This document shows positions 1 to 64,000 of a stretch of DNA of 64,000 bases, piece after piece. The notes beneath the pieces are model-generated. The model had not been told where the DNA came from, ran no database searches, and saw only the letters and a list, made by a program, of their open reading frames with translations. The DNA is from Pseudomonadota bacterium. GTDB taxonomy: Bacteria > Pseudomonadota > Gammaproteobacteria > Pseudomonadales > Ketobacteraceae. Positions within the stretch are counted from its first letter, which is position 1; each line of letters starts with the position of its first letter. The translations under genes were made by a program, and so were the position numbers. Location of the stretch: the NCBI GenBank assembly GCA_052035295.1, contig JBPOHS010000018.1:1-64000 (forward strand). The letters run 5' to 3'.

Positions 1-742
1 GCACCGACGTACAACACGTAGAACAGATATTTGCGTTCCCGCACGGTAATGAAAATGAACAGGTTGTAGAGCATCAGCACCACCATGGCGCCGTAATAAA
101 TCCCGTGCAGAATGGCCTGGGTTTGCATGTGCCCGATCAGCGTATGCACTTCCCACAGGGTGGCGGGAACTTGCACGCTGCTGCTCGTCTGTACCCGCAT
201 CGTGACCGTGGTGACGCTTTTGCCACTGAGATCCAGCGGTATGACGAAGTTGCGATGCTGCACCGGGCGTTGTGAATACGGAAACTTGTCGCCGAGTTCA
301 TAGCGGGCGACCAGTTTTCCTTCCCGCTCGACATAAATGTTCAGGTAGTCCAATACCGGATACCCGATTTCAAGAAAGCGGCGCAGGGTGTGGCGTTCCT
401 TGTTTTCGAGGCTGAACGTCAGCCAGTAGGCGGCATCGGTATAGCCAAAACTCATCCCGGTGGCGTTCGGCTTGGAGGAATGCCAGTTGGGTACCGCCCT
501 GGCGTCGGCGTAACTTAGCGTGCCCGACTCATCCACCAGGTATTGCATGCGGGCACCAATGTCCAGCACATGGGTCTGCTGATCCACCATCAGCAACTGG
601 AAGGGGGATTCATCGGTGGTGTCTGCCCATCCTGCCACCGCGCCAAATCCTGCACAGGCGTAGACGAGCCACAGGCAAAAGCTGCGTGTGCTGGCGCTTG
701 TAAACGTGAGCAAATTCAACACGGCCCGGAGTGAGTTCATCA
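1..742 (-). CDS. 7TMR-DISM family receptor, N-terminal part only (extracellular 7TMR-DISMED2-like domain plus start of the 7TM region); the gene runs off the window start
   Basis: Reverse-complement translation from the ATG at 742-740 is open to position 1: MNSLRAVLNLLTFTSAS...VPATLWEV...HGIYYGAMVVLMLYNLFIFITVRERKYLFYVLYVG. The NSVFP-like, YL-x-I/V-K and YG-x-FFG-x-L-x-YNLF blocks are the same ones seen in the three DISM kinases at 32935-42334. The ORF is absent from the supplied track because it is truncated by the window edge. Confidence 0.65.
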
Positions 743-876
743 AAAACGCGGTGGTCCTTCGCTTGAGTGGCTCCCTTAAGTTTAGACGACCTGACGGCAG
801 GCGCCGAAATCTCACACGTTGGGTGCGGGCATTCGTGGGTGCTGGTTTGTACTGGGGATCGTGTTGACGCTGGATG

Positions 877-2100
877 TTACAGGTGGCGAATGACGATCTG
901 GTTGCGTCCCGCAGATTTGGCGCGATACAGCGCGTCGTCGGCGGATTGCAGGAAACGGTCGAGTGACGCCGGGCTGTCCGGGAAACCGGTGACCATGCCG
1001 CCCGAAATCGTGACTTCACTGCTGGCGTCAGAGCCGGCATGGGGAATGTGCAGTTCACTGATATGTTTGCGCACGCTGTCGCCAAGGGTGCCGGCTTCTT
1101 CGGCCGAGGCATCGAACCACAGCAGCAGGAACTCTTCGCCGCCATAGCGTCCGGCAAAGTCGAGCGGGCGTCGGCACGATTCGGTCAGGGCACGGGCCAC
1201 CTGATAGATACAGTGGTCACCCTCGATGTGGCCATACAGATCGTTGTAGCGCTTGAAGTAATCAATATCGACCATCATCAGACACAGGGATTTTTTCTCG
1301 CGTTGGGCGTAATGGAACAGCCGCCCCAGTTTGATGTCGATGGCGCCGCGATTGTAAATCCCTGTCAGGGCATCGGTTTGCGCCAGTGCCGACATGATGC
1401 CTTGCTGCAAGAAACTGTAGCGGGAGTTGTACTCGATGATGTAGCAGCCGGTCGCGCCCACCAGGAAATGGCCGATGATGAAAAACGCCTGGTGCGCCGA
1501 CACGGCCGTGCCCAGCCAGTGCGCCGATGCAAAATAGCTGAGGACAATCAGCAGGTTGCAGGGGATCGCATAGCGCAGCAGTAGTCCGGCCAGCAGGAAC
1601 GACGTCATGATGATGAGGTTGATGCCTTCATACGGCAACACGTCTTGCTGGGTATTGGCCATGACCACGATGGTATTGGTTGCCAGGCCGATGTAGGTCA
1701 GGATGCCAAAGGCTGCCAACTGGAAGTAATGCTTCAGGTTGTCGAGCTGAAACGTCAGATAGAGGGCGAGCAGCATGACCGGGCAGGCAGTGTAGATGCG
1801 TGACCACAGATAAATATCGTGCAGTTCCTCGGGCAGCTTTTGCAGGTCGAGGGGGGCCAGCACCAACAGCAGGGCCACGCCCAGGGCAATCGCTGCACGC
1901 TGGCGCAGCAAGCCGCGCAGGTAAAATACCTCGCGAAATTCTTTTTCGAGCGCACCCTCAAACCGCAGGTGGGTAAAGCCCTGCTCGAACTGTCGTGCGA
2001 AGCGCTGTAAATCGGTTTCGGTCAAGCGGATGCAGGCTCCTGCCCTGAAAGGGGGGACATGGGAATACCATGTCCATTCGATCAGTTTAGTTGGCTTCAT
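877..2100 (-). CDS. membrane-anchored diguanylate cyclase (GGDEF domain; N-terminal multi-TM sensor region)
   Basis: 407-aa ORF. The C-terminal part has RYGGEEFLLL (GGEEF active-site motif) and the DIDYFKRYND and ALYRAKSAGRN blocks typical of GGDEF. The N-terminal roughly 200 aa is hydrophobic. Confidence 0.8.
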   Translation of the reverse strand: MKPTKLIEWTWYSHVPPFRAGACIRLTETDLQRFARQFEQGFTHLRFEGALEKEFREVFYLRGLLRQRAAIALGVALLLVLAPLDLQKLPEELHDIYLWSRIYTACPVMLLALYLTFQLDNLKHYFQLAAFGILTYIGLATNTIVVMANTQQDVLPYEGINLIIMTSFLLAGLLLRYAIPCNLLIVLSYFASAHWLGTAVSAHQAFFIIGHFLVGATGCYIIEYNSRYSFLQQGIMSALAQTDALTGIYNRGAIDIKLGRLFHYAQREKKSLCLMMVDIDYFKRYNDLYGHIEGDHCIYQVARALTESCRRPLDFAGRYGGEEFLLLWFDASAEEAGTLGDSVRKHISELHIPHAGSDASSEVTISGGMVTGFPDSPASLDRFLQSADDALYRAKSAGRNQIVIRHL

Positions 2101-2181
2101 TTGTTCTGTGCGAAATTGCCAAGGGAAAAAATCGTGAGTCGGCTACAATTCACGCTGTCTTAAAAAAGGAGTTGAGAATCA

Positions 2182-3603
2182 ATGACATTCATAGGATTTT
2201 TGGTGGCCGTGCTGGCACTGGCGGGTTTCGTGGTAGTGGGAATGAAGAAAGATGTGCCGGCGGCCGGCCCGATCAAGATCGGGTTATTGGCGCTGGCGGC
2301 GCTCGGGTTTCTGATTGGCATGTTCAAATGGATATTTTTCTATGCCGAGCCGGGCTTCGTTTATCACGTAAGAACCATTACAGGCGAAGAGAAAGTGGTC
2401 TCGGATGTCGGATACAACACCTATCTGTTTGGCCGGGTCAATGCGTGGAAACGCGCCATGACGGTGCAGGCAGTGACCGGTGACATCTCCGACATCAATG
2501 CCGAGAATGACAGTTTCGATACCTCGGCCGTGATCCCACCGCTCAGCATCATGTTCCTGGATCAGGTGGACGCCCATGCCGAAGCCACCGTGCGTTTTGC
2601 CATGCCGACCGAGCGGGAAGCCTTCCTGCATCTGGCACATGAATACCGTACGCCGGAAAACCTGTTGCGCACGGCCTTGCTGCCGGCGTTCAAGGAAACC
2701 ATCCAGGCCACCGCGTCGTTGATGAGTGCCGAAGATTACTATTCGGGCGGTCGTACCGAGTTCAATTCCGAATTCGAACACCAGATGGAAAACGGTATCT
2801 ACGTGGTCAAACGCGAAGAAGTCGTCACCCGCAGCAACCGTAAACAAATGGGCACTGCCAACGTCGCATTGGGCACCCAACAGGAAGAATACGGCGATGA
2901 AACGAAAACGTCTTTCATCGTGCGCAAGGTGACCGACGAAAATGGTCAACCGCTCAAGAAAAAACAGGGCTTCGAGGAATTCGACATCAGTGTGGTGGAT
3001 GCGCGTGTTACCGACATGAAACCCAACCAGAAATTCGTCGAGCGCATGCAGTTGAAACAGAAAGCGTCGGCGGATCGTGCCATTGCCCGTGAGCAGCGCA
3101 TCCAGGAAGAAGAACAGCGTTTGCTGGCCATTGCCAAAGGCGAGCGTGAAGTGGCGGAGCGCCAGGCGCAGGCCAAGGTGTCGCAGATCCAGGCCACTAC
3201 CGAAGCCCAGACCGACAAGCAACTCGCCATTACCGAAGCGCAGAAACTGAAGGAACAGGCCACCATCACGCGTGAAACCGCGCAAATCAACCTGGAAAAA
3301 GCCCGCATCGAAGCTGAAACGCAACGCACGCTGGCAGATGCCGAGTCTTACCAGAAGCGCGTCATTCTTGAGGCTGACAACGCGCTCTCACAAAAACTCG
3401 AAGCCGAAATCCGCATTCAGGAACTGTGGGCAAAAGCCTATGCCAAGCGTCAGGTGCCAACCAACGTGTTTGGCGCGGGTGATAATTCCGGTGTGCCGGT
3501 GGGTGGCGATGGCGAGGTCAAAGCCTTTATGCAAATGCTGACCCTCGACGCCGCCAAGCGCCTCAATTACGAGCGCAACGTAACGCCTGCGAAAGGGCGC
3601 TAA
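2182..3603 (+). CDS. SPFH/band-7 (flotillin/YqiK-like) membrane protein with a long Ala/Gln/Glu-rich coiled coil
   Basis: The AAGGAG RBS sits 7 nt upstream of the ATG. There are two N-terminal TM helices, followed by an SPFH-like region and then an extended EA/QA-rich helical segment (AREQRIQEEEQRLLAIAKGEREVAERQAQAK...). Confidence 0.5.
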   Translation: MTFIGFLVAVLALAGFVVVGMKKDVPAAGPIKIGLLALAALGFLIGMFKWIFFYAEPGFVYHVRTITGEEKVVSDVGYNTYLFGRVNAWKRAMTVQAVTGDISDINAENDSFDTSAVIPPLSIMFLDQVDAHAEATVRFAMPTEREAFLHLAHEYRTPENLLRTALLPAFKETIQATASLMSAEDYYSGGRTEFNSEFEHQMENGIYVVKREEVVTRSNRKQMGTANVALGTQQEEYGDETKTSFIVRKVTDENGQPLKKKQGFEEFDISVVDARVTDMKPNQKFVERMQLKQKASADRAIAREQRIQEEEQRLLAIAKGEREVAERQAQAKVSQIQATTEAQTDKQLAITEAQKLKEQATITRETAQINLEKARIEAETQRTLADAESYQKRVILEADNALSQKLEAEIRIQELWAKAYAKRQVPTNVFGAGDNSGVPVGGDGEVKAFMQMLTLDAAKRLNYERNVTPAKGR

Positions 3604-3607
3604 CGAC

Positions 3608-4300
3608 ATGAGTGAGTCGCAGCCGCTGGTGGCCGTTTTCGAGCACGAGGATTTCTGGGTGGTGAACAAGCCCCCGGGCATGTCCGTGCAGGAAAGCCAC
3701 CACGGCCCGGGGGTGTTGGCGGAACTCAAGGCGGTGCACGGGGGCGCGTTTTTCCCTGTGCATCGTCTCGATGCCGGCACCTCGGGGTTGCTGCTGGTGG
3801 CCCGTACGGCGGCAGCGAATTCCACGTTGTCGCAGTTGTTTCAGGCTCGTCAGGTGGAAAAGTATTATCTCGCGCTGTCTTCCCGCAAGCCCGAGAAAAA
3901 GCAGGGTACGATTGCCGGTGACATGGAGAAAAGCCGTCGCGGCGCTTGGAAACTCCTGCACACACGCAACCAGCCTGCCGTGACGCAATTCTTCAGCAAG
4001 GGGATCGGTGGTCAACGCCTGTTCCTGCTCAAACCCCTCACCGGAAAAACCCATCAAATCCGGGTGGCGCTCAAGAGTATTGGCGCGCCCATTCTGGGGG
4101 ATGATGCGTATTCCGGTGAGCCTGCCGATCGCCTTTACCTGCATGCGTATGCCTTGGGATTTGACTATCAAGGGCAAGCCTACCGCTTTGCCTGTCTCCC
4201 CGAAGCGACTGTCGCTTTTGCGTGTTTTTCCGATGCCGAGGTGATCGAATGGGTGCAGGCACCCTGGGATAAACCGTGGCCAGCCCACGGCCGTTCGTGA
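3608..4300 (+). CDS. RluA-family pseudouridine synthase (TruC/RluA-like)
   Basis: The HRLDAGTSGLLLVA catalytic-Asp motif and the upstream FWVVNKPPGMSV block are present. The protein is 230 aa. Its start lies 4 nt after the stop of the preceding gene. Confidence 0.8.
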   Translation: MSESQPLVAVFEHEDFWVVNKPPGMSVQESHHGPGVLAELKAVHGGAFFPVHRLDAGTSGLLLVARTAAANSTLSQLFQARQVEKYYLALSSRKPEKKQGTIAGDMEKSRRGAWKLLHTRNQPAVTQFFSKGIGGQRLFLLKPLTGKTHQIRVALKSIGAPILGDDAYSGEPADRLYLHAYALGFDYQGQAYRFACLPEATVAFACFSDAEVIEWVQAPWDKPWPAHGRS

Positions 4301-4369
4301 ATCTGCTTTCCGCCTGCATAGCACTGTTGCACAATGCCTCGTTCGAGAGGCCGCAAGTGAGCGTGTTCC

Positions 4370-4981
4370 ATGTCTGACATTGAAGTAGCTGATGTTGTTG
4401 TCACCACCCTGTCTGGCGATGCCATCGAGCCCTGGATGTCGGCGTTGGCACGTTTGCGAATCCGGGTGTTTCGCGAATTTCCATACCTTTACGAAGGCAC
4501 CGAAGCCTACGAAGAGAAGTATTTGCGCGCGTATGCCGCGTCGCATCGCAGCCTCTTTGTGCTGGCGTTATTGGGTGATGAGGTGATGGGCGTATCGACC
4601 GCGATTCCGCTGGAAGATGCCGAACCGGTCTTTCGTGAACCGTTTGTGGCGCGCGGCATCGATCCGGCGACGGTGCTTTATTTTGGTGAATCGGTACTCG
4701 CGCCGGAATGTCGCGGAAAGGGGCTGGGTCACCGCTTCTTTGACGCGCGCGAGGCCTATGCACGCGCCATCGGCAGGTCGATTACCAGTTTCTGTGCCGT
4801 GGAACGCCCTGAGGATCACCCGGCGAAACCCGTCGGTTATCGTCCCCTGCATGCTTTCTGGACGCAGCGGGGCTATGTGTATCAGCCAGACATGCACATC
4901 GAGTATTCCTGGCTGGACGTGGGGGACACCGACGAAACCCTCAAACCGATGCGATTCTGGTTACGACGAAACAATTCCTGA
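4370..4981 (+). CDS. GNAT-family N-acetyltransferase
   Basis: 203 aa. It carries an RGKGLGHRFF motif A-like acetyl-CoA binding segment. Confidence 0.5.
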   Translation: MSDIEVADVVVTTLSGDAIEPWMSALARLRIRVFREFPYLYEGTEAYEEKYLRAYAASHRSLFVLALLGDEVMGVSTAIPLEDAEPVFREPFVARGIDPATVLYFGESVLAPECRGKGLGHRFFDAREAYARAIGRSITSFCAVERPEDHPAKPVGYRPLHAFWTQRGYVYQPDMHIEYSWLDVGDTDETLKPMRFWLRRNNS

Positions 4982-4989
4982 CATAAGGG

Positions 4990-5745
4990 TTGATCATGGC
5001 AGTGCTCTGGCATCGCAAACAAGGCGGTACCACCTATGAAGTGCGTTCTGCCGGGCGCAGCGTGCGCTTGTATGAAAATGGCATCCTGCATTCGCAGGTA
5101 CATCCGGAGCGGGTGTTTGTTGGCAGCGTCTGGGATTTGCTGACCTTGCCGGCACTGATGATGCCAACCGGCAGTCTCAAGCGTGTCCTGATGCTGGGCG
5201 TGGGAGGCGGGGTGGTGATCCATCAGCTGCAGCGTTTACTGGGGCCGCTGGAGATTACCGGGGTTGAATTGAATCCCTTGCATATCAAACTGGCGAAACG
5301 TTTTTTTGGCCTGGATACCAGCAAGGCAAATATTGTGCAGGCCGAGGCGGGGCAATTCGTGCGGGACTACGACGGCCCACCGTTTGATCTGATTGTCGAT
5401 GATATTTTTGCCGAAAAAGATGGCGAGCCGGCGCGGGCGATTGCTGCCGATGATGAATGGTGCCGTTTGTTGTTGTCGCGTTTGTCGCCGCAGGGTGCGT
5501 TGGTGACGAATTTCGTGTCGGTGAAGGAGTTTCGCTGTAGTGCGTTGTCGTCGGCGCGGGTGGGGCAGTGGCCGTATGCGAGTGCTTATAGTTTTTCGAC
5601 GCCGTTTTGCGACAATATCATCAGTGCTTATTTTCTGGCGCCGGTGCCTGATGGTTTGTTGCAATTGCGGTTGGCGGAGCATCCGTTGTGTCGGAAGAAA
5701 AGCGTGATGAATCAGTTGCGTTATCGGGCGCGAAAGGTCAAGTGA
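4990..5745 (+). CDS. spermidine-synthase-like class I methyltransferase-fold protein
   Basis: It has a VLMLGVGGGVVIHQL glycine-rich loop and an ITGVELNP...FDLIVDD arrangement typical of PABS/MTase folds. The protein is 251 aa. Confidence 0.45.
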   Translation: MIMAVLWHRKQGGTTYEVRSAGRSVRLYENGILHSQVHPERVFVGSVWDLLTLPALMMPTGSLKRVLMLGVGGGVVIHQLQRLLGPLEITGVELNPLHIKLAKRFFGLDTSKANIVQAEAGQFVRDYDGPPFDLIVDDIFAEKDGEPARAIAADDEWCRLLLSRLSPQGALVTNFVSVKEFRCSALSSARVGQWPYASAYSFSTPFCDNIISAYFLAPVPDGLLQLRLAEHPLCRKKSVMNQLRYRARKVK

Positions 5746-5825
5746 TCGCTTCGTTGATCTTTGCCAAGCAATCCTGAAGCGAAAATCGCCCCGTGCTTAA
5801 TCTGTTGGAAGCAACCTCAAAAACA

Positions 5826-6953
5826 TTATTTTGCCAGGCGTATCAACTTGAAACTCTTGTTGCGCGCGAATATCTCGACCTGGCGAAAAAATCCCGCCGC
5901 CTTCTGCTCCAGTGGAACGAACTGGTTCACCACGAATAATGCCTGGCCTGAGGATTTCAGCAGGCGGCGTGTCTGTTCGAGGAATCGGTCGGTCATTTCG
6001 CCGCTGGTGCTGAAGCCCTGGTGAAAGGGTGGATTGCAGATAATCGTGTCGAAGGTTTCCTGCACGCTTCTGGCGCAATTGTCTGCAACGACGCTGCCCC
6101 TATCGACGCCATTGCGGGAAAAATTGTATCGGCAGCTGGCGAGCGCAGCGGCATTGTTGTCGGTGGCCAGGATTTTTTCGGGTTTGAAACGCGATACCTG
6201 CAGGGCGAGATAGCCGTAGCCGCAACCCAGATCAAGAACGCTGCCCGGCGCCTTGTGGGCGAAGCATTCGCTGAAATGCCCGGCGAGGTACTGGCTGCCT
6301 TGATCGATTTTGTCCCAGCCGAACTGGCCGGGTTTGCTGAAAAAACAGAGACCATGCTCTTCGCCGATCTGGCGGATATGGGGGTAGTCCTTGTCGTCGA
6401 GCGGGGATGCGTCGGCGTATTCCGGTTGTTTCTGCAGGACGGCCATACGGGTGCTTTGTTCACCGTTCTGCTGTGACATGACCTGGCCGAGGTATTCACT
6501 GGCCTTCTCGATATACGTCTTGATGCCCTCCTGCTTGCCGCCAATCAGGATCAGCTGACCGTCATCGGAAAGCACCTGCTTGCATGCGTTGATAATGTGG
6601 TGCACCAGTGCCTTTTCTTTCGAGATGCGGTAAATCACCGTGTGAAAGGTCGTGTCCGGGCAGGTGTTCCCGAGGTTCGACAGTTCCATGTCGCTGAACA
6701 GTGCGTGCAAGCCCGCTTGATGGGCTTCAAGGTAACTGTCATAGCGATTGCTGACGATGATAACGTCGCGATTGCCCTCCCGGAGCCTGCGTGAGGGTGT
6801 CGCGATGTGTTCGTCGACGATCCACAGAACCGGACCTTTGGCTTGCGCCAGGGCCTGACTCAATAACGGCGCGCAGGGATCTTCGGGCAGTGGGGCGCGT
6901 GGCATGGCGGTAGTCAGCGGGGTGTTGCCAGGCGCCCGAGGTTTTTTGCTCAT
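5826..6953 (-). CDS. rRNA (guanine-N2)-methyltransferase, RsmC/RlmG family
   Basis: The C-terminal MTase domain has VLDLGCGYGYLAL and the NPPFH catalytic motif. The N-terminal half is the degenerate MTase-like domain typical of RsmC/RlmG. The start is ambiguous: MSKK at 6953, a TTG/ATG at 6980, or MPRAP at 6905. It lies adjacent to rsuA. Confidence 0.7.
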   Translation of the reverse strand: MSKKPRAPGNTPLTTAMPRAPLPEDPCAPLLSQALAQAKGPVLWIVDEHIATPSRRLREGNRDVIIVSNRYDSYLEAHQAGLHALFSDMELSNLGNTCPDTTFHTVIYRISKEKALVHHIINACKQVLSDDGQLILIGGKQEGIKTYIEKASEYLGQVMSQQNGEQSTRMAVLQKQPEYADASPLDDKDYPHIRQIGEEHGLCFFSKPGQFGWDKIDQGSQYLAGHFSECFAHKAPGSVLDLGCGYGYLALQVSRFKPEKILATDNNAAALASCRYNFSRNGVDRGSVVADNCARSVQETFDTIICNPPFHQGFSTSGEMTDRFLEQTRRLLKSSGQALFVVNQFVPLEQKAAGFFRQVEIFARNKSFKLIRLAK

Positions 6954-6963
6954 GCGCTTTTCC

Positions 6964-7707
6964 TCATGCCCTTGTCTCATGTGCTTTCTTCATGTTTTGG
7001 GGGCCGCCATGAAGACTGGCCACTTCGGCGTCGGTGAGGTGTCGGTAGTGGCCTTCCGGCAGATTCGCGTCGAGCGTGACTTGGCCGATGGCGAAACGGT
7101 GCAAGGCGGTGACCCTGTTGCCCATGGCGCCGAACATGCGTTTTACCTGGTGATAACGGCCTTCCTGCAGGGTGAGGTTGGCGTGGTGGGCGTCGATGAT
7201 TTCCAGCGCGGCCGGAAGCGTGGGCTTGTCGTCGCCTTCCAGCAGCATGCTGTCGGCAAAACGGGCCACATAATGCGATTCAATCGGGTCGGCGGTCGTG
7301 ACGAAGTAGTGTTTGGGTTGCTTGTGGCGTGGAGACGTCACGCGATGTGACCATTCGCCATCGTTGGTGAGCAGCACGAGGCCTGTGGTGTCGATGTCGA
7401 GACGTCCAGCAACGTGCAGGTCATAGCGCCAGGGTTCGTCGATGAGGTCGAGCACGGTCCGATGGATGCCATCTTCGGTGGCACAGACTACCCCGACGGG
7501 CTTGTGCAGAAGAATGTAAAGGGGGCGTGACGGTGTGAGTAACTCACCCTGGTAGCGAACCTCGTCGGTGTCATTGACTTTGGCGGCAGCGTCGCGGGCA
7601 ATGGCACCGTTGATGGTCACTTCGCCGGCCAGGATGGCTTTGCGGGCCATGGAGCGGCTGAGCGGGGTCAGGCCACCGAGAAATTTATCCAATCGTTCGC
7701 GGCTCAC
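6964..7707 (-). CDS. rsuA: 16S rRNA pseudouridine(516) synthase RsuA
   Basis: An N-terminal S4 domain (MSRERLDKFLGG...) is followed by HVAGRLDIDTTGLVLLTNDG and EGRYHQVKRMF, which matches the E. coli RsuA blocks. Confidence 0.8.
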   Translation of the reverse strand: MSRERLDKFLGGLTPLSRSMARKAILAGEVTINGAIARDAAAKVNDTDEVRYQGELLTPSRPLYILLHKPVGVVCATEDGIHRTVLDLIDEPWRYDLHVAGRLDIDTTGLVLLTNDGEWSHRVTSPRHKQPKHYFVTTADPIESHYVARFADSMLLEGDDKPTLPAALEIIDAHHANLTLQEGRYHQVKRMFGAMGNRVTALHRFAIGQVTLDANLPEGHYRHLTDAEVASLHGGPQNMKKAHETRA

Positions 7708-7811
7708 GGGGTTTCCTGTGCTTGGGGAGAGTGGCGCTCGAATGGCGGCGCGCCTGGCCGCCCATTCTATTGCGCTCTGTCCCGACAGGAAACCCGTGTG
7801 TCGCGCAAACC

Positions 7812-8480
7812 TCAGGCGTCTTCGTCGTCTTCATGATCGAGCAGGGCTTCCATGCGTCTGCGGCGCAGGAAATACAGCAGCCCCAGTCCACCTATCCCAC
7901 CGAAGCCCCAGCTGCCGCCGGCACTGTCTTCTGCGTAATGGTGTTCTTCGGTGTAGGTCTCGCCATAGCTGTCGGAATCGTAGAACTGGCCTTCCAGCGG
8001 AATGGGTTCCTGGGCGCTGGTAACCAGTGTGTCGAGGTGTCCACTGCAGCAGGCATCGTACAAGTCGATACGCAGGCGGAAGTGATCGGCCGGGTAGTCA
8101 TCCATCAGGGTGATCATGTGGCTCTGGGCATCACTGTTGGAGTCGCCGTCGATGTAGAACGTCGGGCTGGTAAACAACTCGTGCAGGTTGCCGTTGCCGT
8201 CGACCAGTGACACCACGGTGTAGGCGTAAAGGCCGTAATCCGACAGGTCGTCGGCATCGTAGGTGACTTCGAAACGTGAATAATGCCCGTCGTGATCGTA
8301 GTCATCCAGCAGGTTGATTTCGGCTTCGTAAACGCTGATACCGTTGCTGGCGGAACGCGCGCTGTTCTGCGTCGGCTCCTGATACAGTTTGAATGTCGTC
8401 TGGGGAGTGCTTTCAGCAAAGGTCATTCCACTCATCAGGGTGAGCGAGGCGGCAGCAACAAAAGCTTTCAGGGTGTTCAT
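7812..8480 (-). CDS. secreted acidic low-complexity protein with a GlyGly-CTERM-like C-terminal tail
   Basis: There is a GGAGA RBS and a signal peptide (MNTLKAFVAAASLTLMSGMTFAES). The body is rich in Asp, Tyr and Gly, with D-x-D/DG repeats. The tail is GGSWGFGGIGGLGLLYFLRRRR followed by 13 acidic residues. Confidence 0.5.
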   Translation of the reverse strand: MNTLKAFVAAASLTLMSGMTFAESTPQTTFKLYQEPTQNSARSASNGISVYEAEINLLDDYDHDGHYSRFEVTYDADDLSDYGLYAYTVVSLVDGNGNLHELFTSPTFYIDGDSNSDAQSHMITLMDDYPADHFRLRIDLYDACCSGHLDTLVTSAQEPIPLEGQFYDSDSYGETYTEEHHYAEDSAGGSWGFGGIGGLGLLYFLRRRRMEALLDHEDDEDA

Positions 8481-8642
8481 GAAGAGTCTCCAGGTTGACC
8501 CCTTTATTTCGCGCTTTCCCGCATTAATCGTTCCTGAATGTTATGCCGTGAAAGTGTTCAGGAAACGTTCAGTGCTTTTTTCATAGACTGTATTCGTGTT
8601 GTAAACCCATGCATCTTGGTAAAAGACGAAGGAGCGAGTGTC

Positions 8643-9044
8643 ATGAGCACTCAGTTTGGCAAGTGGTTACTGGCGGGTGTGGTGGCGGTGTCGGCAACGA
8701 TGGCGAACCAGAGCGCGCAGGCTTATGGCGATGGCACCGCAGAAGCGATGGTGACCGGCTTGGCCATTGGCGCGGTGGCTGCGACGCTGGTGAGAGATGA
8801 CACGCACCATCACGATCGTCACACTACCTATCGTGAAGTGCATCACTACTATGATGAGCCACGTTATCACCGGCACGACAGGTACTGTGGTCATCGGGTG
8901 CGCGTCGACCATTATTATGGTGGCGGCCATCATCACGGCCATCGTGGTTGGGATCGCTATGATGATCATGGTGGTCATCACGGCGGCCACCACGGCGGAG
9001 GACACTATGATCGTGGACGCTCGGTGATCGTAAACCATTTTTAA
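8643..9044 (+). CDS. secreted His/Tyr/Arg/Asp/Gly-rich low-complexity protein (putative metal-binding)
   Basis: The AAGGAG RBS lies 8 nt upstream of ATG 8643. The track ORF starts at 8538 but has no RBS there. There is a signal peptide (MSTQFGKWLLAGVVAVSATMANQSAQA). The mature part is dominated by H, Y, R, D and G (HHHDRH..., GGGHHHGHRGW, DDHGGHHGGHHGGGHYDRG). Confidence 0.55.
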   Translation: MSTQFGKWLLAGVVAVSATMANQSAQAYGDGTAEAMVTGLAIGAVAATLVRDDTHHHDRHTTYREVHHYYDEPRYHRHDRYCGHRVRVDHYYGGGHHHGHRGWDRYDDHGGHHGGHHGGGHYDRGRSVIVNHF

Positions 9045-9080
9045 TAAGGTCCTGAAGCTTTCAACCAGGCCTTCCGTTCA

Positions 9081-9112
9081 GGCGCTGGCCCGCGTGGCCA
9101 GCGCCTTTTTTT
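9081..9112 (+). terminator. rho-independent terminator after the His-rich protein gene
   Basis: A perfect 10-bp stem, GGCGCTGGCC-cgcgt-GGCCAGCGCC, is followed by TTTTTTT. Confidence 0.6.
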
Positions 9113-9156
9113 ATGATTTTTCAGAGGGTTTTCGGAAATCTGAACAGCGGTGCGAA

Positions 9157-10407
9157 TCAGTGTTTCAGTCGCTGGGCCAGTACCGTCATCAGCACGCCAG
9201 AGGTGAGCGTCAAACTGCTCAGATAAATAATGGCCATTGAAAAACTGTTGGTCGAGCTGGCCAGATAGCCCGTGACCACCGGCCCGAGTCCGCCGCCCAG
9301 AAACACACCCAAACCGTTATAAATGCCGCCGGCCTGCGTGTTGAGATGGGCTGGCACAATGCGCTGCAACAAGGCGAATTCGGCGCTGTTGAACGCGCAC
9401 GAAAAAAATACCGCCCCACTCAATACCATGACGGAATCCCACAAGCCTCCGGTGCTGGCCGCAAAAAAACAGCTGCCGCCGGTGAAGACATAGGACAATG
9501 CGGCCAACTGACAGCGTCGATCTGTTTTGTCGCCCAGCCACGACCACAACAACAGACCGAGCAATGAAAACCCGTAGGGAATGGTGAGCGCCCAACTCAG
9601 GCTGGCGTAGGCAACGCCTTTTTCCTGGGTAAGCCAGGTGGGCATCCAGCTGACGATGCCATACACCAGAATGTAATGCGCTGCGGCAGCCAGGGAGAGA
9701 ATGATGAAATCCGGTGTGAGCAGCAGTTGTTTGAGCGTGCGGCTATCGTCGACTTGTGCTTCTGCTTGTGCCGTTTCGATGTAAGTGCGTTCTTGTTCAG
9801 AAATGCGTGGATGCGTGGCGGGTGTGTCATGCACAAAGTAATACACCAGTGGCCACGAGAGCAACGTGCCCGCCATGGCAATAACGACGAAGCTGATGCG
9901 CCACCCCCAGGCTTCGGTCAACGGCACCAGCACCAGTGGCCCCAGCAGCATGGCGAGGAACATGCCCGACGCCCACAGGCTGTTGCCGCGACTGCTTTCC
10001 TGCGGCGGAAACCACTGCTTCGACAGCGCGTTCATCATCGGGAAATGCGGGCTTTCCGCGAGGCCCAGCAGCACCCGGGCCAGCAGGAACAAGCCCAGTG
10101 TCTGTGTTGCCAGCGGGCCCATGCAGGTAAAGACCGACCAGAGCAGGATCACGGTCAACAGGATTTTCCGGGGGCCGAATCGCTGAACGAACGGCGTCAG
10201 GAAAATATTGGCCAGACCGTAGGCGATAAAGAAAATGCTCATCAACCAGCCGCCTTGCTTGGCGGTTTGCTCGGCGGTCCAGCCAAAATCGGCGGCAATC
10301 TTGGGCATGGCATAGGTGATGTTCATGCGGTCGAACAGCGACACCACAATGGTGAACGCAAGAACGATGCCCAATTTCCAGCGGGCATTATGAGTGACGA
10401 TTGCCAT
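9157..10407 (-). CDS. MFS transporter
   Basis: It has about 12 predicted TM segments and an MFS-like G-x-L-x-D-R-x-G-x-R-style loop (FVQRFGPRKILL). ATG 10407 is preferred over the TTG at 10413. It overlaps the helicase stop by 1 nt. Confidence 0.75.
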   Translation of the reverse strand: MAIVTHNARWKLGIVLAFTIVVSLFDRMNITYAMPKIAADFGWTAEQTAKQGGWLMSIFFIAYGLANIFLTPFVQRFGPRKILLTVILLWSVFTCMGPLATQTLGLFLLARVLLGLAESPHFPMMNALSKQWFPPQESSRGNSLWASGMFLAMLLGPLVLVPLTEAWGWRISFVVIAMAGTLLSWPLVYYFVHDTPATHPRISEQERTYIETAQAEAQVDDSRTLKQLLLTPDFIILSLAAAAHYILVYGIVSWMPTWLTQEKGVAYASLSWALTIPYGFSLLGLLLWSWLGDKTDRRCQLAALSYVFTGGSCFFAASTGGLWDSVMVLSGAVFFSCAFNSAEFALLQRIVPAHLNTQAGGIYNGLGVFLGGGLGPVVTGYLASSTNSFSMAIIYLSSLTLTSGVLMTVLAQRLKH

Positions 10408-12356
10408 TACCAATCCCCATCGAGCAAGGAATCAAACACATTGCCCCGGGCAATGCCACTGCCAAACCCCTTCACCTGATGGTCGACCAGGGCAGGCGGC
10501 AGATATTCCAGAAAATACGGTGAACCCACGCTGTGGGCATAAGAGCCGCCATGAAATACGGTGTGGCTGTCTTCCCCGGCGCGGCTGATGAACAATTCGT
10601 TTTGGGCGCGGGTGAGTGCAACGTAAAGGATGCGGCGCTCTTCTTCTTCGGCGTCCTGGTCGCCCAGGCTGCGTACGTGCGGGTATACGCCGGGTTGCAC
10701 GCCAATGCAATAACAGACGGGCGCTTCGGTGCCCTTGGCGCTGTGTACCGTGATCAGTGTCACAGCATCGTCGGTTTCGCTGGTCTCTTCTTCAGTGTTG
10801 TTGACGGGGTCGAGTGTGTAGGCCTCAACGAACGTCAACAAGTCTTTGTAACGACTGGCCAGCTCGGCAAGCAGCCGCAGGTCGGCGGCGCGCGATTCCC
10901 AGCGATCGTAACGGTTGGCATAAGTGCCATTCATGTGCTGGGTGGCGACGCGCAGGGCAATTTGCGGTTCGGCCCGGTATTGCAATATCAGTTTGACGCC
11001 TTGCAGGATGTCATCGCGCTTGGGCAAGGCTGTTTCGAGCACCGTCAATACGTCGGTGGCGGGGTCGGCCTTGAGCAGGGCATCGACGGTGCGGGCGGCG
11101 GTGACATCACCAATCTTGGGCCAGAATTTGAGATAACGCATCCACGCGAGTTCGTCGCGTTTGTTGAGGGCGCAACGGGCAAGACTGAGCAGATCCTTCA
11201 CGTGTGCGGCTTCGAGCAGGCTGGTGCCGCCGATGAATTTGTACGGGATTTCGTGATCGATGAGTGCGCCTTCCACCGTTTTGGCGCTCCAGGCCGAACG
11301 GGTGAGAATCATGTGGTCGGCCCAGCGTGCACCACCTTCATGACGCTGCATAAGATCTTGTGAAATCCAGTAGGCTTCGTCGCTTTTGGTTTCGAAATCA
11401 ATCAGGACCGGCTTTTGCCCCTTGCCCCGGTGTGCGTGTAATTCCTTGGCATAGTGCAGCGGGGATTGCGCCAGCAGCCAGTTGGCGATGTCGAGAATGC
11501 CCTGGGTGCTGCGATAGTTTTCCTGCAGTTTGAGCACGTCCGCACCGGGCAGACGCTGGCGAAATTCATGGACGTTGCGGAAATCCGCGCCGCGAAAGGC
11601 GTAAATCGATTGCGCATCGTCGCCGACGCAAAACAGGTGGGCTTCGCTCAGCAATTCGAGAATGCGCCATTGCAGCGGATTGGTGTCCTGCATTTCATCA
11701 ACCAGAATATGCAGGAACAACTTGGCGACCTTGTCACGCAGGGCCGGGCGTTTTTCCAATCCCTGTACGAACAGGTGCAGGATATCGTCGTAATCGAGGT
11801 ACTGGCGATCCTGTTTGCGTTGCTCGTAAGCCTTGGCAATATCGGTGATGAGTTTGGTCGTACCCTCATCGTGCTCGGTGTGACGATGCAGATAGTCGTC
11901 GATGCCCAGGCAGCAGTTTTTGGCGTAAGAAACGTAGTTGAGCAGGATCGCAGCCTTGGGGAAATCCTTTTGCCGCTTTTTCTCGACGTGTTCGCCGCGC
12001 AACAATTGCAACAGGCTCTGGGCGTCGTCGCGATCAATGATGGTGGCGGTTTCCAGCCCGAATGCCTGCGGAATCCGCCGCATGATCTGCAGACAAAAAT
12101 GATGGAACGTGCCGGCGGTGACCTGATCTGCCACCGGGCCGACCTCGCTTCGCAGCCGGTGTAACATTTCGCGTGAGGCGCGACGGGTAAACGTGAGCAG
12201 CAGCATTCGCTCGGCGGGTACGCCCTGACGGATCAGGTGGGTGACGCGGCCAATGAGGGTGCGGGTCTTGCCGGTACCAGCGCCTGCGAGCACCAGCAAA
12301 TGGCGGGCGGGGCCGGCGTAATGGGCAGCGGCGCTTTGTTCGGCGTTGAGATCCAT
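10407..12356 (-). CDS. UvrD/Rep-family ATP-dependent DNA helicase
   Basis: The Walker A motif LAGAGTGKTRTL, motif II ILVDEMQDTN and the rest of the SF1 helicase layout are present. The protein is 649 aa. Confidence 0.8.
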   Translation of the reverse strand: MDLNAEQSAAAHYAGPARHLLVLAGAGTGKTRTLIGRVTHLIRQGVPAERMLLLTFTRRASREMLHRLRSEVGPVADQVTAGTFHHFCLQIMRRIPQAFGLETATIIDRDDAQSLLQLLRGEHVEKKRQKDFPKAAILLNYVSYAKNCCLGIDDYLHRHTEHDEGTTKLITDIAKAYEQRKQDRQYLDYDDILHLFVQGLEKRPALRDKVAKLFLHILVDEMQDTNPLQWRILELLSEAHLFCVGDDAQSIYAFRGADFRNVHEFRQRLPGADVLKLQENYRSTQGILDIANWLLAQSPLHYAKELHAHRGKGQKPVLIDFETKSDEAYWISQDLMQRHEGGARWADHMILTRSAWSAKTVEGALIDHEIPYKFIGGTSLLEAAHVKDLLSLARCALNKRDELAWMRYLKFWPKIGDVTAARTVDALLKADPATDVLTVLETALPKRDDILQGVKLILQYRAEPQIALRVATQHMNGTYANRYDRWESRAADLRLLAELASRYKDLLTFVEAYTLDPVNNTEEETSETDDAVTLITVHSAKGTEAPVCYCIGVQPGVYPHVRSLGDQDAEEEERRILYVALTRAQNELFISRAGEDSHTVFHGGSYAHSVGSPYFLEYLPPALVDHQVKGFGSGIARGNVFDSLLDGDW

Positions 12357-12423
12357 CGGGATAAAGGTATGGTTATTTGTTCAGTGGTCGCCCATGGTAG
12401 CGCCTCTGTGGCCGGATGGGAAT

Positions 12424-12453
12424 GCCAAAGAAAGGGCCCTGCAAGCAGGGCCC
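12424..12453 (-). terminator. probable intrinsic terminator downstream of the beta-helix/cytochrome lipoprotein gene
   Basis: A 9-bp perfect stem, GGGCCCTGC-ttg-GCAGGGCCC (minus-strand sense), is followed by TTTCTTTGG. Confidence 0.4.
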
Positions 12454-12512
12454 GGAGAGGGCGTCCTTGCCCTCGACAGCTTATGGCTGTGCAGACGATG
12501 CAGATGAGTGCA

Positions 12513-15131
12513 TCAGTCGGTGCAGGTCGCGTCTGGCAGACTGTTGATCCAGGCTTCCAGCAGTTCGACGCCTTCGGCATGCGCGAGTCCACGTCCGACG
12601 GGTGGCATGCGATCGCCAGCGTCAGTGGTTTGCACGCGGTAGCGCATGATCGATTCGGCAGCGTTGCCCGGTACCACGTCATAACTCAGTGATCCACCAC
12701 CAAAGGCGACCGGACGACGACAGGCACCGTGGGCACTGCCATCACCATAAGGGCGCCAGTATTCCAGGAACAGCCCCGTATTGGAGGCGTTACCTTCGGG
12801 ACGGTGGCAATGCGAACAGTTGATATCGAGATAGCCTTTGGCCGTGTCCATCAATTCTTCGTCAGTCATGGTATCGAGGTCGGCGGCATTGGCATCGGTG
12901 TAGACGGGCACGGTCTCAATGGATTCCAGATCCCCCGGGACATCTTCAAGCCAACCTTCGTTAACCCAATGCGTCAGCTGGTTTTCGGTGGTGTCGCCGT
13001 AGTCGTAATCCTTGTTGAGGTGTCTGGCTTTCGGCCCGATCGGCGTGATGGCGCTGGAAGAGCCGCCGTCGGCAATCTGGTGACACTGTTTGCAGTTGTT
13101 GATTGACGGAACTGCATAGGTGAAATCGGTCGGCGTGCCGTCGAGCGTGATCGTCTTGTCGATGTTTTTGCCTGCCACTGTCAACACGGCATCGCTCTTC
13201 GACGCATTCCACACATAGGGCAGGGCAACCCAACCTGCTTCACGGTGTATCAGCAACCGTGTTTCCACGAGTTCCTCGCTGGTCTCGTCAACAGCGTTGG
13301 TGGCTGGCAGGGCAAAGGTTTTGACAATGACCGAGCCAACGGGGAAATCAACGACTTCCTGATCGCTGTAAGTGGCCGTGCCACCCGGTGGAACGAAGAT
13401 ATAGCGATATTTGTGGGAATAATCGGTAAACAACTGCGTGTTCAGATCGTACGGAATGCCGCCACTGCGCGCCGCCCCTTTGGGGTTGGTGGCATCGACA
13501 AACAAACGGTAGTTCGACAGGTTGTTGCAGTTGGTGGAAAGCAGTGCATCCCAGTTGACTTCGCTCGCTGTGCCAGCGGTGCAGAGGTTGGCATTCTCGC
13601 TGTCGGTGTCATCACCTGCGCCGAGATCGCCTTCATCGCTCAACGGATCGCCGCTGCCGCAGTTTCTGTGATTGTCATCAATACCGCAGCCGTGCATGTC
13701 CCCGCCGATGATAACGGCGTGAATGGGGAGCGGCGCTTGTGAGCAGTTCAGCAGATCTTCTTGCGGGTCTTCAATGAGCGCATCGCCATTGACGACATCC
13801 AGCGACGTTTCCAGATACTGACCAACACTGGCATCACCATTGTTCTGGAAGCAGACGTTGTCGCTGCCGTCTTCGGCAAGTGGAACCTCGGAGATACTAT
13901 CTTCAACGGTCTCCGCTCCCAGCGTGTTAAATAGTGCTTCAGCCGCACCATCATAGATAAGGGCTGGCATCGAACCACCGTCGCCAGTGTATCTCTCGAT
14001 GAGGTCTTCGATGAGGTAGCCGCGTGGATTGCTACCGCTATCACTGACATCGTTGTCATGCACATGCACGTTGCGCGGCAAGGGGCGCCAACCGTCTGCA
14101 ATGGCTTGACCCGGTTGGGCATAATTCGCCAGGAACACACCGAGGTCTGACTCGGCAATCAGGAAGCTGGCGATCGCCACGGCGAGGGTGTCGTGGTTTT
14201 TGATCTCGTTGCGGAAGATCTCGACATCCTTGGTGGACAGCACGATAACGCCAGTGCCGGGGGGCGTGATGTGAACGCCGGCCGGGTTGGAGCTTTGGTT
14301 GGCGAAATTGTCAGTGTTGTTGTCTGTGACTTCGTTGTCAAAAACACGGACACCGCTGCCGTAATTGTGGTTGCCGATCGGCAGGTCGAACACCAGGATG
14401 CCGCCGGTATTGCCGGTAGCGACGTTGTTGTAGACATCGGCATACATCGAGTTCTCGATTTCAATGCCGGCAACGTTTTCCTCGGCGGTATTGTTACGCA
14501 CGACGATATATCTTGACTGCCCAACGTAAACGCCTGCGTCAGCGGAACCGCGCACATAGCTGTTTTCGATCAGGACGTTCTGGCATTCCACTGGATACAG
14601 GCCGTAAGCGCCATTACCCGGATCCGGTTCACCCGCCCAGACCGTGCCAATGCGGTTGATATGAATCCCGTTCGAATTCTTGAGCTTTATCGCGTTGTTC
14701 TTGGCTTCGTTGACAGAGAAATCCTGCAACGTGATGCCAACGGCGTTCTCGATGAAAATACCGTCGGTGGCGACCGTGGCGTCCGCGTAATCCAGTACGG
14801 TTTCCTCGCGGCCGTAGCCTGCGATGGTGATGTTGCGCGCGATCAGCTGGTCGCCATCGGTATCACCGTCGAAGGTGAGCGTGGTGTTGAGCTTGAACGT
14901 GCCTTTGGGCAGGACAATGTAGTCTCCGCTTTTGGCTTCTATCAGGGCTTTGTTGATGTTTTCTCCGACATCCCCTTCCTTGGAAACATAGATTGCTCCC
15001 GTGGGAAAGCTGACGCCGTCGTCGTTGTCATTGCTGTCACCGCTTCCGCAGCTGATCAGCAGCGGAGTCTGAAGCGCAAGCAGCAGTGCTCCGTACTTGA
15101 GTTTGTGGTTGTGAGCCGGATTTGGTTTCAT
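12513..15131 (-). CDS. lipoprotein joining a right-handed parallel beta-helix region (about 600 aa) to a C-terminal domain with two CXXCH haem-binding motifs (putative c-type dihaem)
   Basis: The lipobox is LLISC|GSG. Repetitive beta-helix-type N/G/V-rich turns appear throughout (NAIKLKNSNGIHINR, GSADAGVYVGQSRYIVVRNN, TGNTGGILVFD...). CKQCH is encoded at 13080-13094 and CSHCH at 12804-12818, about 90 aa apart, followed by an MPP motif. Confidence 0.7.
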   Translation of the reverse strand: MKPNPAHNHKLKYGALLLALQTPLLISCGSGDSNDNDDGVSFPTGAIYVSKEGDVGENINKALIEAKSGDYIVLPKGTFKLNTTLTFDGDTDGDQLIARNITIAGYGREETVLDYADATVATDGIFIENAVGITLQDFSVNEAKNNAIKLKNSNGIHINRIGTVWAGEPDPGNGAYGLYPVECQNVLIENSYVRGSADAGVYVGQSRYIVVRNNTAEENVAGIEIENSMYADVYNNVATGNTGGILVFDLPIGNHNYGSGVRVFDNEVTDNNTDNFANQSSNPAGVHITPPGTGVIVLSTKDVEIFRNEIKNHDTLAVAIASFLIAESDLGVFLANYAQPGQAIADGWRPLPRNVHVHDNDVSDSGSNPRGYLIEDLIERYTGDGGSMPALIYDGAAEALFNTLGAETVEDSISEVPLAEDGSDNVCFQNNGDASVGQYLETSLDVVNGDALIEDPQEDLLNCSQAPLPIHAVIIGGDMHGCGIDDNHRNCGSGDPLSDEGDLGAGDDTDSENANLCTAGTASEVNWDALLSTNCNNLSNYRLFVDATNPKGAARSGGIPYDLNTQLFTDYSHKYRYIFVPPGGTATYSDQEVVDFPVGSVIVKTFALPATNAVDETSEELVETRLLIHREAGWVALPYVWNASKSDAVLTVAGKNIDKTITLDGTPTDFTYAVPSINNCKQCHQIADGGSSSAITPIGPKARHLNKDYDYGDTTENQLTHWVNEGWLEDVPGDLESIETVPVYTDANAADLDTMTDEELMDTAKGYLDINCSHCHRPEGNASNTGLFLEYWRPYGDGSAHGACRRPVAFGGGSLSYDVVPGNAAESIMRYRVQTTDAGDRMPPVGRGLAHAEGVELLEAWINSLPDATCTD

Positions 15132-15361
15132 GTTCTTCTCGTTTTTCTTGAGTGATGCGGCGCTGCCGGTGAAGGCGAGAGAGAGTCGCGATCGATGACC
15201 AGACAGTCCTCGCGAGTATACTGTGGATTGGTTTAACCAGATAGGGGCATTCCTACGCTCCCGTGTGAAGTGGTCGAGTGTTCTTTATGCGATGTTTCCT
15301 TGTGTTTTTTGATGGGCTCTGTTTGTGGCATGCGCGGGTGCAGAACGGTCGGGTGGGAAAT

Positions 15362-15396
15362 AAAAAAGGCGGGGCATTGGAGTGCCTCGCCTTTTT
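15362..15396. terminator. bidirectional rho-independent terminator ending the chemosensory-like operon
   Basis: AAAAAA-GGCGGGGCA-ttggag-TGCCTCGCC-TTTTT. The stem has one G-U wobble and a U-tract on both strands. Confidence 0.6.
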
Positions 15397-15414
15397 CGTG
15401 TTGCCGTTTTTGCC

Positions 15415-18400
15415 TCAGCTTGCCTTGGCAAATACCGGTGGGGTGATGTAGTACTGATCCGGCAGCGTGATCAGGATAATGAAACCACGGAAATCGTCGG
15501 TCTCTGCACCCTGGTCGAGGATCAGGTCGATGCCGCCGCCCACCGAGATGAGGAATTGCTTGACCGCATCCATGCCGACACCGCGCCCCGACACTTCCGA
15601 TACCTGATCGGTGGTCGAGAAGCCGGAGGCGAAGATGTAATTGGCAATGGTGTCTGCGGGTGGGCGTGGTGCGTCAGCCGGGTACAGGCCGCGCTCGACG
15701 GCTTTCTCATAGATCTTGCTGAGGGCAAGGCCACGGCCGTTATCCAGCACGGCGATGGTGACCTTGCCTTCCTTGCAGGCCGTGTTGATCCACACCGTAC
15801 CTTGTTCGGGCTTGCCTTTGGCTATGCGTTCTTCGGGCGACTCGATGCCATGATCCATGGAATTGCGCAGCAAGTGCATGAAGATATTGCTCAGAATGCC
15901 ATGGGCTTCGCCGCGGATGTAAACATTGCCGTGGTTGACGACGATATTGGGTTCGGCACGACCGATTTCCTTGGCGAGGGAAGTGGCAGAATGAATGACA
16001 TCGCCGATCACATCACCAATGGTTTTGGCTTCGACCGAGGCCAGCATGTTGTAGGTTTCCCTCACTACGCTGGCAACGTTGGATGGCAGCTTCTCGCCGG
16101 ACAGCTCGGTAATCTTCTGCAGTAGTGCCGAGGCGTGTTGCTTGTCGATACGTACTGCCGGGCCACCGCTGGTGCCGCGCCCGAGTTTTTCCTTGAAGAT
16201 GGAGTTGTATCGGCTGATGACCTGTTCACCAGTTTCCAGTTCGGCCAGCAGTTGTTCTTTCTGCCACTCAGACTCGTCGTTCTTACGCAGCTGATCGTAG
16301 GTGTTTTCGATCTTGTGCACCGTTTCGGTGATGTGCTTGAGCCCGTAAGTGCGCGCGTTGCCCTTGACCGTGTGAATGTTGCGGAACAGCTCGGCAATCT
16401 TGTCTTTGTCTTTCTCTTCGGTTTCCTGAATGATGTTGCGGCACTGGTCGACAAAATGGTACGAACCATTGATGAACTCGTTGAACTTCTCGCCATCGAC
16501 GGCCAGGATTTCGCCGATCATCATCAGCTCTTGTTTCTGACCTTCGGCTTCCGCCTGCAAGGCTTTCAGTTCGGTGACGTCGCGTACAGTAACCATCAGT
16601 TTGGTCACGACATCGTTTTCGTCGGTGATTGGGTCCCAATCCAGTTCAAGCAACTTGTCCGACTTGCCGTCGAACTTGAGTGTCAGCTCTTTGGCCAGCA
16701 GGTGCGAGTTGAACTCGTACATCATCGAGTCTTCGCCCACAATCGAGGAAACCGACGTGGTGGCGGCGTCGATAACGTCGACGCTGAGTGTCGAGTTGCG
16801 GAACAGCAAATCCACGAAGTTGCGGTTCGCGATGTTCGGTGTTTCGAAAATCGTTTCCAGATACGCGGCATATTCGGGGTGTATCAGGCCACCTTCGATA
16901 ATCGTGAACAGGCCCTGGTGCATGTTCGAGAGCATGTTCGCGATATCTTCGTTTTTCTGCTTCAGGGCGGCAGTACGTTCCTCGACTTTTTTCTCCAGGT
17001 TGCGGTTGTGTTCTTCGATCACTTCCACCATGCGGATGTTCTTGATGGTTGTCACCAAAGAGACCGCCACCGATGACACGAACTCGTAATCGCTGTCGGC
17101 AAAGGCCACGTTCTTGGTGTCGCCTGAGAAGTTCATGACACCAATGAGTATGTCCTTGTCGACCAGGGGAACGCAGAGCAGGGCGCGCGGCTTGTCCTTT
17201 TCGCCGGCCACATAGTGTTTGTCCTTGCTGGTATCCTGCACGAATATCGCTTTTTTGGATTCTGCGGCGCGACCAATGATGCCCTGACCCATGGTGAACG
17301 TGATCGCGCGATGCTCGCCCTCGGTCGCCATCGGCGGCAGAAACGCCTTGGCTTCCAGTTCGTGCGTTTTATTGAACAGATAGACAGATCCCTGCTCGAT
17401 ACCGATCTTGTCGGCCATGGCATGCAGCACCTCATCCAGCGCGGTATTCTGATCGCGCGCAGCGGCAAGGGTGCCACCAATCTTGTTGAGCTTGGCCAGG
17501 TCGATCATCTTCTTACGAATGGCCAGACGCATGGAGTTGAAGTTCTGGGTCGCGAGAATGAACAGCACAATCATGATGGCGATCGTACTCTTGAAGCCGA
17601 AACTCAGGCTGTCGCTCAATTCGGTCTGCAAGCGCATGAAAGTGGTATCTGCCGCTGCGAGAAGGTCATCAAGGCCATTGACCGATTTGCCGACCGTGGT
17701 TTTGGATTCGTTCAGTTTGATCTTGGCGGTTTCAATTTGCGTCAGCTCTTCGCGTTTGAATGAGACTAATCCGGGTTCCGCGTTGATGCCCGACTCAAGC
17801 GCTTTCAGCATGTCTCGGCTATTGGCCACCAGCCCATCCTTGTCAAAGGTGTTCATGTACTGGTCCACCATGTCGAGGGAGCGGGTCGTATCAGACATGA
17901 CGTAGTTCATATCGTCGACGGCCGTGTCGAGACGCGCCAGATCCGATGTGCGCTGGATTTCCTGCACCGTTTTTGACATGTTCGAAAGATAGGAATCGGC
18001 CTGGTTGGCGTTGCCGGCGGCTACTTCCATGTCTTTCGTATGTTCTGGTGGCGCCTGGTAATAAACGATGTCCATGTAGGAGTTGCCGACGTCATCGGCT
18101 TTCTGGATCAGATCGGCGGCCGCGTCATCGGTTTTCTTTTTGGCAATCAATTGGGCCAGTTTGGCGTCAAACATGGCATTGACCGCGACCTTGTATTCCT
18201 CGTAATTCTTTTTGATATCAGCGACCTGATTGCGCATCGCTTCGTCGTCTTTGGCCAGTGCTTCAAGCTTGTTGAACACGTCACTGAACTCAGCAGCGCC
18301 TTTCTCGAAGTCGTCATGGTAGGGTTTGATTTCGTCCTCAGTCAGCGCGTTGTAACCCAGAGCGCTGACGTTGGCGAGCTTCAATAGTTGAATCTGCACC

Positions 18401-18564
18401 TGGTTTGCAACGCGCACCACCGGCACGGCAGTTTCCGAGACCCGTTTGTTCGAGTCGCTGATGTCGTTCAGGTTCCAGAGTGAGTTTGAACCCGAGATCG
18501 CCAACAGCAAAAGTATGATGGCAAATCCCAGCCCGACTTTTTGGTTAAAACTGAGGTTAAGCAT
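15415..18564 (-). CDS. membrane-bound chemosensory-type histidine kinase: periplasmic helical sensor (between two TM helices), GAF, HPt (CheA P1-like) and CheA-type HATPase; no P2 or P5/CheW-like domain
   Basis: 1049 aa. TM1 is VGLGFAIILLLLAISG and TM2 is STIAIMIVLFILA near residue 330. The GAF region is ITFTMGQGIIGRAAESKKAIFVQD...LLCVPLV. The HPt region is ELFRNIHTVKGNARTYGL. The CheA-like N box is HLLRNSMDHGIE, with DNGRGL and GRGVGMDAV. The protein ends about 40 aa after the G2 box. Confidence 0.75.
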   Translation of the reverse strand: MLNLSFNQKVGLGFAIILLLLAISGSNSLWNLNDISDSNKRVSETAVPVVRVANQVQIQLLKLANVSALGYNALTEDEIKPYHDDFEKGAAEFSDVFNKLEALAKDDEAMRNQVADIKKNYEEYKVAVNAMFDAKLAQLIAKKKTDDAAADLIQKADDVGNSYMDIVYYQAPPEHTKDMEVAAGNANQADSYLSNMSKTVQEIQRTSDLARLDTAVDDMNYVMSDTTRSLDMVDQYMNTFDKDGLVANSRDMLKALESGINAEPGLVSFKREELTQIETAKIKLNESKTTVGKSVNGLDDLLAAADTTFMRLQTELSDSLSFGFKSTIAIMIVLFILATQNFNSMRLAIRKKMIDLAKLNKIGGTLAAARDQNTALDEVLHAMADKIGIEQGSVYLFNKTHELEAKAFLPPMATEGEHRAITFTMGQGIIGRAAESKKAIFVQDTSKDKHYVAGEKDKPRALLCVPLVDKDILIGVMNFSGDTKNVAFADSDYEFVSSVAVSLVTTIKNIRMVEVIEEHNRNLEKKVEERTAALKQKNEDIANMLSNMHQGLFTIIEGGLIHPEYAAYLETIFETPNIANRNFVDLLFRNSTLSVDVIDAATTSVSSIVGEDSMMYEFNSHLLAKELTLKFDGKSDKLLELDWDPITDENDVVTKLMVTVRDVTELKALQAEAEGQKQELMMIGEILAVDGEKFNEFINGSYHFVDQCRNIIQETEEKDKDKIAELFRNIHTVKGNARTYGLKHITETVHKIENTYDQLRKNDESEWQKEQLLAELETGEQVISRYNSIFKEKLGRGTSGGPAVRIDKQHASALLQKITELSGEKLPSNVASVVRETYNMLASVEAKTIGDVIGDVIHSATSLAKEIGRAEPNIVVNHGNVYIRGEAHGILSNIFMHLLRNSMDHGIESPEERIAKGKPEQGTVWINTACKEGKVTIAVLDNGRGLALSKIYEKAVERGLYPADAPRPPADTIANYIFASGFSTTDQVSEVSGRGVGMDAVKQFLISVGGGIDLILDQGAETDDFRGFIILITLPDQYYITPPVFAKAS

Positions 18565-18722
18565 TCCTGCGTGTCCGTATTCAGTAGTGAAGAGTTACGG
18601 TGACAAAGACATTGATAGCCATCTATCAGATTAGACGATTAATTCGAAATTTCAGCCACAAAGTGCATGTTGGTGGGTGGCGTTTGTCGACGTGCGGTCA
18701 ATCGGGGGCGTCATAAACAAAC

Positions 18723-18742
18723 AACCCCGCCGAAGCGGGGTT
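18723..18742 (-). terminator. hairpin (possible attenuator or terminator) between cheY and the kinase gene
   Basis: An 8-bp perfect stem, AACCCCGC-ttcg-GCGGGGTT (minus sense), is followed by GTTTGTTTAT. The U-tract is weak. Confidence 0.3.
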
Positions 18743-18779
18743 GGTATTCGCAAAATGCGAAAGAAAAAACCAATGCTTA

Positions 18780-19148
18780 TCAGCCGGTTACCAGTTTCTG
18801 GATCGCACCCAGAGCGTTGGCACCATTGAATGGCTTCACGATCCAGCCTTTTACGCCAGCGGCTTTACCGCGGTTTTTCATGTTGGGATCATTTTCGGTG
18901 GTCAGCATGATGATGTTGACGTTCTGGTTGCCCAGTTCGCTGCGCACCTTCTCAACCATCGTCAAGCCATCCATGTTGGGCATGTTGACGTCAGAGATGA
19001 TCAGTTTCAGCTCGCGGTCAGCCTTGATTTTCGCAAGGCCATCCTTGCCGTCCACGGCGGTTTCCACATTAAAATTTTTCGATTTCAGGAAGGCGCTCAC
19101 TTCATTGCGGATTGCGGCGCTGTCATCAACTACGAGTATCTGGGCCAT
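18780..19148 (-). CDS. CheY-like single-domain response regulator
   Basis: 122 aa. All receiver residues are present: DD (VVDDS), the phospho-Asp (IISDVNMP), T (LTTE) and K (VKPF). Confidence 0.85.
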   Translation of the reverse strand: MAQILVVDDSAAIRNEVSAFLKSKNFNVETAVDGKDGLAKIKADRELKLIISDVNMPNMDGLTMVEKVRSELGNQNVNIIMLTTENDPNMKNRGKAAGVKGWIVKPFNGANALGAIQKLVTG

Positions 19149-19205
19149 TTTGAATTTCCTTCGTTGTCGCTTACCAACGGTTGATCATGTGCTGACGATT
19201 TGAGT

Positions 19206-20198
19206 TTAGAACATTTCCAGACATCCGCTCTCGACGAGTTCTTCCACGGTGTTTTCGTCCGCTTCCTGATACTCTTCGGGGTTCCAGCGAATGTTGAAGA
19301 CAAATTTCTGATAAAGGGTGACCGGCATCAGTTTGCCGAGTTTGTCCTTCAGGGTGTACTTGAAGCAAAGCTGAGAGCGATCCGTACCAAAGGAAATATA
19401 TTCCTTGTATTGGTTGACAGTGATGGGTACGAATATTTTTACAGTGCGTTCGTGATCGGGCGGGAACAGCGAAATCAGGCGGGTGCGCAAGCCGCCCCAG
19501 GCCTGATTGGAAATTTCACTGAGCATGCCCATGACATCACGAAAATCGATGTTTTCCGGGGGAATGGAGGTGCGCCCGTCTTCGATCAACGAAATCATCG
19601 GGACTTCTTCGGATTGCACCATCATGTAGCCGACAAACCAGGGCGATTCGACCGGGAGCAGGCTGAGAATGTCACCCCAGACCAATTTGTCTTTCACCAG
19701 GTACGGCAGGTCCATCGTTACTTCAATGTCATGGAACAATGACGCCAATGCGCTGGTGGTGACTTCTTCGATGCGGCGAATCAGTGAAATCGGGTATTCG
19801 GTGTCTGCCAGATACTGATCTACCAATGCTGTCAGCTTCGACATGTCCTCAAGGGTATAGGTGCCGGTAATGCATTTTTGTTGCTCTTCCGGAATATCCC
19901 CGAAAACCGTGCCATCTTCGAGGCGCATGAAGATCGGCAGTTCCTTGCGAACGCGCTTGATGCGTTGCGCCAGCTCAAATCCGTTGGTCAGGCCTTCCGC
20001 ACTGTCATGGCTTTTCTCTGACAGCAGGATCGCGCCGAGATCGGAATTGGTATACAGCATTTTCATGCTGGAATCGCTGGTTTGTTTGACACCGACCAGA
20101 CCGCTGGTTGCACAAAATTCCTTGAGCGCTATCTGGGCAGAAGGGTTTTCCTCAAATATAAGGACTTTGGAAACCAGTCTCTTTTCGAATCCTATCAT
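19206..20198 (-). CDS. hypothetical protein with an N-terminal degenerate receiver-like domain and a C-terminal CheC/CheX-like segment
   Basis: The preferred start is ATG 20198 (MIGFEK...). The track start at 20393 would overlap the upstream gene by 143 nt. The receiver-like fold has EE in place of DD (VLIFEEN) and no clear phospho-Asp. The C-terminal segment has EISNQAWGGLRTRLISLFPP, which aligns with ELSNSFCGNLKRMLQGTCPP in the neighbouring protein and fits the E-x2-N...P CheC/CheX signature. Confidence 0.45.
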   Translation of the reverse strand: MIGFEKRLVSKVLIFEENPSAQIALKEFCATSGLVGVKQTSDSSMKMLYTNSDLGAILLSEKSHDSAEGLTNGFELAQRIKRVRKELPIFMRLEDGTVFGDIPEEQQKCITGTYTLEDMSKLTALVDQYLADTEYPISLIRRIEEVTTSALASLFHDIEVTMDLPYLVKDKLVWGDILSLLPVESPWFVGYMMVQSEEVPMISLIEDGRTSIPPENIDFRDVMGMLSEISNQAWGGLRTRLISLFPPDHERTVKIFVPITVNQYKEYISFGTDRSQLCFKYTLKDKLGKLMPVTLYQKFVFNIRWNPEEYQEADENTVEELVESGCLEMF

Positions 20199-20250
20199 GT
20201 GCGTGCCATTTGGTAGTGAATGTGTCGGGGACAATGCCTGAGGAACCAAT

Positions 20251-20838
20251 TCAGAATAGTTCAAGCTCGCCGGAATTGTCGACTTCGCTCTCGGCTTCAA
20301 TATCCTGGTAATGCGGAAGTTTGAAGTCCTGCGGATCCTGCAGGGCGACGAATACGCTCGCACTGAAAATCGGGGGTTCGGAATAATCCGCAATGGCGCA
20401 GCGGTGCTGTTGGTGAGTCATCTTCAGCACGTTGTCCAGCGTCAGGCACGAACGGTCGAGCAAATTGGGCGTCGACATGCCGAGGGGAGGGCAGGTACCT
20501 TGCAGCATGCGTTTCAAATTGCCGCAGAAACTGTTGCTCAGTTCCAGCAGATAATCCAGATAAGCCGTTTCATCGAGGTCTTCTGCCTTGATGGAAAGCG
20601 CATCGGCGACAAACTGCTTCGTGGTCTTGTTCATGCTCAGGTGCAACAAGCACATGAGGCGGAATTTGAACGAGGAAATGGTCAGCACGATACAGTGATC
20701 GTTGACGATGCTGGTGAGTGAGTCGGCCGACTTGAAAGACCAGCTGGTATTCGGGGCGCAGGTCTTGAGCGTCTGCTCCAGCGATTTCTGCAGAATCTTG
20801 CCAAGCGCCAAACCAGTATCGTTATGGACCGTTGCCAT
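20251..20838 (-). CDS. CheC/CheX-family-like protein (putative CheY-P phosphatase)
   Basis: 195 aa. DYLLELSNSFCGN...PP matches D-x3-E-x2-N-(x)n-P of the CheC/CheX/FliY phosphatases. Its start is 3 nt after the MCP stop. Confidence 0.4.
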   Translation of the reverse strand: MATVHNDTGLALGKILQKSLEQTLKTCAPNTSWSFKSADSLTSIVNDHCIVLTISSFKFRLMCLLHLSMNKTTKQFVADALSIKAEDLDETAYLDYLLELSNSFCGNLKRMLQGTCPPLGMSTPNLLDRSCLTLDNVLKMTHQQHRCAIADYSEPPIFSASVFVALQDPQDFKLPHYQDIEAESEVDNSGELELF

Positions 20839-20841
20839 GGG

Positions 20842-21720
20842 CTATCCGTTGCTAGCGAGTGTATTGTTCAGCGTGTTGATTTGTGATTGAACACTATGTA
20901 TCGCCGTTACAATCATTTTTCCGCCGGCCTGCACGTCCTGGAAGGCGAGTGTGGCAATCAGCGCGTTCTTGTTCAGGTTGGTACGGTAATCTTCGTTGAG
21001 GTTCTGGGCGCGCATCGAGAGTTTTCTGACCTCATCCGCTACCACAGCGAATCCACGACCATGTTCGCCCGCACGCGCCGCTTCAATGGCCGCGTTGAGG
21101 GAGAGAATGCCGATCTGGCCGACGATGCTCTTGAAGTCGCCGATCTGCTTCTGCATGTTCTTGTTGTGCACCATGATGTCTGTCATGCCTTCATGCCAGC
21201 GTTCAATGGTTTCAGTAATGTCGAGGAGTTCCTGCACAGCGTTGCGTACCACGCCAATCTGCTGTTCCAGTTGCTGGTGCGTATATTGGGTCGAGCTGTT
21301 GATCTGGCTCAACTCCTGCTGCAACGACTGACGTGTGTGGCTCAATTCGTCCATCAGCGAGCGCTGGGCTTGTTGCGCCTCAAGTTGCTCCTGGGTCAGG
21401 GTTGAGCGCAGGTTGGATATTTCCCGTTCGCTGTTCTGTTTTTCGTTCAGCAGGATTTCTCGATCCACCATCTGTTGGCGCAACGACTCACTGTTGTTCA
21501 GTCGGGTTTCGAGTTCCCTGATCTTCTTGTCACGGCTGCTGCTGGCCATCCACCAGGTGATCGCACAGCCGAACAGCGCCAGCCCCGCCAGAGCGGGCGT
21601 TAGCCAGCCGGGTGCGCCAGAAGCAACGCTGGAGGCAGCATGACTGATACCGGGCAACGCTGTCAGTACGCTGCCACCGATGGCCATCGCGAGCACGGAG
21701 GTGTTTTGTCGCAACTGCAT
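20842..21720 (-). CDS. methyl-accepting chemotaxis protein, minimal type (membrane anchor, no periplasmic ligand-binding domain)
   Basis: The MCP signalling-domain core is [32 protein letters not shown]. Two hydrophobic segments lie within the first 60 aa. The protein is 292 aa. Confidence 0.8.
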
Positions 21721-21917
21721 AACCGATCTCGAAAAACACAGGAGGTATTTTTCAGCATAGAAGATATTTCCAGACTTCCCAGTATCAAACGAGTCTGGTA
21801 AGGCAAAGATGACGTGGGGGCACAGACAAAAAACGATTCAGACTTGATTTGAAAGGAGTTATTTTTGCAGGGAGCGACCCGAACGTTGCCGTTGCGGCAG
21901 CGTTCGGGTCGGGTCGG

Positions 21918-24197
21918 TCAGGGAATGGCGACGTTACCGCAGGCTTCAGCCACGGTCAGCGCGGTCATGTTGACGATGCGGCGCACGGTGGCCGAAGGCG
22001 TCAATATATGCACCGGCTTGCTGGCCCCCAGCAGGATCGGGCCGATCGTCACACCGTCACCGCCTGTTGTTTTGAGCAGGTTGAAGGCGATGTTTGCCGC
22101 GTCCAGCGTTGGCATGATCAGCAGGTTGGCAGCGCCCTTGAGGCGTGAATTCGGGAACACCTGCAGTCGCAGGGCCTCGTTCAACGCGGCATCGCCGTGC
22201 ATTTCGCCTTCGACTTCGAGATCGGGGGCCATCTCTTGCAATAACTGCCAGGCCTCGCGCATTTTCTTCGCGCTGGGCGTGTCTTCGCTGCCAAAGTTGG
22301 AATGCGACAGCAGGGCCACCTTGGGCGTGAGCCCAAAGTTCTGGACTGCGGCGGCCGCCTGCAGGGTCATGGCCGCGATTTCTTCGGCCGTGGGATCTGC
22401 ATTCACATAGGTATCGCAGATGAACAGCGTGCGGTTGTCGAGCAGCAACAGGTTCATGGCCGCGTAGTTCTTGATCCCCGGCTTGAGCGGAATGATGCGG
22501 CTGACATAGCGCAGGTGCAGGTCGTAATTGGCAAACGTACCGCAAATCATGCCGTCGGCATCGCCAAAGTGCACCAGCAGTGCCGCGATCAGGGTGGCGC
22601 GACGACGCACTTCCTTTTGGGCGTGGTCAGGCGAGATGCCGCGACGCTCCATCAGTTTGTGGTAGTACATCCAGTATTCCTTGAAGCGGGGATCGTCATC
22701 CTGGTTGACCAGGGTGAAATCCACGCCGGCGCGAATTCGCAGGCCCAGATTCTCGATGCGACGTTCGATCACGGCCGGGCGCCCAATCAGGATGGGCAGG
22801 GCGATTTTTTCATCGATGACCACCTGCACGGCGCGCAGCACGCGCTCATCTTCACCTTCGGCAAACACGATGCGCTTGGGCTCGGCGCGGGCCTTGGTGA
22901 AGATCGGCTTCATGATGAAGGCAGAGTTGTAAACGAACTCCGACAGTTTCTGGCGGTAGGCATCGAAGTCTTCGATCGGGCGGGTGGCAATTCCCGAATC
23001 CATCGCGGCCTGCGCCACGGCAGGGGCGATCTCCAGAATCAGGCGCGGATCGAGGGGTTTCGGAATCAGGTAATCCCGGCCGAACGAACTGCTGCTCGCG
23101 TTTCCGTAGCCGGTAGTGGCTTCCGACTGTTCGACATGAGCCAGCTTGGCAATGGCATAAACGCAGGCCAGCTTCATGGCTTCGTTGACGGTGGTGGCAC
23201 CGACATCCAGCGCGCCACGGAAGATGTACGGGAAGCACAGGGCGTTGTTCACCTGGTTCGGGTAATCCGAGCGGCCGGTGGCGATGACTGCATCGGGACG
23301 CACTTTCATGGCCTCTTCAGGCATGATTTCGGGAATCGGGTTGGACAGCGCAAAAATGAGGGGATCGCGCGCCATGTCCTTGATCATGTCAGGCTTGAGC
23401 ACGCCGGCTGTCGACAAGCCCAGGAACATATCGCTGCCCGGCATCAGGTCGGCGAGCACCCGCGCACTGGTTTCTTGGGCAAATTTGGCCTTGCTCTCAT
23501 CCATGTTGGTGCGGCCGACGTAACACACGCCCTTCGAATCGGCGACAAAGATGTTCTCTCTGCGCGCACCCAGCGACACCAGGATATCAAGGCAGGCAAT
23601 GGCGGCGGCGCCAGCGCCGGAGCAAACGATCCGGATGTCCTCGATTTTTTTGCCGACGATTTTCAGTGCATTCAACAGGCCGGAACCCACGATGATCGAC
23701 GTGCCATGCTGGTCATCATGGAACACGGGGATTTTCATGCGTTCGCGCAGCTTTTTCTCGATGTAAAAGCACTCGGGTGCCTTGATGTCTTCAAGGTTGA
23801 TGCCGCCAAAGGTCGGTTCAAGCGCCGCGATGATATCGACGAGCTTGTCCGGATCCTTTTCGTCTACTTCGATATCAAACACATCCACGCCGGCGAATTT
23901 CTTGAACAGGACGCCTTTGCCTTCCATGACCGGCTTGGACGCCAGCGGCCCGATGTCGCCCAGGCCCAATACAGCCGTTCCGTTGGAAATGACAGCCACC
24001 AGATTGCCGCGCGCGGTGTAACGCGCTGCCGTAGCGGGATCGCGCTCTATTTCGAGGCAGGGTGCGGCAACGCCCGGTGAATAGGCGAGGGCCAGGTCGC
24101 GCTGGTTGACCATGGCTTTGGTGGGGGTAACGCTGATTTTTCCGGGTTCGGGAAATTCGTGATAATCGAGTGCGGCTTTGCGGAGTGCCTCATCCAT
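21918..24197 (-). CDS. maeB: NADP-dependent malic enzyme (malic enzyme fused to a phosphotransacetylase-like domain)
   Basis: [29 protein letters not shown]...[11 protein letters not shown]...[15 protein letters not shown] is collinear with E. coli MaeB. The C-terminal PTA-like domain is present. ATG 24197 is chosen as the start. Confidence 0.9.
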
Positions 24198-24564
24198 TGC
24201 TTGGTCTCGCTTTTGCGTGAATGCGCCGCCTCGTGTCCGGCCCGGATACGATAACGGCAAGGGGTTGGGAGCAAACAAGAATCATAGCAGTTTCGGGGCG
24301 TTAGCGGAGGGGATATGCGGATTTCTGCGCGGACCAAAGCAATTCTTTCCGGGCTATGACGCGCGCTGCACCACGGATGAGCACGCGATTGTTGTGGGCA
24401 TTTTGCAGGCAGGGTTTAGCTGGTTGTCACGTTGGGTGAATGTTAAGATGCGCGGCCCCTTGCGGCCAACTAACCTTTGATGGCTGACGTTATTGCACCC
24501 GTGTGCGCCGACATTGCGCACCTGTGCAGCAACGATTTCAAACGACCTTGTGAGGAGTTAATCA

Positions 24565-25317
24565 ATGCTGGAATGGATAACGGACCCAAGCGCCTGGATG
24601 GCACTGGCGACCCTGACCTTGCTGGAAATCGTGCTCGGTATCGACAATATCATTTTCATTTCGATTCTGGTGGCCAAATTGCCCGAGCACCAACGCAACC
24701 GTGCGCGGCGGTTGGGTTTGAGCCTCGCGATGCTCAGTCGTATCGCACTGCTGTTGTCGCTGGCGTGGATCATGCGGTTGACCGAGCCGTTGTTCACGAT
24801 CATGGCGTTCGAGGTGTCAGGACGTGACCTGATTTTGATCGGTGGCGGATTGTTCCTGATTGCGAAGGCAACACACGAGATACATGGCAGCCTTGAAGGC
24901 GAAGACGAAACCAGTGCCGCCGCAGCCGGTGCCAATACTTTTCTGATGACGTTGGTGCAAATTGCCATCATCGACATCGTGTTCAGTCTGGACTCGGTGA
25001 TTACCGCGGTGGGAATGGCCGATCACGTGCCGGTCATGGTGCTGGCCATTATTGCGGCAGTGGGCATCATGATGTTTGCAGCCAAGCCGATCGGTGATTT
25101 CGTTGACGATCACCCGACCGTAAAAATGCTGGCGCTGAGCTTCCTGATCATTGTGGGTATGGCGCTGGTCGGTGAAGGTTTCGACATGCATATTCCGAAG
25201 GGTTACATCTACTTCGCGATGGCGTTCTCGCTGGTGGTCGAAATGATCAATATCCGCATGCGCAAGAAAATGACGGCTGCCGTCGAACTGCGCAAACAGA
25301 TTCCAGGCGTGGATTGA
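24565..25317 (+). CDS. TerC-family integral membrane protein (YgdQ/Alx-like)
   Basis: The GAGGAG RBS is present. It has LEIVLGIDNIIFISI and SLDSVITAVGMA TerC signature blocks. The protein is 250 aa. Confidence 0.85.
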   Translation: MLEWITDPSAWMALATLTLLEIVLGIDNIIFISILVAKLPEHQRNRARRLGLSLAMLSRIALLLSLAWIMRLTEPLFTIMAFEVSGRDLILIGGGLFLIAKATHEIHGSLEGEDETSAAAAGANTFLMTLVQIAIIDIVFSLDSVITAVGMADHVPVMVLAIIAAVGIMMFAAKPIGDFVDDHPTVKMLALSFLIIVGMALVGEGFDMHIPKGYIYFAMAFSLVVEMINIRMRKKMTAAVELRKQIPGVD

Positions 25318-25329
25318 TGTTGCAAACCG

Positions 25330-25368
25330 AAGGCGATGCGGCGTGCTTGCATCGTCTTCGGTAGCCCT
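25330..25368. terminator. stem-loop between the convergent TerC and PAS-MCP genes (weak U-tract)
   Basis: CCGAAGGCGATGC-ggcgtgctt-GCATCGTCTTCGG, a 13-bp stem with one G-U pair. Confidence 0.3.
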
Positions 25369-25386
25369 CCTGTTTCCCTCCCCCGG

Positions 25387-26682
25387 TCAGCGTGCCAGCG
25401 ATGCTACCGTTTGCGAGACGTTTTCTGCGCCCAGCCGGATTTCTTCAATGACGGCGGCGGCGCGGTTGATCAACTCACTCCCCTCGATGGCCTGATTCCG
25501 CACCTGCTGCATTTGTTCCATCGCCTGATGGGTCAAACCTTCATTGGCGCGCACCATTTCATCAATTTCCACTGTTGACGCATTGGTGCGTGAGGCCAGG
25601 TTCCTTACTTCATCGGCAACCACCGCGAATCCGCGTCCGTGTTCACCGGCGCGTGCTGCTTCAATGGCCGCGTTCAGTGCCAGCAGGTTGGTTTGTTCCG
25701 CAATGCTGCTGATGGTGGTGACAATCGCCGAAATTTCCGCAGATTTTGCATTCAACTGGCTGATGAGCGATGACGCGTCACCGATCTGGTCTGAAATCGC
25801 CTGTGAGATGCTGACACTGTCTTTCAACAGGCGGGTGCCATTCACCGCGATTTGAGCCGTTTCTTCCGAGGTGGTGTTGGCCAGCTCGGCGGCTTGTTGG
25901 GTGGCGATATCCTGATTGGTGCGCGCGGTCACATCGGTAGCGAATTTGATGACCTTGATGACGTTCTGTTCGTCATCGACGACCGGATTGTAAGTGGCTT
26001 CCAGCCAGACGGTTTCCCCGTGCCGGTTGCGCCTGTCGTACTTGCCGCGCTTGAAGCCGCCGCGCGCCAGCTCGCGCCAGAAATCCGGATGTTCCCGGTA
26101 AAATTTGTCATCACAGAACATGCGGTGGTGTTTGCCGCGAATTTCCTCCGCCCGATAACCCATGGTCTGCATGAAATTGTCATTGGCGCTGAGGATGGTG
26201 CCATCGGGCGCAAACTCGATCACGGCCAGGGAACGGTTGAGGGCTTCCAGAATGGATTGCTGGGTCAGCCGCTGTTCGACCTCACGGGTGATGTCCTGGG
26301 CAATCTTGATGATCTTGTACACCTGCCCATCCCGGCTGATCGGGAAGTAGGTCGCCTGCAGCCAGATTTTGCTGCCGTCACGATTGCGTCGGGGGAAGCT
26401 GCCGGTGTGCAGTCTGCCGCTACCCAGATCTGCCCAGAACTGCCGGTAATCGTGGCTGGCGGCGAGCGATTGCGCGCAGAACATGCGGTGATGCTGCCCG
26501 ACAACCTGCTCTTTCGAATAGCCGACCACGGCCAGAAAGGCAGGGTTGGCATCCAGTATCTGGCCATCCCGCGAAAACGCGATGCAGGCATTGTGGTCCC
26601 AGACCCCGTGAACAAAATCGCTGGCATCTGCCAGCGCCGACTCCAGCGTGGCAATGGTCTGTTTGTATTGCTTGAACCACAT
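25387..26682 (-). CDS. soluble methyl-accepting chemotaxis protein with two N-terminal PAS domains (Aer2-like architecture)
   Basis: ATG 26682 has a GAGGAG RBS, whereas the track start at 26712 is TTG. The two PAS repeats each carry G-x-HHRMFC and W-L-x-ATY-x-P blocks. The C-terminal MCP core is [32 protein letters not shown]. No TM segment is present. Confidence 0.85.
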
Positions 26683-26796
26683 ATTCAAATTCTCCTCGGA
26701 GACAGCGAACAAGTCGCCAGGCAGGATCCGTGATGCCGCGACCGCTGGGTTCCCACTTATCGGGAAGGGTGCGACGGCCAGACTATTGAGTGTAGA

Positions 26797-28023
26797 TCAG
26801 GCGGGCGTGGCCTGCCCGGAACGGGGCAGGGTGGCGTCGATGAGAATGTTTCGGGGCGTCGCCTGCGGGGCGCAGAAGGTTCCCATTTGAACTTCATAGC
26901 CTTGTTGCTCCAGCCAGCACGCCCGATCCAGGCACAACCAGACCTCCAGTGCGCGCCGGAAGCCATGTCGCACCAGCTCCAGCCGCTGCAGTCGCGCATG
27001 GGCCTGCCAGCCGGCCGATTCCAGTTGCTTCCAGGGCAGGTGCGGTGGCAGCGCAACGCCCATGGTCGCTGCAGCCAGCCCGCAGAAATCCTCAAAGCGG
27101 CCATGGAAACAGTGATCGGCCAGCGTTGGCAGCCTTGCCCCAGGTTGCGGATGCACAGTGTCCAGCCACGCCCGGAATCCCAGGCGCCAGGCACTCTTGC
27201 GCTCGCGCAAGCGGCGGGCATGCCCGTTGGCGGTGACCGTTTCCTGCACCGCCAGGCGCAGCTGATCCCGGTCGGGTTGCAAGCGTTGTGGCAGCAGGCA
27301 TGGGTCAACGATCATCAATGGCTGGTAGAGGGGGGTATCGATCAGGTGATAACAACAGGGTGAAAAGGACAGTGCGACAGCACGTTGCAGCGCGGCGGAT
27401 GCCATCAAACGGAGGTGGAGTTTGCCGCAGGCGTGCAGGGCGACGCAGTGGCAATCCGCTGCGATATGACGCCCGGCATCGGCCGCCATGACGTCCTGCA
27501 GGATGCTCGTTACACGAGCCTGTGTCTTGTTGTTCAAGGCTGTGGCAGCGCTGCTCAGGGCGGCATTCCATTCCAACGAAAGAACGTCGGTGTCGTGTTG
27601 AAAGGCGAGGCTGCGACTCAAATGGCCCTTGCCCGCACACCAGTCGATCAGGTGCATCGCACGGGGTTGTATAGAGGCCGTGAAGGCTTCGATTTGTCGC
27701 CATTTCCGCCCCGGAATATCCCACTCGAATCCGGTTGGCCAGGGTTTGTGCAGCTGCCCCGAATGTGTAGGGAGGGCAATCAGCCCCGGCATTCTCTGCA
27801 GTGCAGGAATAAACGTGCAAAGCCATTGCAATAATGCATCGGCATCGTGTTCCAGTCGCTGTGTGTCTGTGTCGGAAAGCGCAAGCAGGGCGTTATAAAG
27901 CGCACCATGGGTGGCCGCCCAGGGGGGTACCGGCGAATGGAAAGGTACGGGTTGCCAGAGCCCGGCATGCTGCACCAGAAAGGCTTCCAGGTCGATGTAG
28001 CGCTTCAGCAAGGGGGAGGTCAT
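26797..28023 (-). CDS. SAM-dependent methyltransferase-like protein (Methyltransf_32-type D-x-G-x-GKG-H-L motif)
   Basis: IDWCAGKGHLSRSLA is present. ATG 28023 overlaps the upstream ABC gene stop in an ATGA arrangement. The protein is about 408 aa. Confidence 0.45.
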   Translation of the reverse strand: MTSPLLKRYIDLEAFLVQHAGLWQPVPFHSPVPPWAATHGALYNALLALSDTDTQRLEHDADALLQWLCTFIPALQRMPGLIALPTHSGQLHKPWPTGFEWDIPGRKWRQIEAFTASIQPRAMHLIDWCAGKGHLSRSLAFQHDTDVLSLEWNAALSSAATALNNKTQARVTSILQDVMAADAGRHIAADCHCVALHACGKLHLRLMASAALQRAVALSFSPCCYHLIDTPLYQPLMIVDPCLLPQRLQPDRDQLRLAVQETVTANGHARRLRERKSAWRLGFRAWLDTVHPQPGARLPTLADHCFHGRFEDFCGLAAATMGVALPPHLPWKQLESAGWQAHARLQRLELVRHGFRRALEVWLCLDRACWLEQQGYEVQMGTFCAPQATPRNILIDATLPRSGQATPA

Positions 28024-29795
28024 GCCTCCAGTCGCTCCTCGTGCAAGCCGAATTGCAATTCGGCAAGGCGGGCATACAACGCGCAACGTTGCAGCAAATC
28101 CTGATGGGTACCGATATCGATCAGGCGACCGTGTTCCATCACGGCGATATAATCCGCATCGATGACGGTGGAAAGCCGGTGGGCAATAACGAGCGAAGTG
28201 CGTCCCTTCATCAGTCGATCGAGGGCTTGTTGCACCATATGCTCGGATTCGGCGTCGAGCGCGCTGGTGGCTTCGTCGAGCAGCAGAATGGCCGGATCCT
28301 TCAGCAGGGCGCGCGCGATGGCGATACGTTGGCGTTGCCCGCCGGACAGTCGCAGCCCACCTTCACCGATGGCGGTATCGAGTTTTTCTGGCAGGCGTTC
28401 AATGAATTCCCAGGCATACGCGGCGCGTGCGGCAGCTTCGACCTCGGCATCGCTGGCGTCGGGTTTGCCATAGCGGATATTCTCGGCGAGAGTGCCAGTG
28501 AATAACGCCGGTTGTTGGGGGACGAGTCCCAATTGCGCGCGCCAGGCATGTGGATCCAGTGCACGGATATTGGTGCCGTCGATGGCGATTTCTCCTGCTG
28601 CCGGATCGTAGAAACGTAATATCAGGTCGAACAAGGTGCTTTTGCCGGCACCCGACGGACCGACGAGAGCGACCCGGCTGCCCGGCGTGACCTCGAGCGA
28701 GAGTCGGTCGATGGCCCAGGTATCCGGGCGGGCGGGATAGGCGAACTGTAACTGGTGAATCTGCAGGTGACCGTTGACGCGCGCGGGCAGGGCGCGAGGA
28801 TAGAGTGGCGCCGTAATCTCGTTTCTGGCCGAGAGCAATTCCATCAATCGATCCATCGCCCCGGCGGCGCGCTGCAGATCGCCCCAGGTTTCGCTGAGAA
28901 CGCCCAGCGACGTGCCAACAATGACCGCGTAAAACACAAAGGCCGCGAGTTCGCCCCCACTGATCTTGCCGGCCATGACATCGTGCCCGCCGACCCACAG
29001 CATGGCGCTGACAGCACTCATGACCAGCACGATCACCATCGCAATCATGCTCGCACGATGCCGGATGTGCCCAACGGCGTTCTCGAAGGCAAGATCCACC
29101 CGTTTGCCGAGCTGGTTTTCATCCTGTGCCTGGTGATTGTAGGCGTGCACCGTCTTGATATTACCCAGGGTTTCTCCGACGTAAGTGCCAACGTCTGCCA
29201 GGCGGTCCTGGTTGCGGCGGGACAAATTGCGCACACGGCGGCCAAACAGCAGCAGCGGCAGCACGACCAGCGGTACTGACGTTATCACGATCGAGGCCAG
29301 TTTCCAGTTGGTCACGAACAGCCAGATGAATCCGCCCACGGCCATGATGATATTGCGCAAGGCCATCGACACCGACGAACCAATAACGGTCTGCAAGAGT
29401 GTCGTGTCGGTCGTGATCCGTGACTGGATTTCACGGCTGCGGTTGGCATCAAAAAAAGCTGGGTGCAGATGTATCAGATGGGAAAATACCGCCTTGCGCA
29501 AATCGGCAACAACCCTTTCGCCCACCCACGACACCAGAAAATAACGCGTGAACGAACCGGCGGCGAGTAATACGATGAGCCCCATGAACAACAGGATCGA
29601 GCGATCAAGCTGTTCGGCCGAGCGGGTGGCGAGCCCCTGATCGATCAGGAGCTTGAGACCCTGGCCCAGACTGAGCATCACCGCCGCCGTAAACACCAGC
29701 GCCAACAGGGCACACGCAATCTGGAGACGATAGGGGGTCAGGTAGCGTAGGGCAGGGCGCAGGCTGTAAAAGCGGGAAACAGGCGGATTCGACAT
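28020..29795 (-). CDS. ABC transporter permease/ATPase fusion (MsbA-like exporter half-transporter)
   Basis: A six-TM N-terminal domain is followed by Walker A (GPSGAGKST), the signature LSGGQRQR and Walker B (ILLLDEATSALD). The protein is 591 aa. Confidence 0.85.
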   Translation of the reverse strand: MSNPPVSRFYSLRPALRYLTPYRLQIACALLALVFTAAVMLSLGQGLKLLIDQGLATRSAEQLDRSILLFMGLIVLLAAGSFTRYFLVSWVGERVVADLRKAVFSHLIHLHPAFFDANRSREIQSRITTDTTLLQTVIGSSVSMALRNIIMAVGGFIWLFVTNWKLASIVITSVPLVVLPLLLFGRRVRNLSRRNQDRLADVGTYVGETLGNIKTVHAYNHQAQDENQLGKRVDLAFENAVGHIRHRASMIAMVIVLVMSAVSAMLWVGGHDVMAGKISGGELAAFVFYAVIVGTSLGVLSETWGDLQRAAGAMDRLMELLSARNEITAPLYPRALPARVNGHLQIHQLQFAYPARPDTWAIDRLSLEVTPGSRVALVGPSGAGKSTLFDLILRFYDPAAGEIAIDGTNIRALDPHAWRAQLGLVPQQPALFTGTLAENIRYGKPDASDAEVEAAARAAYAWEFIERLPEKLDTAIGEGGLRLSGGQRQRIAIARALLKDPAILLLDEATSALDAESEHMVQQALDRLMKGRTSLVIAHRLSTVIDADYIAVMEHGRLIDIGTHQDLLQRCALYARLAELQFGLHEERLEA

Positions 29796-30099
29796 GATCG
29801 CTTCGCTGGTGGTGGTAGGAGTAAGCCGTGAGGCGAATCATCTTAGCAGTTGACCACCGGGGCGGGTATGGGCGCAGCGTTGCGCTCCGGGAACGCCCTG
29901 TGTCCATTCGGGCATCAGTCCGGGTGGGCATCAGTCATTGCGGATTTTTGTAAACGTACTGGCGACCCGGATATCAATATAGTACGATGGTGCCATAAAT
30001 GTGGTGGTTACCACTATGGTTGTTATTTTGGCTGTTACATTGTTTGGTACAAATGACGGCTTCACTTGGCCGCGTCACTGCTAGCAAGAGGGGGGCATC

Positions 30100-31533
30100 A
30101 TGGCCCAGTTTGTGGATTTCATCATTATCGGTTCGGGTGCCTCAGGCAGCGTCATGGCGCATTATCTGGCCAAGGCCGGGGCATCGTGCGTCGTGCTCGA
30201 AGCAGGCAAGCGTTTTTCCGCGTCGACGTTTCCGCGTAATGAGCTGCTGGCCAACTCGCAACTTTTCTGGAGTGGCGGCATGGATGCAACCACCAATGCG
30301 AGCATGTTGTTCCTGCGGGGCAAGGTGTTGGGGGGTGGCACCATCGTCAACCAGTGCCTGCTCGATCGTTTTGACGATGTGGTGTTTGATGACTGGCGCA
30401 ATGTGTCGGGCTGCGATTTCTTTCGTGAGTCGAGCATGGGTCGTCACTACGACGCGGTCGAAGCCGAGCTGAACCTGCAGAAAATCCCCCGCGAAGACTG
30501 GAACCGCAATGCCGAGATGTATGTCGAGGCGTTTGAGAAGCTGGGTTATGGCTGGGCACCGCTGCGGCGTGGTCAGAAAGACTGCCAGGTGAACAAGAAT
30601 GACTGTATCGCCTGCCTGGGTGGTTGCCGCCGTGATTCCAAACAAAGCATGCTGGTGTCGTTCATTCCGAAGGCCGAAAAAAGCGGCGCGAAATTTGTGA
30701 CTGGTTTTGACGTCGATGGCATTGTGCACGGCAAACACCATGTGGCCGTCCATGGACGTCATAACGGTGAGGCTCAGGTGATATACGGGCGCAAGTGCGT
30801 GGTCGCGGCCGGAACGCTGGGCACCAACCGGCTCATGCTGCATTCCGGTTTCAAATCGAAGTTGCCGGCCTTGGGCGAAAACTTTTTTGGCCATCCGCAA
30901 TGGATGAACCTCGCCATGTTCGATACGCCGGTGGACGCCCATAAAGGCGCGTTGCAAGCGGTGAAATCCGACGAGCCCCGTTTCCGTGAGCAAGGGTTCA
31001 AACTCGAAAACGTGTTTGCGGGCCCGATTGCCGTGACCATGCTGATCCCGGCCCATGGCAAGAAACTGCAGGATTACATGCAACGTTACCGCTACATGGC
31101 GAGCACCGAGGTGTGCATTCGCGATGTCAATCCCGGTACGATCCGCGTTGACGGTCATGGCAGACTGAAAATCACCAAGCCGATCAATACCGAAGACATG
31201 CAACGTGGTATGGCGGGCGTCAAGGTGGTGAAAGAAATGTACGCGGCGCTGGGTGCGAAGGAGTTCATCGCCTCCAACCTGAATTTCAGTCTGCACCAGA
31301 TGGGCGGTTGCGCGATCGGGCAGAGCCCGGCCACCGCCGTGGTGGACGAGCGTTATCAGGTCTTCGGCCTGGAAAACCTGACCATCGCCGATGGTTCGAT
31401 CTTCCCGCGTGCCCCCGGCATCAATCCGTCGCTTTCCATCATGGCGAACAGCCATCGTGCAGCAGAAGGCCTGTTGTCCGAATTTGGCGCGATCCCTGGT
31501 ACCACCCGCAAGTTGGAGGCTGCTCATGTCTGA
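30100..31533 (+). CDS. GMC-family FAD-dependent oxidoreductase
   Basis: The RBS is AAGAGGGGGG. The N-terminal FAD fold is DFIIIGSGASGSV. The C-terminal GMC blocks include ...ADGSIFP. Confidence 0.8.
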   Translation: MAQFVDFIIIGSGASGSVMAHYLAKAGASCVVLEAGKRFSASTFPRNELLANSQLFWSGGMDATTNASMLFLRGKVLGGGTIVNQCLLDRFDDVVFDDWRNVSGCDFFRESSMGRHYDAVEAELNLQKIPREDWNRNAEMYVEAFEKLGYGWAPLRRGQKDCQVNKNDCIACLGGCRRDSKQSMLVSFIPKAEKSGAKFVTGFDVDGIVHGKHHVAVHGRHNGEAQVIYGRKCVVAAGTLGTNRLMLHSGFKSKLPALGENFFGHPQWMNLAMFDTPVDAHKGALQAVKSDEPRFREQGFKLENVFAGPIAVTMLIPAHGKKLQDYMQRYRYMASTEVCIRDVNPGTIRVDGHGRLKITKPINTEDMQRGMAGVKVVKEMYAALGAKEFIASNLNFSLHQMGGCAIGQSPATAVVDERYQVFGLENLTIADGSIFPRAPGINPSLSIMANSHRAAEGLLSEFGAIPGTTRKLEAAHV

Positions 31534-31957
31534 AGTATGGTCAAAACATTTCAATAGCATCCAGTTGCGCAGCCTTGAACGGATTGGCGAGCTGTTTCTT
31601 CCTGCGCACGATCAATTGCCGGGGTTTGCCGAAAGTGGCTGCCTGGAGAATGTCGACATCGTTCTTGATGAAGTGCATCCCGATGACCGGATGGCGTTAG
31701 GCTTGTTCCTGTATGTGCTGAGGGTGACGCCGTTGTTTCTGGTCGGCAAATTCATCGGCATGATGGACACGCATCAGCATTATCCCGAGCCGATTGCCGG
31801 CGTTCTGCGCTTGCTCAATATTGCGCTCAAGGGCATCGTGATGAGCCTGTATTACTCTGGTTTGATGGGAGCGGGTTTGAGCGGTGCCTCGGGGCGGATC
31901 AGAAATCCGCTCGACGTACTCGATTTTGCCCCGCATTGTGAACCCGATGCCCACTGA
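31526..31957 (+). CDS. hypothetical small protein translationally coupled to the GMC oxidoreductase (possible accessory subunit)
   Basis: ATG 31526 is preceded by a GGAGG RBS and overlaps the GMC stop as ATGTCTGA. The protein is 143 aa. Its own stop overlaps the next gene's start by 11 nt. Confidence 0.5.
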   Translation: MSEVWSKHFNSIQLRSLERIGELFLPAHDQLPGFAESGCLENVDIVLDEVHPDDRMALGLFLYVLRVTPLFLVGKFIGMMDTHQHYPEPIAGVLRLLNIALKGIVMSLYYSGLMGAGLSGASGRIRNPLDVLDFAPHCEPDAH

Positions 31958-32957
31958 TTTTCGCCCCCTTTTCCGTTGGTCACCGGTACTGCGCGAGCGT
32001 CTGCCCTGGCAACCGCTTGCCGACCTGCCGACGCCGGTGTCGCCGTTGCCGATGGCGACCAACGCTTGGATAAAGCGCGACGATATCTCGCATCCTGAAT
32101 ATGGCGGCAACAAGATCCGCAAGCTGGAATTCATTCTGGCCGAGGCCCTGGCCAAAGGTGCCAAGCGCATCATAACGTTTGGAGCGACTGGCACCAATCA
32201 CGGCGTGGCAACCGCCATGATGTGCGCGCAAGCCGGTCTGGAATGCGAGATATTGTTGTTTGATCAGCCCGATTCAGCCACGGTGCGCGGCAACCAGAAA
32301 CTGATGCGCCACTACGGCGCCTCGTTGATATATTGCGGCAGTCTGGCCGCCACCGTCACGCGTTATTACTGCCACCCCGCGCGCATGCGTCGCGACGCTT
32401 ATTTCCTTTTCGCGGGGGGATCCAATGTGGCGGGTACCTTGGGGTTTGTGAATGCCGCCATGGAAGTCGTCGATCAGGTCGCGGCCAACCAGTTGCCCAT
32501 GCCTGAACAGATTGTGTGCCCGGTGGGGTCGAGCGCAACGCTCGCAGGCCTGACCCTGGGTTTCCAGTGGCTGAATCTTCCGGTGCAAGTCGTCGGAGTG
32601 CGCGTGGCGCCGTCTCATCTGGGGCCATTTGCGGCCTGTACGGTCGAAAGCGTAGCCCGGCTCATGGAAAAGACTCGCCATTCGACACAGAAAATGACAG
32701 ACAAGCGCTTGCCTGCGCCGATAACGCCGATATTGCTGGACCAGTATTACGGCAGTGGTTACGGCGAGGCCACGGTGGCGGGGAAGGCGGCGCAGCGCGC
32801 TTTCGATGTCGCCGGTTACAAGTTGGAACAGACTTATTCAGCCAAAGCAGCGGCCTGTTTTCTGGAACGGGCGGCCAGTACACCTGGCCCCGTGTTGTTC
32901 TGGAATACTTTCAACTCCCGATCGGTGGCGACGCTTACGCAATCCGTTGCGTCGTAA
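31947..32957 (+). CDS. PLP-dependent enzyme of the ACC deaminase / D-cysteine desulfhydrase family
   Basis: DDISHPEYGGNKIRKLEF is the lysine-containing PLP motif of this family. The protein is about 336 aa. ATG 31947 is preferred to the upstream GTG at 31884. Confidence 0.7.
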   Translation: MPTDFRPLFRWSPVLRERLPWQPLADLPTPVSPLPMATNAWIKRDDISHPEYGGNKIRKLEFILAEALAKGAKRIITFGATGTNHGVATAMMCAQAGLECEILLFDQPDSATVRGNQKLMRHYGASLIYCGSLAATVTRYYCHPARMRRDAYFLFAGGSNVAGTLGFVNAAMEVVDQVAANQLPMPEQIVCPVGSSATLAGLTLGFQWLNLPVQVVGVRVAPSHLGPFAACTVESVARLMEKTRHSTQKMTDKRLPAPITPILLDQYYGSGYGEATVAGKAAQRAFDVAGYKLEQTYSAKAAACFLERAASTPGPVLFWNTFNSRSVATLTQSVAS

Positions 32958-35823
32958 TCGGACTATTGCCCAGGTATTGTTCGAGCGTCTGGTAGAACAC
33001 TGGCCGTTCGATCGGTTTGCCAAGAATTGCGGTGAATCCCGCCTGCTCGTAGCTGGCGGTTTCGCCCTTGATAACGTTGGCAGTAAGGGCAATGATGGGC
33101 ACCGTGAAACCTTGTTTCCGCAGGGTTTGGGTGGCTTCGATACCTGACAGCACCGGCATCTTGATATCCATGAGAATGAGATCGAACGGCTGCTTCTGCA
33201 GCGCATCGACGGCTTCCTGACCGTTGTTGACGACCGTCAGCTGCACGCCGCAATCCCGCAGCATGAGTGCCACCAGACGTTGGCTGTCCTGGTTATCGTC
33301 GGCATAAAGAACACGGCCACTCAGTTTCGGTACCTGAATTTGCGTTGTCGCGGCAGATTCAGAGGCGCGATTGGCGTCATCGAGCGACGCAACCCATTCT
33401 CGCCGGTTGGGAACACCGCCCCCTACATACACCGTGAAACAGCTGCCTTTGCCCGGCTGGCTGGTGACTTCAATCGTGCCACCCATTTTTTCCGCCAGTT
33501 GTTTCGAAATGACCAAGCCCAACCCGGTGCCGCCGAATTGACGGGCGGTGGACGCTTCTGCCTGGGAATAGGATTGGAACAGCTTGCCCAGTTGTTCTTC
33601 GGTCAATCCCGTGCCGGTATCGATGACTGAAAACCGCGTCAGTTGACGGGCTTCGTCCCAGCCGACATCGACAGTAACGCCGCCGTCGCGGGTGAACTTG
33701 ATGGCGTTACTGCAAAGATTGAGCAGAATCTGCTTGAGACGCGTCGGGTCCGCCGTGATCTGGTTGGGCAATGGGAAATGGTATTCGATATTGAACGACA
33801 GATTCTGGTTCTTGGCTTTCTGCGCAAAATAGGAATACACATCCTTCATCAGCACATAGGGATTCACAGGCATTTTTTCGACGTCGACGATCGAGGCTTC
33901 CACCTTCGAGAAATCGAGGATGTCGTTGATGATGTTGAGAAGGTGATGACTGCTGCGAATGACAGTATCAATCGCTTGCTGTTCTTCGACATCGGTGAGC
34001 GTGTTGTCGTTGAGCGATTCGCTGTAACCGATGATGGCTGTCAGCGGCGTCCGGATTTCGTGGCTCATGTTGGCCAGAAAATCACCTTTGGCTGCCGCAG
34101 ACGCTGTAGCCAGTTCCTTTTCCAGTTTGTCGATTTCGCGATCCTGCTCGGCGCGTTCGCGCTCCTTGCGCTCGGTGATGTCGGTCAGCGAGCCTTCGAT
34201 ATGGCTGGGCAGACCGTCGGCACCGCGTATCATTTGCGCGAAATGGTCTACCCACATGGTTTTTCCATCCTTGCGGGTGTAGCTGACTTCCATTTGCAGC
34301 CGACCGCTCCAGGCCAATTGCTGAAACTGCGGCTCGCCGCCGGGGAAACAGAGATCCACGGCTTCATTACCGGCACGGCGGAGTGCTTCCACCGAGTCAT
34401 AGCCAAGCAGTTTTGCCATCGCCGGATTTGCGCTTACAAACTTGCCCGAAGTCGACATGCGGTACATGCCTTCAATGGCGTTGTTGAACGTGGAACGGAA
34501 GCGCGCCATGTTCTGTATGGCACGTTCGTTGGCTTCCAGTGCTTCGCGTTGCAGACGCTTGATACGATCGGCCAGTGAAAATGAAATCATGACCGCACCG
34601 GTGAGAAACCCGATCGGCGCGCCGGCGAGGTATATCGGCGCTGAGGGCAAAATTTTCAGCAATGCCAGCGCCTGGGTTGCGCCGCCGGCCACAGTGAGAA
34701 ACCAGCCAATTGAAAAATAGACCGCGTTTTCGTTTTTCCTGGACCAGCTGTAAAAACTGATGCCGAGTATCAAGACCAGGCCGAAAAAGGTGAATCCGCT
34801 CAGCCAGGTGCTGACCACATTTTTGTCTATCAGAAAACTGGTCAACAGATAGATCAGCACGAAAGACTGCAAAAAACGCAGGAAATGATCGATGCGACGG
34901 TGATAGCGCGGTGTATCGAGGAAGTTGCGCGTGAACATGATGATCATCCACCAGGTCGACCAGATCAACGGCGATGTGTAGGTGGTCTTGGCAAACGTGC
35001 GGGAGTCTTCGAACAGGGTGAGCCCGTGTCCCATTTCGATGAATTCAAAACTGGTGATCCCGAATAGATAAAGCACGAAATACAGGTAGCTGACATCGCG
35101 TACTGAAAAATACACGAACAGGTTGTAGAGCATGAGTATCAACATGCCGCCAAAGAACACGCCGTAAATCAGCTCTTGGTCCGCAACGTTTTCGATGAAC
35201 TTCTTCGGTGTCCACAAATTGACGGGAAGAATCAACGCGTTATCACTTTTGATACGCAGATAGTAGGTCTGCTTCTGATCGAGATAAGTCGTGATCGGGA
35301 ACACACTGTTGGAGTGGCGCACTTTCCGCGCGGAATAAGGTTTGCGCAGGTCCACTGATTCGCGGAGGTAGGTGCCGTCCTTGTTGGGGGAGTAGAGTTC
35401 GCAGGATTGAAGCTGGGAACGTGCGACCTCCAGGTACCAGCTCTTTTCCTGATCCTGGTTGTTGTTCCAGGAAGGATAATCGATGGTGATCGCCAGCCAG
35501 AATACCGAGTTGGTCAAGCCAAAGTTATGGGCGTCTGTTTTTCCTTCGTTCCAGGTGAACTGGTCCTGGATGTCGGGGCGCTGGATATCGTCAATGGTGA
35601 GCTTGCCGTCCTTGTCTTCCAGGGTCCTGACGACACCGTTGAGGGCATAGTGTTCGCCATTCCTGTAAAGCACCGCTTCGGGGCTACCGTCAAGATGCGG
35701 GACGAGGGTGTTTTCGCTGAACGCGTCGAACAAGGGCAACGACGCATGCACCCCTGCCGTGGAGAAAAGGGATGCCAGTGCCAGAAGCACAAGCAACAGA
35801 TAACGGCGGTGCTGATGGTGCAT
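32935..35823 (-). CDS. 7TMR-DISM hybrid sensor histidine kinase (7TMR-DISMED2 / 7TM / PAS / HisKA / HATPase / REC), with a canonical H-box
   Basis: A signal peptide is followed by an extracellular domain with NSVFPIT and YLRIK blocks. The 7TM region begins YGVFFGGMLILMLYNLF. The H-box is MSHEIRTPL, the N box is LLNLCSNAIKFT, the G boxes are DTGTGL and GGTGLGLVIS, and the REC is FDLILMDIKMP. The 3' end overlaps the convergent PLP-enzyme gene by 23 nt. Confidence 0.85.
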   Translation of the reverse strand: MHHQHRRYLLLVLLALASLFSTAGVHASLPLFDAFSENTLVPHLDGSPEAVLYRNGEHYALNGVVRTLEDKDGKLTIDDIQRPDIQDQFTWNEGKTDAHNFGLTNSVFWLAITIDYPSWNNNQDQEKSWYLEVARSQLQSCELYSPNKDGTYLRESVDLRKPYSARKVRHSNSVFPITTYLDQKQTYYLRIKSDNALILPVNLWTPKKFIENVADQELIYGVFFGGMLILMLYNLFVYFSVRDVSYLYFVLYLFGITSFEFIEMGHGLTLFEDSRTFAKTTYTSPLIWSTWWMIIMFTRNFLDTPRYHRRIDHFLRFLQSFVLIYLLTSFLIDKNVVSTWLSGFTFFGLVLILGISFYSWSRKNENAVYFSIGWFLTVAGGATQALALLKILPSAPIYLAGAPIGFLTGAVMISFSLADRIKRLQREALEANERAIQNMARFRSTFNNAIEGMYRMSTSGKFVSANPAMAKLLGYDSVEALRRAGNEAVDLCFPGGEPQFQQLAWSGRLQMEVSYTRKDGKTMWVDHFAQMIRGADGLPSHIEGSLTDITERKERERAEQDREIDKLEKELATASAAAKGDFLANMSHEIRTPLTAIIGYSESLNDNTLTDVEEQQAIDTVIRSSHHLLNIINDILDFSKVEASIVDVEKMPVNPYVLMKDVYSYFAQKAKNQNLSFNIEYHFPLPNQITADPTRLKQILLNLCSNAIKFTRDGGVTVDVGWDEARQLTRFSVIDTGTGLTEEQLGKLFQSYSQAEASTARQFGGTGLGLVISKQLAEKMGGTIEVTSQPGKGSCFTVYVGGGVPNRREWVASLDDANRASESAATTQIQVPKLSGRVLYADDNQDSQRLVALMLRDCGVQLTVVNNGQEAVDALQKQPFDLILMDIKMPVLSGIEATQTLRKQGFTVPIIALTANVIKGETASYEQAGFTAILGKPIERPVFYQTLEQYLGNSPITTQRIA

Positions 35824-35890
35824 GATGATCTGAACCCTGAAGGGGGTGCCCGCCAGCGGGCACAAGCTTCCTTTTTAAATCGCTACCGGT

Positions 35891-36523
35891 TTACTTGTTG
35901 TCGGCTTTGGATTTCGTGTCTCCACGGGTAAATGCGTCGATCGGGAAAGGATCTTCTTCACTACCCGCCTCGTCGGCGGCAAGGCTACCCGGTACGGGTT
36001 CCGTCTCTTCAGGCGCCTTGATGATCTTGATGGCGGTGATGAAAAGGGTGATCGATGCCACCAGCATCAGAGGTTGAATGTAGGCCACGATGCCCGGCAC
36101 GGTTTCGGTACCGCTGAGCTTGATCGTCAGGATAACGGAGGGGGTGAGCACCAGGAAAAGGGTGATCGAAACGATGAACAGGATGCGTTCCTTGTAAACG
36201 CCGAAGTCCCTGTGGCTGATCAAGCCCTGAACAAACTTGCTGATGCTGAGGCCGGCGAAAATGGTCGCAGCCACCGAAATTTCGTTACCCAATAGCAGCT
36301 TGTCGATCTGTCCTTCCCAGAGACGTTGTACCAGGATCCCGAGAAAGGGCAGCAGCACGAACAGGATGTCGGCATAGGTGCCTTGCCGCAACCGCTTGAA
36401 TTCGCGCTCTTCCAGGGCGACAAGTTGCGCCGTCCTCGCGTCGACGGCTGTTTGTTCCTTTTCGTCTTCCATCTTTGTTTCCTGATCCAACCGATTAATT
36501 TCAGGCATAACGATCTTGAGCAT
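35891..36523 (-). CDS. hypothetical small integral membrane protein (3-4 TM helices) embedded in the DISM kinase array
   Basis: This is the 210-aa ORF. The start may instead be the internal MEDEK at 36472. It is hydrophobic with a charged C-terminal tail. Confidence 0.45.
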   Translation of the reverse strand: MLKIVMPEINRLDQETKMEDEKEQTAVDARTAQLVALEEREFKRLRQGTYADILFVLLPFLGILVQRLWEGQIDKLLLGNEISVAATIFAGLSISKFVQGLISHRDFGVYKERILFIVSITLFLVLTPSVILTIKLSGTETVPGIVAYIQPLMLVASITLFITAIKIIKAPEETEPVPGSLAADEAGSEEDPFPIDAFTRGDTKSKADNK

Positions 36524-36570
36524 ATAAATTCAGCGTAGATGATTTTTCCATAAATGCCTGCTTGTCCAAA

Positions 36571-39417
36571 TTATTGTTGGCCTTCCTGCCTTGTCTCAGG
36601 TGATGCGGCCTCGAGATGCTGGGCCAGTGTGGCGTAAAACGCTGGTATATCAACGGGTTTGGTCAGATGCCCCTGACATCCGGCGTCAATGCACTCTTTG
36701 ATGACCTCGCTGTCGTGTTCCGCGGTCAGGGCGAAAATCGGGAGCGTCATCCCTTGTGATCGCAACAGCCGGGTGGCGGTCAGCCCATCCATGATCGGCA
36801 TGTTGATATCCATCAACACAAGATTGAACGTACCTTGCTGCGCCAGCTCAACGGCGCGTTGGCCGTTGTCGGCAAGGCTGACTATCGCACCGGTTTTGGA
36901 AATCAGGCGCGTGATCAGCTTCTGGTTGACCACATTATCCTCGGCAAGCAAAACATTGCCCAATAGCTGCGGTACGCCACCAGACGACTTACGCTCGCCG
37001 GGTATTGAAACACTGTTGACCCAGTCATCGCGGCCGGCGATCTTGCAGGCGATGCCCACGCTGAACCGGCTGCCAAAGCCCTTCCGGCTGTCTATATGCA
37101 GATCGCCACCCAGCATACGAACGAGCTGGTGGGTGATGGCCATGCCCAAGGTTGCGCCCAATGTGCTGTTATCAGTGGCGGATTGCAGGGACGCATTCAT
37201 CAAGTGGTCAATTTCTTTTTCGGTGAGACCGTCGCCACTGTCCTCCACGTCAAATTCAAGCTGCTGCTTGATCCCATCCCAACGAACAATAACTTTGACT
37301 GATCCCTTGTGTGTGTGCTTGATTGCATTGCTGCAGAGATTTTGCAAGACCTGTCTGATTCGCGTCGGGTCACTGATGATGCGCGCTGGCAAGGGGAATC
37401 GGCAGTCGACCCGGAACGTTAACTGCTTTTCCCTGGCGATGGGCTCAAACTGGTCCCTCACCTGTTGCAGCAGCGCCATGAGATCAATGTCAATGGCTTC
37501 GATGGCCAGTTTTCCTGCTTCTATTTTGGAAAAATCGAGAATGTCGTTTACCAGCTGCAATAGCGTTTGTGAATTGCGAATGACGGCGCTGACGGCCAGT
37601 TGACGTTGCTGCGCGTCACCGGAGTGATCAAGCATGGATTCGCTGAACCCGATAATCGCATTCAACGGCGTGCGAATCTGGTAACTCATGTCCTTGAGGA
37701 AATTGCTTTTTGACTCGGTGGCATATTTTGCAAGCTCTTTCTCGTGCCGCTCAGTGAGAAATGCGCGTTGAGCTTTCTCGTTCTCATGGCGATCAGTGAG
37801 ATCAATCAGTGTTCCTTCGATGTGGCTCGGTTGGCCGTCACGCTTCAGGATGATGCGGGCTGAATGTATGGCATGACGAACTTTACCGTTGGTGTCTATC
37901 AATGAAATTTCATCACGGATTTGTCTCGATTGATGCAGTGTTCGTAGCGACGTGCCCTGATGCTTGAAAAGCAGGTTGGCCGCCATTTTATTGTGCGACA
38001 TAAGGCGCTCTGTCGAACCAAATCCGAGAATACCTGCCATCGCGTTATTGGCATCCAGCAGCCGGCCGTTCAGCGTCATCTGGTAAATGCCTTCGGCGGC
38101 ATTGTCAAAAAAGGACCGGAAGCGTTTGAGGTGTGTCACGGAGCGCACTCTTGCTCCGATCACCTGGTTGCGGGTCTGCTTGATGCGTTCGCCCAGCACG
38201 AATGCCAGGGTGGTGACTTCCAGCAGTATGCCAACAGCCATGGACGCAATCGTGAAACCATTGGGAGGCAGCAAGCCGGTTGCTAGTCCCGCATAAAGCA
38301 GATAGCCGATCACGGCGAAAAGCCATGCCATGGCCATGAGCCCGGCGTTGGTGTCACTGTGCTTTCGCCAATGATAGATACCCAGTATCACGATCAGCCA
38401 GGATGCGCTGCTGCAAAAGAACGATGTAAACAGCAGGGCGATATGCATTGGTATCAGGTAACTGATCACGCAGGCGACGGCCATGAAAACGCAAAGGGAT
38501 TTGAAGCACGCGTAGACCACGGGGGAACGCTTTGGAATGCTCAGAAAAAATTGTACGAACATCATTCCCGATATGGTACCGATCCAGACACAAAGAACGA
38601 TGATCCGCTTGTCAAGAAATTGCGGAAACGCTTCGAACAATCGCATGCCATGTCCGATTTCGATGAATACAAACAGGGTCACCGGAACAAGATAGCCGAC
38701 GTAGTAGAAATAGGTGATTTCACGAATCGCCACCAGCAGGAAAAGGTTATAGAGAATCATGACCAGCATGCCGCCAAAAAACACGCCATAGAGGATTTCA
38801 TAGGTCGTATCGATGACCATGAAGTTGGGCGGCGTGCGCAGGTGTATCGGCAGGAACGTGGAGCCGGTATTGCGAATCTTTAAATACAATACGACCGATT
38901 CCCCTTGTTCAGTGACCAAGGGGAAGACACTGTTGACATTGCGAATCGGTCGCTCAGAATAAGGGATGCGCAAATCAGACTGCATTTTTGTCACATCGCC
39001 ATTGGCTCTTACTACGTAGAGTTCCGCCACATCCAGTCGGGCGCGTCGGACGTCGATAAACCATTCCCTACGTGGGGTGGCAAATTTTTTTTTGTCGATG
39101 TGTCTCAGCTCGATCGTCAACCAGTGAGTCGTTGCGCTCATGCTGAAATTAATGTAGTCACTTTCGGGTTTGGAGAACAGTACCCGTGCATCCGGTTTGG
39201 AGACATCTTCGAACGTGAGATTGCCTTCCGGGTCATCTAACGTCCTGAAATAGGGGCCAAGGTCGTACTCCTCTTGTTCGGAAACGACGATGAAATCATG
39301 GTTTTTCTTCTTTGCCTCCGCTGGCTGGCTGAAACACAGCATGAACAACGGGACAAGAATGGCAGCCCAGATTGCAATGAAACGCACGAATGTGGCCGGG
39401 TTTCCGGGCTTATGCAT
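36571..39417 (-). CDS. 7TMR-DISM hybrid sensor kinase paralog with a Tyr at the H-box phospho-acceptor position
   Basis: ATG 39417 has a GGAGG RBS and lies 2 nt after the upstream paralog's stop. The domain order is the same as the 32935-35823 gene. The H-box reads MSYQIRTPL (Tyr codon at 37681-37683). The G2 region is degenerate (GATLGMAI). The REC Asp is retained (FNLVLMDINMP). Confidence 0.8.
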   Translation of the reverse strand: MHKPGNPATFVRFIAIWAAILVPLFMLCFSQPAEAKKKNHDFIVVSEQEEYDLGPYFRTLDDPEGNLTFEDVSKPDARVLFSKPESDYINFSMSATTHWLTIELRHIDKKKFATPRREWFIDVRRARLDVAELYVVRANGDVTKMQSDLRIPYSERPIRNVNSVFPLVTEQGESVVLYLKIRNTGSTFLPIHLRTPPNFMVIDTTYEILYGVFFGGMLVMILYNLFLLVAIREITYFYYVGYLVPVTLFVFIEIGHGMRLFEAFPQFLDKRIIVLCVWIGTISGMMFVQFFLSIPKRSPVVYACFKSLCVFMAVACVISYLIPMHIALLFTSFFCSSASWLIVILGIYHWRKHSDTNAGLMAMAWLFAVIGYLLYAGLATGLLPPNGFTIASMAVGILLEVTTLAFVLGERIKQTRNQVIGARVRSVTHLKRFRSFFDNAAEGIYQMTLNGRLLDANNAMAGILGFGSTERLMSHNKMAANLLFKHQGTSLRTLHQSRQIRDEISLIDTNGKVRHAIHSARIILKRDGQPSHIEGTLIDLTDRHENEKAQRAFLTERHEKELAKYATESKSNFLKDMSYQIRTPLNAIIGFSESMLDHSGDAQQRQLAVSAVIRNSQTLLQLVNDILDFSKIEAGKLAIEAIDIDLMALLQQVRDQFEPIAREKQLTFRVDCRFPLPARIISDPTRIRQVLQNLCSNAIKHTHKGSVKVIVRWDGIKQQLEFDVEDSGDGLTEKEIDHLMNASLQSATDNSTLGATLGMAITHQLVRMLGGDLHIDSRKGFGSRFSVGIACKIAGRDDWVNSVSIPGERKSSGGVPQLLGNVLLAEDNVVNQKLITRLISKTGAIVSLADNGQRAVELAQQGTFNLVLMDINMPIMDGLTATRLLRSQGMTLPIFALTAEHDSEVIKECIDAGCQGHLTKPVDIPAFYATLAQHLEAASPETRQEGQQ

Positions 39418-42307
39418 TTTGTGCCTCCTGCTCGTGCAGGCAGCTTGCCAGTACCTCGTAAAATGCTTCAATGTCGATGGGCTTGGTCAGGTGCCCATTG
39501 CAACCGGCATTCATGCTCGCACGAATTTCCTCCAGACCGTGTTCGGCCGTCAGTGCATATATGGGGCCGTCATAGCCCTTTTCCCGCAAAATGCGCGTGG
39601 CTTCGAGCCCTCCCAGCACGGGCATGTTGACATCCATCAAGATCAGATCGAAGGGTGAACTCAGGGCGGCATTACGTGCCTGTTCACCGTCACTCACGAC
39701 AACGGCCTCGACACCGGTTTTTCCAATGATGCGGGCAATCAGTTTCTGATTGACCAGGTTGTCCTCGGCCAGCAGTACACGCCCCGACAGTTGCGGCACT
39801 TTGCGCGCGGCAGTGGATTTCTTTGTAGTAATTTCAGCACTTGAAACCCATTTTTCCCGCGAAGGCGTGCGGCCACTGATACTGGCCGTGAAAGTACTGC
39901 CCTGGTCCTGAATGCTCTTCACTCGCAGGCTGCCGCCCAGCATCTGCGTTAACTGGCGTGTGATGGCGATACCCAGCCCACCTCGCTGCAACACGTCGGA
40001 AGAGGCAACGGATGAATTCGTGTGCTGCAACAGACCAAGATCCTTGGGGGTGAGCCCCGGGCCGGTGTCACTGACATCGAAGCACAACTGTTGGTTGGCG
40101 GCATCCCAGTAAACACGTAACGTCACCTTGCCGTGATAGGTGTGTTTGATAGCGTTGCTGCAAAGGTTCTGCAGAATTTGTTTGAGTCTCGTGGGATCGC
40201 TGGAAATGCGCGGCGGTAAAGGCCAATCATACTGCATCTCGAAAGTCAGCGATTTTTGGCGGGCCTGTGGCACAAACTGCGAGTTAACGCCTGCAAGCAG
40301 ATGCAGCAAATCCGTGTCGATTTGCTCGATGGGCATTTTGCCGGCTTCTATTTTGGAAAAATCCAGAATGTCATTGACCAGTTGCAGCAACGTTTGCGCG
40401 TTGGCAACGATGGTGTTGATGGCGCTGGATTTTGCCTCGGCTGGCAGGGTCGACGATTTGAGGGACTCACTGAATCCGATGATGGGGGCGAGTGACGACC
40501 GGATTTCAAAACTCATGTTTTTCAGAAACCGGCTTTTGGCCTGGGTCAAGGCTTCCGCTTTGGCCTTTTCGTGTCGTTCGCGCACTCGCTCGCGCTCAGC
40601 TTGTTCCCGTTCAAAACGTTCCGTGATGTTGACCAGCTTTCCTTCGATGTAGGACGCCTGGCCATGAGTGTCGCGGACCAGATAGGCGGAGTGCATCGCG
40701 ACATACGCGCTGCCATCGGCACGCAGGCGATGTATCTCGGTGCTGACCGGCTTGCCTCGCATAAGTTCGCGCCACTGCCGCGCAGGATCATCGAAAATGT
40801 CGTGGACCGTTTTTTTACCTGAATGCAGAAGTTTTTTGACCGACGGGAACCCCAGAATTTGTGCCAGGGCCGGATTGGCATTGATCAATCGGCCGCGCAG
40901 CGTCATCTGATAAATGCCTTCCAGCGCGTTATCGATGAGCGAGCGATAGCCGGCAAGATGTTGCATGGAAAGCGTATTGGCCTGCAAAGTTTCTTTCTGG
41001 GTGCGCTTGATGCGTTCAGCCAGCGCAAACGAGAGCATGACGGCTTCCAGCCACGTGCCCAATGGCATCGACGCAATGAAAAGCGGGGTCGCGGGCGCGC
41101 GCCCCGTTGCCACGCTGGAAAGTATGATGAAGCCCGTTACGTTGAAGATCCATGCCAGGGTGAAATACGAAGCGCTCTTGTTGCCTTTGTACCAGACGTA
41201 GGCGCCGACCAATGGCATGGTCGAGACCGCATAACCGCAAAAATAGACAGATACCACCAGTGACAGTTTGAAGGGCAGCATGAAGCAGAAGGCCGCGCAG
41301 ATCAGTGAAAAAATGAACAGCGGAGTCAGGAACTGATTCAGCAGCGGGTGGCGTTTGGGAATTTCAAGAAAACGCCGGGTAAACAGGAATGACGATAACC
41401 ATGTGCACCAGATGGCAATCGGAACATACTCCTTGTTGAACCATGTTCGGCCCTCTTCATGCCAGGCCGCGCCATGGCCGAGGTCTATTGCCTCAAACAC
41501 CAGTGCAGACACCAGATAGGCGGAATAATAAACGTAACTCAGGTCGCGGATCGAAACATACAGGAACAGGTTGTAGACGATCATGATCAGCATGCCGCCA
41601 AAAAAAGCGCCATACAAAAATTCTTCACTTGTTGTTTTGCGAACGAATTCGCCGGGTTCCCAGATCGTCAGTGGAATGTAAAACGCAGAGATGTTTTTGA
41701 CCCGCAAGTAGAGCGTTATGGTTTCTCCCTTGGGCGTGGTGATCGGGAAGACACTGTTGACCATGCGTAGCGGTCGTTCTGCGTAGGGGATCCGGATGTC
41801 GGCTTGATAGCGTGACAGGCTGCCGTCTTCCCGCTGAACATATAATTCGGCGGTATTGAGTTGCGCCTTGCCTACTTCGAAATACCAGTTTGTGACCGGT
41901 GGATGCCGTTTGCGATTGGGTTCATAGCGAAGTTGCAGGCGAATCCAGTAGGTGGAATCGCTGTAGCCGAAATTCAGATAATTTTGTTTGGCATCAGTAA
42001 ATTTGTCGGTGAATTCACTGGAAGAGACCTCTTCGATGTTCCATTGGCTGGCGGGATCTTCCAGCAGGGTAATGTAGGGTGTCACCGCATAGTGTTCGGC
42101 ATCCACCAGTGGCATTACCTGACCGCTCAGCGACTCGTCGGCGACTGCCACTGCCGGCAAGGTGGCGCTGGTGATAATGACCAGCGTCAGCCGCAATACC
42201 TGCGCCAAGCATTGCTTGTAAATGACGGGCACAGTCACAAAGGCCAGCGCTTTTTTGCGGCACAGCCATACAGAGACGAGAATTACCCATGCATTTGTTG
42301 ACGACAT
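39410..42307 (-). CDS. 7TMR-DISM hybrid sensor kinase paralog with a Phe at the H-box phospho-acceptor position
   Basis: The domain order is the same. The H-box reads MSFEIRSSL (Phe codon at 40508-40510). The G2 region is GGLGIAI. The REC Asp is retained (FDLILMDVNMP). The start is ambiguous between ATG 42307 and TTG 42334. Confidence 0.8.
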   Translation of the reverse strand: MSSTNAWVILVSVWLCRKKALAFVTVPVIYKQCLAQVLRLTLVIITSATLPAVAVADESLSGQVMPLVDAEHYAVTPYITLLEDPASQWNIEEVSSSEFTDKFTDAKQNYLNFGYSDSTYWIRLQLRYEPNRKRHPPVTNWYFEVGKAQLNTAELYVQREDGSLSRYQADIRIPYAERPLRMVNSVFPITTPKGETITLYLRVKNISAFYIPLTIWEPGEFVRKTTSEEFLYGAFFGGMLIMIVYNLFLYVSIRDLSYVYYSAYLVSALVFEAIDLGHGAAWHEEGRTWFNKEYVPIAIWCTWLSSFLFTRRFLEIPKRHPLLNQFLTPLFIFSLICAAFCFMLPFKLSLVVSVYFCGYAVSTMPLVGAYVWYKGNKSASYFTLAWIFNVTGFIILSSVATGRAPATPLFIASMPLGTWLEAVMLSFALAERIKRTQKETLQANTLSMQHLAGYRSLIDNALEGIYQMTLRGRLINANPALAQILGFPSVKKLLHSGKKTVHDIFDDPARQWRELMRGKPVSTEIHRLRADGSAYVAMHSAYLVRDTHGQASYIEGKLVNITERFEREQAERERVRERHEKAKAEALTQAKSRFLKNMSFEIRSSLAPIIGFSESLKSSTLPAEAKSSAINTIVANAQTLLQLVNDILDFSKIEAGKMPIEQIDTDLLHLLAGVNSQFVPQARQKSLTFEMQYDWPLPPRISSDPTRLKQILQNLCSNAIKHTYHGKVTLRVYWDAANQQLCFDVSDTGPGLTPKDLGLLQHTNSSVASSDVLQRGGLGIAITRQLTQMLGGSLRVKSIQDQGSTFTASISGRTPSREKWVSSAEITTKKSTAARKVPQLSGRVLLAEDNLVNQKLIARIIGKTGVEAVVVSDGEQARNAALSSPFDLILMDVNMPVLGGLEATRILREKGYDGPIYALTAEHGLEEIRASMNAGCNGHLTKPIDIEAFYEVLASCLHEQEAQNA

Positions 42308-42465
42308 TCCCTTTACCAGCCTTGGCTCTGGCAACCGATTTGCCCTGTGTAGCCAGACAGTTACCGTTTAAGTGTAGGCGAGTTTACCGGTCGTGCCGGG
42401 ATGGCGTCGGAAATCAGAAAACTACTTGAAAAACAGGGAATTGGTGAAGTGCAGTGGCTGTTGAT

Positions 42466-42530
42466 GCGAAAGGAGTTGTGGATACGAAGGCGTGGTGATG
42501 CGAAGGCGTGGGGATGCGCTGGCAGGGGGC
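42466..42530. repeat. four tandem copies of an approximately 16-bp unit (GATGCGAAGGCGTGGN) between the Fe-ADH gene and the first DISM kinase gene
   Basis: The copies read GATGCGAAAGGAGTTGTG, GATACGAAGGCGTGGT, GATGCGAAGGCGTGGG and GATGCGCTGGCAGGGG. They are followed by the hairpin GCGCTGGC-agggg-GCCAGCGC. Confidence 0.5.
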
Positions 42531-42563
42531 CAGCGCAGTGAAACGTGTCTTCCGTTCAACGGC

Positions 42564-43748
42564 TTACCAGGCGCGTTCCAGCAGGGCCATGGCTTCGTCG
42601 AAATCCATTTCTTTCGGATTGAACAGGATCGGGCCTTCATCGAGTGCCATGCTGGCCAATTGCGCCAGTTGATCGCGGCTGACCTTGCCGGTTTCTGACA
42701 GTCGGCGCGGCAGTTTGACGCGCGAATACAGTTCATCGCGCAGGGCGCGAATGCGCTGCAGTGCACGCTCGGCACGCATGGGCTTGGGTGTTGCCGCATA
42801 GACGTCGGCGCCAGCCAGTGGGAGCAGTAGTTCACCGACCGTTTCCGCGTTGACTTCCATATTGTATTCAAGCACATACGGCAAGAAGACGTTCATGCAA
42901 ATACCGTGTGGCACGTGGCACAAGGCGCCCAGTGAGTGGCCCAGTGCATGCACCAGTCCCACCATGGAATTGGAGAACGCGATACCTGCCATGGTGGCTG
43001 CCAGCGCCAGCTCCAGACGCGCGTCGGCATCCTGCGGATTGTCCATCACGTGCAGCAGGTTCTCGCTGATCTTGCGAATGGCTTGGGCGGCATAGGCATC
43101 GCTGAGCGGATTCTTGGCCAGACACGTGTAGGCCTCGATGGCGTGCGTCATCGCATCCATCGCCGTGGCGGCGGTAATCGACGGCGGCAACGTCAGCGTC
43201 ATGCGCGGATCCAGCACAGCCGCGTTCGGCAGCAGGAAGTACGAGGTGAACGGCAGTTTCGCGCCGGATTCACTGTCGGATATCACGGCGACCAATGTCA
43301 CTTCGGAACCGGTGCCGGCCGTCGTCGGAACCACGAACAGCGGCTTAAGCGGGCGCTTGAGGATGCCTGCACCGGAATATTTGTGCAGATCATCACCGCC
43401 TTCCGACACGAGAATATTGACACCTTTGCTGGTGTCGATAACCGAACCGCCACCGATGGCGATAATCGAGTCGGCATTTTTACTGCGATACAGCTGCGCT
43501 ATCTCGGTCACGATGCGGGTCGAGGAATCCGGTGGAACATTGTCGTAAATATCGGCGATCTCGATGCCGGCTTCCTGGAATACAGGCAGGACGTTATTGA
43601 GCAGGCCGGCATTTTTTACGCCCGCGTCGGTAATGATCAATGGGCGGGAAGAACCCAGCGTTTGCAGCTCAAACGGAATGTGTTCGAGGGCTTTGTGGCC
43701 GGCAATGGTTTTTACCGGGCAGAAGAATTCAAAATAGGGCTTGGTCAT
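42564..43748 (-). CDS. iron-containing (group III) alcohol dehydrogenase
   Basis: It has GGGSVIDTSKG, the metal-ligand His blocks (AMTHAIEAY, HALGHSLGALCHVPHG) and the PTTAGTGSEVT nucleotide loop. The protein is 394 aa. Confidence 0.85.
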   Translation of the reverse strand: MTKPYFEFFCPVKTIAGHKALEHIPFELQTLGSSRPLIITDAGVKNAGLLNNVLPVFQEAGIEIADIYDNVPPDSSTRIVTEIAQLYRSKNADSIIAIGGGSVIDTSKGVNILVSEGGDDLHKYSGAGILKRPLKPLFVVPTTAGTGSEVTLVAVISDSESGAKLPFTSYFLLPNAAVLDPRMTLTLPPSITAATAMDAMTHAIEAYTCLAKNPLSDAYAAQAIRKISENLLHVMDNPQDADARLELALAATMAGIAFSNSMVGLVHALGHSLGALCHVPHGICMNVFLPYVLEYNMEVNAETVGELLLPLAGADVYAATPKPMRAERALQRIRALRDELYSRVKLPRRLSETGKVSRDQLAQLASMALDEGPILFNPKEMDFDEAMALLERAW

Positions 43749-43846
43749 GGGTGACTCCGTTCAACAATTCAGTATTCGGGGGAGCTAAAAAGCCATCAGG
43801 CAGGCCTTGTCAGCTCAAGAAAGCGTTTCGGTCGGGAACGCTTTTG

Positions 43847-43907
43847 TTTCAGGAAAGCGCTGGTTTCAGAAAATCTATGGTTTCAGAAAGCCTTTGGCTT
43901 CAGGAAA
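43847..43907. promoter_or_regulatory. array of four TTTC-N2-GAAA palindromic half-site pairs at exact 17-bp spacing, upstream of the Fe-ADH gene
   Basis: TTTCAGGAAA at 43847, TTTCAGAAAA at 43864, TTTCAGAAAG at 43881 and CTTCAGGAAA at 43898. The array spans the stop codon of the upstream hypothetical gene. Confidence 0.4.
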
Positions 43908-44434
43908 TTGGCTGCCACCCGCGAATAAATACGCGCACCGTGTTTGAGCTTTTCCTGGACCGATAATTTCGGATAACGCTTGATCGCCCGCTCGGCAACG
44001 AGCTTGGGCAAAATAAAGGTTTCCAGCTGGTTGAGGCAGCGCACCATTTTCAGCGCGTGGGAAATTTCGCCATCGACGATCATGCGATCATTGGCAAAGG
44101 CCCGCGCGGTGCTTTCCTGAAAACTGAGCACGAGGAAGGCATGCGCCAAATGCTTGAACTGTATGCTGAGATCCGGTTTGCGTGGCTTTTTCTCGCCCAG
44201 GTATCTGAAGGAGCCGTCAGGCTGTTTTTGCATGACGAGTCCCGGCCCATTGGGTTTGACGCACATTTCGAACACGAAATCCGGGCTCAGGGCCTTGAGT
44301 TCACGTTCGAACACGCTGTCGATCTGGCTGGCGGCTTCCATGGCGCGGCCCATGACGTCGAACATCAGTTTGACGTAGGGCCCCTGGAGTTGGCTCAGGC
44401 TTGAGAGATTGATGTGTTCGCTAAGGCGTTGCAT
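43883..44434 (-). CDS. hypothetical protein
   Basis: 183-aa ORF with no recognisable motif. Its stop codon lies inside the repeat array above. Confidence 0.45.
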   Translation of the reverse strand: MQRLSEHINLSSLSQLQGPYVKLMFDVMGRAMEAASQIDSVFERELKALSPDFVFEMCVKPNGPGLVMQKQPDGSFRYLGEKKPRKPDLSIQFKHLAHAFLVLSFQESTARAFANDRMIVDGEISHALKMVRCLNQLETFILPKLVAERAIKRYPKLSVQEKLKHGARIYSRVAANFLKPKAF

Positions 44435-44634
44435 ATCGTGCCTGTTTTTTTATTGGTTTGTGACCATTTGGTCAGTCATTTTGTGGTTAAAAGCGTTGCA
44501 TGGTAGCAAACAAGCTTAGTTGCAAGCTTTGACTTGTGACGACACTTTTATTGTGGGATGGCGCGATTTGGCGTACCGTGGATACAGTGTGTTTTGTTCG
44601 TGTTTATGGTTTGAGTCGATTGTGCGGAGGTCCC

Positions 44635-44973
44635 ATGTCCCTCACTGAAGAACGGTGCGAAGCCTGTCGCGCCGATGCCCCCAAGGTCAGTGATGCCGAG
44701 CTGGCTGAACTGATCAAGCAGATCCCCGATTGGCAGCCGGTCGTGGTCGACGGCATTTTGCAGTTACAACGCGAATTCGCCTTCAGGAATTTCGCGCTGG
44801 CGCTGGCGTTTACCAACCAGGTCGGCGCGCTGGCAGAGGAGGCAGGGCATCACCCCGCCTTGCTGACCGAATGGGGCAAGGTCACCGTGAGTTGGTGGAC
44901 GCATAAAATCAAAGGCTTGCACCGCAATGATTTTATTCTTGCCGCCAAAACAGACCAGCTTTCGACCGCTTGA
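44635..44973 (+). CDS. phhB: pterin-4a-carbinolamine dehydratase
   Basis: [38 protein letters not shown] matches the PCD signature (HHP...T-H). The start is taken at MSLTEE. Confidence 0.8.
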
Positions 44974-45143
44974 ATGATGATGCCGCAGGGTAAACGCAGC
45001 GGTGCGGAAACCGCAGGGAGCGCGGGGAGGAGTGGGGAGCGGCGAGAGGCGAGAGGCGAGAGTAGAGCGTTTCAGGTGGGCACACACCGGCCATGACCAG
45101 GCTTCGTGCTGGCCCCGAAGGGCCAGTGTCGGCAAACCGGCTA

Positions 45144-45626
45144 TCAGTGGTGATGACCGCCCGGACCGTGCACATGGCCGTGGTCGAGTTCTTCCGGCAG
45201 CGCTTCACGTACTTCAGTGATTTCGACATCAAACACCAGCGTCGTGCCAGCCAGTGGATGGTTGGCGTCGATGTCGACCATGAACTTGCCCGGCTTGATA
45301 ACGGTCACCATGCGTGGGCCGTGCTCGGTACGCAGGAACGCCTGGCCGCCGGCTTCGAGTTTGCCTTCCCACACCAGGTGTTTGGCGGAAACGCGCATCT
45401 GCAGGTCATCGCGACGCTCGCCGTAGCCTTCCGCCGGGGTAACGGTCACGGTCAGGGTGTCTCCCTGGCGCTTGCCGGCGAGTGCTTTTTCAAGGCCGGG
45501 CACAATGTTGTCGGCGCCATGCAGGTAGGCGAGGGGTTCGCCAGTGCGGCTGGATTCCATTTCGTTTCCGTTGATGTCTTTGAGGGTGTAGTGAAAGGTC
45601 ACTACGGCTTTGTCGGCGACTTGCAT
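45144..45626 (-). CDS. slyD: FKBP-type peptidyl-prolyl isomerase SlyD with a His-rich C-terminal tail
   Basis: MQVADKAVVTFHYTLKD...LAYLHG is an FKBP and IF-domain layout. The tail is HGHVHGPGGHHH. Confidence 0.8.
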   Translation of the reverse strand: MQVADKAVVTFHYTLKDINGNEMESSRTGEPLAYLHGADNIVPGLEKALAGKRQGDTLTVTVTPAEGYGERRDDLQMRVSAKHLVWEGKLEAGGQAFLRTEHGPRMVTVIKPGKFMVDIDANHPLAGTTLVFDVEITEVREALPEELDHGHVHGPGGHHH

Positions 45627-45757
45627 GTGAATTCTCTGCTTGGTCAGGAGGATGGGCCTCTTGAGGCCTTGGGGTGACTTAAAAAACGCCGCCAAGTATG
45701 CGCTCTGCGGGAAACGGGTTCAAGGGGCTGAGCGCCCCGGGGCGGGTGCCGAGTCGT

Positions 45758-48466
45758 TCAGCCGAGGCTGGGTTCCCAGCGGTGGAACTGGCTGCGTACC
45801 CAGCTCTCGAATTGTTGCGCGGGCAGTGCCTTGCAGATCTGATAGCCCTGCGCCATATCGCAGCCCAGCTGCCCCAGCTGTTCGAGGGTTTTCTGGTTCT
45901 CGACGCCCTCGGCCACCACCTTCAGACCCAGGTTGTGGGCCAGGCTGACGGTGGACCGCACAATGATCGCGTCCTGTTCGTTGGCGAGCATGTCCTGCAC
46001 GAAGGAGCGATCGATCTTGAGCGCATCGATGGGCAGACGTTTCAGGTATGACAGCGAGGAGTAGCCGGTACCGAAATCGTCGATCGAGAATTTGACGCCC
46101 AGGGCAGAGATCTGGCTGATAATGGCCATTGCCCGCTCGGGATCGCTGATCAGTGCGCTTTCGGTGATCTCGATTTCAAGGCGGTCGCCACCGATCCCCT
46201 TGGCTTCGATCAACTGACTGAGGTTTTCGGCAAAGTTCAGGTCGAGCAGGTTGCGTGCCGAAATATTGATGGCGACGGACAAGTAAAGTCCGCGGGAATC
46301 CCATTCTGCCAGCTGGTCGAGCGCCGCCTCGGTAACGCGCAGGCTCAGCGGGTGAATGAGATCGCTCATTTCCGCCAGCGGAATGAACTCGGTGGGAGCG
46401 ATGGCACCCAGTTGCGGATGCTCCCAGCGCGACAGGGCTTCGCAGCCAATGCACTGGCCTGTCTCCAGGTCAATTTTGGGTTGGTAGTGCAGTACCAGCT
46501 GCCCCTCATCGATGGCGTTGCCGAGTTCGGTCATCATGCGCAGGCGGCGTGGACTGTGGGCGTCGAGGCTGGCATCGTAAACGGCATAGCCACCGCCACG
46601 GGTTTTGGCGTGATACATGGCAACATCGGCACAGCGCAACAAGGCATGACTGTCATCACCATGCTGCGGAAAGAAGGCGATTCCCAGGCTGCTTCCCAGT
46701 GACAGGGCCACTTCACCCACGGCGAAGGGCTGGCTGAGGGCGCGCGTTATCCGTCTGGCGAGGGCTTTGGCTTCCTCATGGTCCTGGAAATGATCGGCGA
46801 ACACAGCGAATTCATCGCCGCCCAGCCGGCTGAGCAAGGCCCCGTGTTCCGCCAAAAGGGTTTTCAGACGCAGCCCGACCTGCATCAACAACTGGTCGCC
46901 AATATGGTGTCCCAGAGTGTCGTTGACTTCCTTGAAACGATCCAGATCGAGCAGGAACAGCGTAGGCTGGCAACCGGGTCGGCTGGCGACTGTCGCGATG
47001 GCGGTCGCTGCCACGTCATGCAATTTGCGACGGTTGGGCAAGCCCGTCAGTGAGTCGTTGTCGGCGGCGAACAGCAATTTATCCTGTACCGTCAAGCGTT
47101 CCAGTTCGGAACCGGCACGAGCGGCAAAAATCTCGAGGATTTCCTTGTGCTGCAAGTCAGTGTCGATGGGCTTGTCATCGATGACCGCAACGAATCCGAT
47201 CGCGTTGCCGGCACTGTCAAAAAACGGTAGTCCCAGAAAACTTTCGGCGTTGAATATTCCCAGCAGGGCGTCTTCGGGGAACAGTGCGCGCGCGCCTTCT
47301 CCGACGAGGCAGCTGCCTTCCTCCAACAGATGTTCGAAAGCGGACCCTTGCAGACTGTGTTCGAAATTGTCGGCGACCCGATTATGCAGGCTGACCGCGA
47401 CCGTCTCGAAACGGGTGGTGCCATTGCCTTCCAGTTGTGCAACCAGTGCGCAGCGCGCTTCAAAATTCTGTGCCAGATGAATAGCCATCTGTTCGAAGAA
47501 ACTGGCATCGCCGCGCGCAGAGACCCCTTGGGCGATCATGCGAATGGCCCGGTCGACACGATTGCGTGACGTGACATCGCGCACGATGCTTTGCAGGCAA
47601 TAGTCTTCCCCGATACGGATGCGTTCGATGCTGACTTCTGCTTCGAAATTGCGACCGTCGCCACGCTTGTGCCACCAGTTGAAAAACTGCGGCACACCCG
47701 CCATGGCCGCCTGCAGGATGTCGCGGGCAAATTCGGATGACTCGCGACCACCTTCCTGGAACGGTGGCGACAACTCTGCCGGTGAACTGCCGATGATGCG
47801 ACGCTTGGGCAGATTGAAGACTTCTTCGGCGGTTTTGTTGCAGTCGATGAAAATACCGTCTTTCACCACGACAATGGCATCGCGTGCAGAATCGAACAAG
47901 GCCCGGTGCCGCTGCTCACTTTCGGTCAGGCGATAGAACACGAGTAGTTGTGAGACAAGATCCGCAACCGACGTGGCGAATTCCTGCTCTTCCCGATTCC
48001 ACAGTCGCAGCGTGGCGAGATGTTCCAGGCACAGGACGCCGCAGGTCTTGCCTGCCTGTCGCAGCGTGGCATCAAGCATTGAACGGATATTGTTGGGGAT
48101 CAGATAGCTGTCGGCGAATTCACAGGTGCGGCGATCATTGATGGCGTCGTTGGCGCTGATGATCCGACCGGCTTCGAGTGCCTGGAAATACACCGGAAAC
48201 AGGTGGCGATCGATAGGGGGAAGCATTGAATGATTGTCATTGCTGGCACTGTACTGCATGCGACAGAGCATTTGTCGGCCGGTGGCGTGGTATTCCCAGA
48301 TGCCGGCAATGCCGACGTTGAGCGCGCGACAGGCCGTACGGGTGACAATGCGGAGGGCTGCATCCAGGTCAGATTCCCAGAGCTCCTGGTTTTGATACAG
48401 CCACAGCAGCGCTGTGTGCAGGCGCACGGACTGGCTCTTCCTGGTTTCGTGTGTCAGTGAAGTCAT
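45758..48466 (-). CDS. GAF-PAS-GAF-GGDEF-EAL c-di-GMP turnover protein
   Basis: 902 aa. The GGDEF motif RLGGDEFAV and the EAL motif (EALSRW, DDFGTGYSSLSYL, QGY) are both present. The sensory domains are N-terminal. Confidence 0.85.
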   Translation of the reverse strand: MTSLTHETRKSQSVRLHTALLWLYQNQELWESDLDAALRIVTRTACRALNVGIAGIWEYHATGRQMLCRMQYSASNDNHSMLPPIDRHLFPVYFQALEAGRIISANDAINDRRTCEFADSYLIPNNIRSMLDATLRQAGKTCGVLCLEHLATLRLWNREEQEFATSVADLVSQLLVFYRLTESEQRHRALFDSARDAIVVVKDGIFIDCNKTAEEVFNLPKRRIIGSSPAELSPPFQEGGRESSEFARDILQAAMAGVPQFFNWWHKRGDGRNFEAEVSIERIRIGEDYCLQSIVRDVTSRNRVDRAIRMIAQGVSARGDASFFEQMAIHLAQNFEARCALVAQLEGNGTTRFETVAVSLHNRVADNFEHSLQGSAFEHLLEEGSCLVGEGARALFPEDALLGIFNAESFLGLPFFDSAGNAIGFVAVIDDKPIDTDLQHKEILEIFAARAGSELERLTVQDKLLFAADNDSLTGLPNRRKLHDVAATAIATVASRPGCQPTLFLLDLDRFKEVNDTLGHHIGDQLLMQVGLRLKTLLAEHGALLSRLGGDEFAVFADHFQDHEEAKALARRITRALSQPFAVGEVALSLGSSLGIAFFPQHGDDSHALLRCADVAMYHAKTRGGGYAVYDASLDAHSPRRLRMMTELGNAIDEGQLVLHYQPKIDLETGQCIGCEALSRWEHPQLGAIAPTEFIPLAEMSDLIHPLSLRVTEAALDQLAEWDSRGLYLSVAINISARNLLDLNFAENLSQLIEAKGIGGDRLEIEITESALISDPERAMAIISQISALGVKFSIDDFGTGYSSLSYLKRLPIDALKIDRSFVQDMLANEQDAIIVRSTVSLAHNLGLKVVAEGVENQKTLEQLGQLGCDMAQGYQICKALPAQQFESWVRSQFHRWEPSLG

Positions 48467-48668
48467 ATCAGGTCTACACGTTTCCCGGCGGCTTCATGTG
48501 AAGAACGCCATCAGCTTCTTGTTATTGTTGCAGGTGTGTTACTACCTTTTGCTGCGAATAGGCTACGATCTTGCCTCTGAAAGGGCAAGGGTTGTTCTGT
48601 ATTAATAGTGTTATCAGTCTTCGGTGTGTCTCGTGATAACTTCAAATGATTGATTCAACAGGAGTATT

Positions 48669-49574
48669 TTGGCAGTGACGTCCGCTTATGTCAGCAGGAT
48701 AACAAAAGGTACACTGGAGTGCTTGCAGGTGCAGCATCCCCGTGGTCATGCGCTCATTGCGTTGCAGGGCGCTCAGGTGCTCAGTTATTGCCCGGCTGGC
48801 GCCCAGCCCGTCATCTGGTTGAGCGAACGGGCGGAGTATGTCACCGGGCAGCCGGTGCGTGGGGGAATTCCTGTTTGTTGGCCCTGGTTTGGTGACTGGC
48901 GCCGAAATCCTGCGGCTGTGCGCGATGGTTATCCTGCGATGGCGGAGTTGCCCGCGCACGGTTGGGCGCGTGGAATGCCCTGGCAGCTTGACGACATTGT
49001 CGAAACGGACCGTGAAGTAACGCTGACATTGAGTGTAGGGCTTTCCTCACTTGTCGACGCAGGTCAGTGCGTGCCTGTGCAGTTGACGCTGGACATCGTG
49101 GTGGGCGCGACGCTGGTGCTGCGACTGCGCAACCGTTCCCTGTCGCCATCGCCGGTGCACCTGACGCAGGCCCTGCATACCTATTTTGCCATCAGCGATA
49201 TTGATAACGTTCAGGTCGAGGGGCTCATTGATGTTCCCTATATCGATACCCTGTCCCAATGGCGGGAGGATAGCGGGAATGTTCCGGTGACCTTCCACGG
49301 GGAAGTGGATCGTATATACCAGGGGGACGTCACGCAAGTGATCCTCCGGGATGCCGGATGGCGGCGTTGCATTCGCCTGACCGCCTCGAACAGTCGTTCA
49401 CTGGTGCTGTGGAATCCCCACATCGAAAAATCGCTGCGTCTCGGTCAATTCGCCCCGGATGCCTGGCGGCGGATGGTATGCATTGAGTCGGCCAATATCG
49501 TGTCGGATATGTTGACACTGCAGCCAGGCAGTGAACATTTGCTCGAAGTCACTATAGATACGGTATCGTTCTGA
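48669..49574 (+). CDS. D-hexose-6-phosphate mutarotase (YeaD-like aldose-1-epimerase family)
   Basis: GGIPVCWPWFG and HGWAR blocks are typical of the YeaD family. The protein is 301 aa. Confidence 0.75.
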   Translation: MAVTSAYVSRITKGTLECLQVQHPRGHALIALQGAQVLSYCPAGAQPVIWLSERAEYVTGQPVRGGIPVCWPWFGDWRRNPAAVRDGYPAMAELPAHGWARGMPWQLDDIVETDREVTLTLSVGLSSLVDAGQCVPVQLTLDIVVGATLVLRLRNRSLSPSPVHLTQALHTYFAISDIDNVQVEGLIDVPYIDTLSQWREDSGNVPVTFHGEVDRIYQGDVTQVILRDAGWRRCIRLTASNSRSLVLWNPHIEKSLRLGQFAPDAWRRMVCIESANIVSDMLTLQPGSEHLLEVTIDTVSF

Positions 49575-49640
49575 TTTTCTGCCATTTTTTCGTGGCCATG
49601 ACGTGGCCGCCTGTCGACAATTTTTACGGAGAAACATAGT

Positions 49641-50087
49641 ATGCGCGCATTGTTGCAGCGGGTGACCGAAGCGCGGGTCAGCGTTGACGGCGAAGTGGTT
49701 GGCCAGATCGATCATGGTTTGTTGGTGTTGTTGGCGGTGCAACCCGGGGATACCGAAGCCATTGCTGACAAAATGGTGCACAAGATCACGAGCTACCGGG
49801 TATTTTCCGACGCAGAAGGGAAAATGAATCGCAGCGTCTGTGATGTCAGTGGCGGCGTGCTGTGGGTGTCGCAGTTTACCCTGGCGGCCGATACACAGAA
49901 GGGGTTGCGGCCCAGTTTTACCTCGGCCGCTGCACCCGATGTTGCGCGCCAGTTGTTTGATTATACGGTTGCAAAGGCCAGCCAGCTTCCTATCGTTAAT
50001 CAAACGGGGCGTTTTGGCGCTTATATGCAGGTCTCTCTCGTCAATGACGGGCCGGTAACTTTTTTGCTGGAAATGTCGGGGGACTAG
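49641..50087 (+). CDS. dtd: D-aminoacyl-tRNA deacylase
   Basis: MRALLQRVTEARVSV...SQFTL...NDGPVTF is collinear with Dtd over its full length of 148 aa. Confidence 0.9.
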   Translation: MRALLQRVTEARVSVDGEVVGQIDHGLLVLLAVQPGDTEAIADKMVHKITSYRVFSDAEGKMNRSVCDVSGGVLWVSQFTLAADTQKGLRPSFTSAAAPDVARQLFDYTVAKASQLPIVNQTGRFGAYMQVSLVNDGPVTFLLEMSGD

Positions 50088-50440
50088 GCGGGCCTTTGCT
50101 GCTGGCATGCAACTTGCCTTGTCATAAACGTGTTGTACTGCCTTGAGCTCGGTATGACAAAAACCCGTTGGAACGGGTCGACGTATTTGATAACTTGGCA
50201 GGGTGGTCATCGTGCGCAGGGACGCTACGACACACCTCCTGTCAGGTAGGTGGCGGCATGATCAGGCATTTGTCAGAGCAGTATTTCGCAGGGAAGGATG
50301 GAATAATGAGATTCACGAACGGCAGCAGGAGTGAGAATGCCGCCATGCAGTTCAATGGTGCGTTTCCCGCCAACGTTCAATCCGAGGCTTGCCCAGATCA
50401 ACCGACCTGTCCACCACAACTTACTAGCCAGCAGCCGACT

Positions 50441-51601
50441 ATGCGCATCCTGTTCCTGATCAATTCGCTGGTGGGTGGGGGTGCCGAACGGGTGTTTTCG
50501 GGTGTCGTCAATCGTATCCTTCCGTATCTGCCTGCAGCAGAGGTTGAGGTGGTGCTGCTCGACAGTGAAACCCAGCGCTACCGGATTTCCGCGCCGGTCA
50601 AGGTGACCTGTCTTGGCAGTAATGGTTCGCTTTTCGATAGCTATCGTCGCCTGAAACGCTATATGAGTGGCAACCGTCCCGACCTGGTGATCAGTTTTCT
50701 GACGCGCGCGAATTACCTTGCCATCGTCTTTTCCCGGCGGTTTCGCTACCGCTGTATCATCAGCGAACGCAGCAACCCCTCTGCCTCCAGTGGTTCCGGC
50801 ATGATGGGGTGGGCCAGGAAGCAGTCGGTGCGTACGCTGTTTCCGCGTGCGGATCATGTCATCGCGGTCTCAGAGGGCATCAAGAACAGCCTCATCAAGG
50901 ATTTTTCCCTGTTACCGCAGGCCATCACGGTCATCCCCAATCCGTGCGATATCGTCGAAATTGAACGTCAGGGCGAGCAGCCCATTGATCTGCACAGCGA
51001 TCCGCGTTTGCAGCACGGCTACATCATCGCAGTGGGCAGACTGGTCGAATGCAAGCGTTACGACGTATTGATCCGAGCGTACGCCGGCAGGAAATTCACG
51101 CTGCCATTGGTGATACTCGGCGAAGGCCCGCTGCTCGGTGAACTGCAACAGCTGGCGCAAACACTGGGTGTGGCGGAGCGCGTGATCTTTCCTGGCTTTT
51201 TGGCCAACCCCTATGCCGCCATGGCGCGCGCGTCGGTGTTCGTGCTCAGCTCCGAATTCGAAGGCTTTCCCAACAGTCTGATCGAGGCCATGGGGCTCGG
51301 GCTGCCGGTCATTTCCTCCAACTGTCACCACGGGCCGGGCGAAATCCTTGATGAGTCTACCACCCCGGACATACACGGTGTTCATTTCGGCAAGCACGGT
51401 GTGCTGGTGCCTGTCGCCGACGTCGCTGCACTGAGCGACGCGCTTGCGCAGGTGCTCGATGACACGGAGATTCGCGCCGTCCTGGGTAAAAAGGCTTATG
51501 CGCGCGCTGCCGAATTTGGCGTGAGCGCGGCGATGTCGCGTTACGCCGCCGTCATTCAGCAGCAATTGGCGTTGTTGACACCAGTAACGACCAAAGAGTA
51601 A
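50441..51601 (+). CDS. family-4 (GT-B) glycosyltransferase
   Basis: It begins with MRILFLINSLVGGGAERV, typical of GT4 N-termini. The C-terminal blocks are EGFPNSLIEAMGLGLPVIS and E-x7-E. The track ORF begins 273 nt earlier at 50168, but that extension is low-complexity. Confidence 0.7.
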   Translation: MRILFLINSLVGGGAERVFSGVVNRILPYLPAAEVEVVLLDSETQRYRISAPVKVTCLGSNGSLFDSYRRLKRYMSGNRPDLVISFLTRANYLAIVFSRRFRYRCIISERSNPSASSGSGMMGWARKQSVRTLFPRADHVIAVSEGIKNSLIKDFSLLPQAITVIPNPCDIVEIERQGEQPIDLHSDPRLQHGYIIAVGRLVECKRYDVLIRAYAGRKFTLPLVILGEGPLLGELQQLAQTLGVAERVIFPGFLANPYAAMARASVFVLSSEFEGFPNSLIEAMGLGLPVISSNCHHGPGEILDESTTPDIHGVHFGKHGVLVPVADVAALSDALAQVLDDTEIRAVLGKKAYARAAEFGVSAAMSRYAAVIQQQLALLTPVTTKE

Positions 51602-51610
51602 CCCGCTATC

Positions 51611-53278
51611 ATGAAGCAGAAGCCGCTATGCATTGGCGTTATCCTCGATGATGCCTTGATCGAGGACTGGCTGCACGCTGCTTTGGTGCGTGTACTGGCA
51701 TCGGCGGCGGTCAGCCGACTGGTTTTCTTCCTTCCTGAGCAATCCTTCACTGTAGCGGCGGCGCCCTTCGCCTATCGCCTGTTTGCCGCCCTCGATGCGC
51801 GGCTCTCGCGCAGGCTCATTGGCTCGAATGCTTGTGCCCGTCGCGATGTTCGAGCCGGCTTTCCCGACGTGGAGACGGTGCAATTCAGTGGTCATGTGCA
51901 AAACGGCGTGTCTTGTCTGTCAGACGCCGATCTGCAGGCAATGTCAGGCATGCACCTCGATGTGCTGGTGCACGCGGGGCAGCACCGCATGGAAGATCGC
52001 GTGTGCACCATCGCCCGATGGGGCCTGTGGTCATATCATTTTGGTGATCTGCAGCGCGTGAGGGGCACGCCGGCCGGTTTCCACGAATGTATTGACGGCA
52101 TCCCCACGTCTGGGGCGGGCCTTGTCATGCGGACGGCGGAAGGCGCTCACCGGGTTCTGGACTCCTTTACCAGCACGACCTACTTCTACTCACCGGCGGT
52201 CAATCGCAATCTGCTATTGCGCTCGGCGAGTACCTTGCTGGCGCGCCAGATCGAGAAGCTTTACCGCTTGGGCGAACGGCGCTTCTTCAGCGAAATTGAG
52301 CGCCGCCGCCCACCCTACGGGTTCTATTCCTGGCCGGAACGGAATGCGCCCGCCGGGCTGGCAATGTTGCGAGTGTTCGCCATCTATTTCTTTCGTATTT
52401 TTGCCAAGTCCCTGCGTGACCGGTTGTTGTGGGAGAAGTGGCATTTGCTGATTCAGCGGTCTTCGACCGATGCCGGTACGTTGCAGCGTTACCACGAGAT
52501 CATTGCGCCCGTCGATCAGTATTGGGCTGATCCCTTTATCTGGCGCCACGAAGGCGGGATCTACATTTTTTTCGAGGTGTTTTGCAGGCATCGTCAAAAA
52601 GGTCACCTGGCCGTTGCGTCATTGAATGATGACAATACACTGTCAACGCCGGTGACCATACTCGATATGCCCTACCATTTGTCGTACCCCTGTCTTGTGC
52701 AGCATGACCGTACGCTCTACATGATTCCCGAGTCGAAAGACAATAACGCTGTCAGCCTCTATCGTTGTGTAGGGTTCCCGCATCAATGGGAATTCGTCAT
52801 GCATTTAATGGACGGTGTTAGCGCGGTCGATACCACGCCGTTTTTTCATGAAGGAAAATGGTGGTTGTTCATGACCGTGGTGGATGTCGAGGGTGCACGC
52901 GCACGCGAAAACCTGTGTCTCTTCCATGCAGACAATTTGTTGACCCGGGAGTGGGTGCCGCACCCCCTCAATCCGGTCGTTACGGATGCGCGCTTTGCCC
53001 GACCTGCCGGCCATCTTTTCCGGGAGGGCAATCGTCTGTTCCGGCCAGCGCAGGACTGCAGCAATCTGTACGGCTATGCCGTCGCTTTTCGCGAAATCAA
53101 AACGCTGACGGTGGATGATTATGAAGAAGTCGCGTGCGAGGAAATATATCCGTTCTGGTCGCCGGGGCTGCTGGGCGTGCACACTTTCTCGCGGGAGGAG
53201 GGGCTGATCGTCATTGATGCGTGCCGGCGGGTGGCTCATCACCCGCGTCTGCAAAAGCTCGTGGATCACCTGCCTTGA
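51611..53278 (+). CDS. hypothetical two-domain protein (N-terminal alpha/beta region; C-terminal region with WADPFIW / YMIPE blocks reminiscent of beta-propeller glycosidase-like folds); probably envelope-polysaccharide related given the adjacent GT4 gene
   Basis: 555-aa ORF whose start is 10 nt after the GT4 stop. The domain assignment is tentative. Confidence 0.4.
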   Translation: MKQKPLCIGVILDDALIEDWLHAALVRVLASAAVSRLVFFLPEQSFTVAAAPFAYRLFAALDARLSRRLIGSNACARRDVRAGFPDVETVQFSGHVQNGVSCLSDADLQAMSGMHLDVLVHAGQHRMEDRVCTIARWGLWSYHFGDLQRVRGTPAGFHECIDGIPTSGAGLVMRTAEGAHRVLDSFTSTTYFYSPAVNRNLLLRSASTLLARQIEKLYRLGERRFFSEIERRRPPYGFYSWPERNAPAGLAMLRVFAIYFFRIFAKSLRDRLLWEKWHLLIQRSSTDAGTLQRYHEIIAPVDQYWADPFIWRHEGGIYIFFEVFCRHRQKGHLAVASLNDDNTLSTPVTILDMPYHLSYPCLVQHDRTLYMIPESKDNNAVSLYRCVGFPHQWEFVMHLMDGVSAVDTTPFFHEGKWWLFMTVVDVEGARARENLCLFHADNLLTREWVPHPLNPVVTDARFARPAGHLFREGNRLFRPAQDCSNLYGYAVAFREIKTLTVDDYEEVACEEIYPFWSPGLLGVHTFSREEGLIVIDACRRVAHHPRLQKLVDHLP

Positions 53279-53392
53279 AAGTGGCCTTGGCGTGGGGCTT
53301 GCACCCCGCGCCAAGGCAGACGAACGGGCTTTTCATTGACGGGCTTCCTGGTGACCTGAATGTCAGTAACGGGCAGGTCAGTAACAGGCAGC

Positions 53393-54949
53393 TCAGTAAC
53401 GTGTTTCCCCGTCATCGTGACTGACGTGTTCCATGCCACTCTCACGGCAATGGTACACTTCCATCAGCTTCTCATCCTGCATGCTCTCCAGATGCACGTC
53501 GAACTTCCACAGGCGACGCAGATGCTTCAGCACGGATTCCGTGTCCTTCTCGGCGAGCGGTCGCCGGTTGTGACGAATATGGCGCAGGGTCAATGAGCGG
53601 TCGCCGCGTATGTTGACGTTATAGACCTGAATGTTTGGCTCATTCATGGACAGGTTATACTGTTGCGAAAGTTTCTCGCGAATGGAACGGTAGCCGCCTT
53701 CATCGTGAATGGCGGTGACGTGCAGTTCCTTTTTCAGGTCGTCGTCGAGAATCGAGAACAGCTTGAAATCCCGGATCAGTTTGGGTGACAGGAATTGCAG
53801 AATGAAGCTCTCATCCTTGAAATTCTGCATTGCAAAATGCAGGGTATCGACCCAGTTCGAGCCGGCCATTTCCGGAAACCAGCGTTTGTCTTCGTCGGTG
53901 GGGTTTTCGCAGATCCGCCGAATATCTCGCATCATGCTGAAGCCGAGTGCATACGGGTTGATGCCCGAGTAATACTTGCTGTCAAAACTCGGCTGGAACA
54001 CCACTGATGAATGACTTTGCAGAAACTCCAGCATGAACCCATCACTGAGTTTGCCTTCGTCGTACAGGTGATTGAGCAGGGTATAATGCCAGAACGTAGC
54101 CCAGCCTTCGTTCATCACCTGGGTTTGACGCTGCGGATAGAAATACTGCGCGACCTTGCGTACGATGCGCACGATTTCACGCTGCCAGGATTCCAGCAAC
54201 GGCGCATTTTTTTCGACGAAATACAGCAGGTTTTCCTGCGGTTCATCGGGAAAGCGTTTGACCGGGCTTGTCTCATCCTTGTCGGACAGCTTGGGAATGG
54301 TTCGCCATAATTCGTTGATCTGGCGTTGCAAATATTCTTCGCGATCTTTCTGCCGCTGCCGTTCTTCTTCAGCGGAAATAGGGTAGGGGCGCTTGTAGCG
54401 ATCCACGCCGTAGTTCATCAGTGCATGACAGGAATCCAGCGTGGCTTCGACTTCATCGATGCCATAACGCTCTTCGCAATGGTTAATGTAGTTTTTGGCA
54501 AACACCAGATAATCGATGATGGAACTGGCATCCGTCCAGGTGCGGAACAGGTAGTTGTTCTTGAAAAAGGAGTTGTGACCGTAGCAGGCATGCGCAATAA
54601 CGAGTGCCTGCATGGGCAGTGTGTTCTCCTCCATCAGGTAGGCGATACACGGGTTGGAATTGATCACGATTTCATAGGCGAGGCCCATCTGGCCACGCTT
54701 GTATTGCTGGGCATTGGCGACAAAATGTTTGCCATACGACCAGTGATGATAACCGACCGGCATGCCGACAGAGGAATAGGCATCCAGCATCTGCTCGGCG
54801 GAAATGATTTCAATCTGGTTGGGGTACGTGTCCAGCTTGTAGATTTTCGCCACACGGCCGATTTCCCGGTCGTATTCGTCAATCAGTTCGAAGGTCCATT
54901 CGGACTCTGTCGATATTGGTTTGCGTTCAACCTGACTCATGCCTTGCAC
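53393..54949 (-). CDS. ycgB: SpoVR/YcgB-family protein
   Basis: 518 aa. It is the last gene of the prkA-yeaH-spoVR triad, and its conserved blocks such as HACYGHNSFFKNN are typical of SpoVR. Confidence 0.85.
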   Translation of the reverse strand: MQGMSQVERKPISTESEWTFELIDEYDREIGRVAKIYKLDTYPNQIEIISAEQMLDAYSSVGMPVGYHHWSYGKHFVANAQQYKRGQMGLAYEIVINSNPCIAYLMEENTLPMQALVIAHACYGHNSFFKNNYLFRTWTDASSIIDYLVFAKNYINHCEERYGIDEVEATLDSCHALMNYGVDRYKRPYPISAEEERQRQKDREEYLQRQINELWRTIPKLSDKDETSPVKRFPDEPQENLLYFVEKNAPLLESWQREIVRIVRKVAQYFYPQRQTQVMNEGWATFWHYTLLNHLYDEGKLSDGFMLEFLQSHSSVVFQPSFDSKYYSGINPYALGFSMMRDIRRICENPTDEDKRWFPEMAGSNWVDTLHFAMQNFKDESFILQFLSPKLIRDFKLFSILDDDLKKELHVTAIHDEGGYRSIREKLSQQYNLSMNEPNIQVYNVNIRGDRSLTLRHIRHNRRPLAEKDTESVLKHLRRLWKFDVHLESMQDEKLMEVYHCRESGMEHVSHDDGETRY

Positions 54950-54996
54950 CTCTGGACTGTTGCCTTGCCTCTCTGGGCTGCCGTACGCGGCGGGCG

Positions 54997-56277
54997 TTAT
55001 GCCTTGGCGGGACGTCGCTGGAACAGTTCCCGGAAGACCGGGTAGATGTCCGCAGCGTCTGCGATTGCCTGCATGGCAAAGTGTTCGACCAGCGCCTTGA
55101 TCGTTTCGTATTCGCGCCAGAGCGCCTGATGACGACGAGGATTGATTTCGATGTAGGCGTAGTATTGTACCTCCGGCAAAATATCTTCCATCAATATCTT
55201 GCGGCAGAGTGGTGAGTCATCATTCCAGTTGTCACCGTCGGATGCCTGCGCACCGTAAATATTCCACTCGTCTGTCGGGTAACGCTCGTTGATGATCTCG
55301 GCCATCATTTTCAACGCGCTGGAGACAATGGTGCCGCCGGTTTCGCGTGAATAGAAAAATTCCTGCTCGTCGACTTCCTTGGCGCTGGTGTGGTGACGAA
55401 TGAACACCACCTCGATCTTGTCGTAATTGCGCTTGAGGAACAGATAAAGCAGGATGAAGAACCGTTTCGCCATATCTTTCATCGACTGGTTCATCGATCC
55501 CGATACGTCCATCACGCAGAACATGACAGCCTTCGACGTGGGTTTGGGCTGCTTGATGTGCAGGTTGTAACGCAGATCGATTGTGTCGATGAAAGGAATC
55601 TTGTTGATGCGTCGCTCAAGTCGGGTGATTTCTTTCTCGACGAAAGTGAGGCGGGCGTGATCGCGCAGAATGCTGTCCTGTGCCAACAGCTTTTCGCGTT
55701 CTTCCTGGAGTTCACGCAGCTTTCTGCGGCTGGCAGCGGTCAGTGCAATGCGGCGACTGGTGGCTTGCCGCATGGAACGCATGATATTGATTTTGGCCGG
55801 GTTGCCCTCGTTGACGACACCCGCGCGCACATATTTGAAGGATTCCACGCCGACGAGCTGGCGCTTCACCAGATTGGGGAGTTCCAGGCCTTCAAACAGG
55901 AATTCGAGAAACTCGTCCTGGCTGATCTGGAACACGAAGTCATCCATGCCCTCGTCGCCATCGCCCGGATCACCGCCGGAACCACTTCCGCCGCCACCAC
56001 CTTGTGGCCGTTCGATGGTGTCACCTGACACAAATTCCTTGTTGCCGGGGTGCACGCCTTCGCGGCTGCCACCGCGACCATGGTGGAAAAAAGGCTCGTT
56101 GATATCCTCACGCGGAATCGTGACCTTTTCCCCGCTGTCCATGTCGGTGATGGAGCGCTTGGTAACGGCGTCGTCGACCGCTTTCTTGATATGCTTGCGG
56201 TAACGGCGCATGAAGCGCTGTCTGTTAACAGCGCTTTTGTTTTTTCCATTGAGTCGTCTATCAACAATGTACGACAC
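54997..56277 (-). CDS. yeaH: YeaH/YhbH (DUF444, vWA-like) protein
   Basis: [22 protein letters not shown]... has a Gly-rich acidic linker and a C-terminal vWA-like region ([12 protein letters not shown]), typical of YeaH. Confidence 0.85.
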
Positions 56278-56333
56278 GAGCGTTACTCACATGCGCAGGC
56301 CAATGGGGCAAACGGCAACAGCGTTTTGACACA

Positions 56334-58256
56334 CTATTGCGACTTGCGAACGCGTAGATACCATTCGCACAGCAAGCGGACTTGCTTCTCGGTGTATCCT
56401 CTTTCCACCATGCGTGTGACGAAGTCCTGATGTTTTTTCTGGTCTTCTTTCGACGCTTTCGGGTTGAAGGAAATCACCGGCAGCAATTCCTCGGTGTTCG
56501 AGAACATCTTCTTCTCGATCACGGTGCGCAGTTTTTCATAACTGAACCACTGCGGATTCTTGCCGTTGTTGGTCGCGCGGGCGCGCAGCACAAAATTGAC
56601 GACTTCGTTACGGAAATCTTTCGGGTTGGAAATGCCGGCCGGTTTCTCGATTTTCTCCAGTTCTGCGTTGAGTGACTGGCGATTGAAAATCTCGCCGGTA
56701 TCGGGGTCGCGATATTCCTGATCCTGAATCCAGAAATCTGCATACAGCACATAACGGTCGAAAATGTTCTGGCCGTATTCCGAGTAGGATTCGAGGTATG
56801 CGGTCTGGATTTCCTTGCCGATGAAATCCACATAGCGTGGCGCCAGGTATTCCTTGATGAAACGCAGATAACGCTCGGAGGTTTCCGGCGGAAACTGCTC
56901 CTGCTCGATCGCCTGTTCCAGCACATAAAGCAGGTGTACCGGGTTGGCGGCGACTTCGGCATGATCGTAGTTGAACACCTTGGAGAGAATCTTGAACGCA
57001 AAGCGCGTCGACAATCCTTCCATGCCTTCGTCAACGCCGGCCGCATCGCGGTACTCCTGATACGACTTGGCTTTCGGATCGGTGTCTTTCAGGTTCTCGC
57101 CGTCATAAATCCGCATCTTCGAATACACCGAAGAGTTCTCGGGATCCTTCAGGCGCGACAAGGTGGTGAACTGGGCGAGCATGCGCAGGGTGTCTGGCGC
57201 GCAGTGCGCGTGTGCCAGCGAACTCGACTGCAACAGTTTGTCGTAAATCTTGATTTCTTCGGAACCGCGCAGACAGTAGGGCACCTTGACGATGTAAATA
57301 CGGTCGATAAAGGCCTCGTTGTTGCGGTTGTTGCGAAACGCCTGCCATTCCGACTCGTTGGAGTGCGCCAGAATGATGCCGTCAAAAGGAATCGCGCCCA
57401 TGCCTTCGGTGCCGTTGTAATTGCCTTCCTGCGTGGCGGTCAGCAGTGGGTGCAATACCTTGATGGGGGCCTTGAACATTTCAACGAATTCGAGCAAGCC
57501 CTGGTTGGAACGGCACAGTCCACCCGAAAATGCGTAGCAGTCCGGGTCATTCTGTGCGAATTCTTCAAGCTTGCGGATGTCTACCTTGCCCACCAGGCTG
57601 GAAATATCCTGGTTATTCTCGTCGCCAGGCTCGGTTTTGGCGATGGCGATCTGATTGAGAATGGACGGGTAGACTTTGACGACGCGGAATTTGCTGATAT
57701 CCCCATTGAATTCGTGCAGTCGCTTGACCGCCCAGGGTGACATGATGCCACGCAGATAGCGACGCGGAATCCCGTATTCCTCTTCAAGAATCGGTGCGTC
57801 TTCAGCAGGATTGAACAGGTTGAGCGGCGATTCGTAAACGGGCGAATCCTTGATGGCATAAAAATGAATTTTTTCCATCAGGTGTTTGAGCTTTTCAGCA
57901 AGACTTGATTTGCCACCACCGACCGGACCCAGCAGGTAGAGGATCTGCTTGCGCTCTTCAAGCCCCTGCGCCGCATGGCGGAAGTACGCCACGATGTTCT
58001 CGATGCATTCTTCCATGCCATAAAATTCATCAAATGCAGGGTAACGTTTGATGATCTTGTTGGAGAAAATGCGTGAGAGGCGTGGATCGATGGACGTATC
58101 CACCAACTCCGGCTGGCCGATGGCCATCAGCATGCGCTCGGAGGCGCTGGCATAAGTCGTGGGATCTTTTTTGCAGAGCTCCAGATATTCCTGAATGGAA
58201 TATTCCTCTTCCCGCGTGGATTCATAACGGCGCTGATAGTGGCTGAAAATGCTCAT
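56334..58256 (-). CDS. yeaG: PrkA-family serine protein kinase (YeaG)
   Basis: The Walker A motif GPVGGGKSSL and the MSIFSHYQRRYE... N-terminus match YeaG/PrkA. The protein is 640 aa. Confidence 0.9.
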   Translation of the reverse strand: MSIFSHYQRRYESTREEEYSIQEYLELCKKDPTTYASASERMLMAIGQPELVDTSIDPRLSRIFSNKIIKRYPAFDEFYGMEECIENIVAYFRHAAQGLEERKQILYLLGPVGGGKSSLAEKLKHLMEKIHFYAIKDSPVYESPLNLFNPAEDAPILEEEYGIPRRYLRGIMSPWAVKRLHEFNGDISKFRVVKVYPSILNQIAIAKTEPGDENNQDISSLVGKVDIRKLEEFAQNDPDCYAFSGGLCRSNQGLLEFVEMFKAPIKVLHPLLTATQEGNYNGTEGMGAIPFDGIILAHSNESEWQAFRNNRNNEAFIDRIYIVKVPYCLRGSEEIKIYDKLLQSSSLAHAHCAPDTLRMLAQFTTLSRLKDPENSSVYSKMRIYDGENLKDTDPKAKSYQEYRDAAGVDEGMEGLSTRFAFKILSKVFNYDHAEVAANPVHLLYVLEQAIEQEQFPPETSERYLRFIKEYLAPRYVDFIGKEIQTAYLESYSEYGQNIFDRYVLYADFWIQDQEYRDPDTGEIFNRQSLNAELEKIEKPAGISNPKDFRNEVVNFVLRARATNNGKNPQWFSYEKLRTVIEKKMFSNTEELLPVISFNPKASKEDQKKHQDFVTRMVERGYTEKQVRLLCEWYLRVRKSQ

Positions 58257-58531
58257 GATATACCCCTGTTGGTTCGGCCTGCCCGAAGGCCGATCGTCTT
58301 TCCCTCAGCATTGGAGTGCCGTGGTAAAGGTTGGTTCACATGCAACGATGACGCTGAATATTTTTGCCTCTTGCCTTAACTATAGAACCTAATTGATTTT
58401 TTACCGCAAGAAAATGGGCCTCCGTTTGATTTTCTTGCAAACGGATAATTTATTTATCGAAATAATCTGGAGGGTGGTGAATGGCACACTTTTTCCATTG
58501 CTTCTTTCTTTTGGAAGCTCCGGAATCGGCT

Positions 58532-59368
58532 TTAATCCATGTCACCCGACGGCAGGTTGGTTTCCTGGCAGGACTGACGAATGTGCTGCCCTGTTTCGAG
58601 GCAGAACGCACTCAAATCGCCGCCCCACACACATCCGGTGTCGAGGGCGAGGGTGTCATCGCGGTCAGTGCGGCCGAGCAGGGCGGCCCAATGTCCGAAC
58701 AGGACGCGTTCCTTGAGCTTGACGCGTTTGGGGGTGTTGAACCAGGGGTAGTAGCCTTTGGGAAGGCCATCCCATCCCCGTTTGTAACTCAGCTCTAAGG
58801 CCCCGGCAGCGTCGCACAGGCGCATCCGGGTAAAATAGTTGGTGACGACCCGCCAGCGGTCAGCACCGGTCAGCGCGTCATCCCATCCAGCGGGTTGATT
58901 GCCGTACATCTTCGCGAAATAGTGCGCGACATCGTCGCTCTGCAGCACCGTCCCGACTTCGGCGGCAAGCGCCAGCGCCTGCTCGGTCGACCAGCGCGGG
59001 CAAATGCCGGCATGACAAAGAATATGGTCGGCCTGAACGTGTATCAGCGGTTGGTGGCGCAGCCAGTCGACCAGCCTGTCGCGATCAGGCGCGTCCAGAA
59101 TGTCGGCGAAGGTGTCCTTGTGGGGCTTGAAGAGGCTGGCGCCATAGGCCACCGCCAGAAAATGCAGGTCGTGATTACCGAGCACGGTAACGACCGCATC
59201 CCGATGCTGATAGCACCAACGCAGGGTCTCCAGCGATTGCGGGCCGCGATTGATCAGATCGCCGGTCAGCCACACCTTGTCGCGTGCCGGATCGAAATCG
59301 ACGCGTGCGAGCAGGGCCATGAAGGTGGCATAACAGCCCTGTAAATCGCCAATCGCATAGGTTGCCAT
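58532..59368 (-). CDS. apaH: bis(5'-nucleosyl)-tetraphosphatase (symmetrical)
   Basis: The metallophosphatase motifs are MATYAIGDLQGC, GDLINRG and GNHD. The protein is 278 aa. Confidence 0.9.
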   Translation of the reverse strand: MATYAIGDLQGCYATFMALLARVDFDPARDKVWLTGDLINRGPQSLETLRWCYQHRDAVVTVLGNHDLHFLAVAYGASLFKPHKDTFADILDAPDRDRLVDWLRHQPLIHVQADHILCHAGICPRWSTEQALALAAEVGTVLQSDDVAHYFAKMYGNQPAGWDDALTGADRWRVVTNYFTRMRLCDAAGALELSYKRGWDGLPKGYYPWFNTPKRVKLKERVLFGHWAALLGRTDRDDTLALDTGCVWGGDLSAFCLETGQHIRQSCQETNLPSGDMD

Positions 59369-59372
59369 GGGA

Positions 59373-59768
59373 TCAGTTGAGCGCGCGCGGTTGCGCCAGG
59401 GTAAACACGGGAATCACCGCGTCGAAGGCTTCGCCGGATTCATCCACCATGTGATAGCTGCCGCGCATGCTGCCCACCGGGGTGGTGATAACGGCGCCGC
59501 TGGAGTATTCGTGGTGGTTGCCCGGCGCAATGAAGGGTTGCTCGCCAACGACGCCTTCCCCTTTGACTTCCTGGGTGTGCTCGTTGCCGTCGGTGATCAG
59601 CCAGTGACGACTGAGCAGCTTGGCGCCACGGTTGCCGTGATTCTCGATGCGGATGTGGTAGGCAAACGCATAACGATCCTGTTCAGGTTCGGACTGGTTG
59701 GCGAGAAACTCTGTACGCACTTTGACCCGAATGTCGTGGGAATCGCGTGTGTCGTGGGACTTGATCAT
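59373..59768 (-). CDS. apaG: ApaG (DUF525) protein
   Basis: 131 aa. It lies between apaH and rsmA in the canonical order and has the GVVGEQP block. Confidence 0.85.
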   Translation of the reverse strand: MIKSHDTRDSHDIRVKVRTEFLANQSEPEQDRYAFAYHIRIENHGNRGAKLLSRHWLITDGNEHTQEVKGEGVVGEQPFIAPGNHHEYSSGAVITTPVGSMRGSYHMVDESGEAFDAVIPVFTLAQPRALN

Positions 59769-60586
59769 GACAGTGGCGCTGCTTTTTGATACAGGTGATT
59801 GCTCAGTCTAACATACGCCGCCAGTGTAATGTTCTCCGGACGGTGCTGCGGGTCGATCCCGCATTGTTCAAGATCACCCTCGGCGACGAGATTTTTCAAG
59901 GCGTTACGCAGAGTCTTGCGGCGCTGGTTGAAGGCCTCGGTGACGATACGCCCCAGCCATTTCACATCGAGTGCCGGTGTAACGGGCTGTGCGCGTGGCG
60001 TCAGGCGAACAATGGCCGATGTTACTTTCGGCGGCGGATTGAAGGCTTCCGGCGCGACATCGAACAGGTGGTCAACCTCGCAGTGATACTGGATCATGAT
60101 TCCCAGTCGCCCGTAGGCATCATCGCCAACGCCGGCCGCCAGTCGGTCCACCACTTCTTTCTGCAGCATGAAATGCATGTCCTGGATGTCGGCGGCATAG
60201 TCGAGCAACTGGAACAGCAGCGGCGTGGAAATGTTGTACGGCAGGTTGCCCACCAACCGCATCTTGTGGTCGGGCTTGATCAGCTGGCGGTAATCAAAGC
60301 GCAGAGCATCGCCCTGGTGAATGGTCAGCTTGTCGCCCACGGCGAAACTGGCCAGCAAATACGGAATCAGATCGCGATCGAGCTCGATGACCTGCATCGC
60401 CTTGAGGTGCGGGATCAACGCGCCGGTCAGCGCACCTTGGCCCGGCCCGATTTCGATCAGGTTGTCGTCGGGTTGCGGGTCTATGGCCGTCACGATGGCA
60501 TCGATCACATGCGGATCCTGCAGAAAGTTCTGGCCAAAGCGCTTTTTCATGACGTGGCCCTGGCTGAAGCCGGGTTTACGTCCCAT
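59765..60586 (-). CDS. rsmA: 16S rRNA (adenine1518/1519-N6)-dimethyltransferase
   Basis: KKRFGQNFL and EIGPGQGALT are present. The 13-aa N-terminal extension (MGRKPGFSQGHVM) parallels E. coli KsgA. ATG 60586 has a TAAGGAG RBS supplied by the adjacent repeat unit. Confidence 0.9.
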   Translation of the reverse strand: MGRKPGFSQGHVMKKRFGQNFLQDPHVIDAIVTAIDPQPDDNLIEIGPGQGALTGALIPHLKAMQVIELDRDLIPYLLASFAVGDKLTIHQGDALRFDYRQLIKPDHKMRLVGNLPYNISTPLLFQLLDYAADIQDMHFMLQKEVVDRLAAGVGDDAYGRLGIMIQYHCEVDHLFDVAPEAFNPPPKVTSAIVRLTPRAQPVTPALDVKWLGRIVTEAFNQRRKTLRNALKNLVAEGDLEQCGIDPQHRPENITLAAYVRLSNHLYQKAAPLS

Positions 60587-60595
60587 GGGTACTCT

Positions 60596-60655
60596 CCTTA
60601 ACGATTCAAGCCTTAACGATTCAAGCCTTAACGATTCAAGCCTTATCAGTTCAAG
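60596..60655. repeat. tandem array of three perfect and one degenerate 15-bp units (CCTTAACGATTCAAG on the plus strand; CTTGAATCGTTAAGG on the coding strand) filling the pdxA-rsmA junction
   Basis: The perfect units are at 60596-60610, 60611-60625 and 60626-60640. The degenerate copy at 60641-60655 encodes the last codons and stop of pdxA. Confidence 0.75.
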
Positions 60656-61650
60656 GCCTGTTGATCTATCAATGCGGCCTGTCTGGTCTGTGCCATGTCA
60701 ATGGCGTAGCGCAGGGCCGTGTGGAAACTGCCGACATCAATTTTGCCGGTGCCGGCCAGATCCAGCGCCGTGCCATGATCGACAGAGGTACGGATGATGG
60801 GCAGCCCCAGGGTTATATTCACGGACTGCCCGAAGCCCTTGTGTTTGAGCACCGGCAGCCCCTGATCGTGATACATCGCGATCACGGCATCGGCATCATC
60901 CAGATGCTTCGGCGTGAACAGGGTATCGGCCGGATACGGCCCCTGCAGATCGATTCCTTCCTCACGCATTTTCTGCAGGGTGGGAATGATGATGTCGATC
61001 TCTTCACGACCGAGGTGACCACTTTCACCGGCATGAGGATTCAAGCCGCAAACCTTGATGCGCGGGTGCTCTATACCAAAGTGTGCTCGCAGGTCGTGCG
61101 CGGTAATGCGGAAAATCTGTTCCAGCAGCCCGGGCGTTATCGCATCGGCCACCTCACGCAAGGGCAGGTGCGTGGTGGCCAGCGCTACCCGCAGCCCTTC
61201 GGTGGCCAGCATCATCACGACGCGGGAAGTGTGCGTCAGTTCTGCCAGGTATTCGGTATGGCCACTGAACGGAATGCCAGCGTCGTTGATGCTTGATTTC
61301 TGCAGGGGGCCGGTGACCAGCGCGTGAAAACGATCCGCGAGGCAACCGGACGTCGCAGTCTGCAACGTCGTCAGCAGGTACCGGGCATGGGCACGTTGCG
61401 GCAGGCCAAGCGTTTCGGGGGTGGGCAGGTCAATCTGGGCAAGACGCATATGGCCGGCTGGAAGCGGCGTAGTGTTGCCGTCATCCGGTATCAGTGTGAG
61501 AGGAAGCCCGAGCTGATGGGCGCGCCGTTGCAGCATGCCGCCATCGGCGATCGCGACAAGCGTGGCGCGTGGGTCGGGCGCTTGCGCTGCCATGACCAGG
61601 AGATCCGGGCCGATGCCGGCCGGCTCCCCCGGCGTGATGGCGATTCGCAT
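60646..61650 (-). CDS. pdxA: 4-hydroxythreonine-4-phosphate dehydrogenase
   Basis: [17 protein letters not shown]..., HTEYLA and GLNPHAGE are PdxA blocks. The protein is about 334 aa. Confidence 0.9.
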
Positions 61651-61667
61651 CGCGCCCTCACGCAATG

Positions 61668-63017
61668 TCAAAGCTTGATCTCGACGTACGCATCCTGGCG
61701 GATTTCGCGCAGCCAGGTGGCGAGATCCTCGTCGAACTTGCGCTTGTAGAGCATTTGGCGAGCCCGGTTGCGCTTGAACTCGGTGCTCATGTCCTGGTTG
61801 CGCTTGTCGGTGACTTCCAGAATGTGCCAGCCAAACTGGCTGCGGAAAGGTTCACTGATCGAGTGCAGCGGCTGGCTGTTCATGACCTTTTCAAATTCAC
61901 CCACCATCGTGCCCGGATTGACCCAGCCGAGTGATCCGCCCTGCAAGGCGCTGCCGGTATCGTCGGAATAGGTCTTGGCCAGTGAGCCAAAATCCTCTTT
62001 CTTGTCGACCAGTCGGCTGCGGATGTCATCGACGAGCGCACGCGCATCGGCATCACTGCGGATTTCATTGGGCTTGACCAGGATGTGGCGCACCTGGGCT
62101 TGCGCCACCACCATTTCGGAGCCGCCTCGAATATCGAGCACCTTGATGATGTGGAAACCGCTGGCGCTCTTGATCGGTTCAGAGATATCGCCCTTTTGCA
62201 TGTCGACCACGACATCGGCAAACAAGGTCGGCAATTGGCCGGCTTTACGCCAGCCGAGATCGCCACCTTCCAGTGCCTTGTCATCGCCGGAATAACTCAC
62301 CGCCATGGCGGCGAAGTCGGCTCCGTTCTTGAGATTACGGTAGACCTCGTCGGCCGTCGCGCGGGCCAGCGAGCGGGCATTTTCGTCGGCACTCTCATCG
62401 ACGGCAATCAGGATGTGGCCCAGATGAAAGTCTGGCGCCAGGTTGGCCTTGCCGAGTTCCGAACCCAGGAATCCCGCGATGTCCTGATCAGTGATCTTGA
62501 CCCGGTTGCCGACCCGACGCTGGCGCAGTTGTGACACCGTCATCTCGCGGCGGATCTGCTCGCGGAACGCCTTGAAGCTCATGCCGTCTTCTTGCTCGAT
62601 GGCCTGCTGGAACTGTTCCAGCGACAGACGGTTCTGACGGGCAATATTGCCCAGGGTTTCGTTGATGCTGTTGTCATCGACCTTGATACCGCCTTTCTCG
62701 GCCATCTGCAGTTCGATGCTCTCGACCACCATGCGATCGAGCACCTGCTCCAGCAGTTTGTTCTCGTCGGGAGGGATTGGCGTGTTGCGCTTCGCCATCT
62801 GGACGCGGATTTGCGAGGCGCGGGAAAGCAGTTCGCTCTGCAGGATGATGTCGTCATCCACCACGGCGACCACCCTGTCGAGGGTCTGTGTGCTTTGCGG
62901 CGAGGGCACTGCCGCCTGCACGTAAGTGGGCAGGGTGGATAGTGCCAGTCCCACGATCAGGGGGGACAGCAGTGCACGGGTGGACAAAAATGGTCTGGAA
63001 GGCAAAAGAGTCTTCAT
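61668..63017 (-). CDS. surA: periplasmic chaperone / PPIase SurA
   Basis: It has a signal peptide, an N-terminal chaperone domain and two parvulin domains (GGDLGW and GGSLGW). Confidence 0.9.
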
Positions 63018-63033
63018 TTAATTGTGGTTCTCG

Positions 63034-64000
63034 TCAGAAGCGGTATTTACGTTGATCTTCCCGGTCCCGATAGCCGCTGATGCTGCTTTCGAGGAGGCTG
63101 TCGGCCTTCTTGCTCGTGCTGGCCAGGCCTTTCAGTTCTATTTGAAAGTACAAACCGGCTTTTGGTTTCACTTCATCTTCATTGACCGGGTCTTCCTGCA
63201 GGAAGCGGCGGTTGACCACGCGGAACTTCCAGCAGCAACTGTCGTATTCGAGGCCGACCAGGTTGTCGAAGGAGCGGTTCAGCTGCATATCGTATCCCCA
63301 GCGCCCGAGCCAGCTCCAGCGCGCGGTCAGCGGCAGGATGAAAGATACATCGGTCTGTTTGAGGGGCTCGTCTTCGTCTTCTTCGCCGGTATTGGTCAGG
63401 ACTTCATGATACAGGTAGCTCACGTTGAGCAGATATTCGTTGTCGCGATTGATCTGGAACCCGGTGTTCATGTTGTCGATATTGTTGGTGTTGCTGTCCC
63501 ATTCGACATCGTTATAGAAGAACCAGCTTTTCCCCAACTGCCAGACCACACGCCCCGCCAGGGGAGAGTTTTCGTCGGTCTCGCGTTCGGCGGTAGATGT
63601 CAGCTGAACGTAGCGGTGGGCGAAGTAGAACGCCTGCCCCACGCTGAGGCGCAGCCATTCTTCGCCAGTCTGATCGCTGATCAGGCGGCTGGTCAAGCCA
63701 AGCGAGAGCTTCTTCTCGTCGCCATAACGGTCGCCACCGGCAAAGCGGTTGTCCCGGAACAACTGGTCGTAGCTGAAGCTGTAAGTGGCCGTATCGAAAC
63801 GGGGAATATAAACCTGTTCCCGCTCGCGGGGCACGTAAAGCAGAAAGGCGCGCGGTTCGAGGGTCTGGGTCTGGGCGCGCTCGAACCATTCAGTACTGCG
63901 TTCGAAGGTCAGGCCCGAGTCGATCGAGGCGATGTAGGTGTTGATGTCCGGCGTTTCGTTGAATTCGGCCAGTTCCTGTGCGGTCAAGCCTGTTCCGGCG
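63034..64000 (-). CDS. lptD: LPS-assembly outer-membrane protein LptD, C-terminal portion (the gene continues past the window end)
   Basis: A beta-barrel-like C-terminal sequence ends ...GYRDREDQRKYRF. It lies directly upstream of surA, as in the canonical lptD-surA-pdxA cluster. Confidence 0.8.
   Translation of the reverse strand, partial: AGTGLTAQELAEFNETPDINTYIASIDSGLTFERSTEWFERAQTQTLEPRAFLLYVPREREQVYIPRFDTATYSFSYDQLFRDNRFAGGDRYGDEKKLSLGLTSRLISDQTGEEWLRLSVGQAFYFAHRYVQLTSTAERETDENSPLAGRVVWQLGKSWFFYNDVEWDSNTNNIDNMNTGFQINRDNEYLLNVSYLYHEVLTNTGEEDEDEPLKQTDVSFILPLTARWSWLGRWGYDMQLNRSFDNLVGLEYDSCCWKFRVVNRRFLQEDPVNEDEVKPKAGLYFQIELKGLASTSKKADSLLESSISGYRDREDQRKYRF

Follow-up and report, generated by a model that had tools for sequence, protein, structure and literature searches.

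The longest open reading frame of the region under study, within the 64-kb stretch of DNA analysed here (the window), lies on the minus strand and translates into a product of 872 amino acids, and NCBI contains a protein identical to it (P0001). The features of the locus are as follows:

12424 to 12453, minus strand: intrinsic-terminator-like hairpin, consisting of a stem-loop (12434-12453) and a T-rich tail, 60 nt past the stop codon
12513 to 15131, minus strand: complete gene for a predicted lipoprotein with a TIGR03805-TIGR03806 fusion, 872 aa plus stop (from the list of reading frames, the translation and NCBIfam matches over cut-off)
12537 to 13532, minus strand: dihaem module of the SO2930 family (TIGR03806), aa 534-865, about 340 aa
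12600 to 12614, minus strand: DRMPP segment, aa 840-844, containing Met842
12804 to 12818, minus strand: CSHCH, putative attachment motif of haem 2, aa 772-776, 92 aa after CKQCH
13062 to 13499, minus strand: beta-sheet subdomain, about aa 545-690, with the predicted haem 1 and a likeness to the fold of cytochromes P460/c'-beta
13080 to 13094, minus strand: CKQCH, putative attachment motif of haem 1, aa 680-684, aligning with C136-H140 of N. europaea cytochrome P460 (NeP460)
13320 to 13322, minus strand: codon of the invariant Lys604, aligning with the haem cross-linking Lys70 of NeP460
13533 to 13946, minus strand: Cys-rich linker or cap region, aa 396-533, with C427, C463 and C517, to which C535 is added at the opening of the next module
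13947 to 14957, minus strand: right-handed parallel beta-helix domain (TIGR03805), aa 59-395
15048 to 15131, minus strand: signal peptide with the lipobox L-I-S-C, aa 1-28, with Cys28 as the predicted lipidated residue and Gly at +2

The translation agrees with the positions that an initial annotation of this DNA had given for the reading frame and for the CKQCH, CSHCH and DRMPP segments, and the spacing of the two CXXCH motifs, estimated there at about 90 residues, comes to 92. The protein carries signals for both export and lipidation. The lipobox already recognised by the initial annotation (LLISC) ends on Cys28 and follows a positive charge and then a hydrophobic stretch, and its cysteine is invariant in 49 fused relatives (alignment A1); the AF2 model has pLDDT values below 50 across residues 1-37. 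Solely from this lipobox, a surface location of the protein would be expected. The terminator-like hairpin, likewise noted before, is formed by an 8-bp stem with 7 G-C pairs (12453-12434, minus strand), and the T-rich tail was also seen. Because of this hairpin downstream and because the upstream gene ends in a hairpin and T-run of its own (about 15391-15361, spotted by eye), the gene looks monocistronic. Its downstream neighbour in the window codes for a UvrD-like helicase. No second copy of the module was detected by tblastn in the 64 kb, and an unannotated reading frame of 395 aa (19206-20393, minus strand) was tested as a stand-alone haem-module paralogue and ruled out. There are no ccm genes within the window, a finding that does not extend to the remainder of the genome.

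Residues 59-395 matched positions 1-313 of the 314 positions of TIGR03805 (beta_helix_1) with 404.1 bits against a cut-off of 141.5, and residues 534-865 matched positions 1-314 of 314 of TIGR03806 ("SO2930 family diheme c-type cytochrome") with 385.2 bits against a cut-off of 313.3. The initial annotation had mentioned a TIGRFAMs beta-helix family that pairs or fuses with a C-terminal domain, and these two models, whose cut-offs are both exceeded, stand for that pair. Pairing or fusion with TIGR03806 and a signal peptide or lipobox, which go with TIGR03805, were both found here. The protein is a new member of a known family, already catalogued and without a characterised function, and the fusion is therefore not itself a discovery. 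Our literature search on SO_2930/SO_2931, TIGR03805/6 and a link between P460 and beta-helices returned listings of cytochromes and tables of deletion strains, and no functional study was found.

The family is widely distributed. The TIGR03806 module was matched at E ≤ 1e-3 by 6072 cluster representatives (50% identity), and the beta-helix and haem modules occur fused or in adjacent genes, in constant order, in at least 594 species of many phyla, the range including aerobic heterotrophs (Halioglobus, Marinobacter, Hyphomonas, Bacteroidota, Planctomycetota and Acidobacteriota). All homologous haem modules found contain exactly two CXXCH motifs each. The genome context in relatives, which the initial annotation had proposed to check, was analysed at 86 loci that span many phyla. 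There, a single fused gene or two neighbouring genes on one strand encode the two modules, and the beta-helix always comes first. Because of this arrangement, a functional linkage of the two modules of the Rosetta-stone type seems indicated. No conserved partner gene emerged across the 86 loci from clustering of the reading frames, inspection of tightly linked same-strand neighbours and Pfam annotation. The neighbours recur only within lineages: 10 loci have an AraC regulator and two Vibrio a FadL-like channel, besides generic SDR and ABC genes. A functional inference from operon structure was therefore rejected, and the gene context does not point to a substrate.

The N-terminal module was expected to form a beta-helix of about 600 residues, and the fold was borne out by TIGR03805, AF2 and Foldseek, whereas the length has to be corrected to about residues 45-400. 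Matches to the Pfam models Beta_helix and NosD fall into the same module, and AF2 predicts regular short strands for residues 71-365, mostly with pLDDT above 90. Foldseek aligned the model with many solved beta-helices at a probability of 1.00, including AlgE4, an alginate epimerase/lyase, GH87, PL6 and RbmB. Searching the PDB with a profile of the beta-helix gave matches with E values of 1e-4 or higher, which cover the N-terminal cap and two rungs. A comparison of 77 domains revealed a conserved cleft over successive rungs, lined by K149, W165, Y176, Y179, D198, Y202, Q205, E224, E226, N227, R262, N271 and N275. Clefts with such acidic, basic and aromatic residues bind extended substrates in polysaccharide lyases, hydrolases and epimerases, and by analogy this one would be of the same kind. 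No CAZy-type family HMM reached its threshold with this protein, and its likeness to PL1, PL6, PL9, GH28, GH87 and AlgE is at fold level only. The linker that follows contains cysteines which probably form disulfides, judging from the invariance of C427, C463, C517 and C535 among the 49 fused relatives of alignment A1. The linker occurs only in the fused subfamily of the gammaproteobacteria; apart from the Shewanella, Ferrimonas and Halioglobus-type fusions, its HMM (LINK) picks up just a few others.

The C-terminal domain with two CXXCH motifs had been put at about 210 residues. Both motifs are there, but the domain comprises about 340 residues and opens with a beta-sheet subdomain that precedes the first CXXCH. 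The full-length AF2 model has a pLDDT of 83.6, and the model of residues 515-872 reached a pLDDT of 89.4 and a pTM of 0.88, with a cytochrome-like predicted structure, as the initial annotation had anticipated. Conservation of the CXXCH motifs in orthologues, for which its reading called, was also found: C680, C683 and H684 of the first and C772, C775 and H776 of the second motif are 100% conserved in 78 diverse domains, and the two invariant sites can be predicted to serve as c-type haem attachment sites. The same 78 domains share K604 (100%), M842 (99%) and P843 (at least 97%), the inner His774 of CSHCH (97%) and His851 (92%), and further conserved positions are K574, R576, E623, R625 and Y672. 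Met842 is the sole conserved methionine and is likely to be the sixth ligand of haem 2. This haem would then be a low-spin His/Met relay within a class-I cytochrome c domain of the PSCyt1 type: the Pfam model PSCyt1 (PF07635) matched 22 of 31 members, with a best E value of 1.3e-6, and scored this protein with 18.9 bits, below its gathering threshold of 22. The reading as a dihaem c-type cytochrome thus stands with the TIGR03806 match and the predicted structure, but instead of a plain tandem the module would consist of a P460/c'-beta-like domain and, after it, one of the PSCyt1-type class I.

No match was obtained on searching the PDB with the full protein sequence, and profile searches of the PDB with the haem module and with the haem-1 subdomain gave CXXCH-level matches only and no solved homologue. 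Two cytochrome identities were considered for the module and rejected. A CCP/MauG identity (PF03150) was dismissed on the outcome of the CCP_MauG domain match, and one of the MtrC/OmcA type was dismissed on sub-threshold PF22113 scores (11-15 bits vs. a cut-off of 30), the presence of two haems only and the lack of porin or decahaem neighbours.

For the subdomain around haem 1, four methods consistently pointed to cytochromes P460/c'-beta, but the statistics of this link are weak. The Pfam model P460 (PF16694) scored 18.1 bits with the isolated C-terminal module and 14.4 bits with the full protein, both below the gathering threshold of 27, and gave matches at E < 1 in 15 of 31 relatives (best E 5.9e-6); hhalign against P460 returned a probability of 25%. 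Foldseek found nothing significant in the PDB for the C-terminal model (best E 0.27), with P460/c'-beta entries recurring near the top. A profile-profile alignment placed R576, P581, F596, G599, K604 and the CxxCH on R44, P50, F62, G65, K70 and C136xxCH140 of NeP460, whose sequence was checked against 2je2/2je3 and agrees with them at 100% identity. Colinearity extends from the position of Arg44 past Lys70 as far as the CXXCH, five positions that are invariant or nearly so in the P460 and SO2930-type families coincide, and Lys604 lies within a motif shared with NeP460, F-x-x-G-[ST]-V-x-V-K. Shuffled and reversed controls scored well below the real alignment. We therefore suggest, at the weak level that these statistics allow, that the haem-1 subdomain is related to cytochromes P460/c'-beta, with Lys604 probably occupying the cross-link position and the invariant Arg576 that of the distal Arg44.

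The roles of the P460 residues were taken from a 2025 review (PMC11928373), according to which the distal carboxylate is Glu96 in NeP460 and Asp102 in McP460, and the P460 of Nitrosomonas sp. AL212, which is inactive with NH2OH, has Ala131 in this column. Our protein has an invariant Ala648 in the column of the distal carboxylate, like Ala131 of AL212, with an Asp/Glu one residue earlier, in a part of the alignment that is of low confidence; the distal carboxylate of NH2OH-oxidising P460s was accordingly not found there. Because the same review holds the fold to be unique to P460 and c'-beta (PMC11928373), a link between P460 and SO2930-type modules is not established knowledge. Since no conserved Met or His could be assigned as a sixth ligand and Lys604 and Arg576 align with P460 positions, haem 1 is most likely open or high-spin and would be a ligand-binding or catalytic site. 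His774 or His851 could serve haem 1 as a sixth ligand, which would make it an ordinary electron-transfer haem.

Taken together, we propose that the protein is a Sec/Lol-exported lipoprotein which acts as a self-contained redox enzyme of the cell envelope, an interpretation that we give an even chance of being right. The beta-helix would capture or position a substrate, redox chemistry would take place at haem 1, and haem 2 would exchange electrons with soluble carriers of the periplasm, so that no dedicated partner genes would be called for. A more specific version sees the SO2930-type haem module as a third, unrecognised branch of P460/c'-beta, in which a Lys-cross-linked or open catalytic haem 1 is wired to a His/Met haem 2 and partnered by a beta-helix; this is a tentative extension with a minority chance of being correct.

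The weak statistics just described could also mean that the likeness to P460 has arisen by chance or convergence and that the module belongs with the conventional dihaem cytochromes or with peroxidase-like proteins, in which Lys604 and Arg576 merely bind haem propionates. The sub-threshold Pfam score, the hhalign probability and the lack of a significant Foldseek match in the PDB would fit this explanation, as would the class-I-like segment PIGPKA after haem 1, which aligns with cytochrome c552/c555, and faint CCP_MauG matches in 5 of 31 members. Yet four independent methods indicating the same family, the colinear alignment, the far lower scores of the controls and the five shared invariant or near-invariant positions argue against coincidence, and we regard this explanation as unlikely. 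Similarly unlikely, in our estimate, is a glycan-active lyase, hydrolase or epimerase whose cytochrome feeds a separate oxidative partner or senses redox conditions. The analogue for such a system is provided by the X183 c-type cytochrome domains on carbohydrate-binding proteins, which reduce LPMOs. Against it stand the missing CAZy-family match, the absence of PUL, LPMO or sugar-uptake genes both from the window and as conserved neighbours over the 86 loci, and an invariant polar pocket (K574, R576, K604, E623, R625) that exceeds the needs of a relay.

The catalogued role of the Shewanella relative SO_2931 suggests a simple electron-transfer cytochrome of the outer membrane instead, serving extracellular electron transfer with the beta-helix as a mere scaffold or spacer. 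SO_2931 is catalogued in papers as a putative outer-membrane dihaem cytochrome of unassigned function, counted as one of five such cytochromes in the outer membrane of S. oneidensis and deleted in "delta-omc-all" strains, and the non-Asp residue at +2 of the lipobox of our protein would suit the same role. However, there are only two haems and no mtr-like porin or decahaem neighbour, the family occurs in aerobic heterotrophs without known metal respiration, and it is obligately tied to a beta-helix with invariant cleft residues. Moreover, when a strain had lost all outer-membrane cytochromes, SO_2931 alone reportedly failed to bring back metal reduction, and we consider the conduit role distinctly improbable. 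A NosD-like periplasmic factor for metallocentre assembly or copper handling appears very improbable: Pfam NosD matched with an E value of 4e-9 and the repeat type of the beta-helix is shared with NosD, but TIGR04247 gave 25.8 bits against a cut-off of 300, no nosZ, nosF, nosY or nosL was found in the window or the related loci, and NosD proteins do not carry a haem module. On this score and cluster context, membership in NosD (TIGR04247/PF05048) was rejected.

With the proposed envelope redox enzyme, a very large and phylogenetically broad family without assigned function gains a concrete and testable biochemical hypothesis, namely that it combines a P460/c'-beta-like catalytic haem, including the conserved lysine for the cross-link, with an electron relay of its own and a beta-helix dedicated to binding the substrate. 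If it is true, the P460 fold would extend past the two families now thought to hold it, and nitrogen-oxide or other oxidative reactions would be indicated that have been overlooked in common heterotrophs of sea and soil. There would then also be reason to class SO_2931 as an enzyme instead of an electron-conduit cytochrome. Should the module indeed represent a third P460 branch, the family, whose clusters at 50% identity number in the thousands and come from aerobic heterotrophs in many phyla, might be an overlooked class of enzymes. These could possibly transform hydroxylamine or NO (a source of N2O) outside the nitrifiers, or oxidise a substrate bound by the beta-helix in a new haem-dependent reaction.

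The TIGR03805-TIGR03806 group includes the fused SO_2931 and the stand-alone SO_2930 of Shewanella, and SO_2931 is likely to be the Shewanella orthologue of our protein, as suggested by family naming and synteny. Shewanella and Ferrimonas have the same fusion at 55-60% identity, and the SO_2931/SO_2930 system shares the order of modules, the two invariant CXXCH motifs and the Met, the lipoprotein signal and scores over cut-off with both models. In these genera, a stand-alone paralogue of the haem module and a regulator of the AraC type come after the fusion gene, whereas neither is present in this window.

Compared with carbohydrate-active beta-helices (the mannuronan C5-epimerases AlgE4/AlgE6, the alginate epimerase/lyase 8jaz, PL6, GH87, RbmB and phi29 gp12), the fold is the same, and here too conserved residues of acidic, basic and aromatic character line up in rows from rung to rung, but the identity is 10-17% and none of them carries haem domains. 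The haem 2 region has the pattern of the PSCyt1 "Planctomycete cytochrome C" family (CxxCH, G-L-x-L, V-P-G-x-x-x-x-S, M-P and W-I), whose domain usually sits N-terminally in the large PSD1/PSCyt2 proteins of planctomycetes and here forms the C-terminal half of a dihaem module. FoxE (5mab), the putative Fe(II) oxidase of Rhodobacter ferrooxidans SW2, is also a dihaem c-type cytochrome, but it consists of two class-I domains without a beta-sheet subdomain or beta-helix partner and shows no match to our protein at sequence level. The members of the P460/c'-beta superfamily (PF16694; 2je3, 6amg, 6hiu, 7s5o, 7ead) are stand-alone, single-haem proteins of about 135-200 aa and mostly homodimers, whereas the domain described here is larger, with at least about 18 residues inserted and additional strands, and shares its chain with a second cytochrome domain as well as being coupled to a beta-helix.

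The dominant ORF of the region was called on the minus strand at 12513–15131 and translates into a protein of 872 aa. Its N-terminus (MKPNPAHNHKLKYGALLLALQTPLLIS-C28-GSGDSNDNDDG) consists of a classical lipoprotein signal and a low-complexity tether, so that the protein carries signals for export and lipidation. Because the +2 residue is Gly, it is probably anchored in the outer membrane. The translation placed the CKQCH motif of haem 1 (aa 680–684, nt 13080–13094), the CSHCH motif of haem 2 (aa 772–776, nt 12804–12818) and the DRMPP segment (aa 840–844) exactly where the initial annotation had located them. A hairpin with a T-rich tail (12453–12434, minus strand; seven of eight stem pairs G–C) is present 60 nt past the stop codon, and the upstream gene for a CheA-like kinase has its own terminal hairpin and T-run, as judged by eye. 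Together with a gap of 283 nt on the upstream side, these flanking hairpins make the studied gene look monocistronic.

Features of the window accompanying the studied gene
7812–8480, minus strand: 222-aa protein with a match to NF038116 (choice-of-anchor H, Sden1266 domain); this family is associated with sorting signals and little characterised
15415–18564, minus strand: 1049-aa kinase of unusual architecture directly upstream of the studied gene, matching CheA models at E about 1e-40; the order of its domains (N-terminal 4HB_MCP/CHASE3-like sensor, GAF, Hpt, CheA-type HATPase) therefore defines a membrane-sensor CheA-like hybrid
18667–19203, plus strand: 178-aa ORF with no match in Pfam or NCBIfam
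19206–20393, minus strand: 395-aa ORF, likewise with no match in Pfam or NCBIfam; compared as a candidate relative of the SO2930 haem module and found unrelated
32935–35865 and 39410–42334, minus strand: a pair of paralogous hybrid histidine kinases (each about 975 aa), about 3.5 kb apart, both with 7TMR-DISMED2 and 7TMR-DISM_7TM sensor modules
50168–53278, plus strand: GT4 glycosyltransferase, then a 555-aa protein with a GINT1_N-like domain, which is named for a eukaryotic glucosamine inositolphosphorylceramide transferase and is unusual in a bacterium
53393–58256, minus strand: conserved stress-response trio prkA / DUF444 (yeaH) / spoVR (ycgB)

The protein belongs to an already named and very common family. 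In NCBIfam, TIGR03805 (beta_helix_1) matched aa 59–395 with 404 bits (cut-off 141.5), and TIGR03806 (SO2930 family diheme c-type cytochrome) matched aa 534–865 with 385 bits (cut-off 313.3). The Pfam matches are limited to generic Beta_helix and NosD and a sub-threshold Cytochrom_C. Because both NCBIfam matches lie far over the curated cut-offs, the protein does belong to the TIGRFAM beta-helix family that pairs or fuses with a conserved C-terminal domain, to which the initial annotation had pointed. The initial annotation was accurate in its observation and essentially right in its interpretation; only the module boundaries needed correction, as the helix covers about aa 45–400 and the haem module about 340 rather than 210 aa, with a Cys-rich linker (aa 400–533) between them.

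A word-indexed search yielded 1009 relatives at E ≤ 1e-5, among them one identical NCBI protein, one of 73% identity, and fusions from Ferrimonas, Shewanella and Endozoicomonas with 52–60% identity. When one genome per species was scanned, at least 594 species had relatives; the taxa among the matches listed include Gamma- and Alphaproteobacteria, Bacteroidota, Planctomycetota, Acidobacteriota, Oligoflexia, Binatia and Hydrogenedentota. An exhaustive phmmer query restricted to the haem module returned 6072 cluster-50 representatives at E ≤ 1e-3 (3749 at E ≤ 1e-10), comprising both stand-alone (about 350–430 aa) and fused forms (about 770–1130 aa).

Domain HMMs were then applied to the ORFs called in 86 loci (L-numbers below). 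In these, the modules were either fused or encoded by adjacent genes on the same strand, the beta-helix always coming first, and every haem module contained exactly two CXXCH motifs, the helix proteins none. This obligate co-occurrence is strong Rosetta-stone evidence for a joint function of the modules. No other conserved neighbour was found in these loci, the next commonest families being generic SDRs (15 loci), AraC regulators and ABC ATPases (10 each); tightly linked same-strand neighbours are lineage-specific, and there are no dedicated partner genes. Ferrimonas and Shewanella carry, downstream of the fusion gene, a stand-alone haem-module paralogue (L001 10687–11862, L002 10757–11959, L008–L012), which has two CXXCH motifs, its own lipobox and 54% identity between the genera, and then an AraC-type regulator; neither gene occurs in the 64-kb window.

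Several loci deviate in their surroundings or architecture. In Vibrio comitans and V. hangzhouensis (L006 6649–7974, L013 6472–7764), the fusion gene is preceded on its own strand, at a distance of 27–42 bp, by a gene for a FadL/Toluene_X-family outer-membrane channel, a possible lineage-specific operon partner. An Alcanivoracaceae MAG (L057 5246–9382) carries one beta-helix gene followed by two tandem haem-module genes, each with two CXXCH motifs. Longer variants of 1075–1318 aa (protein relatives P0053, P0058 and P0060; L073 6798–10373) partly contain duplicated beta-helix regions, and in one the helix is preceded by three DUF7151 repeats. In a Halioglobus-like genome of 4.2 Mb (L007 11373–17206), the fusion gene has genes for a 1342-aa PA14/glyoxal-oxidase-like/Kelch protein, a protein with a YtkA domain and a dihaem peroxidase (CCP_MauG) nearby; among the seven loci for which annotation was precomputed, only this one shows such a local extracytoplasmic redox-enzyme cluster.

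The AF2 model of the full protein (mean pLDDT 83.6, pTM 0.70) is disordered only at aa 1–37 and 504–512. The helix exhibits a conserved cleft: across 77 domains, K149, W165, N173, Y176, Y179, D198, Y202, Q205, N219, E224, E226, N227, D232, N236, N241, R262, N266, N271 and N275 are invariant and lie on consecutive rungs (motifs SADAGVYVGQS, VAGIEIENS, NTGGILVFDLP and RVFDNEVTDNNTDNF), a pattern typical of an active-site or binding cleft. Foldseek matched the helix to the epimerases AlgE4 and AlgE6, alginate epimerase/lyase, GH87, PL6, RbmB and the phi29 gp12 tailspike (E 1e-8 to 1e-4) at 10–17% identity. A helix-only profile gave only weak matches to PDB sequences, the best being phi29 gp12 (E 1.4e-4), whose acidic residues align with D198, E224 and E226 in this weak match.

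The haem module was modelled with higher scores (aa 515–872, pLDDT 89.4, pTM 0.88) and contains two invariant haem-attachment sites. Conservation of at least 97% among 78 modules applies to K574, R576, P581, P597, G599, K604, F606, E623, T624, R625, W634, A648, Y672, P675, C680, C683, H684, C772, H774, C775, H776, M842 and P843. Because Met842 is the sole conserved Met, located 66 residues past the haem 2 CXXCH in sequence surroundings that resemble PSCyt1 (a profile that matched 22 of the 31 members with a best E of 1.3e-6), haem 2 is most likely His/Met-ligated. For haem 1, these modules offer no conserved Met, and H774 (97%) and H851 (92%) are the only candidate distal histidines.

The subdomain around haem 1 shows a statistically weak resemblance to cytochrome P460. 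The Pfam profile Cytochrome_P460 gave matches under the gathering threshold in 15 of the 31 family members (best E 5.9e-6), at two colinear places, profile positions 14–56 covering the strand region ending at Lys604 and positions 102–119 aligning with the haem 1 CXXCH in one member. Using hhalign, the family subdomain aligned with cytochrome P460 of N. europaea (NeP460; sequence identical to PDB 2je2/2je3) at E 5.7e-4, and with a 25-sequence P460 alignment at E 7.8e-4 over 89 columns with a probability of 25%. The real alignment reached 30.0, compared to 16.2 for the reversed profile and at most 19.5 for 30 column-shuffled profiles.

Equivalent positions in the studied protein and NeP460 (hhalign)
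R576: Arg44
P581: Pro50
F596: Phe62
G599: Gly65
K604: Lys70, the haem cross-linking lysine
C680xxCH: C136xxCH140

Both proteins share the local motif F-x-x-G-[ST]-V-x-V-K (VDFPVGSVIVK vs. GEFRDGTVTVK). From these alignments, we slightly favour homology of the haem 1 subdomain to P460; a functional P460-like or open-coordination haem 1 appears possible, with the balance tilted against it. In the proposed mechanism, the beta-helix would bind a substrate, haem 1 would serve as ligand-binding or catalytic centre in a P460/c′-beta-like pocket putatively lined by K574, R576, K604, E623 and R625, haem 2 would act as His/Met relay, and soluble periplasmic carriers would exchange electrons with the protein. 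The substrate might be a glycan or other extended polymer, as suggested only by the fold, or nitrogen oxides or hydroxylamine, for which only the analogy with P460 speaks.

Rival readings have to be weighed against this mechanism. One regards the protein as an EET-only cytochrome. The family name, the synteny in Shewanella and a 206-member cluster including S. putrefaciens, S. xiamenensis and S. decolorationis suggest that the fused orthologue corresponds to SO_2931 and the stand-alone paralogue to SO_2930. [quoted passage not shown] Another reading is a CAZyme with an accessory cytochrome. The remaining ones take the protein for a NosD-like factor or for an ordinary dihaem cytochrome or peroxidase.

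As a discovery, the case is modest, as the family is already named and common and an identical protein is already present in NCBI; it draws its value from the family's open function and the testable P460-like hypothesis. A 2025 review regards the P460/c′-beta fold as unique to those two families (PMC11928373), and a relation of the haem module to them, if real, would be previously undescribed. Aligned with the catalytic distal carboxylate of P460 (Glu96), the studied family has an invariant Ala648, preceded by Asp or Glu one position before, and in this Ala it resembles the NH2OH-inactive AL212 enzyme.

Follow-up and report, generated by a model that had tools for sequence, protein, structure and literature searches.

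A CheA-type sensor kinase lacking P5 beside a CheY, CheX and MCP-like gene block: a candidate CheW-independent phosphorelay

Results and discussion

In our study, a membrane sensor kinase with a CheA-type catalytic region and no P5 domain was found to be encoded beside a four-gene block for an MCP-like protein, two CheX-like proteins and a CheY, in a 64,000-nucleotide stretch of DNA from a member of the Ketobacteraceae (contig JBPOHS010000018.1, hereafter the window). The module recurs in many bacteria and is not a one-off, and a literature search found no description of this gene set in searchable papers. We consider it rather probable that the five proteins form a CheW-independent phosphorelay that mixes two-component and chemosensory parts. 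As a label for its output, 'chemotaxis-like' is a guess.

Gene content and layout

The five co-directional genes proposed in an earlier, sequence-only reading of this DNA were all present, on the minus strand. They encoded an MCP-like tip protein of 292 amino acids (20842..21720; ORF and Pfam MCPsignal), the CheX-like protein CheX1 of 195 amino acids (20251..20838; ORF and CheX profile matches), the pseudo-receiver and CheX protein X2 of 330 amino acids (19206..20198), a CheY-type single-domain response regulator of 122 amino acids (18780..19148; ORF and Pfam Response_reg) and the P5-less CheA-type sensor histidine kinase of 1049 amino acids (15415..18564). With the X2 start at ATG 20198, the position at which X2 homologues begin, the gaps were 3, 52, 57 and 215 bp, in agreement with the spacing of 3–215 bp reported before. 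The TTG start of X2 at 20393 in the automatic ORF list (395 amino acids) was rejected as over-extended.

The same reading had treated the five genes as one operon. The gene set stood, whereas a single operon is doubtful because a terminator-like hairpin follows cheY and because the position of the kinase gene varies elsewhere. The hairpin (18712..18743, minus strand, with the stem-loop at 18743–18722; terminator scan and RNA fold) occupies the gap that separates the cheY stop codon from the start of the kinase gene and consists of a 9-bp GC-rich stem (CAACCCCGC and GCGGGGUUG) enclosing a UUCG loop, followed by a U-rich tail (UUUGUUUAU). The 86-nucleotide region containing it folded at -32.5 kcal/mol (z = -3.98), and none of 200 shuffled sequences was as stable. 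The GC-rich hairpin with A-run and T-run flanks described downstream of the kinase gene (15362..15396, no strand assigned) was readable in the sequence as AAAAAAGGCGGGGCA..TGCCTCGCCTTTTT; the consensus terminator scan did not list it. Of the 80 kinase loci, 45 contained the block as well. Four arrangements were seen, with the kinase gene upstream, downstream or divergent relative to the other four genes. The layout is thus that of a four-gene block and a kinase gene, not clearly a single operon.

Searches with X2 also recovered the module from Oleiphilus messinensis and a Rhodoferax MAG. A SAR324 MAG retained only the kinase, X2 and CheY, lacking CheX1 and the MCP-like protein, and X2 was missing in HdN1; no accessory protein besides CheY is universal. 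When the 2,664 ORFs flanking the 80 kinase loci were clustered, five recurrent families only were obtained, which were the five module proteins. In tblastn searches with E. coli CheW, CheR and CheZ, neither the window nor the 80 related loci (flanks of up to 10 kb) gave a match, and cheB was found in one of the 80; the earlier statement that the locus encodes no cheW or cheR was therefore upheld.

The sensor kinase

The kinase had been credited with its own periplasmic helical sensor, a GAF domain, a P1-like HPt and a CheA-type ATP-binding domain. Profiles and the AF2 model bore out this anatomy, and almost every domain call of the earlier reading proved correct. The order was a TM helix, the periplasmic all-helical sensor, a second TM helix, the GAF domain, a long helix, a PAS-like domain, the HPt, a P3-like hairpin and P4. 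The sensor (residues 29–321, about 290 residues; 17602..18480; AF2 and Pfam) lay between TM1 (residues 6–28) and TM2 (about 322–345). It was modelled as long helices with a pLDDT of about 90 and matched Pfam 4HB_MCP_1 (E=7.6e-6, 26.0 bits against a cut-off of 27) and CHASE3 (E=4.5e-4); precomputed TarH (PF02203) matches were also present in kinase homologues. The GAF domain (residues 370–503; 17056..17457; Pfam and AF2) matched GAF_2 (E=5e-14) and GAF (E=1.8e-12) and appeared as an alpha/beta domain at residues 372–481 in the AF2 model. A long signalling helix (residues 490–546) precedes an alpha/beta region (residues 550–662; 16579..16917) of two strands, helices and then three strands in the AF2 secondary structure. 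This region had no Pfam match, and the model suggests that it is PAS-like. The PAS-like domain and the helical hairpin at residues 808–845 are the parts of the kinase absent from the earlier account.

The HPt (residues 691–793; 16186..16494; Pfam, conservation and AF2) matched Pfam Hpt (E=5e-9), formed a four-helix bundle in the AF2 model and was 32% identical to residues 28–80 of E. coli CheA P1. It contained the invariant His731 within FRNIHTVKGNARTYG, and H731, K734, G735 and N736 were invariant among the kinase homologues. His519 in the long helix was not conserved among the homologues, and the HPt therefore holds the only conserved histidine in a phosphotransfer context. Next came the short hairpin at the position of CheA P3 (residues 808–845; 16030..16143; AF2, Foldseek and hhalign), with helices at 808–823 and 828–845. 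Foldseek aligned 256 columns to Thermotoga maritima CheA P3P4 (4xiv) at 30% identity, and the hhalign alignment with CheA began at CheA residue 314, the end of P3. Pfam H-kinase_dim had no match in the kinase. Since the hairpin is short (16–18 residues per helix) and undetected by Pfam, dimerisation and trans-phosphorylation are assumed.

The ATP-binding domain P4 (residues 846–1040; 15445..16029; hhalign and Foldseek) contained the N (HLLRNSMDHGIE), G1 (DNGRG), F (FASGFST) and G2 (GRGVGMDAV) boxes, all invariant in 31 kinase homologues. Pfam detected HATPase_c, and partial matches to CheA equivalogs were found in NCBIfam. In hhalign, residues 834–1040 were aligned with E. coli CheA 314–511 (probability 99.8, 34% identity over the aligned stretch); in Foldseek the best domain matches were CheA P3P4 and P4, with a TM-score of about 0.8 and 32–38% identity to CheA P4 structures.

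The kinase had been said to lack P5 and P2, and this was confirmed. The hhalign alignment ran to the P4/P5 boundary, beyond which the kinase has only 9 more residues, leaving no room for P5; the AF2 model had nothing after P4, and the Pfam and NCBIfam search found no CheW domain. A P5 domain at the C-terminus, which the earlier reading had named as evidence against itself, was thus absent by Pfam, hhalign and AF2. It had also named an ordinary HisKA-type kinase without HPt; the HPt and the CheA-type P4 described above were found instead. Its distance from the G2 box to the end, about 40 residues, was too short, the protein ending 52 residues after G997. All 120 of the matches listed were 1045–1079 residues long.

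As in CheA (E. coli; T. maritima, PDB 1B3Q and 4XIV), the phosphorylatable histidine lies on a P1-type HPt remote from the catalytic domain, and a helical hairpin stands ahead of a P4 with N, G1, F and G2 boxes. Unlike CheA, the kinase contains neither a P5/CheW domain nor P2, its P3-like hairpin is much shorter, and its N-terminal 690 residues form a TM sensor with GAF and PAS-like domains, where CheA has no input domain. Berry, Andrianova and Zhulin (2023, PMC10782961) reported a CheW domain in 100% of 13,673 CheA sequences and defined the core as P1, P3, P4 and P5. The arrangement of TM, periplasmic helical sensor, TM, GAF and PAS domains and kinase core resembles NarX/TorS-type sensor kinases, whereas the core is an HPt with a CheA-type ATPase in place of DHp (HisKA) and an ordinary CA domain. 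In contrast to unorthodox sensor kinases, the HPt is upstream of the ATPase and not C-terminal after a receiver.

The MCP-like protein

The MCP-like protein matched Pfam MCPsignal (E=6.7e-19) over profile positions 25–123 of 172 only. It contained a signal-like or TM1 segment at about residues 9–27, a TM helix at about 41–60 and a coiled-coil stalk of unconserved sequence. Conservation was limited to the receptor-tip hairpin (about residues 166–275, about 110 residues). The earlier description of a minimal MCP without ligand-binding domain held; of its two membrane segments, the first was found to be clade-specific, most homologues being about 253 residues long with one N-terminal TM helix. 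The protein resembles MCPs such as E. coli Tar in its canonical hairpin tip, membrane anchor and cytoplasmic coiled coil, and differs from them in the absence of a ligand-binding domain, of HAMP and of CheR, CheB and CheW nearby. The C-terminal arm was 66–74 residues long in all homologues but one truncated ORF, and because it is only about 70 residues, the methylation helices are unable to pair. By its sequence features, the MCP-like protein is a membrane-anchored, tip-only stub. The proposed inversion, in which the kinase and not the MCP senses, was right as to the kinase, which has its own sensor; the role of the MCP was overstated, and since the SAR324 module dispenses with it, we regard it as an accessory and not a sensing partner.

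Its tip is as conserved as that of real receptors, and CheW or CheA encoded elsewhere in the genome could engage it. In one alternative reading, the block would supplement a canonical chemotaxis system whose genes lie elsewhere, its tip joining arrays through CheW and CheA P5 in trans, its CheY phosphorylated mainly by that CheA and its CheX-like proteins serving as array-localised phosphatases, with the neighbouring P5-less kinase as a second input or in an unrelated role. The tip was 50% identical to Tar residues 343–408 (66 residues), and the distance from the TM end to the tip was fixed at 154–164 residues in 43 of 44 homologues (about 159) while the stalk sequence drifted. A straight helix of this length would span about 24 nm by our own estimate, like the membrane-to-baseplate reach of 36H–40H receptors. 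In O. messinensis and Rhodoferax the block has canonical full-length MCP genes as neighbours, and in the window a gene for a PAS-MCP is found 3.7 kb away, which makes an ordinary CheA and CheW very likely in these genomes. However, in its 45 loci and four arrangements the block was tied to the P5-less kinase and never to cheA or cheW, the SAR324 version consists of kinase, X2 and CheY with no MCP-like protein, and the kinase keeps a complete HPt and ATP-binding site. Taken as a whole, we judge this account unlikely, though the strongest of the alternatives.

CheY, the CheX-like proteins and their shared tail

The CheY matched Pfam Response_reg (E=9e-25), and its best NCBIfam match was the CheY equivalog (74 bits against a cut-off of 189). 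It contained D8, D9, D53 (in ISDVNMPNMDG), T83/T84 and K105, with W102 at the position of E. coli Tyr106. It was 39% identical to E. coli CheY and 65–92% identical among module copies, with 66% identity to the SAR324 copy.

Both middle proteins had been called CheX-like, and the catalytic Glu and Asn were indeed kept, the E-x2-N ... P motif being invariant in both families. CheX1 matched Pfam CheX below the Pfam cut-off (E=3e-4), its PDB profile matches were CheX proteins only (6vpw, E=0.085; 3iic; 3h2d), and it contained D95-x3-E99-x2-N102 ... G120-M-S-T-P124, in which E99, N102 and P124 were invariant in 32–44 homologues. X2 contained a REC fold (residues 10–129) with Glu61 at the phospho-acceptor position and the Thr and Lys equivalents missing, followed by a CheX fold (137–323) with invariant E228, N231 and P258 and a weak Pfam CheX match (E=9e-3). 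hhalign aligned CheX1 with the CheX domain of X2 (E=1.3e-4), the E-x2-N motifs matching. These residues suggest phosphatase activity in both.

CheX1 (...DNSGELELF) and X2 (...VEELVESGCLEMF here, AVDDLVDSGELEFF in Oleiphilaceae) were found to share a terminal G-E-L-E-[FLM]-F motif, present in 46 X2 ORFs, 45 CheX1 ORFs and 3 of the 2,573 remaining flanking ORFs. The tail, the pseudo-receiver fused to X2 and the below-cut-off Pfam CheX scores set the two proteins apart from CheY-P phosphatases of the CheX/CheC/FliY family, represented by the Borrelia burgdorferi CheX-CheY3 complex (3HZH), T. maritima CheX (1XKO) and Shewanella CheC-like proteins (3H2D and 3IIC). We know of no such tail in characterised CheX or CheC proteins. 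In X2 the motif, there G-E-L-E-[FL]-F, comes after a stretch V-[DE]-[DE]-L-V-[DE]-S that resembles the CheY-docking tail of CheZ (E. coli C-terminus QVDDLLDSLGF; docking peptide ...QDQVDDLLDSLGF): both are acidic, amphipathic and at the extreme C-terminus, with an aromatic last residue. The CheX1 tail resembles CheZ in the last residues only and not in the amphipathic part, V-[DE]-[DE]-L-[LV]-[DE]-S. Unlike CheZ, the module contains no CheZ fold, the last six residues of the tail differ, and binding to CheY is putative. By analogy, the shared acidic tail would be a docking peptide for a common partner, most likely CheY; the likeness to CheZ is a short-motif resemblance, and other partners for the tail, such as the MCP-like protein or the kinase, are conceivable.

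An alternative is that CheY and the CheX-like proteins adjust kinase activity, as a phosphate sink or a feedback loop, instead of forming a behavioural chain from kinase to effector. The real output would then come from another regulator or from the X2 pseudo-receiver, and the system would govern a slow process, such as biofilm, c-di-GMP or the colonisation of hydrocarbon surfaces, and not motility. Clustering of the flanking ORFs revealed no effector domain or motor gene in any locus, and many hosts are marine hydrocarbon degraders (Oleiphilus, HdN1, Ketobacteraceae, Marinobacteraceae) or Kangiellaceae. The SAR324 trio is followed by genes for a second CheY-like protein and a REC-SpoIIE phosphatase, and the pseudo-receiver of X2, with its Glu in the acceptor position, is conserved and has no assigned job. 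Two dedicated CheX-type phosphatases and a CheY with an NMPNMDG loop are, in contrast, typical of fast motility circuits (CheY/CheX systems), and the 66% identity of CheY between phyla suggests that it acts on a conserved protein target and is more than a sink. We hold this combination to be distinctly improbable.

Proposed phosphorelay

In the CheW-independent phosphorelay that we favour, signals from the periplasmic sensor, the GAF domain and the PAS-like domain would reach P4 and the HPt through the kinase's own helices, without a receptor/CheW/P5 lattice. The kinase would autophosphorylate on His731, with P4 as the ATPase and the P3-like hairpin for dimerisation, and would then phosphorylate the adjacent 122-residue CheY on Asp53, as the conserved residues suggest. 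CheX1 and X2 would dephosphorylate CheY-P through their conserved Glu and Asn and so reset the system, and their tail may tether them to a shared partner, likely CheY. With its stalk of fixed length, the MCP-like protein may have an accessory part as scaffold or localiser, and not that of a sensor.

It is very improbable that the HPt is instead a relay station passing phosphate to CheY from the receivers of HPt-less hybrid kinases, with the CheA-type ATPase regulatory or degenerate: three 7TMR-DISM hybrid kinases (HisKA-HATPase-REC, no HPt) are encoded about 14 kb away (32935–42334), hybrid kinases adjoin the trio in the SAR324 locus and the HPt matches that of TorS (E=2.5e-7), but hybrid kinases were not among the recurrent neighbours in the 80 loci, the P4 boxes are invariant, and HPt, hairpin and P4 follow one another exactly as they do in CheA.

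Under the phosphorelay that we favour, a genome's single CheY block probably serves several paralogous kinases that differ in their inputs. The kinase belongs to a large family of P5-less sensor kinases with an HPt, a CheA-type ATPase and many kinds of input domain, and the block was found to accompany 4HB-GAF, HAMP-GAF and GAF-less members. The block was absent from at least 14 of the kinase loci whose 10-kb flanks were complete, and the genome of such an orphan kinase often held a single block elsewhere.

Gene Content of the Module

Five genes on the minus strand were found to fill positions 15415–21720 of the window, as the sequence-only reading had proposed. They encode a 292-aa MCP-like protein, a 195-aa CheX-like protein (CheX1), a 330-aa protein joining a receiver-like and a CheX part (X2), a 122-aa CheY, and a 1049-aa kinase (15415–18564). 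The gaps between them were 3, 52, 57, and 215 bp, in agreement with the proposed range of 3–215 bp, with the third gene, X2, starting at ATG 20198 (MIGFEK...). An upstream TTG was considered as the start of X2 and was rejected, because all homologues begin at the position of ATG 20198. The hairpin described at 15362–15396 was also seen in the sequence. Pfam and NCBIfam profile searches of the five products retrieved MCPsignal for the MCP-like protein, CheX (below the cut-off) for CheX1, a weak CheX match for X2, Response_reg for CheY, and Hpt, HATPase_c, GAF, and 4HB_MCP_1 for the kinase, in line with the domains predicted earlier.

Domain Architecture of the Kinase

The sensor, GAF, HPt, and ATPase parts of the kinase were all recovered by Pfam (4HB_MCP_1 with E = 7.6e-6, Hpt with E = 5e-9, GAF, and HATPase_c), and NCBIfam gave partial matches to two CheA equivalogs. 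Pfam gave no match to CheW or H-kinase_dim. With the Hpt match and a CheA-type P4, the kinase is not of the HisKA type lacking an HPt, a possibility that had been raised against the first reading. An AlphaFold2 model, built with 31 homologues as input (pLDDT 77), contained a first transmembrane helix at residues 6–28, a periplasmic all-helical domain of ~290 aa at residues 29–321 (pLDDT about 90), and a second transmembrane helix at about residues 322–345. These were followed by the GAF domain (372–481), a 57-residue helix (490–546), a PAS-like alpha/beta domain (550–662), and the four-helix HPt bundle with the invariant His731 (691–793). A disordered linker (about 794–807) and a short helical hairpin (808–845) then led to the ATP-binding domain P4 (846–1040), after which only 9 residues remained before the C-terminus. 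The long helix carries His519 (EEHNRNLE), which was considered as a DHp-like histidine; it is replaced by Gln or Tyr in the homologues, so no hidden DHp-type phosphorylation site is present there.

The HPt showed 32% identity to residues 28–80 of E. coli CheA. In a profile–profile comparison (hhalign), kinase residues 834–1040 paired with residues 314–511 of E. coli CheA, taken from the annotated K-12 record, with a probability of 99.8 and an identity of 34%; the aligned CheA segment takes in the last part of P3 and all of P4, stopping at the P4/P5 boundary. The top single-domain Foldseek matches in the PDB were CheA P3P4 (4xiv, 256 columns, 30% identity) and CheA P4 structures (TM-score about 0.8). 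As a candidate P3 (dimerisation) element, the model offered the short hairpin at 808–845, and Foldseek gave an alignment to CheA P3P4; hhalign covered only the last P3 residues and Pfam gave no match. The N, G1, F, and G2 boxes and His731 were invariant in 31 sequences, and all 120 homologues among the matches listed were 1045–1079 aa long. The absence of P5, the CheW-like receptor-coupling domain, was borne out by Pfam, by the alignment to E. coli CheA, which ended 9 residues before the stop codon, and by the predicted structure, which was empty after P4; none of the three revealed a hidden P5. Because of the AlphaFold2, hhalign, and Foldseek results, the kinase is described as having P1, a P3-like element, P4, and a sensor of its own, and as lacking P2 and P5.

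Surveys to date take the CheW-like P5 to be the universal and defining part of kinases with a CheA-type core, and CheA to be the sole histidine kinase without a sensor of its own; all of 13,673 CheAs (100%) carried a CheW domain, and their core consists of P1, P3, P4, and P5 (Berry, Andrianova and Zhulin, PMC10782961). The kinase shares with CheA the P1 HPt with a phosphorylatable His and the P4 domain. It differs in lacking P5, and in that CheA receives its input through separate chemoreceptors, whereas the kinase has two transmembrane helices, the periplasmic helical domain, GAF, and the PAS-like domain. By the criteria of that survey (PMC10782961), the kinase is not a CheA.

Size of the Kinase Family

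A HMMER scan of 1.84 billion representative proteins with kinase residues 690–1049 gave 1,762 representatives below E = 1e-30. Among the best 150 of these (E up to 3e-54), the match ended within ~45 residues of the C-terminus in all except two multi-module proteins, and none had room for a P5 domain of ~140 aa. Judged from these best 150, the family comprises between 150 and about 1,700 clusters, and its named sources include Acidobacteriota and SAR324. Pfam searches of ten of the best 150 found Hpt and HATPase_c after HAMP-GAF, sCache-HAMP, 7TMR-DISM, Reg_prop/Y_Y_Y propellers, or 4HB-HAMP-GAF. Two library proteins, P0241 (4858 aa) and P0249 (1950 aa), matched the HPt-ATPase query in 15–31 separate stretches, which suggests many HPt-like repeats ahead of a C-terminal CheA-type ATPase.

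The annotations of the source proteins were generic ("GAF domain-containing protein," "Hpt domain-containing protein," "response regulator," "hypothetical protein," or an automatic "CheA" or "CheX"). Full-text literature searches, some of them with poorly phrased queries, returned no P5-less CheA-type kinase with its own sensor and no gene block of the present kind. The parts are all of known kinds, and their combination and the P5-less kinase class appear to be undescribed. The Geobacter Esn system was considered as a precedent and was set aside, since it is a canonical MCP-CheW-CheA set (PMC5585712).

MCP-Like Protein

The MCP-like protein matched Pfam MCPsignal (E = 6.7e-19) over profile positions 25–123 of 172 only. 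It was conserved only at about residues 166–275, ~55 residues to either side of the GRGF turn, where it showed 50% identity to the tip of Tar. The signalling hairpin tip of an MCP is thus retained, and the protein differs from an MCP in lacking the full antiparallel cytoplasmic bundle with methylation helices and the ligand-binding input domain. Most homologues were ~253 aa long and opened directly with one transmembrane helix. The window protein has two hydrophobic segments ~15 residues apart, the first of which is a clade-specific addition. The C-terminal arm measured 66–74 aa. The single transmembrane start, this short arm, and the restriction of conservation to the tip therefore indicate that the protein has no extracellular ligand sensing and no room for paired methylation helices. 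The arm from the membrane to the tip was 154–164 aa (about 159) long in 43 of 44 homologues, with no conservation of its sequence. We estimate that a helix of 159 residues would extend about 24 nm, near the reach of the 36H–40H receptors. The protein is best regarded as an accessory that either scaffolds the block at the membrane or positions the block within the receptor arrays of the cell; any one specific role is held with far less confidence than the kinase-to-CheY pathway set out below.

CheX1, X2, and CheY

The Pfam CheX match of CheX1 (E = 3e-4) fell below the curated cut-off, and its PDB profile matches were to CheX proteins only. CheX1 and the CheX part of X2 aligned with each other by hhalign (E = 1.3e-4) with their E-x2-N motifs superposed. 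X2 was modelled from 32 homologues with a pLDDT of 81 and a pTM of 0.74. Both proteins have the CheC/CheX alpha-beta fold and the family motif [D/S]-x3-E-x2-N-x22-P, with a different last spacing. CheX1 contained D95-x3-E99-x2-N102-x21-P124, all invariant or nearly so in 32–44 homologues; the CheX part of X2 contained invariant E228-x2-N231 and P258, with a spacing of 26 between N231 and P258, and the first motif position was not conserved. On their motifs, CheX1 and X2 are putative phosphatases of CheY-P. A response-regulator receiver carries an acceptor Asp and Thr/Ser and Lys switch residues. The N-terminal domain of X2 had Glu61 at the acceptor position in at least 90% of the sequences and lacked the Thr and Lys, and it is therefore classed by its residues as a pseudo-receiver.

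CheY matched Response_reg (E = 9e-25), and its best NCBIfam match was the CheY equivalog, at 74 bits against a cut-off of 189. It is a single receiver with the Asp-Asp-Asp-Thr-Lys active site of CheY (conserved D8, D9, D53, T83/T84, and K105), showed 39% identity to E. coli CheY, and contained the NMPNMDG loop, which is typical of chemotaxis CheYs.

In every lineage, all X2 and all CheX1 proteins ended in acidic residues followed by G-E-L-E-[FLM]-F at the C-terminus. Of the 2,664 ORFs with 90 aa or more in 80 related loci, 46 X2 ORFs, 45 CheX1 ORFs, and only 3 others ended in this motif; within the window, X2 and CheX1 were the only genes that did so. In X2 the motif was preceded by V-[DE]-[DE]-L-V-[DE]-S, the tail being VEELVESGCLEMF in the window and AVDDLVDSGELEFF in the Oleiphilaceae. 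The C-terminal peptide of CheZ binds the alpha4-beta5-alpha5 face of CheY, and the X2 tail closely resembles this docking end in E. coli (QVDDLLDSLGF, K-12 record). By analogy, we infer that the tails of X2 and CheX1 may dock on CheY as the CheZ peptide does. Covariation at the penultimate tail residue (L or M versus F) was considered as a partner finder and was set aside as not decisive, since the switches occur often and correspond only in part between X2 and CheX1. Three small ORFs of 161–198 aa in other loci (L026, 17482–18045; L062, 3916–4401; L073, 2805–3401), belonging to neither of the two CheX-like families, ended in G-x-[LI]-[ED]-F-[FL] and may be additional CheX-like paralogues.

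Distribution and Arrangement of the Module

A pattern search of 185,579 species genomes, based on the kinase alignment, gave the 80 loci. They came from Pseudomonas, Aquipseudomonas, Ketobacteraceae, HdN1, Oleiphilaceae, Hahellaceae, Kangiellaceae, Alteromonadaceae, and Marinobacteraceae, and from several beta- and gammaproteobacterial MAGs. When these loci were searched by tblastn with the five window proteins, the four-gene block (MCP-like gene, cheX1, X2, and cheY) was found beside the kinase in 45. The block lay upstream and co-directional, as in the window, in 12 loci, divergent in 19, downstream in 13, and convergent in one. Starting from X2, look-ups reached Oleiphilus messinensis ME102 and a Rhodoferax MAG, both of which have the same module. 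When all flanking ORFs were clustered without supervision, exactly five recurrent families emerged, none of them a CheW family; a sixth conserved gene was looked for and dismissed, the other recurrent clusters being antisense shadow ORFs or local synteny. The earlier view of a single five-gene operon held for the co-direction of the genes here and was weakened by the varied placement of the block elsewhere and by a strong terminator-like hairpin after cheY in the window. The layout is better read as a block of four genes plus a kinase gene that is probably transcribed separately.

The kinases accompanying the block were of the 4HB-TM-GAF type (~1050 aa), the HAMP-GAF type (~970 aa), or a ~753-aa type without GAF; the PAS-like domain, HPt, and ATPase were common to all. 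In HdN1, the closest named relative (L032, FP929140.1, about 7831–13138; kinase 71% identical), the MCP-like protein, CheX1, CheY, and the kinase were present, no X2 gene was found, and the gap between cheX1 and cheY was only ~150 bp. A SAR324 MAG (L086, JADFZZ010000012.1, 6599–15197) contained only the kinase, X2, and a CheY with 66% identity. Next after this trio came a hybrid kinase, another CheY-like gene with 53% identity to the module CheY, and a REC-SpoIIE (PP2C) protein, neighbours that may hint at a partner-switching output. In a Ketobacteraceae genome (L009, OZ244969.1, 9999–16585), two tandem full-length kinases, each 60% identical to the window kinase, followed the block. Of the kinase loci whose 10-kb flanks were complete, at least 14 had no block, and several of the genomes concerned had one block by another kinase paralogue, as in OZ244969 (L009 and L014) and Pleionea sediminis (L048 and L040). 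DUF1631 proteins of ~800 aa were found within a few kb of the module in the Rhodoferax MAG (L082, 1–96 and 1976–4372) and in Oleiphilus messinensis (L084, CP021425, 16801–19287); none was found among the window ORFs scanned, and the association may be a coincidence.

In the MCP-CheW-CheA core pathway CheW is encoded with the system, but none was found near the kinase here. A tblastn search of the window and the 80 loci (flanks up to 10 kb) with E. coli proteins found no CheW, CheR, or CheZ. The claim that the locus encodes no cheW, cheR, or cheB therefore stands for the window, and for cheW and cheR across the related loci; a single cheB match occurred, in L060. Position 25387–26712 (minus strand) of the window, 3.7 kb upstream of the module, encodes a 441-aa soluble PAS-PAS-MCPsignal protein of BdlA/Aer2-like architecture. 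This gene, and full-length MCPs beside the block in two other genomes, imply that the host organisms have ordinary chemosensory systems elsewhere.

Proposed Mechanism and Alternatives

The reading that we favour, and consider reasonably probable, is a chain from the kinase to CheY with a CheX-type reset. The kinase would sense a periplasmic and/or a cytoplasmic (GAF, PAS-like) signal, and His731 would be autophosphorylated by the CheA-type ATPase. The phosphoryl group would then move to Asp53 of CheY with neither CheW nor a receptor lattice involved, and CheX1 and X2, tethered by their shared tail, would hydrolyse CheY-P so that the signal stays brief. Several kinases that differ in their inputs probably feed into the one CheY. 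The fast-turnover machinery and the very conserved CheY point to control of motility as a possible output.

The module could also serve a canonical array as an accessory, CheA and CheW being provided in trans. The canonical tip and fixed stalk length of the MCP-like protein agree with this, but the constant association with a P5-less kinase and the SAR324 trio, which has no MCP, speak against it, and we regard it as unlikely. Still less probable is a phosphate sink or a slow output other than motility. A relay role of the HPt for hybrid kinases would be favoured by three such kinases in the window, which are of the 7TMR-DISM type and lack an HPt, but it is very improbable in view of the intact ATP-binding boxes of the kinase.

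In the module and its relatives, the CheA-type solution of an HPt His and a CheA-type ATPase serves as the transmitter of membrane sensors. Among their input domains are 4HB, HAMP, GAF, Cache, 7TMR-DISM, and beta-propeller domains; no CheW lies nearby, and the kinases are linked to a highly conserved CheY and to CheX-type phosphatases. If the proposed biochemistry is true, the module would be a natural CheW-free system for studying the regulation of CheA P1, P3, and P4 without a receptor lattice, and a route by which non-chemoreceptor sensors might set CheY-P levels. It would also add two new parts, a tip-only receptor with a fixed stalk length and a docking motif common to two phosphatases, and automated pipelines that now assign "GAF domain-containing protein" or "CheA" would have to classify these proteins differently. 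A broader proposal is offered only tentatively. Kinases that lack P5 and combine an HPt with a CheA-type ATPase might form a large, phylum-spanning, unrecognised class of direct-sensing class II histidine kinases with their own dedicated CheY and a REC-CheX phosphatase docking by a CheZ-like tail. In Gamma- and Betaproteobacteria the pathway might then have captured a minimal receptor tip on a ruler-like stalk, which would either connect it physically to the ordinary chemoreceptor arrays of the cell or form a separate CheW-free cluster, giving non-chemoreceptor sensors direct access to motility control; the class might even represent an intermediate between sensor kinases and CheA.

Neighbouring Genes in the Window

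The neighbours of the module were housekeeping genes, namely malic enzyme, TerC, a UvrD-like helicase, an MFS protein, and a beta-helix lipoprotein. The last, a predicted 872-aa lipoprotein directly downstream of the kinase (12513–15131, minus strand), has a right-handed beta-helix/NosD-like N-terminal half and two CxxCH haem-binding motifs (NCKQCH and NCSHCH) in its C-terminal half. The three hybrid kinases are tandem paralogues of ~970 aa (32935–42334, minus strand) with 7TMR-DISMED2, 7TMR-DISM_7TM, PAS, HisKA, HATPase_c, and REC domains, and are RetS/LadS-like. A 210-aa ORF without a Pfam match lies between the first two (35891–36523). A 902-aa GAF-PAS-GGDEF-EAL protein, encoded at 45758–48466 (minus strand), likely functions in c-di-GMP turnover.

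Follow-up and report, generated by a model that had tools for sequence, protein, structure and literature searches.

A conserved operon of DISM hybrid histidine kinases in which pseudokinase paralogs may modulate one intact kinase

A minus-strand array of three long open reading frames in the window, i.e., the whole 64,000-nt stretch of DNA analyzed here, is best read as a conserved operon in which an intact kinase (C) and a small protein (S) are encoded with upstream pseudokinase paralogs (A and B) that would modulate C. A probability of about 0.6 is given to this reading. It would amount to a multikinase network of the RetS/GacS type encoded in cis, with a mechanism that is proposed below. 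The sequences strongly support A and B as functional pseudokinases, not errors or decaying genes.

The three reading frames were described before as paralogs with one domain order, and Pfam bears this out: 7TMR-DISMED2, 7TMR-DISM_7TM, PAS, HisKA, HATPase_c and Response_reg, in the order DISMED2-7TM-PAS-HisKA-HATPase-REC, were all found above the Pfam cut-offs in A, B and C. The sizes of 976, 966 and 974 aa given earlier are those of the longest open reading frames and are replaced by 962, 948 and 965 aa when gene calls and signal peptides are considered. The genes of the array and its upstream neighbour are as follows.

39410..42307, minus strand: paralog A, 965 aa as called; the open reading frame runs on to 42334 (Pfam)
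36571..39417, minus strand: paralog B, 948 aa, architecture as A (Pfam)
39410..39417, minus strand: A stop and B start overlapping by 8 nt, ATGCATAA
35891..36472, minus strand: S, 193 aa, four hydrophobic helices (alignment and hydropathy)
32935..35823, minus strand: kinase C, 962 aa, canonical DISM hybrid histidine kinase (Pfam)
42564..43748, minus strand: iron-containing alcohol dehydrogenase (Fe-ADH), upstream neighbour of the array in five of five genomes

The 2-nt gap reported between A and B is actually an overlap, with the ATG of B (39417-39415) lying upstream of the TAA of A (39412-39410). AGGAGG is found seven nt upstream of this ATG, and together with the overlap it suggests translational coupling. 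In relatives, the kinase-kinase junctions overlap by 4 nt each, compared with 8 nt for A/B in the window. No Hpt gene was found at the locus in any genome examined, and no output regulator is encoded there, so that the output is expected to sit elsewhere in the genome. Fe-ADH serves only as genomic context for the array, and any functional link to the kinases is putative.

S is the best-conserved gene of the array and adjoins DISM hybrid kinases in all contexts of its homologs. It matches no Pfam family, and its AF2 model is of low confidence. That no other partner in the system is as conserved or as constant had been overlooked. A fourth DISM receptor had been placed at 1-742. A receptor fragment, comprising DISMED2 and the start of the 7TM domain and cut by the window edge, is indeed present at 3-740 on the minus strand; it is, however, no copy of the array but a distant relative only, sharing no more than 33% identity with any of the array paralogs.

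In L001, L005 (gamma proteobacterium HdN1), L006 and L007, the gene order is Fe-ADH, K0, A, B, S, C, which extends the conservation of this operon out to HdN1. Judged by alignment, the array in the window is a derivative of this four-kinase operon that arose by in-frame deletion of K0. The four-kinase origin was absent from the earlier reading of the locus. The features upstream of A are as follows.

42214..42307, minus strand: K0 remnant, first ~34 codons, joined to A in frame (aligned at the nucleotide level with the ADH-K0 region of L001, L006 and L007)
42335..42440, minus strand: conserved upstream block CCCGGCAC...CTCGCCTACACTTAA...GTAACTG, whose homologue precedes K0 in relatives
42462..42518, no strand assigned: 3.4 tandem copies of a 16-nt unit, following closely on the Fe-ADH stop

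Since the K0 remnant is fused to A, the N-terminus of A is chimeric and carries two hydrophobic segments; with this fusion, the topology of A in this genome, and hence its function here, is uncertain. The conserved block is presumed to be the operon promoter or leader, and no match to the sigma-70 consensus above chance was found in it. Tandem repeats upstream of the array had also been reported. They are present at 42462-42518, in a stretch that is not alignable with relatives and thus not conserved, and they are probably incidental.

The H-box reads MSHEIRTPL in C, MSYQIRTPL in B and MSFEIRSSL in A. The replacement of the histidine by Tyr in B and by Phe in A, which the preliminary description had claimed, was found at the very codons given there.

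40508..40510, minus strand: Phe codon of A at the H-box histidine position, F600 (HisKA model position 11, alignments)
37681..37683, minus strand: Tyr codon of B at the H-box histidine position, Y579 (alignments)
34060..34062, minus strand: His codon of C, H588, the only canonical phospho-acceptor histidine of the array

The register is given alike by three methods. In all three proteins the Pfam HisKA match begins at model position 1, and therefore F, Y and H share one model position; MAFFT alignments give the same register; and phmmer aligned 'nmsfeirs' of A to 'NMSHEIRT' of a GacS-like chain and also to RetS. The DHp helices of the A and B orthologs contain no other conserved histidine. In B, the catalytic Glu at His+1 is replaced by Gln in the alignment, i.e., the catalytic acidic residue has been lost as well.

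The same substitutions recur in related arrays. The A orthogroup, followed down to 50% identity, has F in 10 of 11 clusters and Y in one basal cluster, and the B orthogroup has Y in 7 of 8 clusters and F in HdN1, with orthologs reading Y-[Q/R]-IRTPL. For L001 versus L007, the dN/dS values were 0.084 (K0), 0.111 (A) and 0.089 (B), compared with 0.022 (C), 0.023 (S) and 0.040 (ADH). Thus, with substitutions kept in orthologs at a dN/dS of 0.09-0.11, the proposed inability of A and B to autophosphorylate on the canonical residue is strongly supported. In the tree, (K0,(A,B)) forms a long-branched clade, whose sister comprises the His-bearing C clade and outgroups. A, B and, in one lineage, K0 lost the acceptor histidine, likely along a path from H through Y to F. 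This is an old loss that selection has maintained, and neither sequencing error nor decay accounts for it. In T18 and L010, upstream copies carry Q or C in place of the histidine. In the distant lineage L015, a minimal U(pseudo)-S-C module is found, in which L015_U lacks N and G1 yet is intact as a gene. Orphan F-type pseudokinases with no C-type kinase on the same contig occur in L014 and L017, and an operon partner is thus not obligatory.

The domains retained by K0, A and B are mutually divergent DISMED2 sensors, the 7TM and PAS domains, the DHp hairpin and a receiver with a full active site. DHp (70-76%) and REC (69-74%) are their best-conserved domains, and DHp and CA are those of C, at 95-98% to the closer relatives L006/L007. 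In the favoured explanation, each pseudokinase would sense a separate extracellular cue, and the single real kinase C would be tuned by two routes. First, DHp-DHp hetero-oligomers could shift the autophosphorylation of C. Second, the receiver of the pseudokinase could take or drain phosphoryl groups made by C. Both routes are those which RetS uses on GacS: RetS, which no longer binds ATP, contacts GacS through a DHp-DHp interface, and its HK region and receiver siphon phosphate (PMC8498467). We infer heteromers of A and B with C only from co-encoding, paralogy and DHp conservation; physical contact with both C and S is likewise predicted, as is the direction in which phosphoryl groups would pass. 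The roles suggested before for A and B, i.e., heterodimer partner, phosphatase/receiver scaffold or ligand-sensing modulator, are plausible candidates and fit the domain-wise conservation pattern and the RetS/GacS precedent.

The phospho-accepting Asp had been described as kept in the REC domains, and in fact DD, D, T and K are all intact in A, B and C (D886 in C), as they are in all 19 array proteins of the motif table.

39620..39646, minus strand: receiver acceptor motif of A, LILMDVNMP, D892 (motif alignment)
36796..36822, minus strand: receiver acceptor motif of B, LVLMDINMP, D870 (motif alignment)

Such receivers, intact in every degenerate copy and among the best-conserved domains, would also suit A and B as receptors that form homodimers of their own, make no contact with C and drain the pathway in a ligand-dependent manner as independent sinks or phosphatases. 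The receivers might vie for a shared Hpt by reverse phosphotransfer, or the DHp might act as a transmitter-phosphatase only. This would agree with the orphan F-type copies and with the HisKA E/DxxT/N phosphatase motif, of which E-x-x-T/S is retained in A and x-x-x-T in B. There is a precedent in PA14, where kinase and phosphatase roles are divided over two sensors; there the Thr at His+4, but not the His, is needed (PMC3842833). However, the shared Hpt is hypothetical in view of its absence from the locus in the genomes examined, B orthologs carry Q/R where the phosphatase motif has an acidic residue, and the tight translational coupling and the constant co-occurrence with S and C favour a physical complex. 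Since RetS does both, this reading also overlaps in part with the favoured one, and as a separate explanation it is considered unlikely.

The erosion of the G2 boxes noted in A and B was confirmed: this region is two residues shorter than in C, which reads FGGTGLGLVI, and the F box is gone.

39962..39991, minus strand: degenerate ATP-lid/G2 of A, LQRGGLGIAI (motif alignment)
37135..37161, minus strand: degenerate G2 of B, LGATLGMAI (motif alignment)

C has intact H588, N, G1, F and G2 boxes and is canonical in every genome, and in the same table of 19 proteins the lid is shortened in all K0, A and B, each of which lacks the F box and has an incomplete G2 box. It is known that a GacS double Gly-to-Ala mutant in the G2 box does not bind ATP (PMC8498467). 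The degenerate copies would be expected to lack ATP binding and autophosphorylation. The N-box Asn, the G1 Asp and the Glu at His+1 are present in all A orthologs, for which residual nucleotide binding or other catalysis is therefore conceivable; the N-box Asn and G1 Asp are kept in most B and K0 orthologs and lost in K0 and B of HdN1.

These retained residues, a dN/dS well under 1 over the whole gene and the trans autophosphorylation of GacS-type kinases (PMC8498467) would be in line with A, and perhaps B, as activating subunits that bind ATP and whose CA phosphorylates the histidine of C in heterodimers. Catalytic donation in trans is nevertheless very unlikely. The CA is among the least conserved domains of K0, A and B (47-65%; 31-48% to HdN1), all degenerate copies have a shortened G2 box and no F box, K0 and B of HdN1 and L015_U are intact as genes despite complete loss of N and G1, and ATP is not bound by RetS, whose lid is comparable (PMC8498467).

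A further reading, of slightly lower probability still, is that A and B are phosphorylation-independent scaffolds that, like PsmA or DivL, serve structure or localisation, with the H-box residue and the receiver Asp both being irrelevant. Known histidine pseudokinases act in this way: the receiver Asp of PsmA is dispensable (PMC12963549), and DivL senses the state of a response regulator (PMC4211667). On the other hand, the receiver catalytic residues kept in 19 of 19 array proteins are unexpected if phosphorylation is irrelevant, and the retention of an extracellular sensor with 7TM points to signal input. Among the 90 DISM-kinase representatives nearest to A, nine lack the histidine (F, Y, G or R instead) and N, G1 or G2 is missing in many more, yet the acceptor Asp is present in every representative that spans the receiver region.

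Sequencing errors at the F and Y codons, or recent decay of A and B, have a negligible probability: although A and B evolve ~4-5 times faster than C at non-synonymous sites (L001 vs L007) and K0 is already deleted in this genome, both are refuted by the array DNA, which recurs in two independent assemblies with 100% and 99.99% identity, by F and Y kept across orthologs at 50-70% identity, by reading frames of ~950 codons intact in every genome and by a dN/dS of about 0.1.

The modulation of C by A and B can be compared with several known systems. In plants, the subfamily-2 ethylene receptors are degenerate histidine-kinase paralogs that lack the histidine, some with a receiver, and act in heteromers with kinase-competent paralogs. 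They are eukaryotic, with an unrelated sensor and output via CTR1, and offer an analogy only. PsmA of Streptomyces resembles A and B in its hybrid-kinase architecture, in variable residues replacing the H-box histidine and in conservation of this state across the family, and it does not autophosphorylate in vitro (PMC12963549). Unlike A and B, it is cytoplasmic, binds DivIVA, lacks the E/DxxT/N motif, can dispense with its receiver Asp and has no paralogous active partner.

In RcsD (YojN)/RcsC and in PvrS/RcsC of P. aeruginosa PA14, much as proposed for the array, a membrane kinase-like protein without the transmitter histidine works with a genuine hybrid kinase whose gene lies nearby, and PA14 distributes the kinase and phosphatase/relay roles over two sensors (PMC3842833). 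However, the functional module retained is an Hpt in RcsD and a receiver in the array pseudokinases, RcsC of PA14 still has its histidine, and these systems have neither DISM sensors nor multi-copy paralog arrays. DivL of Caulobacter crescentus, found as 4q20 among the PDB sequence matches, is like B in carrying Tyr for the acceptor histidine of a HisKA-type DHp while being conserved and functional, and it regulates the genuine hybrid kinase CckA (PMC4211667, PMC12189002). DivL is cytoplasmic and PAS-based, has no receiver or DISM sensor and is not a paralog encoded beside its target; in the array, unlike in DivL, Tyr is one state of a series from H to Y to F.

RetS and LadS of P. aeruginosa are, like the array proteins, hybrid kinases with 7TMR-DISMED2 and 7TM domains (PMC8498467, PMC4866733), and in phmmer alignments the RetS CA lid is degenerate in the same region as the lids of A, B and K0. 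Identity to RetS is only about 30% in DHp-CA, which is no nearer than to generic kinases. RetS keeps its H-box histidine and has two receivers, neither of which applies here. GacS is an unorthodox kinase with another sensor and an Hpt, whereas the candidate partner C is a paralog of the same architecture as A and B. Finally, the genes for RetS, LadS and GacS are unlinked, whereas those of the array form one apparently translationally coupled operon, in which the histidine is gone from the upstream copies and a conserved 4-TM protein belongs to the module.

Three genes for 7TMR-DISM hybrid kinases (A, B and C) and one for a protein with four hydrophobic helices (S) form an array on the minus strand. 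The array genes, as called in independent assemblies, and the convergent neighbour of C are:

39410-42307, minus strand: A, hybrid kinase without H-box His, 965 aa
36571-39417, minus strand: B, hybrid kinase without H-box His, 948 aa
35891-36472, minus strand: S, 193 aa
32935-35823, minus strand: C, canonical hybrid kinase, 962 aa
31884-32957, plus strand: PALP-family gene, convergent with C

The preliminary description of three long minus-strand paralogs was confirmed, but its lengths of 976, 966 and 974 aa were those of the longest open reading frames. It had also placed a 2-nt gap between A and B. Since the ATG of B (39417) precedes the stop codon of A (39410), the two genes instead share 8 nt; an AGGAGG lies seven nucleotides upstream, and the junction has the arrangement expected of translational coupling. 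At their 3' ends, C and the PALP-family gene overlap by 23 nt (32935-32957), and no terminator-like hairpin was found between them. A promoter and terminator scan of the array gave counts equal to chance, with no candidates in the B-S or S-C gaps. The domain order of A, B and C was 7TMR-DISMED2, 7TMR-DISM_7TM, PAS, HisKA, HATPase_c and Response_reg, with all Pfam matches far over the cut-offs (95-114 bits for PF07696 and 108-137 bits for PF07695), and A and B are assigned to the 7TMR-DISM receptor family.

The H-box sequences are MSFEIRSSL (A), MSYQIRTPL (B) and MSHEIRTPL (C), i.e., the phospho-acceptor His is present only in C and is replaced by Phe in A and by Tyr in B; the positions given earlier for these two codons were correct. 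The Pfam HisKA match starts at model position 1 in all three proteins, with F, Y and H coinciding. Likewise, MAFFT placed the three residues in one column, and phmmer aligned 'nmsfeirs' of A with GacS-like 'NMSHEIRT' and with 'ISHEIRT' of RetS. Since the three methods agree, the register is secure. No other conserved His was found in the helices of the dimerisation domain (DHp) of A or B orthologs, and a loop His at +19 in B was rejected as an alternative acceptor since it is missing from four orthologs. At His+1, A and C have Glu and B has Gln (Gln or Arg in its orthologs), so that B is also without the catalytic acid. In addition, A and B have lost the F box, and their G2 region (RGGLGIAI in A, GATLGMAI in B, vs. 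GGTGLGLVI in C) has become shorter by two residues, while the N, G1, F and G2 boxes of C are all canonical. Judged by these motifs, A and B lack defining features of a competent HisKA kinase, and C has both the His and the full set of ATP boxes.

In four other genomes, the gene order is Fe-ADH, K0, A, B, S, C, with K0 as a fourth kinase paralog at the upstream end. These are L001 (a MAG labelled Moraxellaceae), L005 (gamma proteobacterium HdN1, a complete genome with the full four-kinase version in the HDN1F_20650-20680 region) and the metagenome contigs L006 and L007. Each kinase-kinase junction in these relatives has a 4-nt overlap, and synteny extends further upstream (GAF-GGDEF-EAL, FKBP, pterin dehydratase). 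Unlike the four relatives, the window is without K0. From approximately 42440 to 42214 (minus strand), it has nucleotide homology to the ADH-K0 intergenic region and the first ~34 K0 codons (compared with L001 6806-7260 and L007 1980-2440), which ends near the boundary between TTTACAA and GCAATGC and is followed by A's own signal peptide. Since the homology switches at this junction, an in-frame deletion must have removed K0, with its start now joined to A. All three assemblies of the source organism share this deletion. Because of the fusion, the N-terminus of A is chimeric in the window and contains two hydrophobic segments.

At 3-740 (minus strand) lie the N-terminal 246 residues of another DISM receptor, which runs off the window. 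This fragment (DISMED2 and the first 7TM helices) is nearest (40%) to P0018, a cluster of DISM hybrid kinases that is unrelated. With at most 33% identity to any array paralog, it is neither the fourth copy that had been counted at 1-742 nor a displaced K0.

Upstream of the array, a block at 42345-42400 (minus strand) is conserved at the nucleotide level in the relatives (CCCGGCAC...CTCGCCTACACTTAA.C.GTAACTG). Its spacing fits neither the sigma-70 nor the sigma-54 consensus, and a sigma-54 reading was discarded on inspection for this reason; the block may bind a regulator or serve as a leader element. Just past the Fe-ADH stop codon, a 16-nt tandem repeat (TGATGCGAAGGCGTGG) is present in 3.4 copies (42462-42518). 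Since the relatives carry different AT-rich repeats at this place, the spacer seems to be a variable, repeat-prone stretch, and a regulatory role of the repeat was rejected for lack of conservation. Rfam and tRNA scans of the window gave no matches.

Sequencing error, misalignment and decay were excluded as explanations of the His losses. The 9.7-kb array was 100% and 99.99% identical in two assemblies from different read sets, the three alignments were concordant, and the same substitutions were kept in orthologs of A and B found among 5.8 billion proteins. Eleven clusters of A orthologs (50-100% identity) contained Phe in ten cases and Tyr in one basal member. For B, there were eight ortholog clusters; in seven of them Tyr precedes Gln or Arg, and HdN1 has Phe-Arg. 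A DivL-like role of the B Tyr as phospho-acceptor is unlikely, since HdN1 has Phe, His+1 is Gln or Arg and the lid is degenerate. Selection was estimated as dN/dS on one closely related pair (L001/L007), and identities to orthologs were determined by domain.

dN/dS of array genes and their neighbour, L001/L007
K0: 0.084
A: 0.111
B: 0.089
C: 0.022
S: 0.023
Fe-ADH (neighbour): 0.040

Domain-wise identity between orthologs (DHp, dimerisation helices; CA, ATP-binding domain; REC, receiver)
C (vs. L006/L007): DHp 95-98%; CA 96-98%; REC 83-90%; DISMED2 65-71% (least conserved)
K0, A, B: DHp 70-76%; CA 47-65% (31-48% to HdN1); REC 69-74%; DISMED2 51-72%

Because of these dN/dS values, K0, A and B are under clear purifying selection, four to five times more relaxed than that on C. 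The most conserved domains are DHp and CA in C, and DHp and the receiver in K0, A and B, with CA among the least conserved. This pattern argues for a functional change. The sensor domains are 33-37% identical between paralogs, which is compatible with different ligands. With HisKA and HATPase_c still recognised, Phe or Tyr kept in orthologs and dN/dS values of 0.09-0.11, A and B can be classified by sequence as histidine pseudokinases, i.e., the fold is kept, the His is gone and selection persists.

The course of degeneration was followed in a motif table of 19 proteins from five genomes. In all five, every box of C is canonical. A shortened lid is common to K0, A and B; K0 has His in three genomes and Tyr in L006, Phe is invariable in A, and B carries Tyr except in HdN1, where the residue is Phe. 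In HdN1, K0 and B are additionally without the N and G1 boxes. The kink of DHp helix 1 by the acceptor site of A (region of 40484-40510) has been remodelled along with the change from His to Phe, since the A orthogroup has Ser or Ala in place of the conserved Pro at His+5 and a new Pro is fixed at His+8; the basal Tyr-type member P0010 retains canonical TPL. In a neighbour-joining tree, K0, A and B form a single long-branched clade, (K0,(A,B)), sister to the C clade and His-bearing outgroups. The simplest history would be that a C-like kinase was duplicated, that the upstream lineage lost its lid and that the His was then lost repeatedly; the changes from His to Tyr and from Tyr to Phe are single-nucleotide steps each. 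Since upstream copies in Gammaproteobacterium 42_54_T18 and in L010 have Gln or Cys at the His position with G2 intact, the order of losses varies by lineage.

A and B are co-encoded and translationally coupled with the intact paralog C and with S. We propose, from sequence and by analogy, that A and B (and K0 elsewhere) would act as ligand-regulated modulators of C, through heteromeric DHp contacts with C and/or through receivers that would take up or drain phosphoryl groups produced by C. Both routes, DHp heteromers with C and phosphate siphoning from it, are predicted from co-encoding and from DHp and REC being the most conserved domains. Alternatively, A and B might be independent sinks or phosphatases. 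All 19 array proteins, A, B and C included, have an intact set of the receiver residues DD, D, T and K. HisKA phosphatase activity needs an E/DxxT/N motif beside the His but can be retained when the His itself is missing (PMC3842833); of this motif, A has ExxT/S and B has xxxT. As ATP-binding trans-activators, A and B could rely on the N-box Asn and G1 Asp, which both still have. A GacS double mutant in both G2 glycines does not bind ATP (PMC8498467), and in the alignment one of the two is missing from each of A, B and K0. A role as phosphorylation-independent scaffolds is a further alternative, for which the intact receivers would be unexpected.

For the output of C under the proposed modulation by A and B, no Hpt or DNA-binding regulator was found at the array locus in any genome examined (gene tables, Hpt HMM and Pfam). 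With a home-made Hpt HMM and Pfam, the window yielded a sole Hpt, in a CheA-like kinase that is unrelated and 14 kb off; this Hpt and one single-domain receiver were the only candidates, and neither is at the locus.

15415-18564, minus strand: unusual kinase (4HB_MCP/CHASE3-like, GAF, Hpt, HATPase_c), with a CheA-like core without HisKA
18783-19184, minus strand: single-domain receiver adjoining the CheA-like kinase
20842-21720: short MCP-signal protein near the CheA-like kinase

S has no Pfam family. It is one of the two most conserved array genes, with ~73% identity between the window and HdN1 (BLASTP), similar to C, the most conserved kinase. An AlphaFold2 model of S with 17 homologs showed four long helices only, at a pLDDT of 55, which is below the quality needed for fold searches. 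Homologs of S, down to 28% identity, adjoin DISM hybrid kinases in each locus inspected (L008, L010-L013 and L015), with arrangements such as:

Marinobacter nitratireducens: kinase with REC-REC-Hpt, then S, then a single receiver
L010/L011: upstream DISM paralog, a gap with two small genes, then S and a DISM kinase
Gammaproteobacterium 42_54_T18: K1, K2, S, K3
L013: A-like, Y-type, S, C
L015/L016: F-type pseudokinase (CA ruined), S-like, canonical kinase, with all three genes overlapping

Receivers of the upstream type carry the signature LLAEDNxVN, ALTAE, [ST]KP, distinct from LYA[DE]DN, ALTANV, [GA]KP of the C type. An exhaustive phmmer search with A covered 1.84 billion representatives, and the 90 nearest DISM-kinase representatives were analyzed. 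The His is missing in nine (five F, two Y, one G, one R), all within the ~33 nearest, upstream-type clusters; several more of these ~33 keep the His and have lost N, G1 or G2. The receiver Asp is kept in every representative that spans the region. Independent losses of the H-box His, with replacement by Q, C, G, R, F or Y, are seen in other upstream-type DISM paralogs (L012 4363-7635, L010 3885-7163, L015 1034-3895 and representatives P0179, P0184, P0194, P0195, P0204 and P0205); G2 is intact in some of these proteins and the whole CA is ruined in others, and none has lost the receiver Asp. Two F-type pseudokinases lie alone on contigs (L014 8804-11596 and L017 5717-8521). One has a transposase and genes for a lipase and its chaperone as neighbours; beside the other are an outer-membrane transporter of the TodX/FadL type and TetR and AraC regulators. 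With HdN1 being an alkane degrader, these surroundings hint at a link to hydrophobic substrates.

A further-reaching reading, tentative and on balance rather doubtful, is that upstream-type pseudokinases (U), S and C make up an unrecognised recurrent module. C, S and one to three ligand-binding U would form a single hetero-oligomeric membrane receptor with combinatorial sensing, its dead subunits gating a single active site, and the series from K0 (lid lost) over B and A (His lost) to K0 and B of HdN1 (N and G1 lost) would reflect stepwise pseudokinase birth after duplication. If true, such a receptor would parallel, in bacteria, the kinase/pseudokinase receptor pairs of eukaryotes.

Histidine pseudokinases are an established concept, based on few isolated cases, namely DivL, RcsD, PsmA and, functionally, RetS; their origin and coupling to active kinases are largely unknown in the field. 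The locus is a natural compact model, in which a translationally coupled operon combines dead paralogs with an active one of the same architecture, and stages of degeneration are preserved across copies and genomes, from the lid over the His and the catalytic acid to the N and G1 boxes. The loss of the His recurs in one DISM subfamily, in about a quarter of the nearest 50%-identity clusters, and the conserved small membrane protein S is also part of the module. Should the hetero-oligomer model be true, a cis-encoded multikinase network would open pseudokinase signal integration to genetic and biochemical dissection. In any case, the locus is an unusually clean natural series on how pseudokinases arise and act, the mechanism here being the one we infer. 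In the literature searched, which was incomplete so that an earlier description may exist elsewhere, no paper on tandem DISM pseudokinases or the S protein was found. The locus can be described as a putative multikinase module built from paralogs encoded in cis, in which His loss recurs and a small membrane protein has a dedicated place.

Among known systems, B shares the His to Tyr state with DivL (PMC4211667), and A and B share the hybrid pseudokinase theme with RcsD and PsmA (PMC3842833, PMC12963549). RetS is a DISM hybrid kinase that has lost ATP binding; it inhibits GacS through a DHp-DHp interface that blocks trans-autophosphorylation, and its HK region and a receiver siphon phosphoryl groups (PMC8498467). 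Like RetS, A and B combine a DISM sensor with a lid degenerate over the same stretch (RetS 6dk7/6dk8). However, RetS has two C-terminal receivers and keeps its H-box His, whereas A and B have one receiver each and a replaced His, and the partner GacS is unorthodox and Hpt-bearing, whereas the candidate partner C is without Hpt. RetS is also no closer to the array proteins than generic kinases are (E 1e-24, DHp-CA only). Because of these differences, A and B are, by sequence, not RetS orthologs. By analogy, their mode of action is likely closest to that of RetS on GacS.
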